Positions 1 to 64,000 of a DNA stretch of 64,000 bases are shown one piece after another. Source of the stretch: Saccostrea echinata (taxonomy: Eukaryota); assembly GCF_033153115.1 (NCBI RefSeq), contig NW_026889801.1, positions 8,804,001 to 8,868,000 of the forward strand. The letters are read 5' to 3'. The notes beneath the pieces were generated by a model. It had not been told where the DNA came from. It did no database searches and saw only the letters and a list, made by a program, of their open reading frames with translations. The position numbers and the translations under genes were made by a program. Numbering within the stretch: position 1 is the stretch's first letter; each line of letters starts with the position of its first letter.

Positions 1-690
1 ATATATACCAAACCTCGATATATATAAAGAGAAATGCGAAATATACAAACAAAACTTGGATATATATAAAGAGAAATGCCAAATGTGAAAACAAAATCTT
101 GATATATATAAAGAGAAAATTTTCCATCGCCTGACATTTCATGACCTTCATTACATCAGGTATTCGCCAACATCTGATAAGCGGTTTCCCGAGCTACTGT
201 TAGAGTGCAAACGGTTGATGTGGCTCAGTTTCAGGATGGTATTCAGTGTATTGTGTTTTCTTTATTTGTATGTCTAAATATGATGATTACAACTAAAGCT
301 AATAAACTACTGTTCTTCTTACATTTCAAACGTGTGGAGCAGAATTGAATCAAAGAGACATTTTTGCTCAAAATGTATATTCCATAGCACTAAAAATTGG
401 GGGTCTTTTCAATTGAAATATAATTCAGTGCAAAAATGCATTTGTGTTATCTGTGTAATCTTGATGGAGAGCTGAGCGATACAGGTCACGCAGTGGAAAA
501 TGTTCTCTACATATATTTCCTATTTCTCTTTATATATGTTGAGGTTTTGTTTCTATATTTCGCATTTCCTTTATATATTTCGAAGTTAAGTTGTTTTTTT
601 TTTATTTCGCATTTCCTTTATATATTGAGATTTGCTTTTATATATTGCTTTTCCTTTATATATACAGGTTGGTACTAATGGGCTTCCGTA
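1..690. mobile_element. Non-autonomous TIR DNA transposon (IS3EU-type RTA terminus); left end lies upstream of the window
   Basis: Tandem ATATATAAAGAGAAA-containing units at 1-120 recur in reverse complement at about 510-665. The element ends ...GGTACTAATGGGCTTCCGTA at 690 (TACGGAAG.. on the minus strand), matching the TAY..RTA termini described for IS3EU. Confidence 0.6.
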
Positions 691-3600
691 GATACTTGAC
701 CATAACAAATGTATCAAATGAGATATGGAGTACCGGGATTATAATTCTATAAATTTTGCATCATAACATTAAAAGAGTTGTAACTCTTGTATAGCTTCCA
801 AGCTCTGCGGTTCATAACGTGTTGCATTTCCTGGCCTGGTGATTCCCCCTGAAGCCTGTACATATTTTTTTCCTCCCACTCCATTTAACATTAGTATTTC
901 TTAGACAAAATAGAAACCATCATTTTAAGCTCAGATATCAACCAAAATTTTTAACAAATGTGGCTTATATTTTTCCGACTTCTTAAGAATTTTAGGAAGT
1001 TATAAAAAGATTTGAAGGATATACTGATATAACTATGTCAAAATGCTTTCATTTGAAAATTTAAAAAAAAAAAAACAAAAACAAAATATTTATATGCGAA
1101 GAAAAATAGAACCAAGTTTTAATGAATTGTTTGTGACTTCCACTTGAATTATTAAATAATAATGAATTGCATCAAAATATCTCTTGTATAAATACATACC
1201 TGCACTTCCGTCCCAAAAGGAATCTAAAGAATTTTTTTTTTTAAATGGCTTATATAGATAATGAATATATTTAATTGGTTTCCTAACGATACTGTTATGA
1301 GGAAAGTCAAGACATAAACCTTCCCCTGTTGTTGCCCTCTACCAAATATCCTATAACAGTCTAAATAAAATAAACAGTAGACATTATCTGGGTTTTTTAT
1401 CCAATGTGCTTTTCATTTGCTAAATAGAGAAAGTTTCACTAGATTTGATTTTGGTAAATGTAACATTTTTTTAATTAGTCACTATTCATCCTGCTGTACC
1501 TGAGATGCCAATTATTCTATTTGTATAATGATTGATTTACTGTTTAACACATATATTATATGTTAATCCTACTACAAAAATACATATACTGTAATTTAGT
1601 ATAACTAGTATAATTCAAACACTGATCCAGAAATAGAGTTCAATAGGGCATTGGCCTAAAATAACAAAGTAGTAATAAGCCAAAAATATAGAAATCATAC
1701 TACAAATATGGAAATAACAATTAAAATAATTTTACAGTAAATGTTTAATCAAAATATACTTTACCAAAAACAAAATGGAATCAATTCGTACTTAAATCTT
1801 ACAGACTCATTATTATTAAAGTGTCAACTTTGGCTTTAAAAAATATTAAAGTAGAAACTTGTAATCAAAATAATTACATGAATGAACTCTTTAGATAAGA
1901 ATGAAACAGATAATCAAGTATAAATGTTACATATCAATAGATGCTTAAGTAAAGTTTCATTGTAAATCGAAGATCCAAAGTAAGTTTTATATATATACAT
2001 GTAGATTAAAATATGAATTATAAATAACTTTCATATTTCTTTTGCTAGGGTACCTCATATCAAAATATTTTTGTATATTAAGAAACTCGGATATAAGGAA
2101 ATAATTTAAATTTTGGTTGTAATGCGTCTGATTGGATGATAAATTAGTTTATATCCTATAACCTGTGTTGCCTACGTCACAAACTCATCAATCCGTTTGA
2201 CGTTACCTTTAAAATATGTTCAATTTTATGCCATTTTTTGAAGGAGAAATTGTCTTACTTTCTGCACTTATTGATCGAAAATTAAATCATAAGGGATAAA
2301 TTTAATAGCTTTGCGGCTTATAACTCGTAAACTACACCAACCCAAATTATACTGTATTATTTGCATTTGGATAGCTATCAAATTCATTTCTTAATTTAAG
2401 AAAGTCATGTCCCAATGACTTCCTCATGTACACACTTCGATAAGTTTGGGGTAAAACACAGAAATAATTACTTTTATGTTTAGGGTAGTTCCAATGGATC
2501 ATCCCATTCTGTTTACATGTATAGTTATTACAAAGTAGAGGAATTAAGTTAAAATATCGATATCATTACAAGTTTCACTGCGGAAAGTTCCAACTCACAT
2601 ATGCATTGATTCGAAACATTTTCTTATAATATTTTGTTTTACCAGCCACACTGGATATATCTTGGCAGCGATAGTATTTTATTGCCATCTACACTGCCCT
2701 GTACATTTATGCACCGTACTTTCTTCAGATGATGTTCATTTTAGAAATTACCAGATGGGTGCCATGAAAAGGTCAAGCGCGCATTTTATTGATCTGAATG
2801 GGGTTTGACATTGCAAATTTGATAATGTAGCATATAAATGGTGGCGTATTCAGTTCTTTTGAATTTTGGCGTAAGTGTAAGAAATGTCAATGCCTATTAC
2901 TGGTCGAACCATAAACATAAACTTGAGTTTATTTTTGTAGAATTGAGATATTATTGTTCTGGCGTGATGTAATTTTTTAATTAATAATTGAAATAATTCA
3001 CATTATACATTATTACACGACTCTAAATGCATGGCCACTGAATGCCTTTGTGATACGTATTTCTATGTTCATGTAATCATTGTTCGCTACATATGCATAG
3101 GACAGGAATTTTTACTTTGTTTTCACTTGAAAAACTTAAAAATAAATGCAATATATACTCTTCAATAATATTTCATTATATTCAACAGCTAAGATTAGTG
3201 TATTTTAAACTTGATAATTTCAAAACAATAGAAACAAATTTCAGAATTATAAATGAGAGCAAAATTAAGGGCGATATTTAAGTATACCCGACAATAGCCG
3301 ATATCACTTAGAATGTTTAATTACATCTACATTGAACAATTGCATATCACATATTCTCAAATAATTGATAAAAATATATAGTAGAGTGTACCCTCTTAAA
3401 TTGTGGCTAGTGCTAGTTAGAATAATTAGATGAAAGTGCTTCCAATTATTAAGCAATGTGAAAACCTTTTAAAAATTCTGTATTGATAGATTATCAAAGT
3501 TGAATGTTGCTAAAACATTTTATAAAATGAAAACCATTTTTTTTTTATTATTTGAAGTTTTATTAGTATTTTAAATATTCTGTCTGTAGAATGTAATATC

Positions 3601-4292
3601 TTAGGATATTTTTTTCCCACTAAGCCGCCTTCACGCTCAATTTTTTTTTTATTTCATCAATATTAAAAGTACATGTACGTGCATTGAGAAATAGCTTAAA
3701 GATGCATCGTTCATAATTTTCTTTGAAATTGCAACTAGTTATATTATAAGAAAAATGATTACGTCAATTTAGTATCCCATTACATCTGTATTTGACAAAT
3801 AGGTAAATATACTAATATTCTTTGGGTTAACCTTCAAAAACTCATGCAAAAATTTGTTCAACACTAGATAAAGAATGTCAGTGTGCGTTTTCTTTACAAC
3901 CATACCAATCCCGATTTCACAGGGGACATGTCATATTTTCCTATGACTTCGCGGTCTCAGTTTATTACTTACTCTTAAGTGCAGATTCTAGACGGTTTAA
4001 GTGTATACAACGCATTGTGTGCAGCCGCCTACCGCTATAATTGTTTAATTTCACAATGATGCATTCGATAAATGGGATTTTAGAAAGAAGAGAATCCTGT
4101 GATACCGTTAGTCAGGCTAAAAGGTGATTCGTAATTACATCAGACGACACTTAGTCCTGCTGCTGATGTTATCGAACTTTCCCGCTTTTTGTGAACATTT
4201 ATATCGCGAGTACAATTGGATAAAATCGGATTTCTGCTTCAATATATTAGACGACAAAGTTTCCTACGAATATTGGATAAAGGATTTCGAGA

Positions 4293-5288
4293 ATGATAAG
4301 TCTGCAAGAAGCAGTCGGAAATCTTACTACAGGAAATGAAACCGACGCGTTACATCGACAGTACAACTTAGAAATGTTGAACGCCAGAATTCCAAGTATG
4401 ACTATTCTCGGGACACTGATTTTTTTCGGAGTCATAGGAAATGCTGTTGTGATATATATATACAGGAAAAAACTGTCTACTCATCCTGAACTCTGGTATT
4501 TTATTCCTTGGTTAGCCTTTTTCGATTTTATTGCCACTGTTTTAGGTGCATCCCTAGCTCTTATCCAGGACTTGTTTTCTATGAGTTTTCCATCATTGTA
4601 CCTGTGTAAAATACTGTGGTTTAGTGTCGTTATTTCCACAACTTCTGGGGCATCATGTCTATTAATAATAGCTGTGCAGAGATACATTTATGTTTTTAAT
4701 AAGCCATCAATGACCCTTAAATGGAGACGAATTTCCATTTTGGTAACCATACTGTTTTCTATTCTAATTGCGTTACCAGTTTTCTATGTTGTGGAATTGA
4801 GAAATATTTCTTTCAGAGGATTAAAAGGTGAAGTTTGTGGAGATACAAAAAATGACCGGAAACTTGTACTCAAGTATTCATACTTTCATAGTCTACTTTT
4901 TATTTCGTGCATAAATATTGTTGTTATTACCTTTCTATATGTGAAAATTGGCACAAAAACCTATCAGCTTTTGAAACCAAGAAATGAAAGTCAGCATTCG
5001 TGGGAATATCGGAGAAGAGTAGGGCTCAATTTTACTTTGATGTATATTGTAGTGTTTATGGTATATTCAGCGTCATATTTACCCACGATTGTGATTATCC
5101 TACTGGGAGAGCAGACAAAAACGGAAATTTTTCATAACATTGACAATAAAGTCAAATTAAATGGCGTACTTGTCGCTCATCGAATGTTTCTATTTAGCCA
5201 TGTTTTAAATCCGCTCATATTTTTCCTCTTCCATGCTAAATTTCGAATGGCAGTTAAAGGAATGTTCACTGTTCGATGCAATACATGA
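4293..5288 (+). CDS. Intronless orphan class A (rhodopsin-like) GPCR, 331 aa
   Basis: Seven hydrophobic segments; TM1 GN motif (GVIGNAVV); TM2 LAFFD; TM3 Cys plus AVQRY (DRY variant); TM4 Pro; ECL2 Cys; TM6 SYLP; TM7 LNPLIF; helix-8 FR; N-terminal N-glycosylation sites NLT and NET. Confidence 0.9.
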   Translation: MISLQEAVGNLTTGNETDALHRQYNLEMLNARIPSMTILGTLIFFGVIGNAVVIYIYRKKLSTHPELWYFIPWLAFFDFIATVLGASLALIQDLFSMSFPSLYLCKILWFSVVISTTSGASCLLIIAVQRYIYVFNKPSMTLKWRRISILVTILFSILIALPVFYVVELRNISFRGLKGEVCGDTKNDRKLVLKYSYFHSLLFISCINIVVITFLYVKIGTKTYQLLKPRNESQHSWEYRRRVGLNFTLMYIVVFMVYSASYLPTIVIILLGEQTKTEIFHNIDNKVKLNGVLVAHRMFLFSHVLNPLIFFLFHAKFRMAVKGMFTVRCNT

Positions 5289-5698
5289 GATATATATTTC
5301 AAGTAGTTATTATATTAAAGATTGGTTGTGTTTTATATGTAAATATTTTAAGTGGATTAAGCATTTTCACAGTTATCTGAATTTCTTTGAAATTTCGTAC
5401 AAAAAGACCTCAAGGCAACAAAAAGAAAAATATGAAAGCACTGTAGTGAAGCAGGTTTATTTTTATGTTAGTCATGGGTTTCTACTTAATCTGTTGAGTG
5501 ATTCAGAATCAAACGGAAGAAAGGAAGGAAGTCATGCTTATAAATGCTTCCTAAGATGACATTTCTTTCCTATGTACATTTGAAAATCAAAATAGCATTA
5601 AAAAAGATACTTGTCTCTTATTATTATTTAGAAGGCTTGAATAATGACAGAAACATTATAAATTTAATCATAAAACTATAATTTTTCTTTGCTTTTAA

Positions 5699-6051
5699 AC
5701 CGTCACGGTACATGAAGACCAGTCGGTAGAGCGCTCGATCTGTGATCGGAAGATCATGAGTTCGTATCTCGGCCGCAACTGACCTAAGTCGATAAAAAAT
5801 TAGGTAGCAGCTGTTCCTTCGCCAAGCGCTCTGCACGTGGAAGTGAAAGTTGCGGGTCCCTCGGATATGACCTTGAAAACCGAGGCCCCTCTGTCACGGA
5901 AGGCATTGGCACGATAAAGATCCCTCACTACTCAATAGTCCTGAGTGCAGAGTAAAGTTTTAAATCTGAAGCCCTTCACCGGTATATGGTGATATCTCTA
6001 TATGAGTGAAAAAATCTCAAATGTCACGTAAAACAACATACAATCAATCAA
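5699..6051 (+). mobile_element. tRNA-derived SINE (Meta + Deu/Nin central domains), older copy
   Basis: Degenerate A box and B box (GAGTTCGTATC), central AAACCGAGGCCCC..GGCACGATAAAGATCCC, (CAAT)n tail, 13-bp TSD TCTTTGCTTTTAA at 5686-5698 and 6052-6064. Colinear with the copy at 36573. Confidence 0.85.
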
Positions 6052-6389
6052 TCTTTGCTTTTAATTGTTTCAACATTTCTGTATTGTGGTAACGAATAAG
6101 TAAAGTTTCCTTAAATGCTACCTGCCTGATGCATTTTGTGCTTTGTGGCGTACAGAAAAGAGAGCTTACATAAGATTGATTGTTTCAAAGCTGAATTTCA
6201 ATCAATTATTTCAAAATTTATCATATGAAACTCAGTTTTAGTACCAAAATGAAATACATTCATGTGATAAAAACAAAAAACCCCGGTACAGCAGCCTTTT
6301 AGTTTTCGGTAAAATATCTTAAACCCAAAATACCAAATAGGATGGTTTAAAATGGTGAACGAAATAGGGAGATAACGAACAGTATTCAA

Positions 6390-6560
6390 ACTCAAAGTTC
6401 ATTCAAACAATACAAATCGGGAGCAGGGCAAACACAGACCTTTAAAAACATCAGAGGTGGGATCAGGTGCCATAGAGGAGTAAGCATCCTATGCCGACCG
6501 GTCACACTCTCCGTGTGCTTCTTGTCATGATCTGGAAAAAAGGGAAAAATTGGTAGACAA
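6390..6560 (-). mobile_element. Penelope-like retroelement terminal fragment
   Basis: Shares AGAGGTGGGATCAGGTG..GAGTAAGCATCC..GACCGGTCACAC with 10296-10355, which is contiguous with a Penelope-type RT remnant. Confidence 0.5.
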
Positions 6561-6966
6561 TTCATGTGTAAATTCTAACAGAGAGAGTAATTAAAAAGAC
6601 ACAGCACTGATCCCCCGTGTTTTCCCTGCTTACGATTTGTTTTGTTTAATTGGATTATTGAGCATAATAAACTGTTCATTAACTTCATATTTCATCGATC
6701 CATTACACAATGACGTTCTTAAGATAAGAGAAAATCAATGGAATGTGGGTTGATCGGAATAATAAATGTGCTTGTTTCATGTCAATCTTATATCTTACCT
6801 ATATGCACCTCAAGAGAATTCAGGTTCTAACAACTCGATCATTTACTAATGTACCCATTTGAAAATTCATTGTACAAGAATAGAATAAATTCAGGTAACA
6901 GCTCTCTTTTATCACCTTTTATCTAAGTTAATTAAATCAAGTGATAAAAAAGATATCCAATGAAAA

Positions 6967-7160
6967 AAAATCAAGATTCACATTACTCGAATAACCGTTT
7001 TAACTGTAAACGCTTTCTGCCTTTTAATGGCTCTTCAGACACTTACAAAATAAAAAAAAATGAAAAAAATGCAAAATTTTGTTACTGTCTGAAGAGCAAT
7101 TAAAAGGCAGAAAGCGCTTACAGTTAAAATGATTACTCGAGTCTTGAGAATCTTGATTTT
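6967..7160. repeat. Imperfect inverted repeat (about 85-bp arms) abutting the assembly gap
   Basis: AAAATCAAGATTC..AACTGTAAACGCTTTCTGCCTTTTAATGGCTCTTCAGAC is mirrored by GTCTGAAGAGCAATTAAAAGGCAGAAAGCGCTTACAGTT..GAATCTTGATTTT. Confidence 0.8.
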
Positions 7161-7312
7161 NNNNNNNNNNNNNNNNNNNNNNNNNNNNNNNNNNNNNNNN
7201 NNNNNNNNNNNNNNNNNNNNNNNNNNNNNNNNNNNNNNNNNNNNNNNNNNNNNNNNNNNNNNNNNNNNNNNNNNNNNNNNNNNNNNNNNNNNNNNNNNNN
7301 NNNNNNNNNNNN
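7161..7312. other. Assembly gap (152 N)
   Basis: Run of N. Confidence 1.
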
Positions 7313-8739
7313 ACGACAGTTCGAGAAAATGCTGGAGTAATTTCGATAATTTATTTTAAATCCATTTTGTGAAAGAAATTATATTTTGATAAAATGATTT
7401 TGTTCAAAATAACAATTGTAGAATTGAAGCATTATTTTTCTTCTTTTTTTTTTTTTTTTTTATTAAACTAAGAAAGAAAAAGGTATATGACTTTCTCTGT
7501 TTCGCTTAAATGATCGAAAGTTATCCGTTTGTCAATTGTCATAGGTACATATATGTTTGTCATCTGTATATTTTCAACTTCATGTATATAACCACGTTGT
7601 CAGCTAACTGACACAAAACGGCCTTGGTTGAACAAAATTCAAATTTTTTCAATAAAGAATAATGCTCCCTATGAGAACTAATCATAACTAAAAAAAATAC
7701 TCAGTAGTTATACGAGGATTCATCAAAAATTTCGTGTACTAGCGCTATTAAATAAAAACCATTTGAGGTACTTCAATGAATAAAAAAAATTTTTTTTACA
7801 CATTTAGTTAGCATCATCTTTTCTATCTATAAAACTATCTATACAAAAAATACAAATCATAAATCTTATTTTCTAATCAATTGTTAATGTATTTGTAAGC
7901 AATGCATGGTATGTCCAGGCGGCGCAACCTCAAATATGACAAATTTTTTACCTGAGAAAAGTTCCTCTGATATGAGCATTTGTCATCGAATAATCACATT
8001 TAATTCACTGATGTGGTATGTCACAATCGATCCGTTAAATACGCAACTTCTGCCTCATTCTGTAAGTTCTATTAAATTTTATCGTACATTTTATATGGAA
8101 TGACCAAACAATAAGGGGTTAAAAATGACGTATAAAAGGGGGAAGACTTTTTTTCCCCAACATTACAAAAAAAACTGGCTTAGACACACGAAGAATTTAA
8201 ATGGGCTACAGAGAAATAAAATACATCTAGAATACCTGTTTTTGAATGCCAAAAAGATTCAGAAAGGAGAGACGCACATTTAATCTCGAATTTTGGTCCT
8301 GGCTTCCAAAGTCAGTCACGTCGAAAAGTGACATTTATCATGTGTGGTAGACATTAACTTCGATAAGTAAATTATTCTGGCATAATCAAGTGTCGAGGAT
8401 CTTTCCCTATTTAATAGTTTCATTAACAATATTATGCATTGAAATCAGCTGTTCATGACATTGTGAAATCATGTAAACAAGATAGATTTCAGTCTTTATT
8501 AAACTCCAGGAAACAGGATAAGTGTATTGAGACAGAAGGAGCGGGTATTGAGAAATAATGAGGTTGTCGGACGTCAAGAAACTCAAACTAGGGCCAGAAT
8601 AGTTTCACAAGAGGATTAACTGGTATATATAAGTGGACAAAAGACTTTAAAAACCTTTTCAAAAACAACAGGGTTGTCATAATGAAAAAGGTGAAGAAAA
8701 CGAACAAGGACTGATCTCGAAAAACACTACAAACAAAAC

Positions 8740-9030
8740 AATTCTGTGAACAGTAGCCTGCCGCGGTTTAAAATTGATCATAGGCAAAGCCACACATATG
8801 CAGGTGATAGCGGAATATTACTAAAAATGAATAAATAAGGAAAGTTGACGATGGAAAAGCTGAAGTCGTCTTGTTTGTCACACATTTTAGTTCTTAGTTG
8901 GTCTTTATCGTCTATATCTAGTAAAATCTAAATAGATGTGACAGACTCTGTGTTGTATTTTATTTTGAGTTTACTGGGATATTTCGAGTCGACATAAGAA
9001 CGGAAGCAACATAAGTAATAAAATTATGCA
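8740..9030 (-). mobile_element. Degenerate Penelope-like RT fragment
   Basis: Colinear with 10650-10870 (GGTGATAGC..ATATTACT..GACGATGGAAAAGCTGAA..ACAGACTCTGTG). Confidence 0.6.
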
Positions 9031-9134
9031 ATCATCCTTATGTTCTGTAGATTCAAGTACATGTATGATCTAATCATTGGCCCCGAGGGTAGGATGGAAC
9101 CTCAATAGGCGATCAAAGTTTTACCTGGGAATTA

Positions 9135-9432
9135 GTCGCCCGCGTGGCGCAGTGGTTAGAGCGTCTGCTCTAGAGTCGAAGAGTAAGGAGTTGATCCTTA
9201 CGTAGCGGGTTTGAATCCCACCTTGGGACGTGGAGACTGGTCCTTCGGATGAGACTGTATAAACCGAGGTCCCGTGTCACAGTAGGTGCTGGCACGAAAA
9301 AGATCCATCTTTGCTCAATGGCCCTCAATGCCGAGTATAGGTCAAAATTTTGCAGCTCCTCGCCGGCAAGTGGTGACATCTACATATGAGTGAAAAATTC
9401 TCGAGAGGGACATTAAACAACAAACAAACAAA
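9135..9432 (+). mobile_element. tRNA-derived SINE with a different head and Deu/Nin domain only
   Basis: A box TGGCGCAGTGG, B box GGTTTGAATCC, then GGTCCTTCGGATGAGAC..AAACCGAGGTCCCGTGTCAC..AAAGATCC and the same 3' tail (GAGTGAAAAATTCTCGA) as the other SINEs, ending in (AAAC)n. Confidence 0.85.
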
Positions 9433-10239
9433 AACCTTTATTACCTTTTAATTATATCTATTTTTTAATTAATACTTTTTGTGAATTAAACTTGTGATTC
9501 AGTTGTGTTTTTTTCAATTTACTTAGCGGTTTATTCGCGAATTCGGTCAAGAAATGACCGCGACTATTGGCACAGTAAAAAAAACCCTGCCTGTATTATG
9601 GCAGATGCTTCCCTAAAGTAATGAATTTTGCTCTTCAGAATCAATGCCATGAATTTCAACATTCACTCATGAACAATATTGGAAACGTTGATTTCATTCC
9701 CTTAAATGCTTTTATGATTCGATGTGAATTTTAACTATTTCTATCTTTATGTAAATTCAAAACATTAAATCCACCTCAAAGTAGTTCAAATTTAAATAAA
9801 GAAAATTTCAGTTTCAAGAAACTGTGTTCTCATTATGATCACATACATTTATGATATAAACTGTTATTATAATAAGTTGCCTTTGTATAAAATTAACACT
9901 CATCTCTATATGAAATAATAGAACAATGCTTATAATGAAGTCTTTAAATATCGACGATAGGTTTAAAAGTTCAAGGTAGAAAACACTGAAATGCTTATTT
10001 ATACCAGTATTAATTGATTGAATTAAATGGCTGCATTGTCCCTTCATACGTTATATGTAAACTAAACAAACACTATATTGTCACTGTTTTTTTCCGTTGT
10101 TGAATTTATCCTTGCGTGCTTTCACCCTCACTCTTTGGACGATTTCAACAATTAAAAAAATATTTTATAATATTGACGAATTTTAATATTAAATTGACTA
10201 TAGTAAAGCTTCCAAGACCTCAATGAAAGAGGTGAAAAA

Positions 10240-11050
10240 ACTATAAACAATATAAATCTGTGAAGGGGGCATAAATCAAGGACCCCTGGAAATTCCAGAG
10301 GTGGGATCAGGTGTCTACGAGCAGTAGGCATCCCCCAGTTGACCGGTTACACCCGCTTTTAGCCCTGTGTATTGACCAGGTAGACGGAACATTTCGTAGT
10401 CAAATTCAGTATAAAAACAAAGGCTTAGTAATTGGTATTAAACATGTCAGCCAAAATATGACCTAGTGATAAGTTATATTTGCAAACAAGGTCATTTTAA
10501 CGACCATAGAATTTACGAAATGTTGACTTAAAACGATATTGATGAAATCCCTGTAACATCAACTTATCTGTCAGTAGCATGCCTCGGTTTGAAATTGATC
10601 GTACTCGGAGCTTGCTCTTGAGTATCGAATAAGTTGGGAGATGTAAACACCATAGGTAGGTGATAGCAGGATATTACTACATAAATAAGGAATGCTGACG
10701 ATGGAAAAGCTGAAATCATCTCGTTTCTCATACAATTTAGTTGCTAGTTGGTCCTTATCATCTATAGTCAGTAAACCATCCAAATATGAAACAGATGTGG
10801 CAGACTCTGTGATGTCTTTTATTTCAAGTTCACTGGAATATATATAGTGTTGACATATGAATGGAAGTAACCATTGTTAATTGATAATATCTAAATGTCG
10901 AGCTGAAGGCCAAGTGTTTTCTTCTTCTCGTGTAGAAGATTTTGAATAGATTCCGCTTCATAAAAATAAAAAAAATACAGGTCGGCTAATAAAGTAGCAT
11001 AATTAGTGCCCGTCGGAATTCCGAAATTTTGTTGGAAGACCAGGCCCCAA
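10240..11050 (-). mobile_element. Penelope-like element (PLE) reverse transcriptase remnant, frameshifted
   Basis: ORF fragments read GIPTGTNYATLLADLY (GIPMG..LA.L RT motif) and LATKLYEKRDDFSFSIV..SNI...YGVYISQLIRYSRAS, typical of the PLE RT C-terminal region. Confidence 0.8.
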
Positions 11051-11380
11051 GACCATAAACTGAGAGCAGACTTAAGTCCAAATTTCAAATGTGTATAACT
11101 TTAGAAATAAAAAAAAAATTTAAAAATGAATCTGATTTTCATTGAGTGTTTGTATTTGAAAAACATGAAGACATTTCTCTATGATCCCGGGTTTTAGAAT
11201 TTTATTAATATAGTTGGTACATATCTAATACAAATTATATAGAAATGTTTTTTAGAAATAAGTTTTGATGATGCTGCATAATTTTTTTTTCAAACAATAC
11301 TGTACGTACTATTATTTTTATTTACTATACTTAATACAAAATAGTTAACTTTAGTTAACTATAGTATCAGTTTTCATTAC

Positions 11381-11657
11381 AGTGAATCAAATTCTTTACT
11401 TTAGTGAATCAAAGTCTTTACTTTAGTGAATCAAAGTCTTTACTTTAGTGATTCAAAGTCTTTACTTTAGTGATTCAAAGTCTTTACTTTAGTGATTCAA
11501 AGTCTTTACGTTAGGGAATCAAAGTCTTTACTTTAGTGAATCAAAGTCTTTACGTTAGTGAATCAAAGTCTTTACTTTAGTGAATCAAAGTCTTTACTTT
11601 AGTGAATCAAAGTCTTTACTTTAGTAAATCAAAGTCTTTACTTTAGTGAATCAAAGT
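11381..11657 (+). repeat. 22-bp minisatellite (AGTGAATCAAAGTCTTTACTTT), about 12.5 copies
   Basis: Near-perfect tandem copies read directly. Confidence 0.95.
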
Positions 11658-12085
11658 TATTTTTATTATTGATTTCAGATTGTTATATTATATGTTCTCT
11701 AACTCATACATGCAATTTTTTAAAATGGAAATATTACTTGTATATTCTTATATTATTTTCAAAATTTAAAAAGTTTCGTAGTAAATCAAAGTATTAAAGT
11801 ACTTACTATAGGTACCTTTAATTAACTTTAGTAAACTATAATTATAGTAAACTACTATAATTAAATTTTAGTAAATATACTAAACTATAGTAAATTTTTG
11901 TTGGGTAAACGAGAGATATTTTTAATTTATCTGTTTGGTGACAATGTGCTTTTTACATTGGAGAAAAACGATCAATATATAAGTACATGAATACTAGATA
12001 AGCCCATGACTTTGGTAATATAGCTGTTTATGAATGCAGTGCCTATAATGCAAAATTATGTGAAAAATATAAACTAGTGCTTAGA

Positions 12086-13288
12086 TCACCCCCAGAAAGC
12101 GGCCAAACTACGTCGAAATTCTGAATCAAAAAGACCGTAAATAAACGGGTTAATCACGTGATTAAGAATGTAAAGTTGACGAAAGAATAAATACACATGC
12201 AGTTTCCAATTTTGGAGTTCAAGCCATAATTCCGGGTGTGAAAGTTCACACATTTTAAGAATGTTTGATGGCATGTATGTGAAGATGAACAATAGAGCAA
12301 TTGTCATAAACATGTAGGAGAAGCGTTTGGTGTGGTATCTGTAACGGAAGGAGACACTGAGGGAGGCAAACCGTCCAGTGTCGTTAGCGTAAGACATTCG
12401 TTTTTTAGTAACGAACTGAGCATTTTCCTCTGAGAAAAACTTGTCAAGATTCTGGTACGTCTTACGGACATCACTCTTATCATGTTTCCTAGAAGTCGAT
12501 GTTACGTTATTTATGTACGTCATTGAGCTGATATGAACTGATTGTCTCTTGCAGTCGATAATTTTCTTGGCACTCGTCTTTATTTTGCTAGCGATAGAAA
12601 TGTAAAGAATACTGATCAGTGTCATTGTAACTACAATCATAACAAAAACGGAAACATCATAACTTGTCATGAAAACAGCGAAATTGTTGTCATGATGAAT
12701 ATGATCACATCGATGACCAAGTATACCAGTACCACGATGGTGCACTTGATGCAATTCATAAAACATAAATACCGGCATATTTAACACCACAGCAGCCAGA
12801 AAAACGAGAATCACAATTATCCGGTTTTTAAAAAGAGGAATTTTAGAATTCAATGGTCGACAAATTCGTTGATATCTATGAAAAGCAATCAGCAGAAGAA
12901 TCCCATCTCCTGTTGCTGAAAACACACGACTGGAAAAGTTCAAAATCTGGCAAAGACTTTTGCTTGGATAGACAACTGGGAATATATTTTCAATTGTTTT
13001 GTCAACTGTGGTCAGTAAGGTTGCCAAAAGATCAAAGAAAGCGAGGTGAGGGATCAAAAATCTGTCCTCCATCTTTCCTTTTATTCGAAAGGTATAAAAG
13101 AAAATAACAACTGTGTTTCCGAGTATACCGACTGTACAATAGATCCACAGGAGAATGGTGTTGAAGAGAAGCCTTTGTTTTATATCTCTGTTCCAGTCTT
13201 GCAAAGATGTTTGGTTAAAAGTATCTGGAGATGTTGACTGGTTGTTTATGACTGATGCTATAGTGCTCAGTGATGGTAAAAGTGGCAT
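12086..13288 (-). CDS. Intronless orphan class A GPCR (peptide-receptor-like), 400 aa
   Basis: TM1 GILGNTVV; TM2 LAFFD; TM3 Cys plus AFHRYQRICRP; ECL2 Cys; long basic ICL3; TM6 FTYMP; TM7 INPFIY; helix-8 FRR; N-glycosylation sites NQS and NQT. Confidence 0.92.
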   Translation of the reverse strand: MPLLPSLSTIASVINNQSTSPDTFNQTSLQDWNRDIKQRLLFNTILLWIYCTVGILGNTVVIFFYTFRIKGKMEDRFLIPHLAFFDLLATLLTTVDKTIENIFPVVYPSKSLCQILNFSSRVFSATGDGILLLIAFHRYQRICRPLNSKIPLFKNRIIVILVFLAAVVLNMPVFMFYELHQVHHRGTGILGHRCDHIHHDNNFAVFMTSYDVSVFVMIVVTMTLISILYISIASKIKTSAKKIIDCKRQSVHISSMTYINNVTSTSRKHDKSDVRKTYQNLDKFFSEENAQFVTKKRMSYANDTGRFASLSVSFRYRYHTKRFSYMFMTIALLFIFTYMPSNILKMCELSHPELWLELQNWKLHVYLFFRQLYILNHVINPFIYGLFDSEFRRSLAAFWG

Positions 13289-13812
13289 GTCTTTAAAATC
13301 TGAATGATCCTCTGGAGTAGATTTTTTTTTTTTTTGGTAATTATAACTGTCCTTAAATCTGAATGTTTTGTATTCTTGTTTTAGATAGAAAAGAATTCAG
13401 TACTCGCAACTGAAGAGAAATGCGAATTTATATTCATTTCTTTATTAGGCAAACAAGAAGACTTTGTATTAGAATAATACTAGTGTATTATAATTGATGA
13501 TATTTGAACTTCCGTTTATTTAAACTCATCAAGAGATTTTGAGGTGAATGTAAATCAGTAAACTTTGAATACATATGCACTAATCAATTTCTGTTGACAT
13601 GGCGTTTTCACTATTTATAAAAATAGATTATTGAAGGGGTAAGGTTGAGAGGGATTTTTATATAACTGCTGTAAATTTCTGACAGACATATGCTCAACTA
13701 TATAAGGATCTAACAGCCTCTTTCTGGCATATATGGTGTAACTAAATTAATAATTTTTAACATATCCATAACTACCATAAAGCAAATTTTACATCAATTT
13801 GAGACCAAGATG

Positions 13813-14105
13813 CTTTGTAAGTCTCCTACCGGTGAAACCGGAGGGGACTATAGGTTTCCTTTTAGTCTGTCCGTCCGTCTGTCCGTCTGTCAAGCTGTCT
13901 GTCATTCTGTCCTACTTGGATTTCCGCACTTCTTTCCTAAACTCTTGCAGATATTGAGCTGATTTGTGGTAAGGGAGTGTATCTTGATGAGTTGTAGATC
14001 AAGTTTGCATTTCCTTCCGCTTCAATGATTTTTGACGGAATTATGACATTTTCAATTTTTAACGGGAACCAGATTACACTTGCCGGTAGGGGACTAGTAT
14101 TGCTA
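13813..14105 (+). mobile_element. Short Helentron-associated non-autonomous element (HINE/CvA-Pearl-like)
   Basis: T-rich start, hairpin CCGGTGAAACCGG, GGGGACTAT subterminal repeat recurring near 14089, (TCCG/TCTG)n microsatellite. Confidence 0.6.
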
Positions 14106-15368
14106 ATGTTTAGTATGGTCTCTTAACTATATACCTTCATTTAGATATTACATTCCGAATTAGATAACACTTCGTAAAAATATATGAGACCACATTTATA
14201 TTAATATTGAATGCCCTTCTCTACTTACATTTCAAAGAATTGTGTTTAAATATTCTGATGGATTTTTACTCACGAAATTTTATTCATGGTTTTTCCATCA
14301 ATATTTTTTATAACATTACAAATTACTAAAAGTGTTTCATATGACAGACACCTAGAAATAAGAATATCTACAGTTACAAGAAATCATTACTGGTAATTAA
14401 AATACATATTTTGTTACATTGTAGCTCATGGACTATTTATGTGCACATGATTTCGAACTACCCTATAAAATGATATCTTTTCTTACACCTGTGGATTATC
14501 CGTACGTAAGCTCACACGTTTCCATCATCTTCGACCATCGGGGCAAAAGAAAAGATCACTTCTATGTAAATATATTCGTTGACCTATAGAATCGATATTG
14601 GTTTCAGTCTTTACAAAAAGCTTGTCGATTTCCATTATGGTCACACTCTTAAATCGAATAATCACCTATACTATATGTAACAAAGTAGAGAGAGAAAATA
14701 TCAATAAACAAAATTGAAAGATCATTACTTATTAACAACCTTTCTTTTGGGCGTTGACCTTAGACAACAAATTAAAAAAAAAACAAGTGCAGAAAAAAAA
14801 CACTACTTATTTTTATTTTCAATCTTTTCAAAGTCCTATGATTTCTCATCGGTGAAGACGTTACCTTAGTATTGAGAATATTGTCTGGTAATGACGTCAT
14901 TGGTATCTCTTTAATGATTTCAATATTATTCCATTTATAAGAAACCAAGAAACTCAGAAATAATTGAGTTTTGTATTGCATCGTTTCTACGTGCACAATT
15001 AATTTCCTTTACATTATTTAAATGAAATTAAGTTAAAAAAAAGATTTGATTTTTTTAAGTTCAGCAAAAATAAAATTAAAACACACTTTCTCATTCCTTC
15101 AGTAACGAAAGTAAGTCGTATTCATCTATAAAATTAAAATTAAATTTTATCAAATTCTGAAAATTATGGTTTATGTCACTTATCCCATTCAATATTGTTG
15201 ATTATATGAAGATACCCGATGGACTTGGTCAAAATGACAACTCGAGAGCAATATACATGTATGTATTTTGAATTTTCTTGTTTTGTTGTTAATAGAACAA
15301 TATTGGAATCTTTAAAGAGACATCAATGATGTCATTACCAGACAAATAATAAACAAATATTATATAAT

Positions 15369-15543
15369 CAGTCAAAACTCGTTATCTCGAACTTCATAGG
15401 ACCAGGAAAATACCTCGAGATATCCAAAGATTTGAGATATCAAGGGTAAAATACTTTAGAAATAAGCATTTGGGACTTCAAATTCACTTCGACGTATCCA
15501 TGGTATTCGAGTTATCCGTGTTCGAGATACCGAAGTTCAACTG
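15369..15543. mobile_element. Tc1/mariner-type MITE
   Basis: CAGTCAAAACTCGTTATCTCGAAC pairs imperfectly with GTTCGAGATACCGAAGTTCAACTG; internal TCGAGATA repeats. Confidence 0.65.
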
Positions 15544-16390
15544 TTCATATATATATATATATATATATGTACTGATCATGAATGTATAATAGGTAACTCG
15601 GTCAAGTGCTGTACTGAACGATACAACGAGTGAGCCTTTTCTTAGAAAAAAAAAAGTGACGTAAAAATTTAAAGTACATGTACAACTTTCCATGCCTTAT
15701 ATCTTTCTGTTCCGTGAAGGAAACATAATCAGAACCTATTTCAAGGAGAACACTCACTACAAGTGTTTTAAAATTGAAAAAAGATTATTGTTTAAAATTA
15801 CGGATGGCAATCTGATAAATTTTTGTAACCGTTAAGTCGGATTCTTTTTCCGACCGAGTAAATGGTTAATCGAACAGATATTATACTTGTTCGTAATTAT
15901 TCAACTTATTTTTTTTAAAGCATTTTATAAAAAATGATTGACGATTACATTAATCAGAATTCTTTACTTTTTAATCAAAGTAGAAAAAGATATCAAGAAC
16001 GGGTGATACATGTACAAAAGAAAATGGATACCTGGATTGGTATATATTTTTGGACAAATTTTGTTTGTAAATGATGCAAATATCATATTTCTAATATATT
16101 AAGAAATTGAAATCTTTCTATGGTATTCAAAATTCTATCCTTCGTATGTAACCCTCATCAATCTAAACAATTTTTAACAGCTTATAGAACATTATCATTT
16201 CATACAAAAATTATTTTCTCTGCGGCTAAACTTAATCATTTGACTTATATAAACTTGGGTTTACTTGTTATTTTCATGATTTATGAAGAAAGTTTGTACC
16301 ATCGGCCTTAATATGAATGTCTTTTTCAAAAATTATTGTTGTCAGAGTCCATACCAACCATATTTTCACCGACTTTCTATTCTGCACCAA

Positions 16391-16640
16391 AGGCGGATTC
16401 TGGGTCGGTGCGCCCCCCCCCCCCCCCTTTTGAATTTTTTGTATGTAGAACTTAATATATATATCCTTTATCCTAAAATCAAGGAATAAAAAACTCTTAT
16501 TTGTAAGAATTTGTCAGCTTCCGGGGGACCCCACCAGGGCCTTTCCTTAAACCCCAGGGGGCTTCATTGCAGCCCCCAGACCCTCCCCCCAACCTTAATC
16601 TACTGCTCCCCCCGTTTCGAAATTTCTGGATCCGCCACTG
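16391..16640. mobile_element. Small GC-rich MITE-like element (GGCGGAT..ATCCGCC ends, poly-C tracts)
   Basis: GGCGGATTC near the start and GGATCCGCC near the end; GC-rich island in AT-rich DNA. Confidence 0.5.
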
Positions 16641-19176
16641 TGCACTATAGATATAAAAAAAATTTCATCAACCACTTATAAAGACAAGAGTTTATTCACG
16701 ATTTATACAAGAAAAACCTCTCGCTGACGGCACAGATGTTTCGGGAATCACAAGATACTTTCCAGCTAAAATTGAAAGTTGTAGGAATTGCACTAATATC
16801 ACGTCACCACTGAAAGGGAGTGAGTGTCTGCTACATACATGTACTTATTAACCTCCGTCTTTAATGATCGTTATATGTTAAAAAAAAAATGAGGAAGCGT
16901 AAAGATTGTGTCGTCTAGAGTTCTTTCTCTCTCTCTCTTTAAAATATCCCAAGGAATTTAATTCATTTAATTTGAAATAAATCAAAGTATTCTAAACATT
17001 ATATTAAACCAAGATAGAGTATTTGAAAACTTTGTTTGCATGTATTTTATCCACTTGAGTAAGTGAAGGCAATTTTTCTTTTCTATTACTTCATCGTCTT
17101 TGAAGATTTTTCCTGAATAAAAAAGGCACGCTCCCTATATTAAAAATGAGTTAGTTAATTTCAAAATATCCTCCTTTATGCTAAATAATTTTCTCAAAGT
17201 CCCAAATACGTTTTTCATCAGTGTATAGAGGGTCCTTAAATCGTAAATAAACGTTGTGATTTGAAAAGAATTATTATATTATATAAAAACATTGCTGATT
17301 AAAAAGTTTTTTGTTGTTTTTAACGCGGAAAAAAATAGGTAGAATTTTATACACAGAGTTCTTAAACTTTAATGACTAGGGATATAATGAATATGAAATC
17401 GTTTTGATGGCGGCACGTCTTTTGATTTTTTATTGGTCGATTGCAGTATATTTCAGATATAAAGAAAACTTCCTAAGAATTGTAATTTTGGATAAAAAAA
17501 AATATGTATATATAAAAGTATTTCAAAAAAATCTATTAACCGATTATGAAAATTGTAACCGGTTATAATTAAAACCTTACTGTAACTTGAATATACTTTT
17601 ATAAAGAAGAGTTTTAAGTTTTGACTTTTTAGATTTTGTTTCTTTTTAAAAGACCAAAAATCATTTGAATATATAACTTCTATCAGAATTCCTAAGTCAG
17701 AAAACACCATGTGAAATTATAGTCCGTATTTTCTTACATAATTTCATTATCTATACAGTTATGACGGACTTTATTGCATGACATTATTTCATGTACTGAT
17801 TGCAACAGCTTCCGATTTAACAATAGCTAGGCAATGGGTACTAGAAAGTGCAATATGAAGGAAGCGTGGGTGTTTTATTATAAAAAGAAAAATGTGCGTC
17901 CAAAATATCGTTTAATTATTGCAACCACAATCAATTGCTCTTAGGCATCTTTTAGGAAAAATGTTTATATGTAATACAATAAAATTTTTATAAAATAGTA
18001 CTTGTCTGGCTCCAATTATGGAGTTAATGATTATTTTCAGGGAAATTGCGCTTAACCTTGAATACTATGATATGAAAGTATCTAACAGATGTTTAAATAT
18101 TTAGAAATAATCGAGAAAACGACAATGCAAATGGCAGAAGTTTCATTTCAAAGCAATTAAGCCCTACCCTCAAGTGCGAAAATGCAGGAAATTTATGGCA
18201 AAAATAATGTACATATAGCAGAGAATTAATTACATACAAAAATGTATCTGTAACAGATGATGGGATGCCACTAGTAATTTATAACAGTTTAATGTTGTGT
18301 GATACTATTAACAAGGCAAAACGAAAGAAGACGTCAAACAGAAATAAATGTTTCTTTTGGAAGCTAGGATTTTCAACAAAATATTTTAATTTTTACAACA
18401 ATGATGGGCATTGAAGTGGTAGAATTTTCCGTTTAAATGAAACTTTTTTGAGTTTTTTTTTTATCGTCGGTTGTTACATAATGTCCATTTTCTTCATAAA
18501 GCGGTTTAATATAGGGGCGAGTGGGCGAGGAAACACCAGTCTGCGCTGAGAGAGAGAGAGAGAGAAAAAAACCTCGATTGTCTTAAATTGTCTCACATGC
18601 TTCCTTCGAATACCTGTACAAGTATTCTATAAATACAACAGCCAATCATACTGGCCGTCTATATATCAAACATGTATTCGAACGACACACGTGTTGTGAT
18701 ACATGTTACTGAAATATATGACCAATACACACATGTAATTATGTACATGTATATTCGTTGCGAGTGTGAGTTTTACAGAAGCGGTGAGAGTCTCTTACTC
18801 TCTCTCCTAACTTCATATCCCCTTTTTATCATAACTCGCGTTGCTAGACGTTGTGACGAATATAGATTGCTTTCTGAATTCTAAAGAAATGGACCTGGCA
18901 TTATGTAACAATTAACGTTCGATAAGAAAGACCCAAACGTTCCATTCAAACGACTTCTTCAATGTGCATCATTGTACGTTAATTGATAATTTAAATGAGC
19001 GTGTTAAGAGTATTTCAGGCTCCAGAGCATAAATAATTATTGATTCCCACATCACTTTCGAATTTTAAGTTGGGAGAGTCATATTTAATTCACCACAAAT
19101 TTAATTACTCTGCATCCACTTCTTAATTCGACTAACAAATAAATGTGAACGTCTTCGGCAACATCTTGGGAAAAAA

Positions 19177-20017
19177 GTGTTTGTGAAACACTGATGCCCC
19201 TGTATGGCAGCTCATGGCGAAGTTAAATTTTCTCAAATGCAAGTCAAACTCCAAGATCAAGAGATCAAAAATAGTGTTACCCAAAGAAAATACTTGTGTC
19301 AATGGATATACCTAGTAAATAATAAAGTCCAAGCACCAGTCATTCTAAAGTCGTGGTCAAGATTAATGTTTTATAAAAGTGGGTCATACTCCAAGGTCAG
19401 GGTCAAAGGGTCAAAATTATTGGTACGCAGGGGAAGACATTGTCAAAAGAAATACACATGCAAAATATAAATACCCTAGCTTTAAGTTAAAGTTTTTCAA
19501 AAGAAGGTCAAACTCCAAGGTCAAGGTCAGAAGGTCATACTTATTGGTAACCAAAGGAAGGTCTTGTCACAAATATTATACCTGTGGAATTTGAAAGCCC
19601 TAGTGCTAACCGTTCAAAAGTAATGGCCAAGGTTAAAGTTTTTTTTAAAGTGGGTCAAACTCTAAGGTCGAGGTCTAAAGGTCAAAAATATTTATACCCA
19701 CGATAAATACAAGTGAAACATGAAAGTCCAAGCACCAAATGTTCAAAAGTTATGGCCAAGGTTATAATTTTTTTTTTTTTTTTTTGGCAAAAGTGGGTCA
19801 AACTCCAAGGTCAAGATGTCAAATATATTGGTACCCAAAGAAAGGCTTTGTCAAAAGGAATACACATGTGAAATATGAAAGCCATAGCTCCAACCAATCA
19901 AAAGATATGGGCAAGGTTTAAGTTTTTGCGGACAAACAGACACACAGCCAGACAGACAGACGGACGGAAGGGCAAAAAACTATATACCCCCAAATCTTCG
20001 ATTGCGGGAGCATAATA
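19177..20017 (+). mobile_element. Helentron-associated element carrying a tandem array of about 125-bp repeats
   Basis: 5' GTGTTTGTGAAACACTGATGCCCC; repeats with AAGGTCAAGGTCA..TTGGTA..CTTGTCACAA..GAAATATGAAAG..AAAAGTTATGGCCAAGGTT; then (ACAG/ACGG)n and a 3' hairpin region ending CATAATAA. Confidence 0.75.
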
Positions 20018-20289
20018 ACTTTTTTTCTTTCAAAACTACCAGATACGAATCTTGTAAATTCCTTTTAGTGATTTCTTCAGCTTTTTTAAATGTCCATCAT
20101 GCGAACAGGTGGCGTTTATCTCCCAGCAAATATCAATCTTGCAAAAATTGTTTTTAGTTGGTTTTTTTATCAGTTTTCTTTTTGATGGTTCATCAAAACT
20201 TTATCAGAACTAATTTCTGACTTGCAAAATGATGCAACCGATTAAACAAGACAACAAACTGCCGGAATATGAAGCAATTAATCACTCTT

Positions 20290-20420
20290 TCATCCCTTCT
20301 CTCCCTTTCCCCATCCCTTCTCTCCCTTTCCCCTATCTCTTTCTCTCTCTTCCCCCTCTCCAGTCTTCTCTTTATCCTATTCTCTCTCCCATCTCTCTCC
20401 TCTTCTCTCTCTCTCTCTTT
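20290..20420. repeat. CT-rich low-complexity polypyrimidine tract
   Basis: Direct reading. It explains the spurious ORFs 20193-20423 and 20229-20444. Confidence 0.9.
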
Positions 20421-21598
20421 CATAGGGATGTGAATAATTTATAGTTCATTATATTACTGCCATATATAACACCTTAGTCTCCAAGAACAATATATATAGG
20501 TAGATTTAATTAATTTTTTTTTTTAGTGTTTTAGGTCTGTGAATTACTATAATCGCTAAAAATTACGGTAATTGTTGATAAGATATAAATAAGATCACGT
20601 CCAATGACTTTTAATAATTATTTTAAACATTCTTGAACAATATTCATTTACTAAAGAAATACATTTGTTTATTTATCTTCGAGGTAAACCATTCGAATGT
20701 GCAACGTATATACAACGTTTACACAAGGATTATGTTTTTGTCACTACTTGAACTAATGTCTCTGTCCCTTTCACAACGTATTTAAAAATTCAACTCTTAG
20801 ATTTTTCATTTTCATTGATAATTTAAAAAAACAAGCGGTGGGGGTTTAATCAATGATGCACAGTATATTAAATTAGCTTTACACTAAATATATAATATTC
20901 ATGTAAATGTTAGAAAAATGGTCTTCATCGCTAGAGTATATGATTCTTTATTCTTTTGATCGTATTCATAAGTTCCTGGTCAGAATTTGAAATCTATTCG
21001 TATTAGTAGTCAAATATGAATTGTTTGTGCTGTATGTCCGGTTTGTTGTATACGGTCTGACGAAGGCTCAAATAACGCGAGTTACTTGATACATGTAATC
21101 GTCGTAAGATGGCTAGGTCTGTAATGAGATGAACAGTTATACATTAGTTAATAAATACATTATACATTGATTTGGTCAATGATTAACAAGTTAACACTTT
21201 TCATTTCAAATACCCTTTCAGGTATCAGTGTAAAATCCATGCAACAAATGTAATTAACCAGTAATAGCCGTAAAAAACGAGTTTTGACAAATTTGCACAC
21301 TATATATAGAACTCAATTTTAGATGATGTCCAGTATATATATACACTTACTCTTAGAAAAAGTACATGTAGAGAAGTTTTAAAACAAGGCTTTTGAGGTA
21401 AAGAGAATCCCTGTCGTATACGGTTAAAATTACAACAACAAAAAGCAAGCAAACGAACAAGAATTCAAATATCCCGGAAAGTGCTGGTGTATATTGAATT
21501 ATTGCATGTGCGGAAGGATGGCTCAAATAATTTGAAAGTTTCTGCTGCTTTAAGCGTAACAGAGAATTAGTCCTTTAAGGGCATATGGTACAAACAAA

Positions 21599-23050
21599 AA
21601 CAAGATGTGTTTGTGAAACACTTATGCCCCCGTATGGCAACTTATAGCGAAGGTTAAACTTTTTCAAATGCGAATCAAATATATGTTGGTACTCAAAGTA
21701 AAGTCTTCTCACAACAAATACACTTGTGAAATATGAAAGACCTAGTACCACCTGTTCAAAAGTTATGGCCAAGGTTCAAGATTTTTAAAAGTAAGTCAAT
21801 CTCCAAGGTCATGGTCAAAGTTGTTGGTATCTAAAGGAAGGTCTTGTCACAAGAATTACATATGTGAAGTACGAAAGCCCTAGCCCTAACCTTTCAAAAG
21901 ATATGGACAAGGTTAAAGTTTTTTAAAAGTAGGTAAAACTCCAAGGTCACGGTCAAAGGGTCAAAGTTGTTGGTATCTAAAGGAAGGTCTTGTCACAAGA
22001 ATTACATATGTGAAATATGAAAGCCCTAGCCCTAACCGTTCAAAAGTTATGGCCAAAGTAAAAGTTTTTTAAAAGTAGCTAAATTCCAAGGTCAAGGTCA
22101 AATGGTCAAAGTTGTCGGTATTTATAGGAAGGTCTTGTCTCAAGAATTACATATGTGAAGTATAAAAGCTTTAGCCCTAACCGTACAAAAGTTATGGCCA
22201 AGGTTAAAGTTTTTTAAAAGTAGGTCAAACTCATAGGTCAAGGTAAAAGGGTCAAAGTTGTTGGTATCCAATGAAAGGTCTTGTCACAAGGATTACATAT
22301 ATGAAGTATAAAAGCCTTAGCGCCAACTGTTCAAAAGTTATGGCCAAGGTTAAAGTTGGGTAAAATTTTGCAAAAGTGGGTCAGACTCCAAGGTCAAGGT
22401 CTAAAGGTCAAATTTGATGGTACCCAAAGAAAGCTCTTGTCACAAGGAATACACATGTGAAATATGAAAGCCATAGCCTCAACCAATCAAAAGTTACTTC
22501 ACAGTGTAATCCTTGTGACAAGACCTTCCTTTGGATACCAACAACTTTGACCTTGAAGTTTGACCTACTTTTGGAAAACTTTAACCTTGGCCATAACTTT
22601 TGAATGGTTGGTGCTAGGGCTTTCATACTTCACATATGTGATCCTTGTGAAAAGACCTTTCTTTGGATACCAACAACTTTCATCCTTTGACCTTGACCTT
22701 GGTGTTTGACCTACTTTGGAAAACTTTAACCTTGGTCATATCTTTTGAACGATTGGTGCTTCAACTTTCATATTTCAGCTGTGTATTTCTTGAGAGAGGG
22801 CCTTTTCCTTGGGCACCATTACTTTTGACCATTTGACCTTGACGTTTGACATACTTTTGGGGAAAAAAAACTTTAACCTTTTCCATATCTATTCAATGGT
22901 TGCTGCTAGGGCTTTCATATTTCACAGGTTTATTCCTCGAGACAAGACCTTACTTTGGGTACCAACATATTTGATTTGCATTTGAGAAACTTTAACCTTC
23001 GCTATAAGTTGCTATACGGGGGCATCAGTGTTTCACAAACACATCTTGTT
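21599..23050. mobile_element. Fold-back composite of two oppositely oriented 5' halves of the same satellite-bearing Helentron-type element
   Basis: Begins AACAAGATGTGTTTGTGAAACACTTATGCCCCCGTATGGCAACTTATAGCGAAGG and ends with its near-exact reverse complement. Repeat orientation flips at about 22500. Confidence 0.85.
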
Positions 23051-24133
23051 TATTATTATTATTAAAATATTCATCAATAATGATGTTTCCTATTTTCATT
23101 AAAACAATTTTTCACTTTTCTCCTGAGAAAATCTTTGCAAAAAGTAACACTAGAAGATTTTATCTGATTAATTTACTGCACTAGAGACATTAATCTATGA
23201 CCATGAAAGCCATCCCCAATCTTCCTTCCAGACCATGCATCATCATATTTTAACGTTGATCTCCTTCCATTAAGTATAAAAGTATCAAGCCATGCGTGGA
23301 TCCAGGATTTTTTTACCGGGGTGGGGGGGGGGGGGGGGGGGGGGGTGGGGGACGGTTAAGGGGCCACTGCTTCCGAAACTTCTTTGACAAAAAAAGTAGC
23401 TTGCCCAAACATGAAAACTTTAATGTATCTATTTCGTGGAGGGGGGTTCTAATTTCTTCAAATTATGCCTTTCCTCTACCATTTTACATGGGGTCCGTAT
23501 TTCAGGGGGGAGGGGGGGGGCAAAGTAATTTTTTTCGTAACTTTACATAGTAATTTTATAACTCTGAAAATCCCAGCGGGGGTCCACCCCCTCCCCCTTC
23601 TAGATCCACACATACAAGTAGCCGAATTTATGATTGCTAGGATGAATACTTTATAGTATGTACATTGTAATCTTTCAGGGGTTTTACCTGGAAGGTTTTA
23701 ACATAGCTTATATCATAAATATTAACTTCTTTGACAAAAAAAGTAATTTGCCCAAACATGAAAATTTTAAGTTTTAACCTATCTTTTTCGTGGAGGGGGT
23801 AACTTTACATAGTATTTATATATATATATATATAATGTAAATATTATATATTATTTATAAAAAACTTACTCCTTCCACTAAGAATTAAAGTACCAAGTCA
23901 TGCGTAGATCCAGGATTTTTCGGCTACTTGTATGTGTGGATGTAGAAGGGGGGGGGGGGGGGGACCCCCGCTGGAATTTTCAGAGTTATAAAATTACTAT
24001 GTAAAGTTACTTACTTACTTTACATGTAAAGTACACATATAATGTTAAGTTAGTTACTCCTTAAGTAGGAGATCTATCATCCAAAGAAGATGTGACTAAC
24101 TGCATCGCAGATTAAACTCCATTGAGAGATTGG

Positions 24134-24218
24134 CATCTTCGCTAGCCAAGGGTGACGATCCGCTCCTATCCTCGAAAAGAGGAGAGGAGCGGATCGTCAC
24201 CCTTGGCTAGCGAAGATG
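24134..24218. mobile_element. 85-bp hairpin MITE with 9-bp TSD (MULE- or AcademH-type)
   Basis: CATCTTCGCTAGCCAAGGGTGACGATCCGCTCCT pairs with AGGAGCGGATCGTCACCCTTGGCTAGCGAAGATG; AGAGATTGG at 24125-24133 and 24219-24227. Confidence 0.85.
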
Positions 24219-25494
24219 AGAGATTGGAAGGAGGCCTGACCCCCACCCACCCACTCCCACCCCCCTCCTTCGCCAATCGTCGACAAATAGATACAAGATA
24301 TACTTATTACCTCTTATTCTTCATAAAACAGAAATTTAATTAAAAATTCATATATATTTTTTTCCCAATTGCGCTATTTTGTTGTAGTACATGAAATTTC
24401 TTTGAAGAGTAGAAGAATCATCAAAACTATTCAGTCGATTTTAGCGAGATGGAAAGGCATCACGAGCAATTTTTTTCATTTCGTTTCATAACTTGGTGAC
24501 TCTTTACCACAGACTAATTGATTTATTTATACACAGAAAGTGGAATATAGGGTTAGGATTTTTTCCTCTCTCTAAGGCTCTGTGTACAAATTTACTGATA
24601 AAATTTCAGACATGTGGGAAGACAAACCAAATAATCCCGGCTCCGTAACAATATACCCTTCTTTGACACAGGAAATTATATCGATATACCATGAGCAACT
24701 TCGAAAACCAGAATATTGCCAGCCGAAATCTATTAATGTTCCGGAAATCTATTACGTCAGTCATGAGCAGTTTGGATTAGAACTTCATTATAAATCTTTG
24801 AAATAGTTCAGCTTTATTGTTGATAACTTTTTATCCTATTATGTAGCTCCATATTTTTTTAATAAGCAAATCAAACATATTTTTCCGATGGGAAAAAAGA
24901 TTCCAATTCCTCTGCAAGAATGCCTAATCAACTTGCCATATTCCTCTTCAAAAGTTTAATCACTCATGCAGATGATCAGCGCTTCAGGCTGAGTAAAGTT
25001 ATTTTTAAAAGTTATCAAAATCATAAACAACTGTTAGGTTTTTTTTCCTTTTCCCTCGAGTAACAAAATTTGTGGTACATGCAATTCTAAGATGTAAAGC
25101 AGCCGCTCACTGCTCTGGAAGAATAAGGATCATCACTAATTTTTTCTGATCAGATATATACAGATCTGCAGCTGGTAATTGTCTGCTTGCATTTTTGTAA
25201 GAGACGGCAGCTACGCACCATTAAGATGTGTTCCGTGCACATCGAAATACCTGCATATTTTTTACCAGAAACAATGTACACGTATTCCTGTAACAAACCC
25301 AGCCTTCTTACATGGTACTAAATGCACAATCGTTTTAGTAAGAGAAAACAAATCTTTATACCATTTTCATTGCAAAATATAGGTTTTTTTCAACAAAATA
25401 AATAAATGAAAGTTCATGGGTAAAGTAAACAACTACTTCTATACTCTAAGTGTACTGCAGATTTATATTTTTACAGTTCAAATGATTTAGAAAA

Positions 25495-37100: not shown

Positions 37101-40100
37101 ATGCCTGATAACACTACTAACAACAGTATTTTGAATTATTTCAGGGAGGGGAGGGGGGAGGGGTAGTAAAGAAAGATACCGTGGCGGGAATTTCTGATAA
37201 CTTATAATTTTATGGTATCATCCAGTTGGGTTTACATGTAATTAAATCATATACATGTAAATACATGTAGGGGCACTATCTAGAGCGTTAAAAGCTTTTC
37301 AGCAACATCCCAAATAATTTACAGCCTTTATGACGTCACAACTGACGTATTACTAGTAACGTCATACATAATGACCTAGTCATAGTAAAAACCACAAAGT
37401 TTTTCCAGACATTTATTTCAGAAAATGTATGTAGTTGACTATTTTTCACATTTAGCGTTTTAAATGAACAATTTACTGATTTTCTAACATATTTTGTGAA
37501 ATTTATATTTTTTTATTATTACATGAATTGAATGTAAACGATTGATCTACAAATTAAGGATTATTTGATCCATCAAAATTTAAATATAAAATCAAATTTC
37601 ATATTGGCCACAGCCACGAACAACAACGATATTAAACATAAAAATTTATATCGGTAATATCTATATCTATGGGAAGTATAAAAGTTGTTCTTGACTGTGG
37701 CCACTATGAGGCGCCGTTTTGGTATTTACTGCCAAAAAGTGATATCACCTATTCGAATAAGTGATATCACCTATTCGAATAGGTGATATCACCTATTCGA
37801 ATAGGTGATATCACTCATTCAAATTGAATAGGTGATATCACCTATTCGAATAGGTGATATCACCTATTCGAATAGGTGATATCACTTATTCGAATAGGTG
37901 ATATCACCTATTCGAATAGGTGATATCACCTATTCGAAATGAATAGGTGATATCACCTATTCGAATAGGTGATATCACCTATTCGTGCTGAATAGGTGAT
38001 ATCACCTATTCAAATAAGTGATATCACCTATTCGAATAAGTGATATCACCTATTCAATTTGAATGAGTGATATCACCTATTCGAATAGGTGATATCACTT
38101 ATTCGCATTTCTTACAACAACAAATAATGAATGCTCCCTTCCTCAAGATTATCTAGATTTTCATTGGAACCAAGCAAATTCGGGCTGCGTTAGGGTCTGT
38201 AAGTCTCGTCACGTGACTCGCGAGATTTTTCGATAATATTAACTTCCAGGTACCTCACACATGGAGATGTGTATTGGGTTAAGCATGTTTATCAGTCTAG
38301 ACGAACTCCAAAAACAGCGTTTCCGGAAGTAAGAAATTGAGACTGAAAAAGACTCCGAAAATCGAGTCCGCGCATGCGCACACACACAAAAAATGGCGAT
38401 TTTTCGGCAAAAATGATGGGTCTACAAAAACTGTCCGTGCAAAGTTTTGGAAAGTATGGCAATTATATCAGTACTCAGAAATGCTAAATAAAAGACTTCG
38501 GAAGAGATCGTATTTGTCAGATTTTTGATTTTATTTGCAAAAAAGGAGATATTTACTTTCAAAGTTAACGTTTCAAGTCAGATCAATTACAGAGAAAATT
38601 ATACGTTTTGAGAAGTAAATATGCATAATAAAAGGGATATATATGCAAAATGGGACAATATATATTGTAACTGTTAAAAACTTGACTGAATTTTACACAT
38701 AAATTAGCATTCTGGTTTTTTATTTGTGTACGACATCTGAATTGAACGCGTAAGTTTTTACCATCGTCATTTACTGATATACGAACATATATTATTATGA
38801 AAACATTTTTAAAACTATTATCTATCAATATGAAGACTTTAAAAACCACTCTTTTGGATATATTAAGGGCACAACATGTCTTCTAAAAATGAACCCGTTA
38901 ATATCTCTGCTCCGTGGTGAAAAATGCGCATTTTCTGATTAAAATGAATACAAGTTGCGTGTCTTCAAAAACAAATAAAATTAAGCACCTTTATTGTAGG
39001 AACGACATAAAATTTAAATCAAGGAGACAATAAATTAAATAAGAAAATATTTCTTACCGGCAGTATTAAATTCGATGTCGTATATCCAATTCACTATTAT
39101 GCAAGAGTTTGAAGCAATAAATAAGTCAATTTTCACAAAATAATTTAATAAATGCAATTATCCATTCAACAAAAAATAAAATAAAGTAATAATGCACTAA
39201 ATCCACAATTATGCAGCCGTATATTTGGAGAAAGCGAACGACAATCCATCGTTTGTTTATATCGGACGCCATTTTGCCGCAATGCATGATGGAGCCAAAG
39301 ACTTCGTTTTCGGAGTTCACGCTGTTTTTGGAGTTCGTCTAGACTGTTTATGGTTTACACAAAGCGTATAAGGAAAGTTTAAGCAGTTGTACAAAGCCGG
39401 AGGGTTCTCCGACTTACGATGGATAAATTGAGGGTCGTAAAAGCTTGGGTGCGAGCAAGTAGGAGGAGAATTTCGATCGAAGTACAGGTAAACAAGTCAG
39501 AGAATGTCACCTGCTTCTTGGGTATTCTTGGGTGAAATAGAAGTCTTATATTATACATTTGTATCTGAATAGAATAGTTTTGTTATCATCATTCCAACTA
39601 ATTTATTAACAGATTTTTCTTGAATTCGAGGATAATGATGTTATTACCAGCTGATTAAGGAGGAGTAGTGTAAGTGTCAGATGGGTACGAACGTCATCTT
39701 GTGACAGCATCACCTTTGTTTGGGTAAATAATTTGTTCAGAATACGCTTCATTTATCAACAAAAATTTAGCTGTTGCATGTCAGTAGGTCTAGTTTTTTA
39801 AGTATTCAATGTTTGAAAGCACTTATCAGGTCCAGTACAATCTTTTGATTTAGCTATATATATAGCTTTATTAAGCTGTTCAGAATAGCTTAATTTAGCT
39901 ATTTTATCACACTTTTTCTTAAATGTATACTTTTCTCAGCATGCACAAAAAGTCGCACCTTGCATAGGCACTCCCCAGCTTAATTGTTAAAAAATATATA
40001 TCTACTATACTATAAAGATAGTATAGTAGATATATATTTTTTAACAATTAAGCTGGGGAGTGCCTATGGCACCTTGGTGCAGTGATGATACTCAACCTTG

Positions 40101-43100
40101 AACTCATCTGAAATTGATGCTTTTAAAACTCACTCATTAAAATCTCCTTGCATACATGTGATAATTTTTAGGCCCAAATACTGTACAGCAGTCCTCAAAA
40201 TACAGGAATTTGGGTGAAAATGCTGTACATTGTTCATCAAAACTAAACAAAAAACTGTAAAAAAAAAATATTGACCAAAAGTCAATGTAAGAGGTTCATT
40301 TTTTAAGCTCTTCAGAGCCAAAGGCCCAAAGAGCTAATGCTATGGCCATTTGTGCGGTGTGCGTAAACTTTTTAGAATATGGGCCATAACTCAAGAACCC
40401 TTTGGCCAATTATTGTCAAATTTGTCACAGGGTATCCTTGGGCCAAGGGCTTCCGTTTATACTAAAACTAGGGTTGTGACCCTTAAACAAGTGGAGATAA
40501 TTAGGAAAATAGAAACAAAAGAGACTTTGTACTCTAAGTTCTAAAAGTTTTTGGGCTACATATGCAATTGATACAGATACTTCTTCAATGAATTTATAAA
40601 GGAGGCCAATTATGGTCAACAAGATAATTGATTAATTCAGTACATTCAATGAGAAGCAATCATACTTATCCATGCCTCAATGCACACAAGATAGTGGACA
40701 GTTACTCAAATAATAGAAATTTATCTTTTGCTTAAAAGTAATCAAAAGTTGCAAAGTTGGAGCTATTGATTTTGCTTGTTGTTTCGATAGCCCATAGCAC
40801 ATATATGAATAGTCAAATACATGCAACTTTTTGTCTATTTCTTACCAAAATAATTTTGGTGAAAAACTGCATATAAATAGCTAAATCAAGCTATTTTGAA
40901 TAGCTTAATAAAGCTAAATGGCTATTTCAAGCTATATAGCTAAATTAAGAGATTGTACTAGACCTGCTTATTTCCCAATCCCAACGATAAAACTTTCTTT
41001 ATATATTCTGCAAATTCTCTCTGCATCTATCATTGAACAAAATTCATATGACTGCAATTATATGACCATATTCTTCAGTTTAGAGAGCATGTTATAGAGG
41101 ATATTTTGGTTAAAGTTCTGGTCTGTTTCATGCAGTGTTTGAAATATTCTTTCATCTTACACAATTGTATACATTAAGATTTATTTTATAGCTAAAGTAC
41201 AAGAGAACTGCAGCATCTAAGACTACATGTACATCGACTTTGAATAATCTACCCGGTATATCCTCAAAAAGGCAACTCAAATACAGGTATGAAATTGATG
41301 TCACAAAATAAGTTTTTGGACTTACATTTACTCTTATAATTCATATACATATAAAGCATATAAAAAATAAAAATAGAAAAGATCGAATTAAAGGTTCATC
41401 AGGTGACAGCTCAATCATGTATGGAATATTATTAGGCCAAATAAAAAATATGTGTGGTTCCCAGTACCTGACCGTCTCTATTTTAGATCCCCGACCCTAA
41501 ACTTTTTTTCGGCAATATTCATATTTATTTTCCAGAATTTTCCACGATTTCCGTCATCCACTTCGGTATTAGTTTTAGTTCCAGCAATGGCAGCCTCCAT
41601 GCAAAAATCGTTTCAACATGTAGTGCAAGTGTTTGATGGTGTTAAATCTAAAGCAAGCTAGCATGGCGTGGCAATATACCTTTTTCCAGCGCCATGTTTT
41701 TTTGTTTGTTTGTTTTTTGGTTGCCAAAATTAAATAAATATGCCCAAGAGTGGCGAGATTCAGTTAGTTGCTCTGTTTACAGCTGGTTTATAACAAGTGC
41801 ATGCTGATTAGCCCCTTTATTATTTAATGCAAGCAAAGGTGTGAAGTCAGGATAGGAAATCACTTCTCGCTTGAAAGCACACATACAGCTGGCCAGGTAA
41901 CGTTTTTTGGAGTTAGGGGGAAGATAACATGAGAAAACATTTATTTGATTGCATTGATTACGCAAGAATTAGCCCAATGTGTAAGATAGATTAACTTGTA
42001 AACTATTAAATAATTTATATCAGGATCATTTCTTTTAAACCGAAAGTAGAAAAAAAAACAGTTCATGAGGAAAAGTGAAAAAGAAGACTGCTGATTTTAC
42101 ATGAATAAAGTCAACTTGCAAAACACCAATACATATGAGAAATGAGCTTGGAAGTATGAAGTCTTCAATGAGGCAAAAAGGTTTCATAAAAGGATTTAAA
42201 ATTTTAATAATATTAAATATTTGTAATTCTGACAAATTTGAATGATTCTATGTCATCTTGCTTAGGTGATTTATTTTGTTTTAAACATTACTGTACAAAG
42301 TGTAGGTGTCACATTCTTTTCCTCCGACAGCTCTTAGCAGAACTCTCATGTCCGTTTTCTAGTTTATAGTTCAGAATTTATTATTAAGTAAAATAAGAAC
42401 TGTTCTGGATAAAAGTAATTAATTAATTTCATTTATAAACACTGATTTTAAAAAAATGATGTTCACTTTGGACTTTATTTTTTACAAAAAGAAAAGATTG
42501 TGTTTTCATTATTTTTGATTTAAAAATATTTGTTTCATATTCATAACTAGGGTGCCCCCTGCCAATGTTGACTAGTATATTTAACACCACATCAAAATGC
42601 CACTTATTTTCTCCTTCACTCTGTTCATCCACAAATAAAACATTTCTTTTCTGAACCATAGTTGGAAAAGACTGAATTCAAAATAAACAAAACATTTATT
42701 AGTTATGAGTTATATACTCAGCTCTTCACAAAATATTTCTGATTTTTCGCATTCTATAATGTACAATTTTAGATTTTATATACCTGTATAAAGACTTCCG
42801 CAGCAGATTCCGATAGAGAAATCATGATCTATATTTAAGATTTAATGTATAATGCTTAAGATATCCATTAATTTTACTTATAATATACAATTCTGAAATT
42901 AATATCGTCCTTTAAAAACAAGGATAGCACATATCATCTTCGTAAACACTTAACATTCTAAAAAAAGAAAATATAATATCCAAATAACAGTTAAATAATT
43001 CAATTTGCTCATGCTGGTTTTCTTCAAACATTGTATTTTCTAGATGAGTATGAACTCGAATGAATAGAATCGGCAAACAACTGTTTAAATACCCAAGACA

Positions 43101-46100
43101 TTTTATTCACACATTAAAGCACATATCTAATCCATATGCTTAAGAGAAAACATATCTAACACTCTACACATAAAGTAGTTCACTTATGCTAATGAAAAGA
43201 AATAGGTATTATTTAGAAAAATTTAGAAAATCATTTTGTACAAAAAAAAAAAAAAAAAAAAAAAATCCCTACCTACCCTATTTTTTTGGAGGTGTAACCG
43301 GAACCACACATATTTTTTTGTTTGGTCTTAATGCTGAGTTTCCAAATGCAAAATTGAGGATATTCGATATATTCCATACAAGTTGTCAATCATTTATTAG
43401 TGATTTATACAGAGGTTCATTTGCATATAAATGTTGATAACATTGTTTTACTGTCTTTATTAACTTGTAATACTAAATTTTATGAATTGACAAATTCATT
43501 CTTTTTAGAAAGTGCATATAATTTGGAAAAGAGACCATCAATCCACTGGGGGGTATCGCATGAAAGCAATGATTATAGAATATTGTAAGGCTGGAGGAGT
43601 TATAGTACAACAGGCAGGCAAGTAATGGTACTTTGTTCTGGAAATTTTTCGCCCCAGTTTTATTTTTCTCATTCTGCCCTCCTTACAAGTAGGTGAATTT
43701 AAAACGGGACAGATTCGAAGAAGGCAGCATATATCTTTTAAACACAAATGTGTCTGATCAAATTTGAAAAGGGCAAAATTGTTTTCAAGGGTGAAAGAGT
43801 GAATATTTTAAAAATTAGAATGGGGTGAAAATATCCAATAATACAGGTTATATGTATTAACACAGTACATATGCATTTCTCTTTTCTTTATAATGAAAAT
43901 AATTTGTTCTGTAAAAGGACAAATTTTGTTCTGATTTGTATCAAATAAATAAATATGTGCCAGATTTATTATTTTGCAGGCACCTAAGTTACCATCAGTT
44001 GTGTGTCAAGCTGTGCAAAAATTCTATGTCATGTTACAGAATCTTTCTTAAATACAGGTATATGTCTGCTCATCTGGCAATCTTAGGACATCACTGGATG
44101 GTTTTGTTTAAAAAGATTACAGAGTTAACACACACTTCCAGCATGAAGACCAGCCAGTTGCCTCACCTGTCCTGACATTGTTAAAGGTAAATGGTCCTTT
44201 CAGAAAAGGATCTGACAATGCAAAGGCTTGCTAATCAATTAAAGATTTCTATTTACTAATAGGTAATTAATTTGAATTTCTGTAGCTTAAAAATTTAATG
44301 ATATGAATTTAAAAAAAATATTTTAATCAAAATTATTTTTATTTCAGTACTTTGTGACCAGTGAAAAGACATGGCTTTAAATTACTGTATCAGAGATCAA
44401 TCCAGGTTATAAATCTGAGGAAAACAATAAAGCATCCACTTCGAGCTACTTATATCACTGCCTTAATAAGATGTCTGCATGTGTAACTAACAAAGGACAG
44501 TGACCAGTTGTAGCTATGATATCAGAGGGCATCCTGAAAAACACTCATCACTAAGAATAGAAAACTTCAAATGACTTTTGTATCAATCCTTTTGAATTTC
44601 ATCTGGCTTGGAATTTCAGTAGCCTTTAGCATCCTTCAAGCATTTCATGAAGTACATGTACCAATTTGCAGGCATAAAATGTTTGAAACAGATTGCTTGT
44701 CCCAAATAAAAAAAAAAATAATTTCTCTGCCAATTAACAGTGTCATAAGCAGTTGATTGATATCACAGTTCCACTGGCATAGTATTTGTGGTTGAATGGT
44801 GCCATTTTTAAGAAAACTTTTCACAAAAACCTGGAAAACATCAGATGGAAAGGAGCATCTACAAGAAAAACAGTTAACACTTTCTTGAATATTAACAATG
44901 ATATATCATGCCCATTTACATCCTTTATATAAACTAATTAACCTAATCATAGAGAATTATGTACGAATTTGTCCTTTTGTGTATTTATAGTGTATTAAAT
45001 TGATTTTACTAATTTATAAATATTTATGTTTTTCACAGTCATTAACATTTACAAATAGAAGTACATATAACATAAAAATATTACATGTTTAGTACGATAA
45101 CGTGAAATTGTTATACCACAAAAACCATCGCTAACCTCACCTCGGTCAGCAATGGTTTTTAAGGGGTAAGAATTTTACATCACCCAAAATAAACAAGTAA
45201 TATTTTTCTTGTCATAAAATGCATTTTAAAGAAAACATCAAGGTGAAACGAATATGCAAACTTTCTGCACAGTTAACATTTTTTATTACTGTATATACTG
45301 TTACCCGTAGTCATGCATTTTCAACCATTTGGGATGTAATGTTTGGCATACAGTATGGTAATAGTACTTGTTAACAAATGTTTTTTAAACCAATCAAATT
45401 TGACTATTTAACATGAAAGTGTATCATAACAAATTTATCTAGCATAATGGTGCTGTAAGTAACCATGGAATGTGAGCTTGTGTGAACTTGATCCTGAATT
45501 ATTAAGTTTTGATATTGTAAAAAAGAATTGTGCAGCCTAAACTTTAACTTCTACCTGATTTAAATGGAGTTCCGTCATTAACAGGTTGGAAGTTGTCACA
45601 CTCTTCATGAGTATAATAACTGGGGGATCTGCTTCATTTGCAGATACATGGATAACACATTCACTCAAAGCACTGTCCCTTTTTCAGTACCTTGTGCAGC
45701 CCTGTAATATATAATGACAAATGGAGAAAAATGCCTATTTCAAGAAAAAAAGTCTGTCTCATAATTGTAGGAGTATTGGCAAAGGGGTTTGTATGTGTAA
45801 ATGAAAAAAATGTCTTCTTCTTTGTAGAATAAAAAATGATTATTTTTTGAGTGTGTGTGACCATTTTTATTTCCGAATAGACAGGGCAGCTTATAGCCTA
45901 CAGAATGAGCTGACCATTTTTGTTTATTGTAGTAATTAAAAAAAAAAAGAATGTGTTTTCTACAAAGATCATATGTTATAGACGTGGTATTCAATTTTGT
46001 ATTCCCATGGTCGATGCATTTGGGTACATCTATTTTTTTATTTGCTTTCAATGACATCGCATTCAATATCCCAAACTCATGTATACCTGTCCAATACTCC

Positions 46101-49100
46101 AAATTATACCACTGTAAGCTAAGTCAATGCTTTAAATTTATGAAACCAATCTGTAGATAAGCGTACCTTTTGAATACAGGCGATTTTAGCATAAAAACGA
46201 TTTAATTTTCCCTTTTTGCTTAAGTATGTTGGCTAATCTTGGCCCCCTCGGAATAGCTTGTGTTTGCGTTATGTAATGAAAAAATAAAGCAATTAAACGC
46301 TATTTACCTGCATCTATCAATCCACTTTCTCCTCTTCTTTGCAACAATCGGGGATCAAAACAAACTACAAGTTTAATAATTCCACTGCGATGCTTACAAC
46401 TTAAGTAATCCATTGTCTCCAAGAACGCTCAGGTACCCGGGAGTTATAAAACGAAAGTGAAAGTCAACGAGACTTACAGACCCTTTGAATTTTCCTATAG
46501 TATACATGATAGATAAGTGTAATAAATATAATTTGTGAGCAAAACAAACAACAAATTCTACTGGGGTGCTTAAAACTAAATGCGAAGCTGTAATCCATTG
46601 TCTGCAAGAATGGTAAGTTATAAAACGAAAGTGAAAGTAAATGAGACTTAAAGCTATAGTCTTGGGAGCAGTTGTTATTTCATAAATAGTTTGAATAGGT
46701 GATATCACCTATTCAAATAAGTGATATCACCTATTCAAAATGATTAAGTGATATCACCTATTCGAATAAGTGATATCACCTATTCGAATAGGTGATATCA
46801 CCTATTTGATTTGAATAGGTGATATCACCTATTCGAATAAGTGATATCACCTATTCAAAAGGAATAAGTGATATCACCTATTTGAATGGGTGATATCACC
46901 TATTCAAATAGGTGATATCACCTATTCGAATAAGTGATATCACCTATTCGAATAGGTGATATCACCAATTCAAATCGAATAGGTGATATCACCTATTCGA
47001 ATAGGTGATATCACTTATTCGAATAGGTGATATCACCTATTCGAATAGGTGATATCACCTATTCAGAAGCTGAATAGGTGATATCACTTATTCGAATAGG
47101 TGATATCACCAATTGAATAGGTGATATCACCTATTCGAATTGGTGATATCACTTTTTGGCAGTAAATACCAAAACGGCGCCTCATAGGCCACATCTAACT
47201 TTGGGAAAATCTGTCGAAAAAACGGCATTTTTTAACGTTTTTATGAAACCGTCGCATTTTCCAACCGTCGCACGTGTTTAATGGCGCATTATATAACGAT
47301 ATAAGTTATGTATGGAAAAGAAGGATGTTGTCCTCTAATATTTAAGGTATAGTACTCTTCTTGAACCGAAACTTTATTTTTGTGAAAAACACAGGGCCAA
47401 ATATGATGGTTCGTGGCTTTAGCTCTTTCTGAATCCTCCAACATTTTTTTTTTTTTTTTGAAGTGGATAGATCCTCCCCCACCTCCCTTTTGAAAAAAAA
47501 ATCTTCGTTCTGCCATATAAAGGAGTGATATGAAATCATCAACAACACAAGTTACAGAAAAAAAATAAAATTAACAAGATACTGATATTTGAGATACCAA
47601 ACAAACTTAACGTAAATACTAACCTTGGTGAGTGTTCCTTTAGATGCTTGACTAAAGACTGGACAAAAAAGGATCCCTCCCTCTCATCCCTCATAGACAT
47701 ATACCCAGACATGGTGGAGTGTGCAATCAGAAAATCCGCCTCAGCTGACGCAAGATCCAGCTGAGGCATTCCACCAAGTGAGGACACAGGCTGGAACCCA
47801 AGGTTACTTGGAGGGCTTCCAGTGGCCATGTTCAGGGATGGATGCCTCCTTTGAATAGAAGAAAAGTAGGAAAGAAAGGGATTAAGGTTACTCATCTGGG
47901 ATGGTGAAGGCATCCTGAGTGTTGGACCAGGTTCAGAGACCTCAGATGCTTCTGTCCCATTTGGAGGTAATCTGATAATGTCAGACTCTACTGGGGTGGC
48001 TATAGGTGTTCTATGCCAAACTGTCAAAGAAAAACAAGGAATTTATACAGTCAAACCATGTTGTTTCTAACTTAATGGGACCGAAAAAACAAAAACTTTG
48101 AGATACATGCATAATTATGTACGGATTTATGATATCGAGGTTAAAATACACAGTGTTGGGACATCCATCTCATTCTGAAAATGCAGGGAATTTAAGATAT
48201 CATTAATGTTGAAGATATCAATTTCAATAGCTGCAATAATGTAGCCCTCTCCGATTTTTTTTTATCTGATATTTTCTGGAGAGGCAATAATGTAGCCCTC
48301 TCCGATTTTTTTTTTATCTGATATTTTCTGGAGAGGGCTACAATTCCACAGCATCTCTGTAATGAGTGCGGGACGGTTCACCCCTAAAGACCATTCGCGC
48401 TGAGACGTTTCGCCCTCAGACGGTTCGCGCCGAAGATCAATTAAATTAATTATGTGGCAATTATCACTTGTTAACAGCAATTATTAAATTCTTAATAACT
48501 TTTGCATTGTGTTATTTCAATCCAATCCATTGGTTCAATCAATAAAACCAATTTATATGGGATAAACTAAAGACTCAATTGACTTACTAAAGACTTGACA
48601 TACTGAAGACCTGATTGAGATAATTTTGCCTGTATGGGGGTAATATTGATAACAGATGATGCTTACCAAAATACACTTTTAGAGAATAAAAACTGAGAAT
48701 TTATCTCTATATCATGCTATATACCCCCCCCCCCCCCAGCCCATAACCATACTAAAAAAAAATTTAAAGAAATTGTCAGACCTGATTTTTTTTCTATGAA
48801 TTCCTGTTACTTAAAAAAAAGTAATTTCTAAATGACCTGATATTTTTATATGACGTGAGACAACAGCAACTCGTGATTATTTTAATGACATGATGAATTT
48901 TAAAAAATGATCTATTTTGGTATAACAGACATAGAAATAAATTAAGGTATGTCACTTGTGAAATTAGTTATATTAAAGATTTTTTGGAGAAGTATATTTT
49001 TGATAAGTACTTATATAGCATTACTCAAAATCGCAAAGAAAACTGGAGTTAGTGTGCATCCTATAGAGCAACGGTAAAATGAACTTGACCTTTTTGCACT

Positions 49101-52100
49101 TTAATTGTAACTCTTGGGTTACTCACTCTAACCTTTATCATATTTTACCAGATGTAATCATGGCATTAATTATAATCTTATTTTACGTAAAATAGTTTGA
49201 ATAATATTTATTAATAATATTAATATTGGATCTTCGCATATGTAACCACTAGTTCTCATTAACAGATTAACGCCCGTCTCATAATTCAATTCTCCTCTTT
49301 ATCTTGACAAGGAGAGTCTCTAAATTATATAGTTATAACACCTTAAGTACAAAACTGAATCCGATAATTATGTTTGCTGAATAAACATAATAATTATATC
49401 TGCACATGGATAATTATACATTTAATTATGGTATAAGCCTATTTTCAACAATTTAAACATGAAAGTTTTTTTTAGTAACTTTAGAACGTTTTTTTAATAA
49501 AGTCAATATTAACCTTATATATAAATATTTATCTTAAAACATCGTAATATATCGTTATAGACAATGTAGATTAAATTCGGCGCGAAACGTCTTAGCGCGA
49601 AAGGTCTTTGAGGGCGAATGGTCTCGGCGCGAAACATCAAAAGGGGCGATACGTCCCGTTACCTCTGTAATGGTGCAAATATATTTTTTAAATACGGGCG
49701 ACTGCAGGCAAAATAAATTGTTTTTACATTCAACTTACTTCTAAAAAGGCGAAAATTTTATTCACTGTCAACAACATAGCCCGTTAAACGCGAAAACCAG
49801 ATAAAATAAATCTGCTTTTTTACCAGTCGCTCTCATTAGAAGCCATGACAGTTCTCGCGTGATGCACTGAGACTTGCGCTAGAAAATTATAAATTACTTT
49901 GTAAAGTAGATTTTCGGGGTTACTAAATGATTGTGATGTATGGCATCACTAAATATTGATAAATAAAACGATTCCATGTGACATTTTTTCGTAAACAGCG
50001 ATATTTATGCCTAAAATAAGGTAATTCCTACAGAGATCCGCTCCCTAGAGATCCCTAGTCTCATTGGCTGTCCCAAAATAAAATCGATCAAGGTCAGTAA
50101 ACATGGCGGATAAATTCAAGTTGTGATGTTGACATACATGAAAAATAACCGATATATAGATTGTTCTGTGTATGTTTGGATTGATTTATGTTTTGCTTAA
50201 CTACATTTTTGGAGTTCAGGTAAGAAATGTGAATTAAATAGCCATTTACTGATCATTTAAGCCGAAATCCGCACCATTACGGAGATCTTAAGGAGTTGTA
50301 GCCCTCTCTCTCTCCCCCCCCCCCCCCCCCAAAAAAAAAAGGGAGAGGGCTACATTATTGCAGCTACAATTTCAACTGTACATGAGAACAAATGCCAAAT
50401 GTTTTTGGTAATTACTTTTTGTGTCCTATAAGTATGGATTAAATAAAGATTTAAGGTTTGAACACAGAACTTTTTAACTTTTCTTGCTGAATGTAGTTGA
50501 GTATAATTACCATTTTGAATCTGATATCCTTGACACGCCTGTAAAATGAAAAATTTTGGTTTTCCTGCCAGTGACTGGCACTTATCAGCACGAAACAGCG
50601 AGGTCATGCTCGTAATGTTGATGCCTCCACCACAACTCCCAAACACAGCATCTGGCTTTCCATGACTCAAGACGCAGACAACCAAGGCCCCATTATCCTG
50701 ATGGTTCCTATTTCTTACTTCTTCCAGAATTTGCAACATTCCTTCACGGCTCTGGTTGTTATGTACCAGGACATTAAAACCATAACTCTTGAAAAGCCAA
50801 TCTAGTTTGTCTGAAATTATTATGAAATACATGTACATGTATTCATTTGTACAAGATTTATGATATCTCATAATACAAAGGAAAATGGTTAACAAACCAT
50901 GTTAGCAGAATTTTTAGCGAGGATTCAAATTTGGCATAATTAGTGAGGGTTTTGAGATCTCTTAAATTGAATATCGTTAACAATTTATAAAGTATCAGTA
51001 GTTATAGCTATCTTTCTTGACATTATTAAATCGCTAAAATTGCTTCTCGCTAAAAATAAATACCAGTTTTGGGTGATAAATCGCTAATATTGCGTCTGGC
51101 TAAAAATTCCACTTATACATGAACGGTATTAGGCATATCAATAATAGGGCATATCTGTGTGTGAAAATATCCTGCTTGTTGTTGCTTCTACATGTAAATG
51201 CTCTCACCTCTGTCTACTTCTGTTCCTGTACGTGTTTGCATGTTTTCATCTGCAAAGTCCTTGTTATTGATAATGACGCATATCCCTAAAAACACACAAT
51301 TCTTATTCTTATTTCAATCTAAAAGAATGATTTAATTCTAATTGCAAAAATTCTCGTAAATGTTTTATACTTATATTTGGCAGAAATTAATTTTTGAACA
51401 AGTTAGTAAAGATTTAATTTAGCACCTTTCTTAATGTTCTTATTTATGTGCATAAATGTATGCGCAAGACATTTAGTGTTATACTTGAATTAGGGGAATT
51501 TGCTTTCTGCCCAAGGCACAAAAAAGAATACACAGTCAAATGTTATACGTTTACAGTAATCGTAAACATGCATTTCACAAGACTAGCTTTATAACCTGGA
51601 TGGCGTCCTCTGTCGTAAGCTCCCAGTCTTGAAGATCCTAAGGTGGAGAATCCACTTGGAGAACCATCTGGACTCAATGTTGTTTGTGGATTTTCACTGC
51701 CTTCCATTTCATTTGGTAGATCATTCTTATCAGCAATGTCTTCCTCACCAACCTCCTGTACAGGGATTTTATCTGGGGTACACCCTGTAGCTCCTTCATT
51801 TACAATACCTGTAACAAGAAAAACATGTATGTACATTGCAGAGACTAATGATCAGTATTGTACCATGTTCGGCTTCTAACCACATTACCAGTGACTGATA
51901 CATAAATTTTTATGTACATAATTAATAGGAGGAATGCATACTATTTTCATGATTTTTTGGGGGTGGGGTGGGGGTATGGGGTTAAAATATGAATTTAGAT
52001 TGTTCAACAATTTTAAAGGTCATATGAATTGAGATTGTTCAACAATTTTAAAGGTTTTCATCTTTCAATAGAATGGCAAGTAAATTATACAGCTATAATC

Positions 52101-54649
52101 TACAAATGTATAAACCAAGGAAATGTTTCTACCTTTGTTAAAGTCATCCAAAATTGTTTGTACTTCTTCATCTTTATAAACAGTTTTCAGACAGTGAAAA
52201 AGTTCACTGTCTGAAACTTTTTCCTCCAGCAAATCTAAAGCATCCCAAACATCTGTCACATGATCTAATGCTCTCTTCCCAACTCCAAACCTTGATAACT
52301 GCTCCTTTAGTTTTTGGAATTCAACCTTTCCCGTTTCTTCACCAACTTTAAAAAGCAGCATTCTAGAATAAGGAAGACAGTTGTTAAAATTATCAATTCT
52401 ATTTCTAAAAAAAATGAACAATACATAATTTATGCTATAATCTTACAAAAGCAACTACAATGATCAAGGAATATTAAGGACGCAGAAATGTATGACTGTG
52501 CAGTGGGGGGAGGGGGGGGGGTGTTGTCAGGATTTTCAGTTTCTGTTGGAAGGGTGGGGGCACAAACTTAATTAAATATTCTTTATTGCATAATACACCC
52601 ATATGGGTCAAGCAATACAATTCATAATAAGAAAAAAAACAAAGAACACTTAATGTATATATACAATAGGCGCAATTTAAGTAATTTACTTTTATTATAT
52701 GTTACACCAATGTGGACCTTTTATTTCTTAATTCTAATGATTGTTTTATAAAAGTGAAAACAGCCGTTATAACTTCAATTGTTGGGCTAAGTATATATTC
52801 AAGTTTCTGTATGGGTGATTTGAGATAGAATGAGGAACAATTTTCTCGCATAATCACCAGTGTGAGATTGACTTGTCCGGTGTGAGACAGCAGTGTGAGA
52901 TTTTTCTGTCTTACACTGTGTATTACTAACGTAAACATTCCGTCTTTATATAAAGAAATTGTAACAATGTTAAAAAAATATTACATATACTTAAAATGTT
53001 GTCATTTAACTTATTAAGATAAACTTATTTTCATTCAAAATATTGTCGTATTTTCACTTTTTAAATGGCACTATTTTTAGATCGCGGAAGGATTCTTCTT
53101 GAATGAATGTGTACGCTATCGGATAGATAAGTTTTTTTATTCCCAGTTTTTATCTATCTAATTAATTTACATGGACTGAAATTCATTTTATCAGTTTACA
53201 CTATGTGTAAACCATTTTCAGGTACGCTCTCTCAGATGGTGTATTTAGATTTTTAATTAGATGGAAAATTAAAAGAATATATTTTTAGCCCTATTATGGC
53301 GACATCATTGAAGGCCGTTATTTTTGGATAAAATAATGCGAGAAAAATAATCATTCATTACATACTCGTGTGGGAATAGTGAAATTCCACCTCGGGGCCA
53401 AGTTTCACGGTCTAGGACTCGGCAAAGCCTCGTCCTAGACCGTGAATCTTGTCCCCTTGGTGGAATTTCACTATCCCACACTCGTAGTAATGAATGATTC
53501 TATTAATCTAACATGGTTTTTATAAGTATATTCCTTGCTTGTATATTCAAATTACATTGTAAAAAGAAATGAAATTCATCATCAATAGCATTACATGAAG
53601 TGCATAATCTTTGTTGTCGAGGTATTTTCTTATGTCTACCAGTTTCAATCAGTAGGCAGTGGTCACTTATTCGAAACTTGGTTAGTAATTGTCTATTCTT
53701 GAAAAAATTTTCAAGCATAAGATATTCTTCCATATTAAGATTGTGTTTTATTTTACTGTACAAATACAGTTTGGAGTTAATGACAACAGAAACTCACAAT
53801 ACAATAAATGAGTTTTAATACACGTTTTATAAACTCGTTTTTGCGAGGACGTACTGATGATGCCCCCACCCCCTTCTATAGGTGCATGTTGCGTGTACGT
53901 GTGCGCATAAGTGCATGTTCCTTGCTAACCATGCGACCATGGAATTAATACATGCATATAAATTTTATAGTGTTAATCTGTACGTGTATACGGCGTATAG
54001 CGATGTAAATGATTATATGTCCTCATAAATATCAGCTGTATCATGATCAGTACAAAAGATGGAAATTTTTTTTTTTGATAAACGTAAAAATTACCTTGAT
54101 ACGTATACGTACCTAAGTACAAGTCAATGTGTTGGCCTTTACCTTCAAAATATTACATCATTCCTACTTTTTAAATGACCGAAATAACAAGACAAATATA
54201 GTCATAAACGATTAAAACTAAACAATGTAGTGTACTTTCGTTTTCGTATTTCCTGGTATTTTTTTAAACATGTTTAAGCGATAAAAATAAGTTGGGTTTT
54301 CCCATGAACAGCTGATGAATCACCTTTTTTCTAATAATAAATTTCTATTGGAAGTATCAGCTGCAACCACGCTGAGATGATTTCGACCTCCGTTTAATAT
54401 TCTAACAATATCGTTTCTCTGCATCAGTGTAAATGCATCCAATAAAAACGAGAAGTCCCCGCCCTTGCACTGGATCACCATTTTCTCTTCTAGTGCTAAA
54501 AATAATTCCAGGCTGTTCTTCATTTCTTGTCTCTTTCTGTTGCTGATGAAGTCTTTGGAGAGAAAAGACAGACTTCTAAAATCTTCCCTTCCTATCTTCT
54601 CTCCAATTTCTGCTAAGACACAGCGTTCGCCAACACACTCATCCATCAT
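34172..54649 (-). CDS. CASP8: Caspase-8-like initiator caspase (2 DED + p20/p10), 565 aa, 7 coding exons
   Basis: Exons 54649-54324 (DED1), 52362-52133 (DED2), 51808-51596, 51285-51208 (GICVIINNKDF..RTGTEVD), 50810-50511 (VLSHG; KPKFFILQACQG), 48020-47624 (linker; ADFLIAHSTMSGYMSMR..GSFFVQSL) and 34325-34172 (EDVVSILTEVNKEVS..QMPEPKLRLTKKFYL..stop). All GT-AG and phase-consistent, 1698 nt. Orthology versus a lineage-specific paralog is not established. Confidence 0.9.
36573..36916 (+). mobile_element. Full-length young tRNA-derived SINE (Meta + Deu/Nin domains; BivaMD-like)
   Basis: A box TAGCTCAGTCGG, B box GAGTTCGAATC, Meta-like GTCGTTAAAAAATGGGTAGCAACTGTTCCTTCGCC..CTCGGCA, Deu-like GGATGAGAC..AAACCGAGGCCCC..TAAAGATCCC, (CAAT)n tail, 11-bp TSD CATAAAAAAGG (36562-36572; 36917-36927). 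Confidence 0.9.
37739..38105. repeat. Left subterminal array, 22-bp unit GTGATATCAC-CTATTCGAATAG
   Basis: About 16 tandem units; each half is a perfect palindrome. Confidence 0.95.
38293..39346. mobile_element. Nested non-autonomous TIR element with 28-bp perfect TIR and 5-bp TSD TTTAT
   Basis: CAGTCTAGACGAACTCCAAAAACAGCGT at 38293-38320 and its reverse complement at 39319-39346; TTTAT on both flanks. Confidence 0.85.
39963..40068. mobile_element. 106-bp perfect hairpin MITE with 8-bp TSD (P-element-type CAT..ATG ends)
   Basis: 51-bp perfect arms, 4-nt loop AAAG; GCACCTTG at 39955-39962 and 40069-40076. Confidence 0.9.
40300..40625 (+). mobile_element. Short Helentron-associated element nested in the CAGG..CCTG element
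   Basis: T-run followed by AGCTCTTCAGAGCCAAAGGCCCAAAGAGCT hairpin, short TGCG repeats and a degenerate satellite unit. Confidence 0.5.
41435..43327. mobile_element. Nested Zator/Harbinger-type non-autonomous element with TTA TSD
   Basis: TTA|GGCCAAATAAAAAATATGTGTGGTTCC ... GGAACCACACATATTTTTTTGTTTGGTC|TTA. Confidence 0.75.
46693..47152. repeat. Right subterminal array of the same 22-bp double-palindrome unit
   Basis: About 20 tandem units ending in the 34-bp TIR. Confidence 0.95.
48228..50366. mobile_element. Academ-type non-autonomous transposon (TAG..CTA ends, 3-bp TSD CAA)
   Basis: TAGCTGCAATAATGTAGCCCTCTCC pairs with GGAGAGGGCTACATTATTGCAGCTA; CAA at 48225-48227 and 50367-50369; an inner inverted segment GAGGGCTACAA..TAATGGTGC is also paired. 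Confidence 0.8.
48365..49663. mobile_element. MULE/Mutator-type non-autonomous element with 9-10-bp TSD
   Basis: Ends carry short tandem TTCGCGC/GCGCGAA repeats in inverted orientation (CGGGACG..CGTCCCG); (C)TCTGTAATG at 48356-48364 and 49664-49672. Confidence 0.8.
53346..53504. mobile_element. Palindromic MITE-like element, about 160 bp
   Basis: AATCATTCATTAC..ATAGTGAAATTCCACC..TTCACGGTCTAGGAC is mirrored around a central CTCGGCAAAGCCTC. Confidence 0.75.
53503..53770 (-). mobile_element. Non-LTR retrotransposon ORF2 C-terminal fragment
   Basis: KFRISDHCLLIETGRH..RQQRLCTSC..IDDEFHFFLQC is the Cys/His motif seen downstream of RT in invertebrate LINEs. It lies in caspase intron 1. Confidence 0.75.
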
Positions 54650-56692
54650 GCACCTATCACGGTCGATTGTGATTTGTACGATGTGTGATGTAAACAACAT
54701 TAGGCTATACAGTTTATTTCAGTCTGTTGTGCAATACTTGAAACGGAAGCAAATTTAGAACAAGTTGATGGGGTTTGTTCCGGAAATGTAAAAAGATATT
54801 GAGTTTTTTTTTTTTTACATATCAGTATATTGCATTAATATTGAAGTTTTTTAAAAATATAAATATTGATACCTATTCCATCGGGAGCAAGCCCCTATTC
54901 ATGTAGCTGTGATCGATATAGAGAGAGGGGATTTGGGGACAGAGATCTCATCAGGGAAGTGTATGCTATTAATAAATTTAATATGTTAGTATGAATATAT
55001 CCCTATAATCTCTTAAAATCACGGGCGTAGTTAGTATGTATAGGTCCCTGATAAAATCAATGAAAATTGTACATAATCTCTGCATGTGTAAATAGTTATT
55101 GATGATGAGGAATTTCAACTCCTTTAAATATAGTATATATTTAACTACAACACCAGCATATATCATGTATATATTATGTATATCTTACATATGCCCATGT
55201 ACTTGTACGTACTTACTATATTTTGTTCCAACTTGAAAAAAAGGTATTTGAAATCTTAATTGTGAAAAGTGCTAGAAACGTTAAAAATTCAAATTAAAAA
55301 AATGAGTCTGAAGTTTCCCACATTACCTTAATTTGATCTTTTTTTTTCTTTTGCAAGAAACCGTCCCAGTATGTTGTAGCCCTCCCCCCCCCCCCCCCCC
55401 GGCCACTTTTAATGGGAAAAAATCCTTTACCAGCTGCGATAAATATTAGATAAAACTGATTAAAATTACTTATATTTCATTTGGCTAAAAGATTCTGGAA
55501 GGGAGTTCCAGAGATTAGTCCATAAATGTTGCTTTTTGTAAGATAACAGGTTTTGTGAATGAAAGTAAGGCCTAATACACATGTTTGTTCGTGAATACAA
55601 CATTGAATTCGAACGCATTCTTCCGCAAGTGTCTTTATAGAAAAAAACTGTTTTGATTTTATACTGGAGGAGTTTTTGTTTTTTGTAATTATTGCTGACG
55701 AACCGTAATACTCTATCCTGATTTTTGTTCCGTTTCGCTTGTGTCTCATTCGATCGCCATAGAAGCAATATACAAAATATTGAAATCTTATAACTATTAT
55801 TAGACAGAACAAAGTATGATTATTAATTTGCCTATAACCTTATTAGATGAACTCAGTTCTTTTAAATTTGGTTGCAGTGGCATGATTTTCTCCACACTTA
55901 CAACGCAGATTTCAGATTGTAAAATGTCAAACTGGCAAAGGACAGAAAGTTTTGACCGTTATAAAGTGTGCGTTGTCAATAGAAACTGGGCACGTATATA
56001 CAGATTATTATAAGCTGATTTAGGCCATCGTTGAAAAACTGTCCTAGGAGCTTGTGATGAATTTTAATAAATAAAATTTGTTACCATTTCAATATCATAT
56101 CTCTACACTTCATTTTGTTAATTAATATCTACACGAGTTTATAAAAATACCAATAAATCATTACAATTTTCAATTCTAATTCTTGATGCAACTATTAATT
56201 GATCTTTTCATATTTGGATTCTGGGGTGAGACATCTGAGTTCAATGAAATCGTCGTAGCAGTGAAACACAGCCTCCAGACCTTGCAATGGACATCAATTT
56301 TAATCTTAAAAAGTGAAGTCCCAAACGTATATATATATATGTAGTTTCACTTTAATTTATCAAACATTAATACAACCACTGTAATTCATGAGATCCAATT
56401 AATTCATTAATTTTATAATAATTATAATAACGTCAAAGCGGCCAGTCTACTTCTTAGCATGTAGGTATAAAAATGGGACAAAGCTATGCACCTTTCAAGT
56501 CTTCAGGCAAACCAAAATAATTCCATATAAAGTTATAATATAACAAATCACTTCTCCGTAGAAACTCAGTTTATTAACAAAATGGAAAATGTTATTAAGC
56601 ACTGCTAAGGCGGAATTTCCCAATTTCAAAACGCATTTATAATTATTCTCAAAGAGTATCACAGTTATCATTCCGAACGTTTTATAATACTC

Positions 56693-59225
56693 TCAGTCAA
56701 ACTTAACCCGCACTGTTCCCTTGATCTCCTTTCTGCACATGGGGCACTTTCTGAGTGCAGGGGAGCACTGGCCACAACTGACCAAGTGACCACAAGGAAG
56801 AAAAACAATGGAGACTTTCTCTATACAACACATTTTGCATAGTGTTCGTTCTCTTAAGTCTTCGTTTCTTTCTTTGAGCCTTTCCATATCTGATAAAAAA
56901 AAAAACAGCGTGCTTGGTATACTTTACACGTACTTATCACAAACAGCGATATAAAATTATGTCTCTGTCACAAATTAATTTTGGTAATTCTCAAGGAAAG
57001 TCATTCTAAACAAAACATACCTCCTGTAAGACATCCGTTTCCTGTTTCCGGTTCCTGGCTATTGGATGAGTCGGAGTCTGCGCTGTCCTGTTCTATCTCT
57101 GTCAGAACGTCAACAATATCCTCTGCCGTCATTGTCTGCCATGCTGAAAGAGAAACACTGTCACATGAAGCAATTGTGATTTCACATTTGAACGAAAGCT
57201 TAGATTTTACAACAATATTCCTTTTTTTTTTTCATGGACAGGTCCAGCATGTGGACGTCCGGATACCAGTCAGGATTTACAATGATATTATCATAGAAAA
57301 TAATCTGAAAATGACTTTGGGATACCCTATTCAGCCAAATTGGACCCGTCCTAAAGTCTGAGGAAAAAGATTAGGTATACGAATTGAAGTCCACACCTCT
57401 TAAAACTGAAATATGTTAATCAAATTTAACTGTTTCCCATTTAGTCACTAGAATTTAGTTGTTTATCTATGCATTAAAGAGCTTTAACCTAAAAACTGGG
57501 AAACAGAAAAATTCAATCAGAATCAAGAGATCTTACTTTTCGTTTGAAGAACAACATCTATTGCTCGTTTGACTTGTTTGGGTAGGAATCCCATGTTTAG
57601 CACGGCTTGGGCAGCATCCGTTAATAGTGGATTTTTCTCCAATGTTTTCTCGGGGTATTCCTCAGCAGTCTTAGGGTTACTGGGTTTGACATCTGTGAAA
57701 TGTATCAAGTCGGGTTTTTAAATATATAAATTTTTTTTTCAAAATCAAAATTTCATTATAATAAGCTTTTATAAGCTCAGCTATACGTATATTTAATGAA
57801 TATGAAATTTTACGTTTTATAATGAGCTATACATGTACCTGAAACGTCTTCTGCAACTCTGGAGGGTATTGCAAGTGGTACATTCGGTTGATTTATTATC
57901 TGTTACAAAAACAAAACACAATATTTTCATAATATTCCTTAGCCTATAAGTATAACTGTGTTTGTTCGACATAATTGTCTTTGCTGCATGATTTGTAAAT
58001 TCAAAATGAACAAAATTCTATATGCACGAACCTTACATTATTTGAGATTATATATATATATATGTAATATTGATACCCACCTCTTGCTCCTGTTCTCTCT
58101 CCTGCACAGCACGTTCTACGTCATCCAAGAATTGAGGATTCCTCATCAGTCGTACGTAAGCACATCTAGGAGACCATCGCGCATGCTCGACCCAGGGGTC
58201 ATCTTCTGCCGCCCAATTGCGGACCCCAATTCCACAACAAAAGCAGCGAACCCAATCACTGAATGCTGAAATTGAAAAAAAATATGATAACAGGAGACCA
58301 AAATTTTTAAAATAAAGTTTATATGATGACACCTGAATTTCAAATATTGGTGATCTGAAGAAGAAAACCTCATTACAGGAAGCAAAAGGACAACAAAGTT
58401 GGTGACTTGAACACGAATTTTGAAAGCCCACTTACAAGTATAGAAAAATCCAGCATTAGCCATTTGGTGACTGGTTTGGGTCAAATGAGCGGGCCAATGC
58501 TTGAAAGAGTCTAGTCGGCTTTGTTCGTCGGCATATTCTGGATATTTGCACTCTGTGCCTAAAGAACCAGAGGGTACATTTGCACCTAAAGACACATTGA
58601 ACCCTGACGACACATTAAAGCCTGGAGACACATTAAAGTCTTCTCTGAGTTCTGAAAGTTTTGAAGCAATAAGACTAGGAGTCCGTTGAGGGGTGATGGG
58701 GATCCGACATGGGGTAATAGGAATCTGTTGTGGGGTGTTAGGGGTCCATTGTGGGGGCTTGTAATCGGCAAATAACATATTGTCACTAACAGAATCAGTT
58801 TCTGACAGGGATGCAAGAGAACATGATTCTGAAGAAGGTCTGCTACAAGGATTCGATGAAATTGATGATAAAAAATCCGTGGAAATTGATGACAAATGTG
58901 AGGAAGTCGATGACACAACTGATGAAGTTTGAGTTTCTCCGTCATGTTCTAAATCGTCTTCACAAATTGATAAGTCTGATGTAAAAATTGATGACAGATG
59001 ACTGCTCGTTTCATCATCGCCTCTAGATGACGCACTATAGCGACTGATATTCGAATCTAGTCTGAGTGCGAAATATTCGGAATTGGACCGACAGTCATCG
59101 TCTTCTGACACTTGCACTGCCGTTCCCTCACTGAGAGATTGGGGTTCAGGGACCTGGAAGGCCGGGGGAGGGACCGAGACCTGCTGAGGGCGGGACCTCA
59201 TCCCCGTATTATCTTTACGATCCAT
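56693..59225 (-). CDS. Inhibitor of apoptosis protein (BIRC7/IAP-like): Ser-rich N-terminus, single BIR, UBA-like, C-terminal RING; 503 aa, 6 coding exons
   Basis: Exons 59225-58436, 58265-58081, 57899-57839, 57692-57537, 57143-57021 and 56889-56693 are GT-AG and phase-consistent (1512 nt). BIR: RLDSFKHWP..MANAGFFYT..VRCFCC-x16-H-x6-C. UBA-like: AVLNMGF..VKRAI. RING: CKMC..FLPCGHLVSCGQC..CPMCR. Confidence 0.93.
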
Positions 59226-59413
59226 TAAAATCTACAAAAAGTATGATATATTAAACATAGGGCTGTGTATCCTCCGAATATACATGTATCATGATATAAT
59301 TTACCTCTGGCTTTTACATGCGAATTGGTTAGAAAAAAAAATATTTAAAAAAGTCTATATACGATATTTTTATATCGTATAATCTATGTCACAATGACAC
59401 GTCAAAAAAATTT

Positions 59414-59416
<3 letters not shown>

Positions 59417-59487
<71 letters not shown>
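59417..59487. repeat. (TA)n microsatellite
   Basis: About 35 units in the IAP 5' intron. Confidence 0.95.
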
Positions 59488-59490
<3 letters not shown>

Positions 59491-60812
59491 TTAAAATTTG
59501 TATAATTTTAAGGCAATTTTGAAGGTATTTTTATAGAAAGTTTCACTGTATACATGATATAAGAAATGTTTTAATAGCTACATAAGACGTATAACTTAGG
59601 TAGCTTTAAATTCATTCTTAAATTTTTTTTTCTTCTACTTTGTTGTTTTTAAGGAAGGAAACTATATTATAGAATATTATTTTTTCATAAAATTATATCC
59701 AATAATTTTTCGTAGATTCCAAAACCAAGATTGTAACAAAATAAAGATTAATCTTTCTAACTTACTAATTTGACTTACAACAACGTTAACATGCTCTTAT
59801 TTAATTATGAAAACATGAAGATTTATATATAAATCGGGAATGTTATCAAAAAACATCGATAGGACTTGAATATCAAGTGATGTATCAAATCGACCCCCTC
59901 TGCATCACGAAACACCGATTTATTGGTGCAATGCTACACTACATAGACTCGATCTACACAAAAACGCATATATATCATATAGATTACAATCGCCTTGCAT
60001 TCATTATGAAGTGACATTTTAAACCAAAATAATAATAATACTAATACGGATTTTATATCATGTGTAAATTAAAAAAAGTATCAATATGCCAATTTATTTT
60101 GCATTTCTTTTAAAAATGTCTTAGTACGTTAAGCCGGTATGTGCCTCAGGTTTCTTCGATTTTTGTTAGACAATAACTTGTATATATGTATCGTTCTTTG
60201 CAAACATGCATACAATGGTTACCAGTAAAAAATTTAATAACAATAACTTTGTCGGCTGTATGAAATTTCATCAAAAAGATCTACAAAGTGGAATTACCTA
60301 AAACCCACACAAAAATGTATGGATTTTTCTTCCTTAAAAATTCAGGGCTTGAATTAATTTTGAATAACGAACAAAAATATCACTGCAGCAGTCATAATAA
60401 TTCTGACTGGTAGCAAGATTCAGTTTCACTGATTAGGAAATAATATTAATGAGCTTTAATTATATCACATAATTAAATTCCTTTTAAATAACATTACTTA
60501 CTCATAGGGAATTATTGTAATTTCGATGCAGCCGTAAGCCTTAACATAAATGATGGCAAAAATTAAATTCAACTTTTTAAACCAGTTTATACAACACTTC
60601 TCTTAATATGGAACTAGATTTACTAACGAACATAATGTTGGCAAAATTGTAGAAAGTTCTACAAGTTCATTTAGTACAATGAGAATGTGTACACAAACGT
60701 AGATCGATTTTAAAGGATTCTAAATCTCACAATTTAAAATTTATTAAGCAGTTCATTTTCAGAAATATATAATTATTTACCAATTAAATAAAAACATAGT
60801 CTGTATACTTAC

Positions 60813-60900
60813 CGATTCTTTCGTTGCTTCGTGTACAATACTTTGGTGCTAACGATAAACAATTCTAAATAGGACGCATTACGGTGTTTCTAAAAATAGC
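60813..60900 (-). other. Possible 5' non-coding exon of the IAP gene
   Basis: Consensus donor CG|GTAAGT on the minus strand at about 60812; acceptor TTTTTGTAG a few bases upstream of the ATG at 59225. Confidence 0.4.
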
Positions 60901-61375
60901 TTCGGGTTTTTACGGTACTTACCTATTCGTCCTACATATTTCAGATGAACTGCCTGATAACAGTGATGATGAGACCGAAAATGCTTAACGTTTTCTTCAA
61001 TAAAATCTATATTTTATATGGCATCAATATTCAGTGTTCAAGAACATGAAATCTTACATACAATGTAACAAAAACAAGTTAAAAATAACATTTTGCTATA
61101 AATAGTTTCGTGTATTTTCCAGTGAGTTAAATATACATTTATAGTTTTTCAGAAATAGTCACGTAGTAAACTTAAGATATTAAAAATCATTCATATAAGC
61201 TGACGGATCACATTAGCAATTTTTAAATGGGATTGGAGTGTTGGGTATGTTTTACATGTGCGAATGAGGCCCGAAGGAAGCAACTTTAGTTTCGTAAGGG
61301 GGGGGGGGGGGGGTGGGCAAAACCCAAAAATAAACAAATATGCTAGGAAAATTATTGGGCTTGGGGTAAAAAGCT

Positions 61376-61421
61376 GAGTGGAGTGGAGTGGAGTGGAGTC
61401 TTGTGGAGTCATGGAGTGGAG
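61376..61421. repeat. (GAGTG)n pentanucleotide repeat
   Basis: Direct reading. Confidence 0.8.
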
Positions 61422-63839
61422 TCTGTATCATAACAGTACAGACAGTTTGAGAACAAAACAATTTCTTTTGCATATTACAATCTCTCCCCTGCAATGTCAT
61501 TTTGGATTTGTGTAACAAGAATGATACAATGAACAAAAGAAATCAGTGCGACCAAAAAACTTTTGACCTTTAAATGTCAAACAGATATGCTTTTTTAAAA
61601 ACAAAGACTTGGTAATACATTAACAACATCTAAACTAAGCTCAGATATATGACCTTGCTTGCCTATCCAAAACAGGCAAACCTAGTAAGAGGTGTTGACA
61701 GTTTTATAATGTCAACAGATAAAGAGTAAACAACTGCACTGCAGAACTGATGACAATTGAATTATAATGACACATGATTTAAGTACCATTTTTGGTTTTA
61801 CTTTTTAAAGTGCATTCAACCCTCTTTGTTGATATTTGAAGGTCACTATTTTTTCTGTATCTCATTCCTCTTGCTTTGTTTATATTAACATACACATACA
61901 CCTTTTACTGGAAAAATTGGGGGAAATCTGCTGCAGAATCTAGTTTTATAGCCTACATATGTACTTGTCAATTGGGTCTTTCAAAGTTACATGTCAGGGA
62001 TTAATTTCTAGTATAAGAACTGATATAAAAAGGAAAATATTCATCGAAATAAATTCAACAGCTCATGTAGTTATTTTTAATTTTTTGAAGTACACATTGT
62101 GCATTTTAAATGATGATGCTCTATTCACTCTTAAAATTTTTACCTTTGTTTCTTGGAGAGGGGGCAGTATTAATTCCTACCTGAAATTAGTTTCACCAAT
62201 ATTTGAACAAAGAATTTTTTTTGCTTTGTAAGTGTGACTCAGAACAGAAATTATATATATGATTAGGTAATTCTAAAATATGCAGTTTATCAACCAGTAC
62301 AAGCATCATTGATGCAGCTGTTTGTTATAAACAAAAATGAAGACTTTCTGACAGAATTAATTTAATTGGAGTATGAGAACTTTAAAAGAATGTCGATCCC
62401 CATAACGAGGTTCTGAAATATATTTGGTTACTCATTAATATTGTTTTATAAAGACGACTCAAGCAAGATGCTGTCAACTTCATTCAGTTATTAAAATAAT
62501 TTACAAGGTTTGCTACAATGGACAAAATTTACAATTTTTTTTTAATATCATTATTTTATTTTGTATTTAATGTTGCTGAGACTGCCAATATTTACCTTAG
62601 GGAGTACAATATATATATTACCTAAAAGTTTTATTTTCAAAAAATCCTTGCAACATTTACCAGGGGCATGTTTAACAAAAGAACTTATTACTAAGATCAA
62701 ACACCTTAGATGATAATATAATCTTGCAAAATCAATGATTCTGTTAAAAATTGCTTGCATAAAAATATCTATCTAAATTAATTTTTAAAAGGATTAAAAT
62801 CATTTTCAAATCAATGTTAAAAAAAAAGTTAATCTCAAAATTATATTTTGGTCTTAGTCGTACACATGTAAGTTCTTTTATGAAACAGACCCAAGATGTC
62901 TTATAAGCATTATTTGCCATATTTCGAAGAATGTCTCAGAAGTTTTGCTACAAAGATGCCCATGGATTGAAATATTCAGAGATTTTATTGTCCATTAAAG
63001 AATCTGGTCTCAATTATCTGATCGTAAAGATGTGTTGCAAAATAAGTTACTTATATGTCTTATCAGTTATTATCCCCTCGCAACGGAGTTGGGAGTGTAT
63101 GTAAGTTTGTCCTTACGTAATTTGCTTCGGTATAGATGTCGAATGCTGTCTTGATTTATAGATATGCTCTTTGCGAGGGGATGCTCCGCTTTGCGGTACC
63201 CTTGTTAAATGCTTTTTTTCACTACAGCCCATGTTGTTAAAAGTATAACCCAGTGGACATATCCTGAATAATGATGAATTTTTTTTATTAGGTTACAAGT
63301 ACGTACATGTATGTGAACCGGTACTGTCGAACTTGAAAAAAATTATTGTGTATTAAATGTGTAATTATATTTTTTACTGTAATTCTTATAAAGATTCCAA
63401 ATTGTAAACTATGCCCAACTGTAAATTTAGAATCTTTTTTTTCTGACAAAAACAAAACCAGCTATATTTAGTTCAGTCCATTTTAAAGCAAATTTGTTTT
63501 TACAAGCAACAAATGAGTAAGCATTTCTGGTGCATTAATTAAATCTGTCAAGACTTCTCGCCTGTTGGGATGGGAGTGGATGTGGGTCATTTAGTCTTCC
63601 ATTGATGAGTTGACATTTGAAGGTCATGTGTTTTTTCATTTACTCAGTCATTCATTCATTTTATTGTCAAAATGGTTCATGCAACATGAACAAGTTTCTG
63701 ACTAATTGTAACAAATATTCTGAAATCAGGAAGTTTCCAAGAGTCTGATCAGTGATCACAGACATCAGCTATAGCTGGGGCATACAGAAATGAGAGAGGA
63801 AAGGAGGGGGAATTGTGTTCAATGACAAGAATAATTTTG

Positions 63840-63943
63840 TTTTTAGCTCACCTGAGCCGAAGGCTCAGGTGAGCTTTTCTGATAACATTTTGTCCGTCGT
63901 CCGTCTGTCTGTCCGTCCGTCTGTAAACTTTTCACATTTTCGA

Positions 63944-63990
<47 letters not shown>

Positions 63991-64000
63991 AGCATCCTTG
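63840..64000 (+). mobile_element. Start of a CvA/Pearl-like Helentron-associated element with Cg170-like unit, truncated by the window end
   Basis: TTTTTAGCTCACCTGAGCCGAAGGCTCAGGTGAGCT hairpin, (TCCG/TCTG)n, then CTTCTTCTCCAGAACCACTGGGCCAATTTCAACCAAACTT. Confidence 0.8.

What the first reader, a model, noticed from the sequence alone, without database searches (positions are those of the whole stretch)
37699..47192. 9.5-kb IS3EU-type transposon with intact ends inside the last caspase-8 intron
Seen: perfect 34-bp TIRs beginning TAT, an exact 6-bp TSD GGCCAC and 370-460-bp subterminal arrays. Known: TAY..RTA ends with 6-bp TSDs define the little-studied IS3EU superfamily. Inference: the ends are pristine while the interior is decayed and invaded by at least five other elements. 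This suggests recent mobilisation in trans as a composite cargo carrier, and the insertion may be polymorphic. It separates the exon encoding the C-terminal part of the p10 subunit from the rest of the gene.
Basis: partly seen in the sequence, partly recalled or inferred. Interest (0 to 1): 0.72.

Follow-up and report, generated by a model that had tools for sequence, protein, structure and literature searches.

The report
IS3EU transposon carrying a dead ISL2EU
This is a real oyster jumping gene whose outer ends belong to the IS3EU family and whose body is a whole dead transposon of another family (ISL2EU); the pair has spread as one unit to an estimated 70 places, likely moved by a helper copy's enzyme, and this copy sits in an intron of a caspase-8-like gene with no effect on that gene shown.

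Summary
Confirmed and extended. The 9,482-bp element (37705-47186) has 45-bp perfect inverted ends, palindromic 22-bp arrays and a true 6-bp duplication; 51 of 54 other closed copies also have one. It encodes no working protein. One 29-kb copy with the same ends carries an IS3EU-type DDE transposase and a convergent HECT ligase gene. That transposase is frameshifted in the assembly but spliced and one base shorter there (open frame) in contigs from two studies: the likely helper. New here: the interior (38192-46484) is a whole decayed ISL2EU transposon (THAP-DDE and SWIM-YqaJ remnants) with its own intact ends. All 38 shell-bearing copies form one clade inside 17 free copies, so it was captured once, then gained passengers stepwise; about 70 copies are estimated. 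The interior is still spliced. The window copy is recent but not the youngest, and lies in a repeat within a 13.3-kb caspase intron that is 97% repeat. Polymorphism and any effect on the gene are untested. The scan had noted the IS3EU-HECT pairing in other genomes, but not this composite.

The parts
37705..47186 (.). Whole non-autonomous IS3EU composite element, 9,482 bp, subfamily A (about 8.3 kb without private inserts)
37699..37704 (.). Left copy of 6-bp target-site duplication GGCCAC
   Evidence: single copy at the empty site in 7 of 7 host-repeat paralogues
47187..47192 (.). Right copy of the TSD
37705..37749 (+). Left IS3EU terminal inverted repeat (45 bp perfect, begins TAT)
47142..47186 (-). 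Right IS3EU terminal inverted repeat
37739..38105 (.). Left subterminal array, 16 palindromic 22-bp units; likely transposase-binding sites (inferred); also present in the transposase-bearing partner
46693..47152 (.). Right subterminal array, 20 units
46485..46692 (.). Right shell segment shared with 1.0-1.2-kb short shells; holds an older relic copy of an ISL2EU end (about 46540-46653, 70-75% identical)
38192..46484 (.). Captured decayed ISL2EU (PHIS) transposon with perfect 18-bp ends AGGG...CCCT
44371..46369 (-). Remnant of the ISL2EU THAP-DDE transposase gene (THAP 46307-46369, DDE 44371-44854); splice joints at 45702-46307 and 44859-45554; broken by stops and frameshifts
39352..44400 (+). 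Remnant of the ISL2EU SWIM-YqaJ gene; spliced exons 39352-39487, 39613-39723, 41192-41286, 43509-43617, 44058-44186, 44348 onward; one contig joins it to shell sequence from 38110; no long ORF
38293..39346 (.). Private insert p1: 1,054 bp, 28-bp perfect inverted ends, 5-bp duplication TTTAT; absent from the 54 other copies scored
39827..40966 (.). Shared passenger a: 1.14-kb element with inverted ends and 5-bp duplication CTTAT; in shell copies, in none of 17 free ISL2EU copies
39963..40068 (.). Private insert p2: 106-bp hairpin MITE with 8-bp duplication GCACCTTG (hAT-like; label recalled)
40151..40519 (.). Shared passenger c inside a; no duplication seen; absent from the four oldest shell copies
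41435..43327 (.). Shared passenger d: 1.9-kb element, GG-starting ends, 3-bp duplication TTA (Harbinger-type TWA by PMC4482050); absent from L120 and L136, scored 0.25 in L128 and L067+68
34498..47428 (.). Host repeat (about 3.1 kb of its own sequence, class not determined) into which the element inserted; at least 40 copies
36549..36916 (+). tRNA-headed SINE-like insert in the host repeat, absent from its paralogues (SINE label by eye)
34175..34325 (-). Last coding exon of the caspase-8-like gene (end of the caspase domain)
47624..54718 (-). Upstream part of the caspase-8-like gene: penultimate exon from 47624, QACQG stretch within 50353-50901, DED hits at 52068-52442 and 54323-54718

Best explanation
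The element is a non-autonomous IS3EU transposon whose body is a whole dead ISL2EU transposon, and it is likely cut and pasted as one unit by the transposase of a same-ended helper element elsewhere in the genome. Shown: the ends, arrays, 6-bp duplications, the helper's genes, the ISL2EU remnants, one clade of composite copies, and splicing of the interior. Inferred history: a short IS3EU shell of about 1.1 kb received an ISL2EU copy once, losing about 190 bp of its middle. The composite then multiplied and gained passenger a, then c and d, and split into subfamilies A and B. One A copy landed in a young repeat in the last coding intron of a caspase-8-like gene and afterwards took two private inserts. 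Inferred mechanism: the helper's DD34E transposase binds the inverted ends and palindromic arrays and makes a 6-bp staggered cut. The insertion is most likely spliced out with the intron and close to neutral.
For: 6-bp TSD in 29 of 30, 8 of 10 and 12 of 12 closed copies (6 of its 18 stretches held no second end), plus L010 and the partner: 51 of 54. Partner G000:C54:57990607-58019761 has the same left 34 bp, 2 mismatches in the right 34 bp, the same arrays, and TSD TACATA. It has rva_4 at E 6.4e-64 and HECT at E 2.5e-08. Its core motifs match IS3EU rows in the PMC10045372 supplement by eye. Contigs of runs X2 and X4 (two studies) splice its transposase and lack one base at the assembly frameshift, giving 479 aa. 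Interior: free copies have their own ends and 2-bp duplications. Intact relatives L143 and L146 share those ends; L146 encodes DDE_Tnp_4, THAP, SWIM and YqaJ. 5 of 13 coding stretches of L146 beat all 60 shuffles on the window interior, in order and orientation. All 38 shell copies form one clade, support 1.0, inside 17 free copies. Passenger content tracks distance from the window copy.
Against: Transposition by the helper was not shown. The only same-ended transposase copy in the assembly is frameshifted to 351 aa. X3 and X6 showed no contig on it. 25 of the 206 end positions were never listed. 3 of 54 closed copies lack a TSD. 8 of 13 ISL2EU coding stretches did not beat the shuffles. The inner element has no clean duplication inside the shell (TT/TT in 31 of 34 copies, with a flanking deletion). 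The shell-first order rests on a 206-bp midpoint-rooted tree with support 0.78-0.87. IS3EU placement was by Pfam and by eye, not by a tree with Repbase sequences.
Confidence: 0.85

Rival explanations
1. The inner ISL2EU ends drive the spread, using the intact ISL2EU transposase.
For: The inner 18-bp ends are perfect at both sides in 23 of 34 long copies. Intact relatives L143 and L146 are 99.5% identical, so that family looks recently active.
Against: The duplications lie outside the IS3EU ends and are 6 bp long. None of 17 free copies carries passengers a, c or d.
Confidence: 0.03
2. A different IS3EU family supplies the transposase by cross-mobilisation.
For: 150 rva_4 matches were scored in G000, many without stops. 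An 18-kb family on C8 has ends that begin TATG and share CGCCG. The same-ended copy is frameshifted in the assembly.
Against: The C8 and C36/C5 families use different 21-bp arrays. The same-ended transposase is spliced and in frame in two studies.
Confidence: 0.08
3. The insertion is a functional allele that traps caspase transcripts before the last exon.
For: The dead ISL2EU transposase unit lies in the caspase orientation, and family copies use two of its minus-strand splice joints.
Against: Flanking splice sites and frame are intact. The nearest element end is 437 bp from the donor. No carrier RNA was examined, and the joints cannot be tied to this copy.
Confidence: 0.12
4. The copies are segmental duplications or uncollapsed haplotigs, not transpositions.
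For: The assembly has 425 contigs. L122 and L137 share a flank, so some duplication exists.
Against: The closed composite copies have different flanks, nearly all with their own 6-bp duplication.
Confidence: 0.01

Closest known systems
IS3EU / GingerRoot superfamily (Repbase; PMC10045372, passages and supplement passages read; PMC6839031, passages and section 17 read)
   Same: TA..TA ends and 6-bp TSD. The helper has an integrase-like DD34E core. GingerRoot elements of 4-13 kb often carry foreign DNA and then usually lack the transposase (6 of 22 keep a DDE motif).
   Different: The cargo here is a whole transposon of another superfamily, not host gene fragments, and it defines a family of about 70 copies. 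Subterminal arrays and a HECT gene were not found in the passages searched.
ISL2EU group of PHIS transposons (PMC4482050, passages read)
   Same: AT duplication, THAP-HTH-DDE transposase plus YqaJ gene, size near 5 kb once nested inserts are removed.
   Different: The copy is dead and enclosed in foreign ends. Its ends begin AG in the AT register; a TA register gives GG ends and fits all 11 two-ended free copies, against 9 for AT.
Pack-MULE-type cargo carriers (as described in PMC6839031 section 17)
   Same: Non-autonomous ends moving captured DNA in trans.
   Different: Different superfamily; the cargo is transposon-derived and layered stepwise.
IS3EU elements with a convergent HECT gene
   Same: The helper here and a second family on C8 have that gene layout.
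   Different: Those notes describe gene-bearing elements; none returned describes a derived non-autonomous composite.

Membership tests
IS3EU/GingerRoot | TA..TA termini with inverted repeats | tested here: met
   TAT...ATA, 45 bp perfect; criterion from PMC10045372
IS3EU/GingerRoot | 6-bp target-site duplication | tested here: met
   Window plus 51 of 54 other closed copies; empty site 7 of 7
IS3EU/GingerRoot | IS3/IS481-like DDE transposase in a partner with the same ends | tested here: met
   rva_4 E 6.4e-64; D227, D284, E319 counted by hand in P0001; motifs match IS3EU rows by eye
IS3EU/GingerRoot | First catalytic D 100-300 residues from the start, no HHCC motif | tested here: met
   D227; no HHCC seen by eye, weak HTH hit instead
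IS3EU/GingerRoot | Phylogenetic placement with Repbase IS3EU proteins | not tested
   No tree with the reference proteins was built
IS3EU/GingerRoot (autonomous status of the window copy) | Own transposase gene | tested here: not met
   No IS3EU transposase hit in the part of the tblastn output shown (cut); only the ends match the partner; longest interior frame 127 aa
ISL2EU (interior) | THAP-HTH-DDE transposase gene | tested here: met
   Intact in same-ended L146; THAP and DDE remnants in the window beat 60 of 60 shuffles
ISL2EU (interior) | Second gene with YqaJ domain | tested here: met
   L146 YqaJ hits are weak (E 0.0035 and 0.014, below cut-off), SWIM is above cut-off; three remnants in the window beat the shuffles
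ISL2EU (interior) | AT duplication, ends usually GG | tested here: inconclusive
   AT fits 9 of 11 two-ended free copies with AG ends; TA with GG ends fits 11 of 11; TT/TT inside the shell
Kolobok (considered for passenger d and the interior) | TTAA 4-bp duplication | tested here: not met
   d duplicates TTA; the interior duplicates 2 bp; criterion from PMC9587614

The most novel reading that the evidence does not exclude
The composite is a doubly mobile element: two intact end pairs of different superfamilies, each with a live transposase in the species, so the inner part could re-emerge with its new passengers. Its shell-started spliced RNA and the convergent opposite-strand RNA would form double-stranded RNA that silences live ISL2EU, giving the IS3EU family a weapon against another transposon family and a reason to keep the cargo.
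Probability: 0.1. Interest if true: 0.75.

Novelty: new variant of a known kind. Interest (0 to 1): 0.42.

Why it matters
It gives a clean, ordered case of one DNA-transposon superfamily capturing another and out-multiplying it: about 70 composite copies against roughly 20 free ones seen. It supplies a testable IS3EU system (helper gene expressed in two studies, matching ends, many natural substrates up to 20 kb) for a superfamily for which the searches run here found no mechanistic study. It shows how an intron of about 370 bp grew to 13.3 kb by nesting. It also warns repeat annotators that the interior would be labelled ISL2EU although IS3EU ends move it. None of this overturns a principle: nesting and cargo capture are known.

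Tried and rejected
Pfam on 12 interior reading frames found nothing above cut-off. tblastx of the element against the helper gave only short noise. Exons of the interior transcripts are only slightly less diverse than introns (0.9-2.7% against 0.9-2.6%), so there is no sign of selection. One search used a non-coding frame by slip and served only as a copy census. Kolobok, Spy and Pangu were considered for the interior and dropped once same-ended copies with ISL2EU genes appeared. The search for a second allele of the caspase intron was swamped by the host repeat (40 of 206 candidates scored), so polymorphism is open. No run was on record as RNA; the RNA reading rests on joints at canonical splice sites. 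X3 and X6 had no contig on the helper transposase, which is no proof of absence. HECT was not detected by tblastn beside the C36 and C5 transposases. Literature: 'transposon + HECT + IS3EU' 0 papers; five-term HECT/transposase search 0; composite and nesting searches showed no matching case in listings (passages of PMC5718144); 'IS3EU + oyster' 3 papers; PMC8268682 lists two IS3EU-labelled satellites, of 690 and 129 bp, and no 22-bp one; the species-plus-caspase-8 listing was irrelevant. Repbase and Dfam were not searchable, so the family may already be catalogued there.
Full report
Observation. The element runs 37705-47186 (9,482 bp) between two copies of GGCCAC, and its ends match perfectly for 45 bp. 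Arrays of a self-complementary 22-bp unit follow, with 16 units on the left and 20 on the right. The element sits inside a high-copy repeat. All 7 paralogues fetched carry one GGCCAC at the site, so the duplication is real; the closest paralogue is 99.1% and 99.6% identical to the two flanks. The host gene has two DED hits (one above cut-off) and caspase-domain hits. Its last coding exon ends at 34175, and the best in-frame join gives an intron of 13,298 bp, 34326-47623. Of this, 34498-47428 (97%) is repeat, leaving about 370 bp of other intron. The genome is an oyster's: the database label on the identical helper protein P0001 is Saccostrea echinata.

The family. The 34-nt end has 206 exact matches, control 0; 181 positions were listed. 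Six-base duplications were found in 29 of 30, 8 of 10 and 12 of 12 closed copies (where 6 of 18 stretches held no second end), and in L010 and the helper. Sizes run from 193 bp to 29 kb. All 33 other long copies fetched apart from the helper share the window's interior. An interior segment matches 73 places at E below 1e-10, two of them known free copies, so about 70 composite copies are estimated and 38 were verified. Among 26 aligned copies there are two subfamilies. A is about 8.3 kb and includes the window. B is about 9.4 kb and has two more shared inserts, with pairs only 0.09-0.11% apart. The window copy is 0.8% from its nearest sampled relative on the backbone and alone carries inserts p1 and p2 at their sites. 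It is recent but not the youngest.

The helper. Crossing end positions with 150 rva_4 matches gave one coincidence: G000:C54:57990607-58019761. It has the same ends and arrays and TSD TACATA, and it shares only 437 and 527 terminal bases with the window element. It encodes a four-exon transposase (rva_4 E 6.4e-64; D227, D284, E319) and a convergent gene ending in a HECT domain. The core motifs match the IS3EU rows of the PMC10045372 supplement by eye. TA..TA ends and 6-bp TSDs are that paper's criteria (passages). It is the only copy above 76% identity in the assembly, and a one-base frameshift stops it at 351 aa. Contigs of X2 and X4, from two studies, splice its third intron and lack one base at that spot, which reads to 479 aa. 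X3 and X6 showed nothing there. A working allele therefore likely exists in the species. That this protein moves the family is inferred, not shown. A second family on C8 has the same layout. Earlier scan notes report the IS3EU-HECT pairing in other genomes; two paper searches found it in no paper.

The interior. Diverged matches led to copies that share window 38191-46484 but lack the IS3EU ends. They have their own 18-bp inverted ends and a 2-bp duplication (AT in 9 of 11, or TA in 11 of 11 in the shifted register). Three same-ended relatives carry genes. L146 encodes THAP, HTH_Tnp_4 and DDE_Tnp_4 (E 1.2e-37), and on the other strand SWIM with weak YqaJ hits. This is the ISL2EU layout of PMC4482050 (passages). 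Five of 13 coding stretches of L146 hit the window interior above all 60 shuffles, in order and orientation; eight did not. Contigs from four runs laid on the interior show five plus-strand joints at canonical introns (four GT-AG, one GC-AG), and three of the runs show minus-strand joints. Three exon starts and one exon end coincide with the homology hits. One 833-nt contig joins shell sequence at 38110 to these exons, so the RNA comes from a composite copy. It skips p1, so it is not shown to come from the window copy. No long frame survives.

Order of events. On 3.75 kb of backbone, all 38 shell-bearing copies form one clade with support 1.0, nested among 17 free copies (rooted on the most distant free copy). 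Free copies are 5.8-12.7% from the window and lack a, c and d. Four old shell copies at 4.0-4.9% have a but not c, and little or none of d. Copies at 3% or less have all three, two of them partly deleted. Short shells of 1.0-1.2 kb hold about 190 bp of other sequence where the ISL2EU now lies and branch outside the composites on a weak 206-bp tree. The simplest reading is one capture into a short shell, then stepwise loading.

How it likely works. The helper transposase would recognise the outer ends and arrays and paste everything between them with a 6-bp staggered cut. Copies made only of ends and arrays also have 6-bp duplications, so the interior is not needed. The inner ends are perfect in 23 of 34 long copies and live-looking ISL2EU exists, yet no shell-free copy with the passengers was found among 17. 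In the caspase gene both splice sites and the frame are intact, so the insertion is most likely spliced out. Trapping is possible, because the dead transposase unit faces the same way, but it is untested, as is polymorphism.

Novelty and verdict. Both families are known. GingerRoot elements are known to carry gene fragments and lose their transposase (PMC6839031 section 17). I found no report of an IS3EU family built from a whole ISL2EU in listings or passages or in scan notes, but Repbase and Dfam could not be searched, and only passages of one supplement were read. It is a new variant of a known kind: interest 0.42.

Noticed in passing
G000:C54:57990607-58019761 (L092-L094): 29,155-bp same-ended helper: four-exon IS3EU transposase on +, and a multi-exon gene on - ending in a HECT domain with its catalytic Cys motif; TSD TACATA.
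   Followed up: yes
G000:C8, about 9017560-9035643 (L156-L158): Second IS3EU family: 18,084 bp, TAT ends, TSD GTTATG, 21-bp arrays, open 465-aa transposase frame, convergent HECT-like hit.
   Followed up: partly
L150-L155 (C36, C5): Third rva_4 family between inverted 21-bp arrays 15-19 kb apart; ends and second gene not resolved.
   Followed up: partly
window 38168-38192, run X1: One contig shows 8 A-to-G changes in 25 nt; 35 of 43 genomic matches have A at all eight sites and none has G at all eight. Possibly A-to-I editing; one contig, no matched DNA.
   Followed up: partly
L143, L146, L147: Apparently live ISL2EU family; L143 and L146 are 99.5% identical. They carry a relative of passenger a (about 75% identical) at a different place.
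   Followed up: partly
L033, L098, L107+L108, L058+L059: Three copies lack matching duplications; one has an internal duplication of about 7 kb; another has three tandem right ends. Possibly recombination between copies or assembly artefacts.
   Followed up: no
L051-L057, L161-L165, L168, L170, L172, L173, L176: Many 190-870-bp copies made only of ends and arrays, each with a 6-bp duplication, so ends plus a few units appear sufficient for movement.
   Followed up: partly
L139+L140, 3892-7912: A retrotransposon with open reverse-transcriptase-like and tyrosine-recombinase-like frames (DIRS-type by eye) sits inside a free ISL2EU copy.
   Followed up: no
window 4281-5285 (+) and 12089-13396 (-): Two convergent single-exon rhodopsin-family GPCR frames.
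   Followed up: no
window 58051-59231 (-) and 27460-29700 (-): A BIR-domain (IAP-like) gene just upstream of the caspase on the same strand, and a BTB-BACK-TRAF gene downstream.
   Followed up: no
window 11381-11657: Another 22-bp array, 12.6 units at 95% match, with a different unit; possibly the end of another transposon.
   Followed up: no
window 43618-44057: The spliced interior transcript uses a GC-AG intron.
   Followed up: no

What the first reader, a model, noticed from the sequence alone, without database searches (positions are those of the whole stretch)
37739..38105. Tandem array built entirely from two alternating palindromes, punctuated by short variable inserts
Seen: the unit GTGATATCAC + CTATTCGAATAG is two perfect palindromes, so the array reads the same on both strands and can fold into hairpins or cruciforms at any register. 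Every 3-5 units the CTATTCGAATAG centre is expanded by a different short insert (CAAATTG, GAAATG, GTGCTG, CAATTTG on the left; CAAAATG, GATTTG, CAAAAGG, CAAATCG, CAGAAGCTG in the right array 46693-47152). The 22-bp period is about two helical turns. Inference: these could be phased binding sites for a dimeric transposase or accessory protein, or scars of hairpin opening and repair. They could also be a dsRNA source within the caspase pre-mRNA.
Basis: partly seen in the sequence, partly recalled or inferred. Interest (0 to 1): 0.7.

Follow-up and report, generated by a model that had tools for sequence, protein, structure and literature searches.

The report
Palindrome-array ends of IS3EU transposon
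The palindrome array is the left end of a young, multicopy jumping-DNA element with no detectable transposase gene, lying in a predicted intron of a cell-death (caspase) gene; its repeats are likely docking sites for a borrowed transposase, and because they read the same on both strands they likely let copies collapse into tiny array-only remnants.

Summary
The array is real. It is the subterminal block of the left inverted end of a 9,482-bp DNA transposon (37705-47186) with TA..TA termini. 32 of 33 closed copies have an exact 6-bp target duplication, and the genome holds 274 such ends. No transposase was found in it. IS3EU transposase elements in the same genome have the same end layout, often with their own 21-23-bp palindrome arrays, so this is most likely a non-autonomous IS3EU/GingerRoot element, not a MULE.

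The inserts are inherited family features, the same from copy to copy, not repair scars. The core TGATATCA is invariant and is shared with a divergent sister family. Cores are 20-22 or 26-27 bp apart, never 23-25 (0 of 97). Insert order does not improve helical phasing.

Twelve distinct array-only mini-copies exist. Contigs from three studies show a five-intron spliced form of the family's interior with no long ORF.

The scan noted similar IS3EU end arrays on other DNA before, and probably this same family, filed near MULE. Verdict: a modest new variant of a known kind.

The parts
37699..37704 (.). Left target-site duplication (GGCCAC)
   Evidence: Same 6 bp follow the right end; 32 of 33 unique closed copies have an exact 6-bp duplication
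37705..47186 (.). Whole non-autonomous DNA transposon, 9,482 bp, TAT..ATA termini
   Evidence: Copies in the genome begin at 37705; closed copies of 6.8-9.5 kb align across the interior; 139+135 end matches, 0 in the control
37705..37738 (+). Unique outer 34 bp of the left terminal inverted repeat
   Evidence: Identical to the reverse complement of 47153-47186
37739..38105 (.). Left subterminal array (the finding): 16 invariant cores, eleven 22-bp and four 27-bp units
38076..39487 (+). First exon of the family's spliced form (38076-38285 joined to 39345-39487); interrupted in this copy by the nested insertion
   Evidence: Contig pieces and joints in runs X1, X3, X6; boundaries
38286..39344 (.). 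Nested ~1.06-kb insertion found only in this copy
   Evidence: Absent from all 20 copies; no copy aligned matched it; skipped by contigs of three runs
39613..39723 (+). Exon 2 of the spliced form
   Evidence: GT..AG joints
39963..40068 (.). Small foldback-shaped insertion found only in this copy
   Evidence: Gap in the alignments of other copies; ends printed
41192..41286 (+). Exon 3 of the spliced form
   Evidence: GT..AG joints
43509..43617 (+). Exon 4 of the spliced form (followed by a GC..AG intron)
44058..44186 (+). Exon 5 of the spliced form
44348..45160 (+). Last exon of the spliced form (3' end not defined)
   Evidence: Joint; contig cover to about 45160 (mapped)
45555..46570 (-). Weaker convergent spliced form from the right end (joints near 46307>45700 and 45555>44858)
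   Evidence: CT..AC joints on the clean copy L046: the first in 3 of 4 runs, the second in 1 of 4 (mapped)
46693..47152 (.). Right subterminal array: 20 invariant cores; thirteen 22-bp, one 21-bp, four 27-bp and one 29-bp unit
47153..47186 (-). Unique outer 34 bp of the right terminal inverted repeat
47187..47192 (.). Right target-site duplication (GGCCAC)
47624..48020 (-). Caspase-8-like exon upstream of the host intron
   Evidence: Peptidase_C14 hit E 3.8e-09; donor GT after 47624; X1 contig piece 47623-48020
34172..34325 (-). Predicted last coding exon of the caspase-8-like gene, downstream of the host intron
   Evidence: In-frame join gives a caspase-like C-terminus and a stop; X3 contig piece ends at 34324; lower bound estimated from the translation

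Best explanation
The array is the subterminal repeat block of one end of a 9.5-kb DNA transposon with no detectable transposase gene, most likely of the IS3EU/GingerRoot superfamily, and its invariant palindromic core TGATATCA is likely a repeated binding site for a transposase supplied in trans. Shown: element limits, TA..TA ends, 6-bp duplications, about 137 copies, conserved core, inherited inserts. Inferred: a transposase dimer loads on the cores about every two helical turns and helps pair the two ends, while cleavage occurs at the unique outer 34 bp. The 27-bp unit is likely an old variant, older than the split from a sister family, spread in both orientations by unequal exchange within and between the arrays; its length (about 2.5 turns) may be tolerated where 23-25 bp is not. 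Because the unit reads the same on both strands, the left and right arrays are also direct repeats, so in-register recombination or slipped gap repair between them likely deletes the interior and leaves array-only mini-elements, much as LTR elements leave solo LTRs.
For: Ends and target duplications: 32 of 33 unique closed copies have an exact 6-bp duplication and no longer one fits. IS3EU is defined by TA..TA and usually 6-bp TSDs (PMC10045372, passages; also PMC6839031 and PMC12730594, passages).

Same layout in autonomous-type elements: 6 of 6 rva_4-transposase elements for which I located both ends have TAY..RTA-type ends and 6-bp duplications. Their transposase cores match the IS3EU cores printed in the supplement of PMC10045372 by eye. 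At least six such families carry arrays of 21-23-bp palindromic units just inside the end.

Core conservation: 0 of 360 core bases vary in the window, against 16 of 288 bases in 12-bp spacers (p 2e-6). A 1.27-kb sister MITE and two metagenome contigs keep the terminus and TGATATCA but have different spacers, and also have 26-27-bp units. Of 97 spacings, 76 are 20-22 bp, 0 are 23-25, 19 are 26-27, and 2 are longer.

Collapse: 12 distinct array-only copies (194-615 bp) have perfect duplications and no interior sequence; 8 of 12 read as a left-type insert followed by a right-type marker. 8 of 24 end pairs are under 700 bp, against 1 of 26 in families with non-palindromic arrays (p 0.009).

Precedent: subterminal repeats raise transposase binding and excision in Muta1 (PMC5499845, passages).
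Against: No autonomous partner with these ends was found near about 72 of the 150 listed rva_4 matches (382 candidates), and a profile of 11 local transposases finds no remnant in the element. Membership therefore rests on ends, TSD and layout only.

Binding was not tested; a host factor could be the binder. Units are related by duplication, so the p-values for core conservation overstate independence. The 23-25-bp gap could come from simple copying of one old variant, and other IS3EU families do use 23-24-bp spacings. No phasing gain from insert order in this family.

Only 3 of the 8 short pairs in the frequency test were read as sequence, the two groups differ in age and size, and both lists are the first 100 places only. 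One closed copy (L102) lacks a duplication.
Confidence: 0.7

Rival explanations
1. The arrays are neutral minisatellite-like expansions inside the inverted ends, grown by hairpin-driven slippage and homogenised between ends; only the outer 34 bp matter for transposition.
For: Unit number varies among copies (7-19 per array). Array-only and shortened copies exist. Palindromes favour slippage and template switching (established knowledge). No phasing gain.
Against: The core is invariant while the spacer drifts, both within the family and between sister families. Arrays of about two-turn period recur in many unrelated IS3EU families with different unit sequences.
Confidence: 0.15
2. The cores bind a host transcription factor and the arrays act as inward-facing promoters or enhancers, driving the spliced non-coding form that starts at the inner edge of the left array.
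For: Five-intron joints in contigs of three studies, with a contig reaching 38076 at the array's edge. A weaker convergent spliced form comes from the right end. Splice dinucleotides are intact in 11 of 12 copies. The core contains GATA on both strands (sequence).
Against: Contigs cannot show start sites, strand or level, and no run is on record as RNA. Exons are barely more conserved than the rest (0.7% vs 0.8% divergence). The spliced form may be the relic of a decayed gene of the element. This reading does not exclude the transposase role.
Confidence: 0.1
3. The inserts are scars of hairpin opening and repair made during transposition.
For: All inserts sit exactly at the centre of the TTCGAA palindrome, a possible hairpin tip.
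Against: Inserts are inherited unchanged across 56 arrays, nearly all have the same length (+5), and most are 0-2 changes from one another. They do not copy the flanking letters as P-nucleotides would (sequence; established knowledge).
Confidence: 0.03

Closest known systems
IS3EU/GingerRoot DNA transposons (PMC10045372, PMC6839031, PMC12730594; passages read; supplement of PMC10045372 searched for three terms)
   Same: TA..TA termini, 6-bp TSD, long TIRs, multi-kb size, non-coding members. Same end layout as local IS3EU transposase elements.
   Different: No transposase or second ORF. TIRs of 400-495 bp built of palindromic units. The terminus reads TATGA, not the TAYGG reported for rust-fungus IS3EU. 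The passages read describe no subterminal palindrome arrays, no array-only derivatives and no spliced non-coding form.
Muta1 of Aedes aegypti, a type 2 foldback MULE (PMC5499845, passages read)
   Same: Terminal motif plus subterminal tandem repeats, which were shown there to raise transposase binding, cleavage and excision. The best functional model.
   Different: 8-9-bp TSD, 12-bp non-palindromic repeats, different transposase superfamily.
Solo-LTR formation and microhomology-mediated MITE birth (solo LTRs recalled; PMC3814204 seen as a search listing only)
   Same: Loss of the interior between homologous stretches, leaving the ends and the target duplication.
   Different: Here the homology comes from inverted ends that are also direct repeats because the unit is palindromic. 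Each mini-copy read has its own length, so they are not one amplified MITE family.

Membership tests
IS3EU/GingerRoot | TA..TA termini | tested here: met
   TAT..ATA in 32 of 33 closed copies; one has TTT at one end. Definition.
IS3EU/GingerRoot | 6-bp target-site duplication | tested here: met
   32 of 33 unique closed copies
IS3EU/GingerRoot | Terminal inverted repeats longer than 30 bp | tested here: met
   34-bp identical outer repeat plus 371-nt arms at 90%
IS3EU/GingerRoot | TAYGG..CCRTA terminal pentamer (reported for rust-fungus families) | tested here: not met
   Terminus is TATGA. This pentamer is stated for one fungal set, not for the superfamily, and local IS3EU families also deviate (TACGA).
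IS3EU/GingerRoot | Integrase-like DDE transposase, in the element or in an autonomous partner with the same ends | tested here: inconclusive
   None in the element, as expected of a non-autonomous copy. No partner found near about 72 of 150 listed rva_4 matches.
IS3EU/GingerRoot | Mobilisation by an IS3EU transposase | not testable with these tools
   Needs a transposition or binding assay
MULE (foldback type, Muta1) | 8-10-bp TSD | tested here: not met
   No duplication longer than 6 bp fits in any of 33 copies; definition
MULE (foldback type, Muta1) | Long TIR of terminal motif plus subterminal tandem repeats | tested here: met
Polinton/Maverick and Ginger2 (other 6-bp-TSD groups) | AG..TC termini (Polinton) or TG..CA termini (Ginger), as written in PMC6839031 | tested here: not met
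   Termini are TA..TA; definitions
Transib/RAG-like transposons | CAC termini with 5-bp TSD (recalled) | tested here: not met
   The CAC before the left end belongs to the 6-bp duplication; other copies have other flanks

The most novel reading that the evidence does not exclude
IS3EU ends are quantised protein lattices. A palindromic core is kept at 2 or 2.5 helical turns and never in between, the self-complementary lattice lets elements collapse into 'solo-array' remnants that seed the genome with hairpin-forming binding clusters, and its inner edge launches a spliced non-coding RNA that the family needs or that regulates its transposase in trans.
Probability: 0.15. Interest if true: 0.65.

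Novelty: new variant of a known kind. Interest (0 to 1): 0.38.

Why it matters
IS3EU/GingerRoot is little studied, and I found no description of its end-recognition sites in the papers searched. This genome offers several transposase families, each beside its own 21-23-bp array, so a transposase-to-array specificity test is easy to set up. The palindromic unit also gives a simple, testable route to tiny deletion derivatives. For the host, a 9.5-kb element with strongly folding ends makes up about 70% of the predicted last intron of a caspase-8-like gene. None of this is a new class of system.

Tried and rejected
Coding capacity: no ORF over 104 aa in the majority sequence of 12 copies. No Pfam hit over cut-off in 54 of 99 short ORFs of a clean copy (the other 45 were not scanned) or in 5 interior ORFs of the window copy. 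No hit with an 11-sequence IS3EU profile, while the control locus scored 417 bits. No tblastn hit of six second-gene ORFs. The spliced form has at most 72 stop-free codons in 12 copies (one search had one exon boundary off by one base and was redone).

Autonomous partner: not found. The piece of this family in L152 is a truncated right end nested in another IS3EU family. A 49-bp match to autonomous elements lies in a small inverted repeat unrelated to the ends. 46 of 48 metagenome pattern hits had no core array and were dropped.

Helical phasing by insert order: not significant for this family; 1 of 20 tests reached p 0.033 (sister MITE at 10.4 bp/turn), uncorrected. Rfam: only a tRNA-like match at 36578-36650, outside the element.

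RNA: no RNA holder listed on record. A-to-I editing cannot be judged from contigs. The caspase joint 47624>34325 was not among the joints shown (318 rows hidden). No empty-site allele was shown. Run X19 gave none of the listed splice joints.

Literature: IS3EU+HECT 0 papers. Non-autonomous DNA transposon+spliced+lncRNA+oyster 0. IS3EU+tandem repeats+terminal inverted repeats gave 3 papers, none seen to describe end arrays (listings only, apart from passages of PMC8268682). Searches showed no such description in listings. Repbase entries and most subscription papers are not searchable, and the supplements of PMC6839031 and PMC12730594 were not read, so the arrays may be recorded there. Look-up of earlier findings by sequence gave nothing.

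Full report
Observation. The array is present as described: 16 cores GTGATATCAC separated by 15 spacers at 37739-38105, and a second array of 20 cores at 46693-47152. Both parts of the unit are perfect palindromes, and the array folds far better than any of 100 shuffles (z -34.6). The inserts are +5 bp at the centre of the spacer in all four left cases; the right array has four +5, one +7 and one -1 unit. Long units recur every 2-5 units.

What it belongs to. Outside each array lies the same 34-bp sequence in inverted orientation. A genome search showed other copies beginning at window 37705 with unrelated flanks. The element spans 37705-47186 and is flanked by GGCCAC on both sides. Of 33 unique closed insertions, 32 have an exact 6-bp duplication and none a longer one; termini are TAT..ATA. 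A 36-base end pattern matches 139+135 times, with 0 in the control, i.e. about 137 elements. Twelve full copies are 98.0-99.7% identical over shared columns. A second subfamily of about 9.4 kb is 92-97% identical to the window copy. The window copy has two private insertions (38286-39344 and 39963-40068).

Host context. Exons with DED and Peptidase_C14 matches lie on the minus strand at 54.7-47.6 kb. Joining the exon that ends at 47624 to an acceptor at 34325 continues the frame to a caspase-like C-terminus and stop. The element therefore lies in the predicted last intron of a caspase-8-like gene. Contig pieces end at both borders, but the joint itself was not among the rows shown.

Classification. 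The passages read define IS3EU as TA..TA with usually 6-bp TSDs and place GingerRoot in the same lineage (PMC10045372; PMC6839031; PMC12730594). The genome has 150 scored matches to rva_4 (PF24764). Their cores share the motifs of the IS3EU cores in the supplement of PMC10045372, compared by eye. All 6 such elements for which I located both ends have TAY..RTA-type ends and 6-bp duplications. Many carry an array just inside a 35-50-bp outer end. At least six families have palindromic 21-23-bp units; others have non-palindromic 18- or 21-bp units. The finding is thus one example of a layout common to IS3EU in this genome. MULE, Polinton, Ginger and Transib fail on TSD or termini. The element has no transposase remnant, and no partner with its ends was found near about 72 of the 150 listed matches. 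Membership rests on ends and layout.

Inserts. Across 56 arrays, 232 of 238 inserts fall into nine types at fixed positions, and the 5-bp types other than GTGCT are 0-2 changes apart when either strand is allowed. They are inherited variants, not scars. In the window, 0 of 360 core bases vary against 16 of 288 spacer bases; units are related by duplication, so the p-value (2e-6) is optimistic. A 1.27-kb sister MITE with the same terminus and 6-bp TSDs keeps TGATATCA but has an A/T-run spacer and also has 27-bp units. Two of 48 metagenome hits are further relatives. Over these four array sets, 76 of 97 spacings are 20-22 bp, none 23-25, 19 are 26-27, and 2 are longer. Other IS3EU families do use 23-24 bp, so the gap is specific to this clade and could be historical. 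The order of units does not improve phasing over shuffled orders in this family.

Consequence of palindromy. Because the unit is self-complementary, the two arrays are direct as well as inverted repeats. Twelve distinct copies of 194-615 bp consist of the two outer ends and array only, with perfect duplications and no interior 16-mer. Eight of the 12 show a left-type insert followed by a right-type marker, and all differ in length. Six of the 12 were fetched because they were short, so this is no frequency. Among listed ends, 8 of 24 adjacent pairs are under 700 bp, against 1 of 26 for families with non-palindromic arrays (p 0.009). Only 3 of those 8 were read, and both lists are partial. Array-only copies also occur in another palindromic family (L092) and in a metagenome relative (L289). 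Recombination or slipped gap repair between the arrays is the inferred route.

Spliced form. Contigs from three studies (runs guessed or labelled 'DNA?', none on record as RNA) show five joints in the interior, four GT..AG and one GC..AG on the plus strand, with a contig reaching 38076; a large DNA run (X11) does not show them. They skip this copy's private insertion, so they come from other copies of the family. The joined form has at most 72 stop-free codons in 12 copies, and exons are barely more conserved than the rest. Two weaker minus-strand joints come from the right end. This may be the relic of the two convergent genes seen in autonomous elements or a non-coding RNA; contigs cannot give start, strand or level.

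Mechanism. Shown: limits, ends, TSD, copy number, conserved core, inherited inserts, array-only derivatives, spliced joints in the family. Inferred: the cores are binding sites for an IS3EU transposase dimer supplied in trans, by analogy with the subterminal repeats of Muta1, where more repeats gave more binding and excision (PMC5499845, passages). Degenerate IS3EU-like copies being moved in trans is reported for Styx (PMC10853768, passages). I put about 0.9 on the classification and about 0.6-0.7 on the transposase-site role.

Novelty. My searches found no printed description of palindromic end arrays in IS3EU, but Repbase and many journals are not covered. Earlier notes of this scan report similar arrays in IS3EU elements of other genomes, and what is probably this family on another contig, filed near Muta1. 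They are unchecked notes and not independent support. Verdict: new variant of a known kind, interest 0.38.

Noticed in passing
L136:4697-6613, L140:1739-3667, L141:476-2275, L145:767-2743, L150:6311-8320, L151:7739-9868: ORFs of 600-710 aa with a weak C-terminal HECT (E3 ligase) match lie convergent to the transposase in several IS3EU families with a similar transposase type (3 of 6 over the Pfam cut-off). A search for IS3EU with HECT found no paper.
   Followed up: partly
L087:410-1915: A complete 7.55-kb IS3EU element (TSD TAAACG) carries a second ORF with weak SAM and FYVE matches; the transposase of a related family (L086) has a weak N-terminal SAM match.
   Followed up: no
window 46453 and 46627: Two copies of an interferon-response-element-like word (GAAAGTGAAAGT; consensus recalled) lie in a ~174-bp duplicated stretch just inside the right array, also in both other copies checked.
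   Followed up: no
L117 (G000:C25:15987504): An array-only mini-copy is inserted into the GATATC core of another copy's array, duplicating it.
   Followed up: partly
L112 (G000:C22:14628667-14630905): Three head-to-tail repeats of the element's right end with the same 6-bp flank, about 1.1 kb apart.
   Followed up: no
L051-L054, L072, L073: A young rva_4 family (96-99% identical, ORF up to 530 aa) for which no terminal repeat or array was found within about 15 kb of L051.
   Followed up: partly
window 36578-36918, 5720-6050, 9239-9431: Three copies of a tRNA-derived SINE-like repeat.
   Followed up: no
window 19220-19962 and 21684-23010: Arrays of a ~146-bp satellite-like unit, partly in inverted orientation.
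   Followed up: no
window 11381-11657: An unrelated, non-palindromic 22-bp minisatellite, 12.6 copies at 95%.
   Followed up: no
L009 and L018 (G000:C62 and C24): The same mini-element insertion with the same flanks on two contigs, suggesting a duplicated segment or an uncollapsed haplotype.
   Followed up: no
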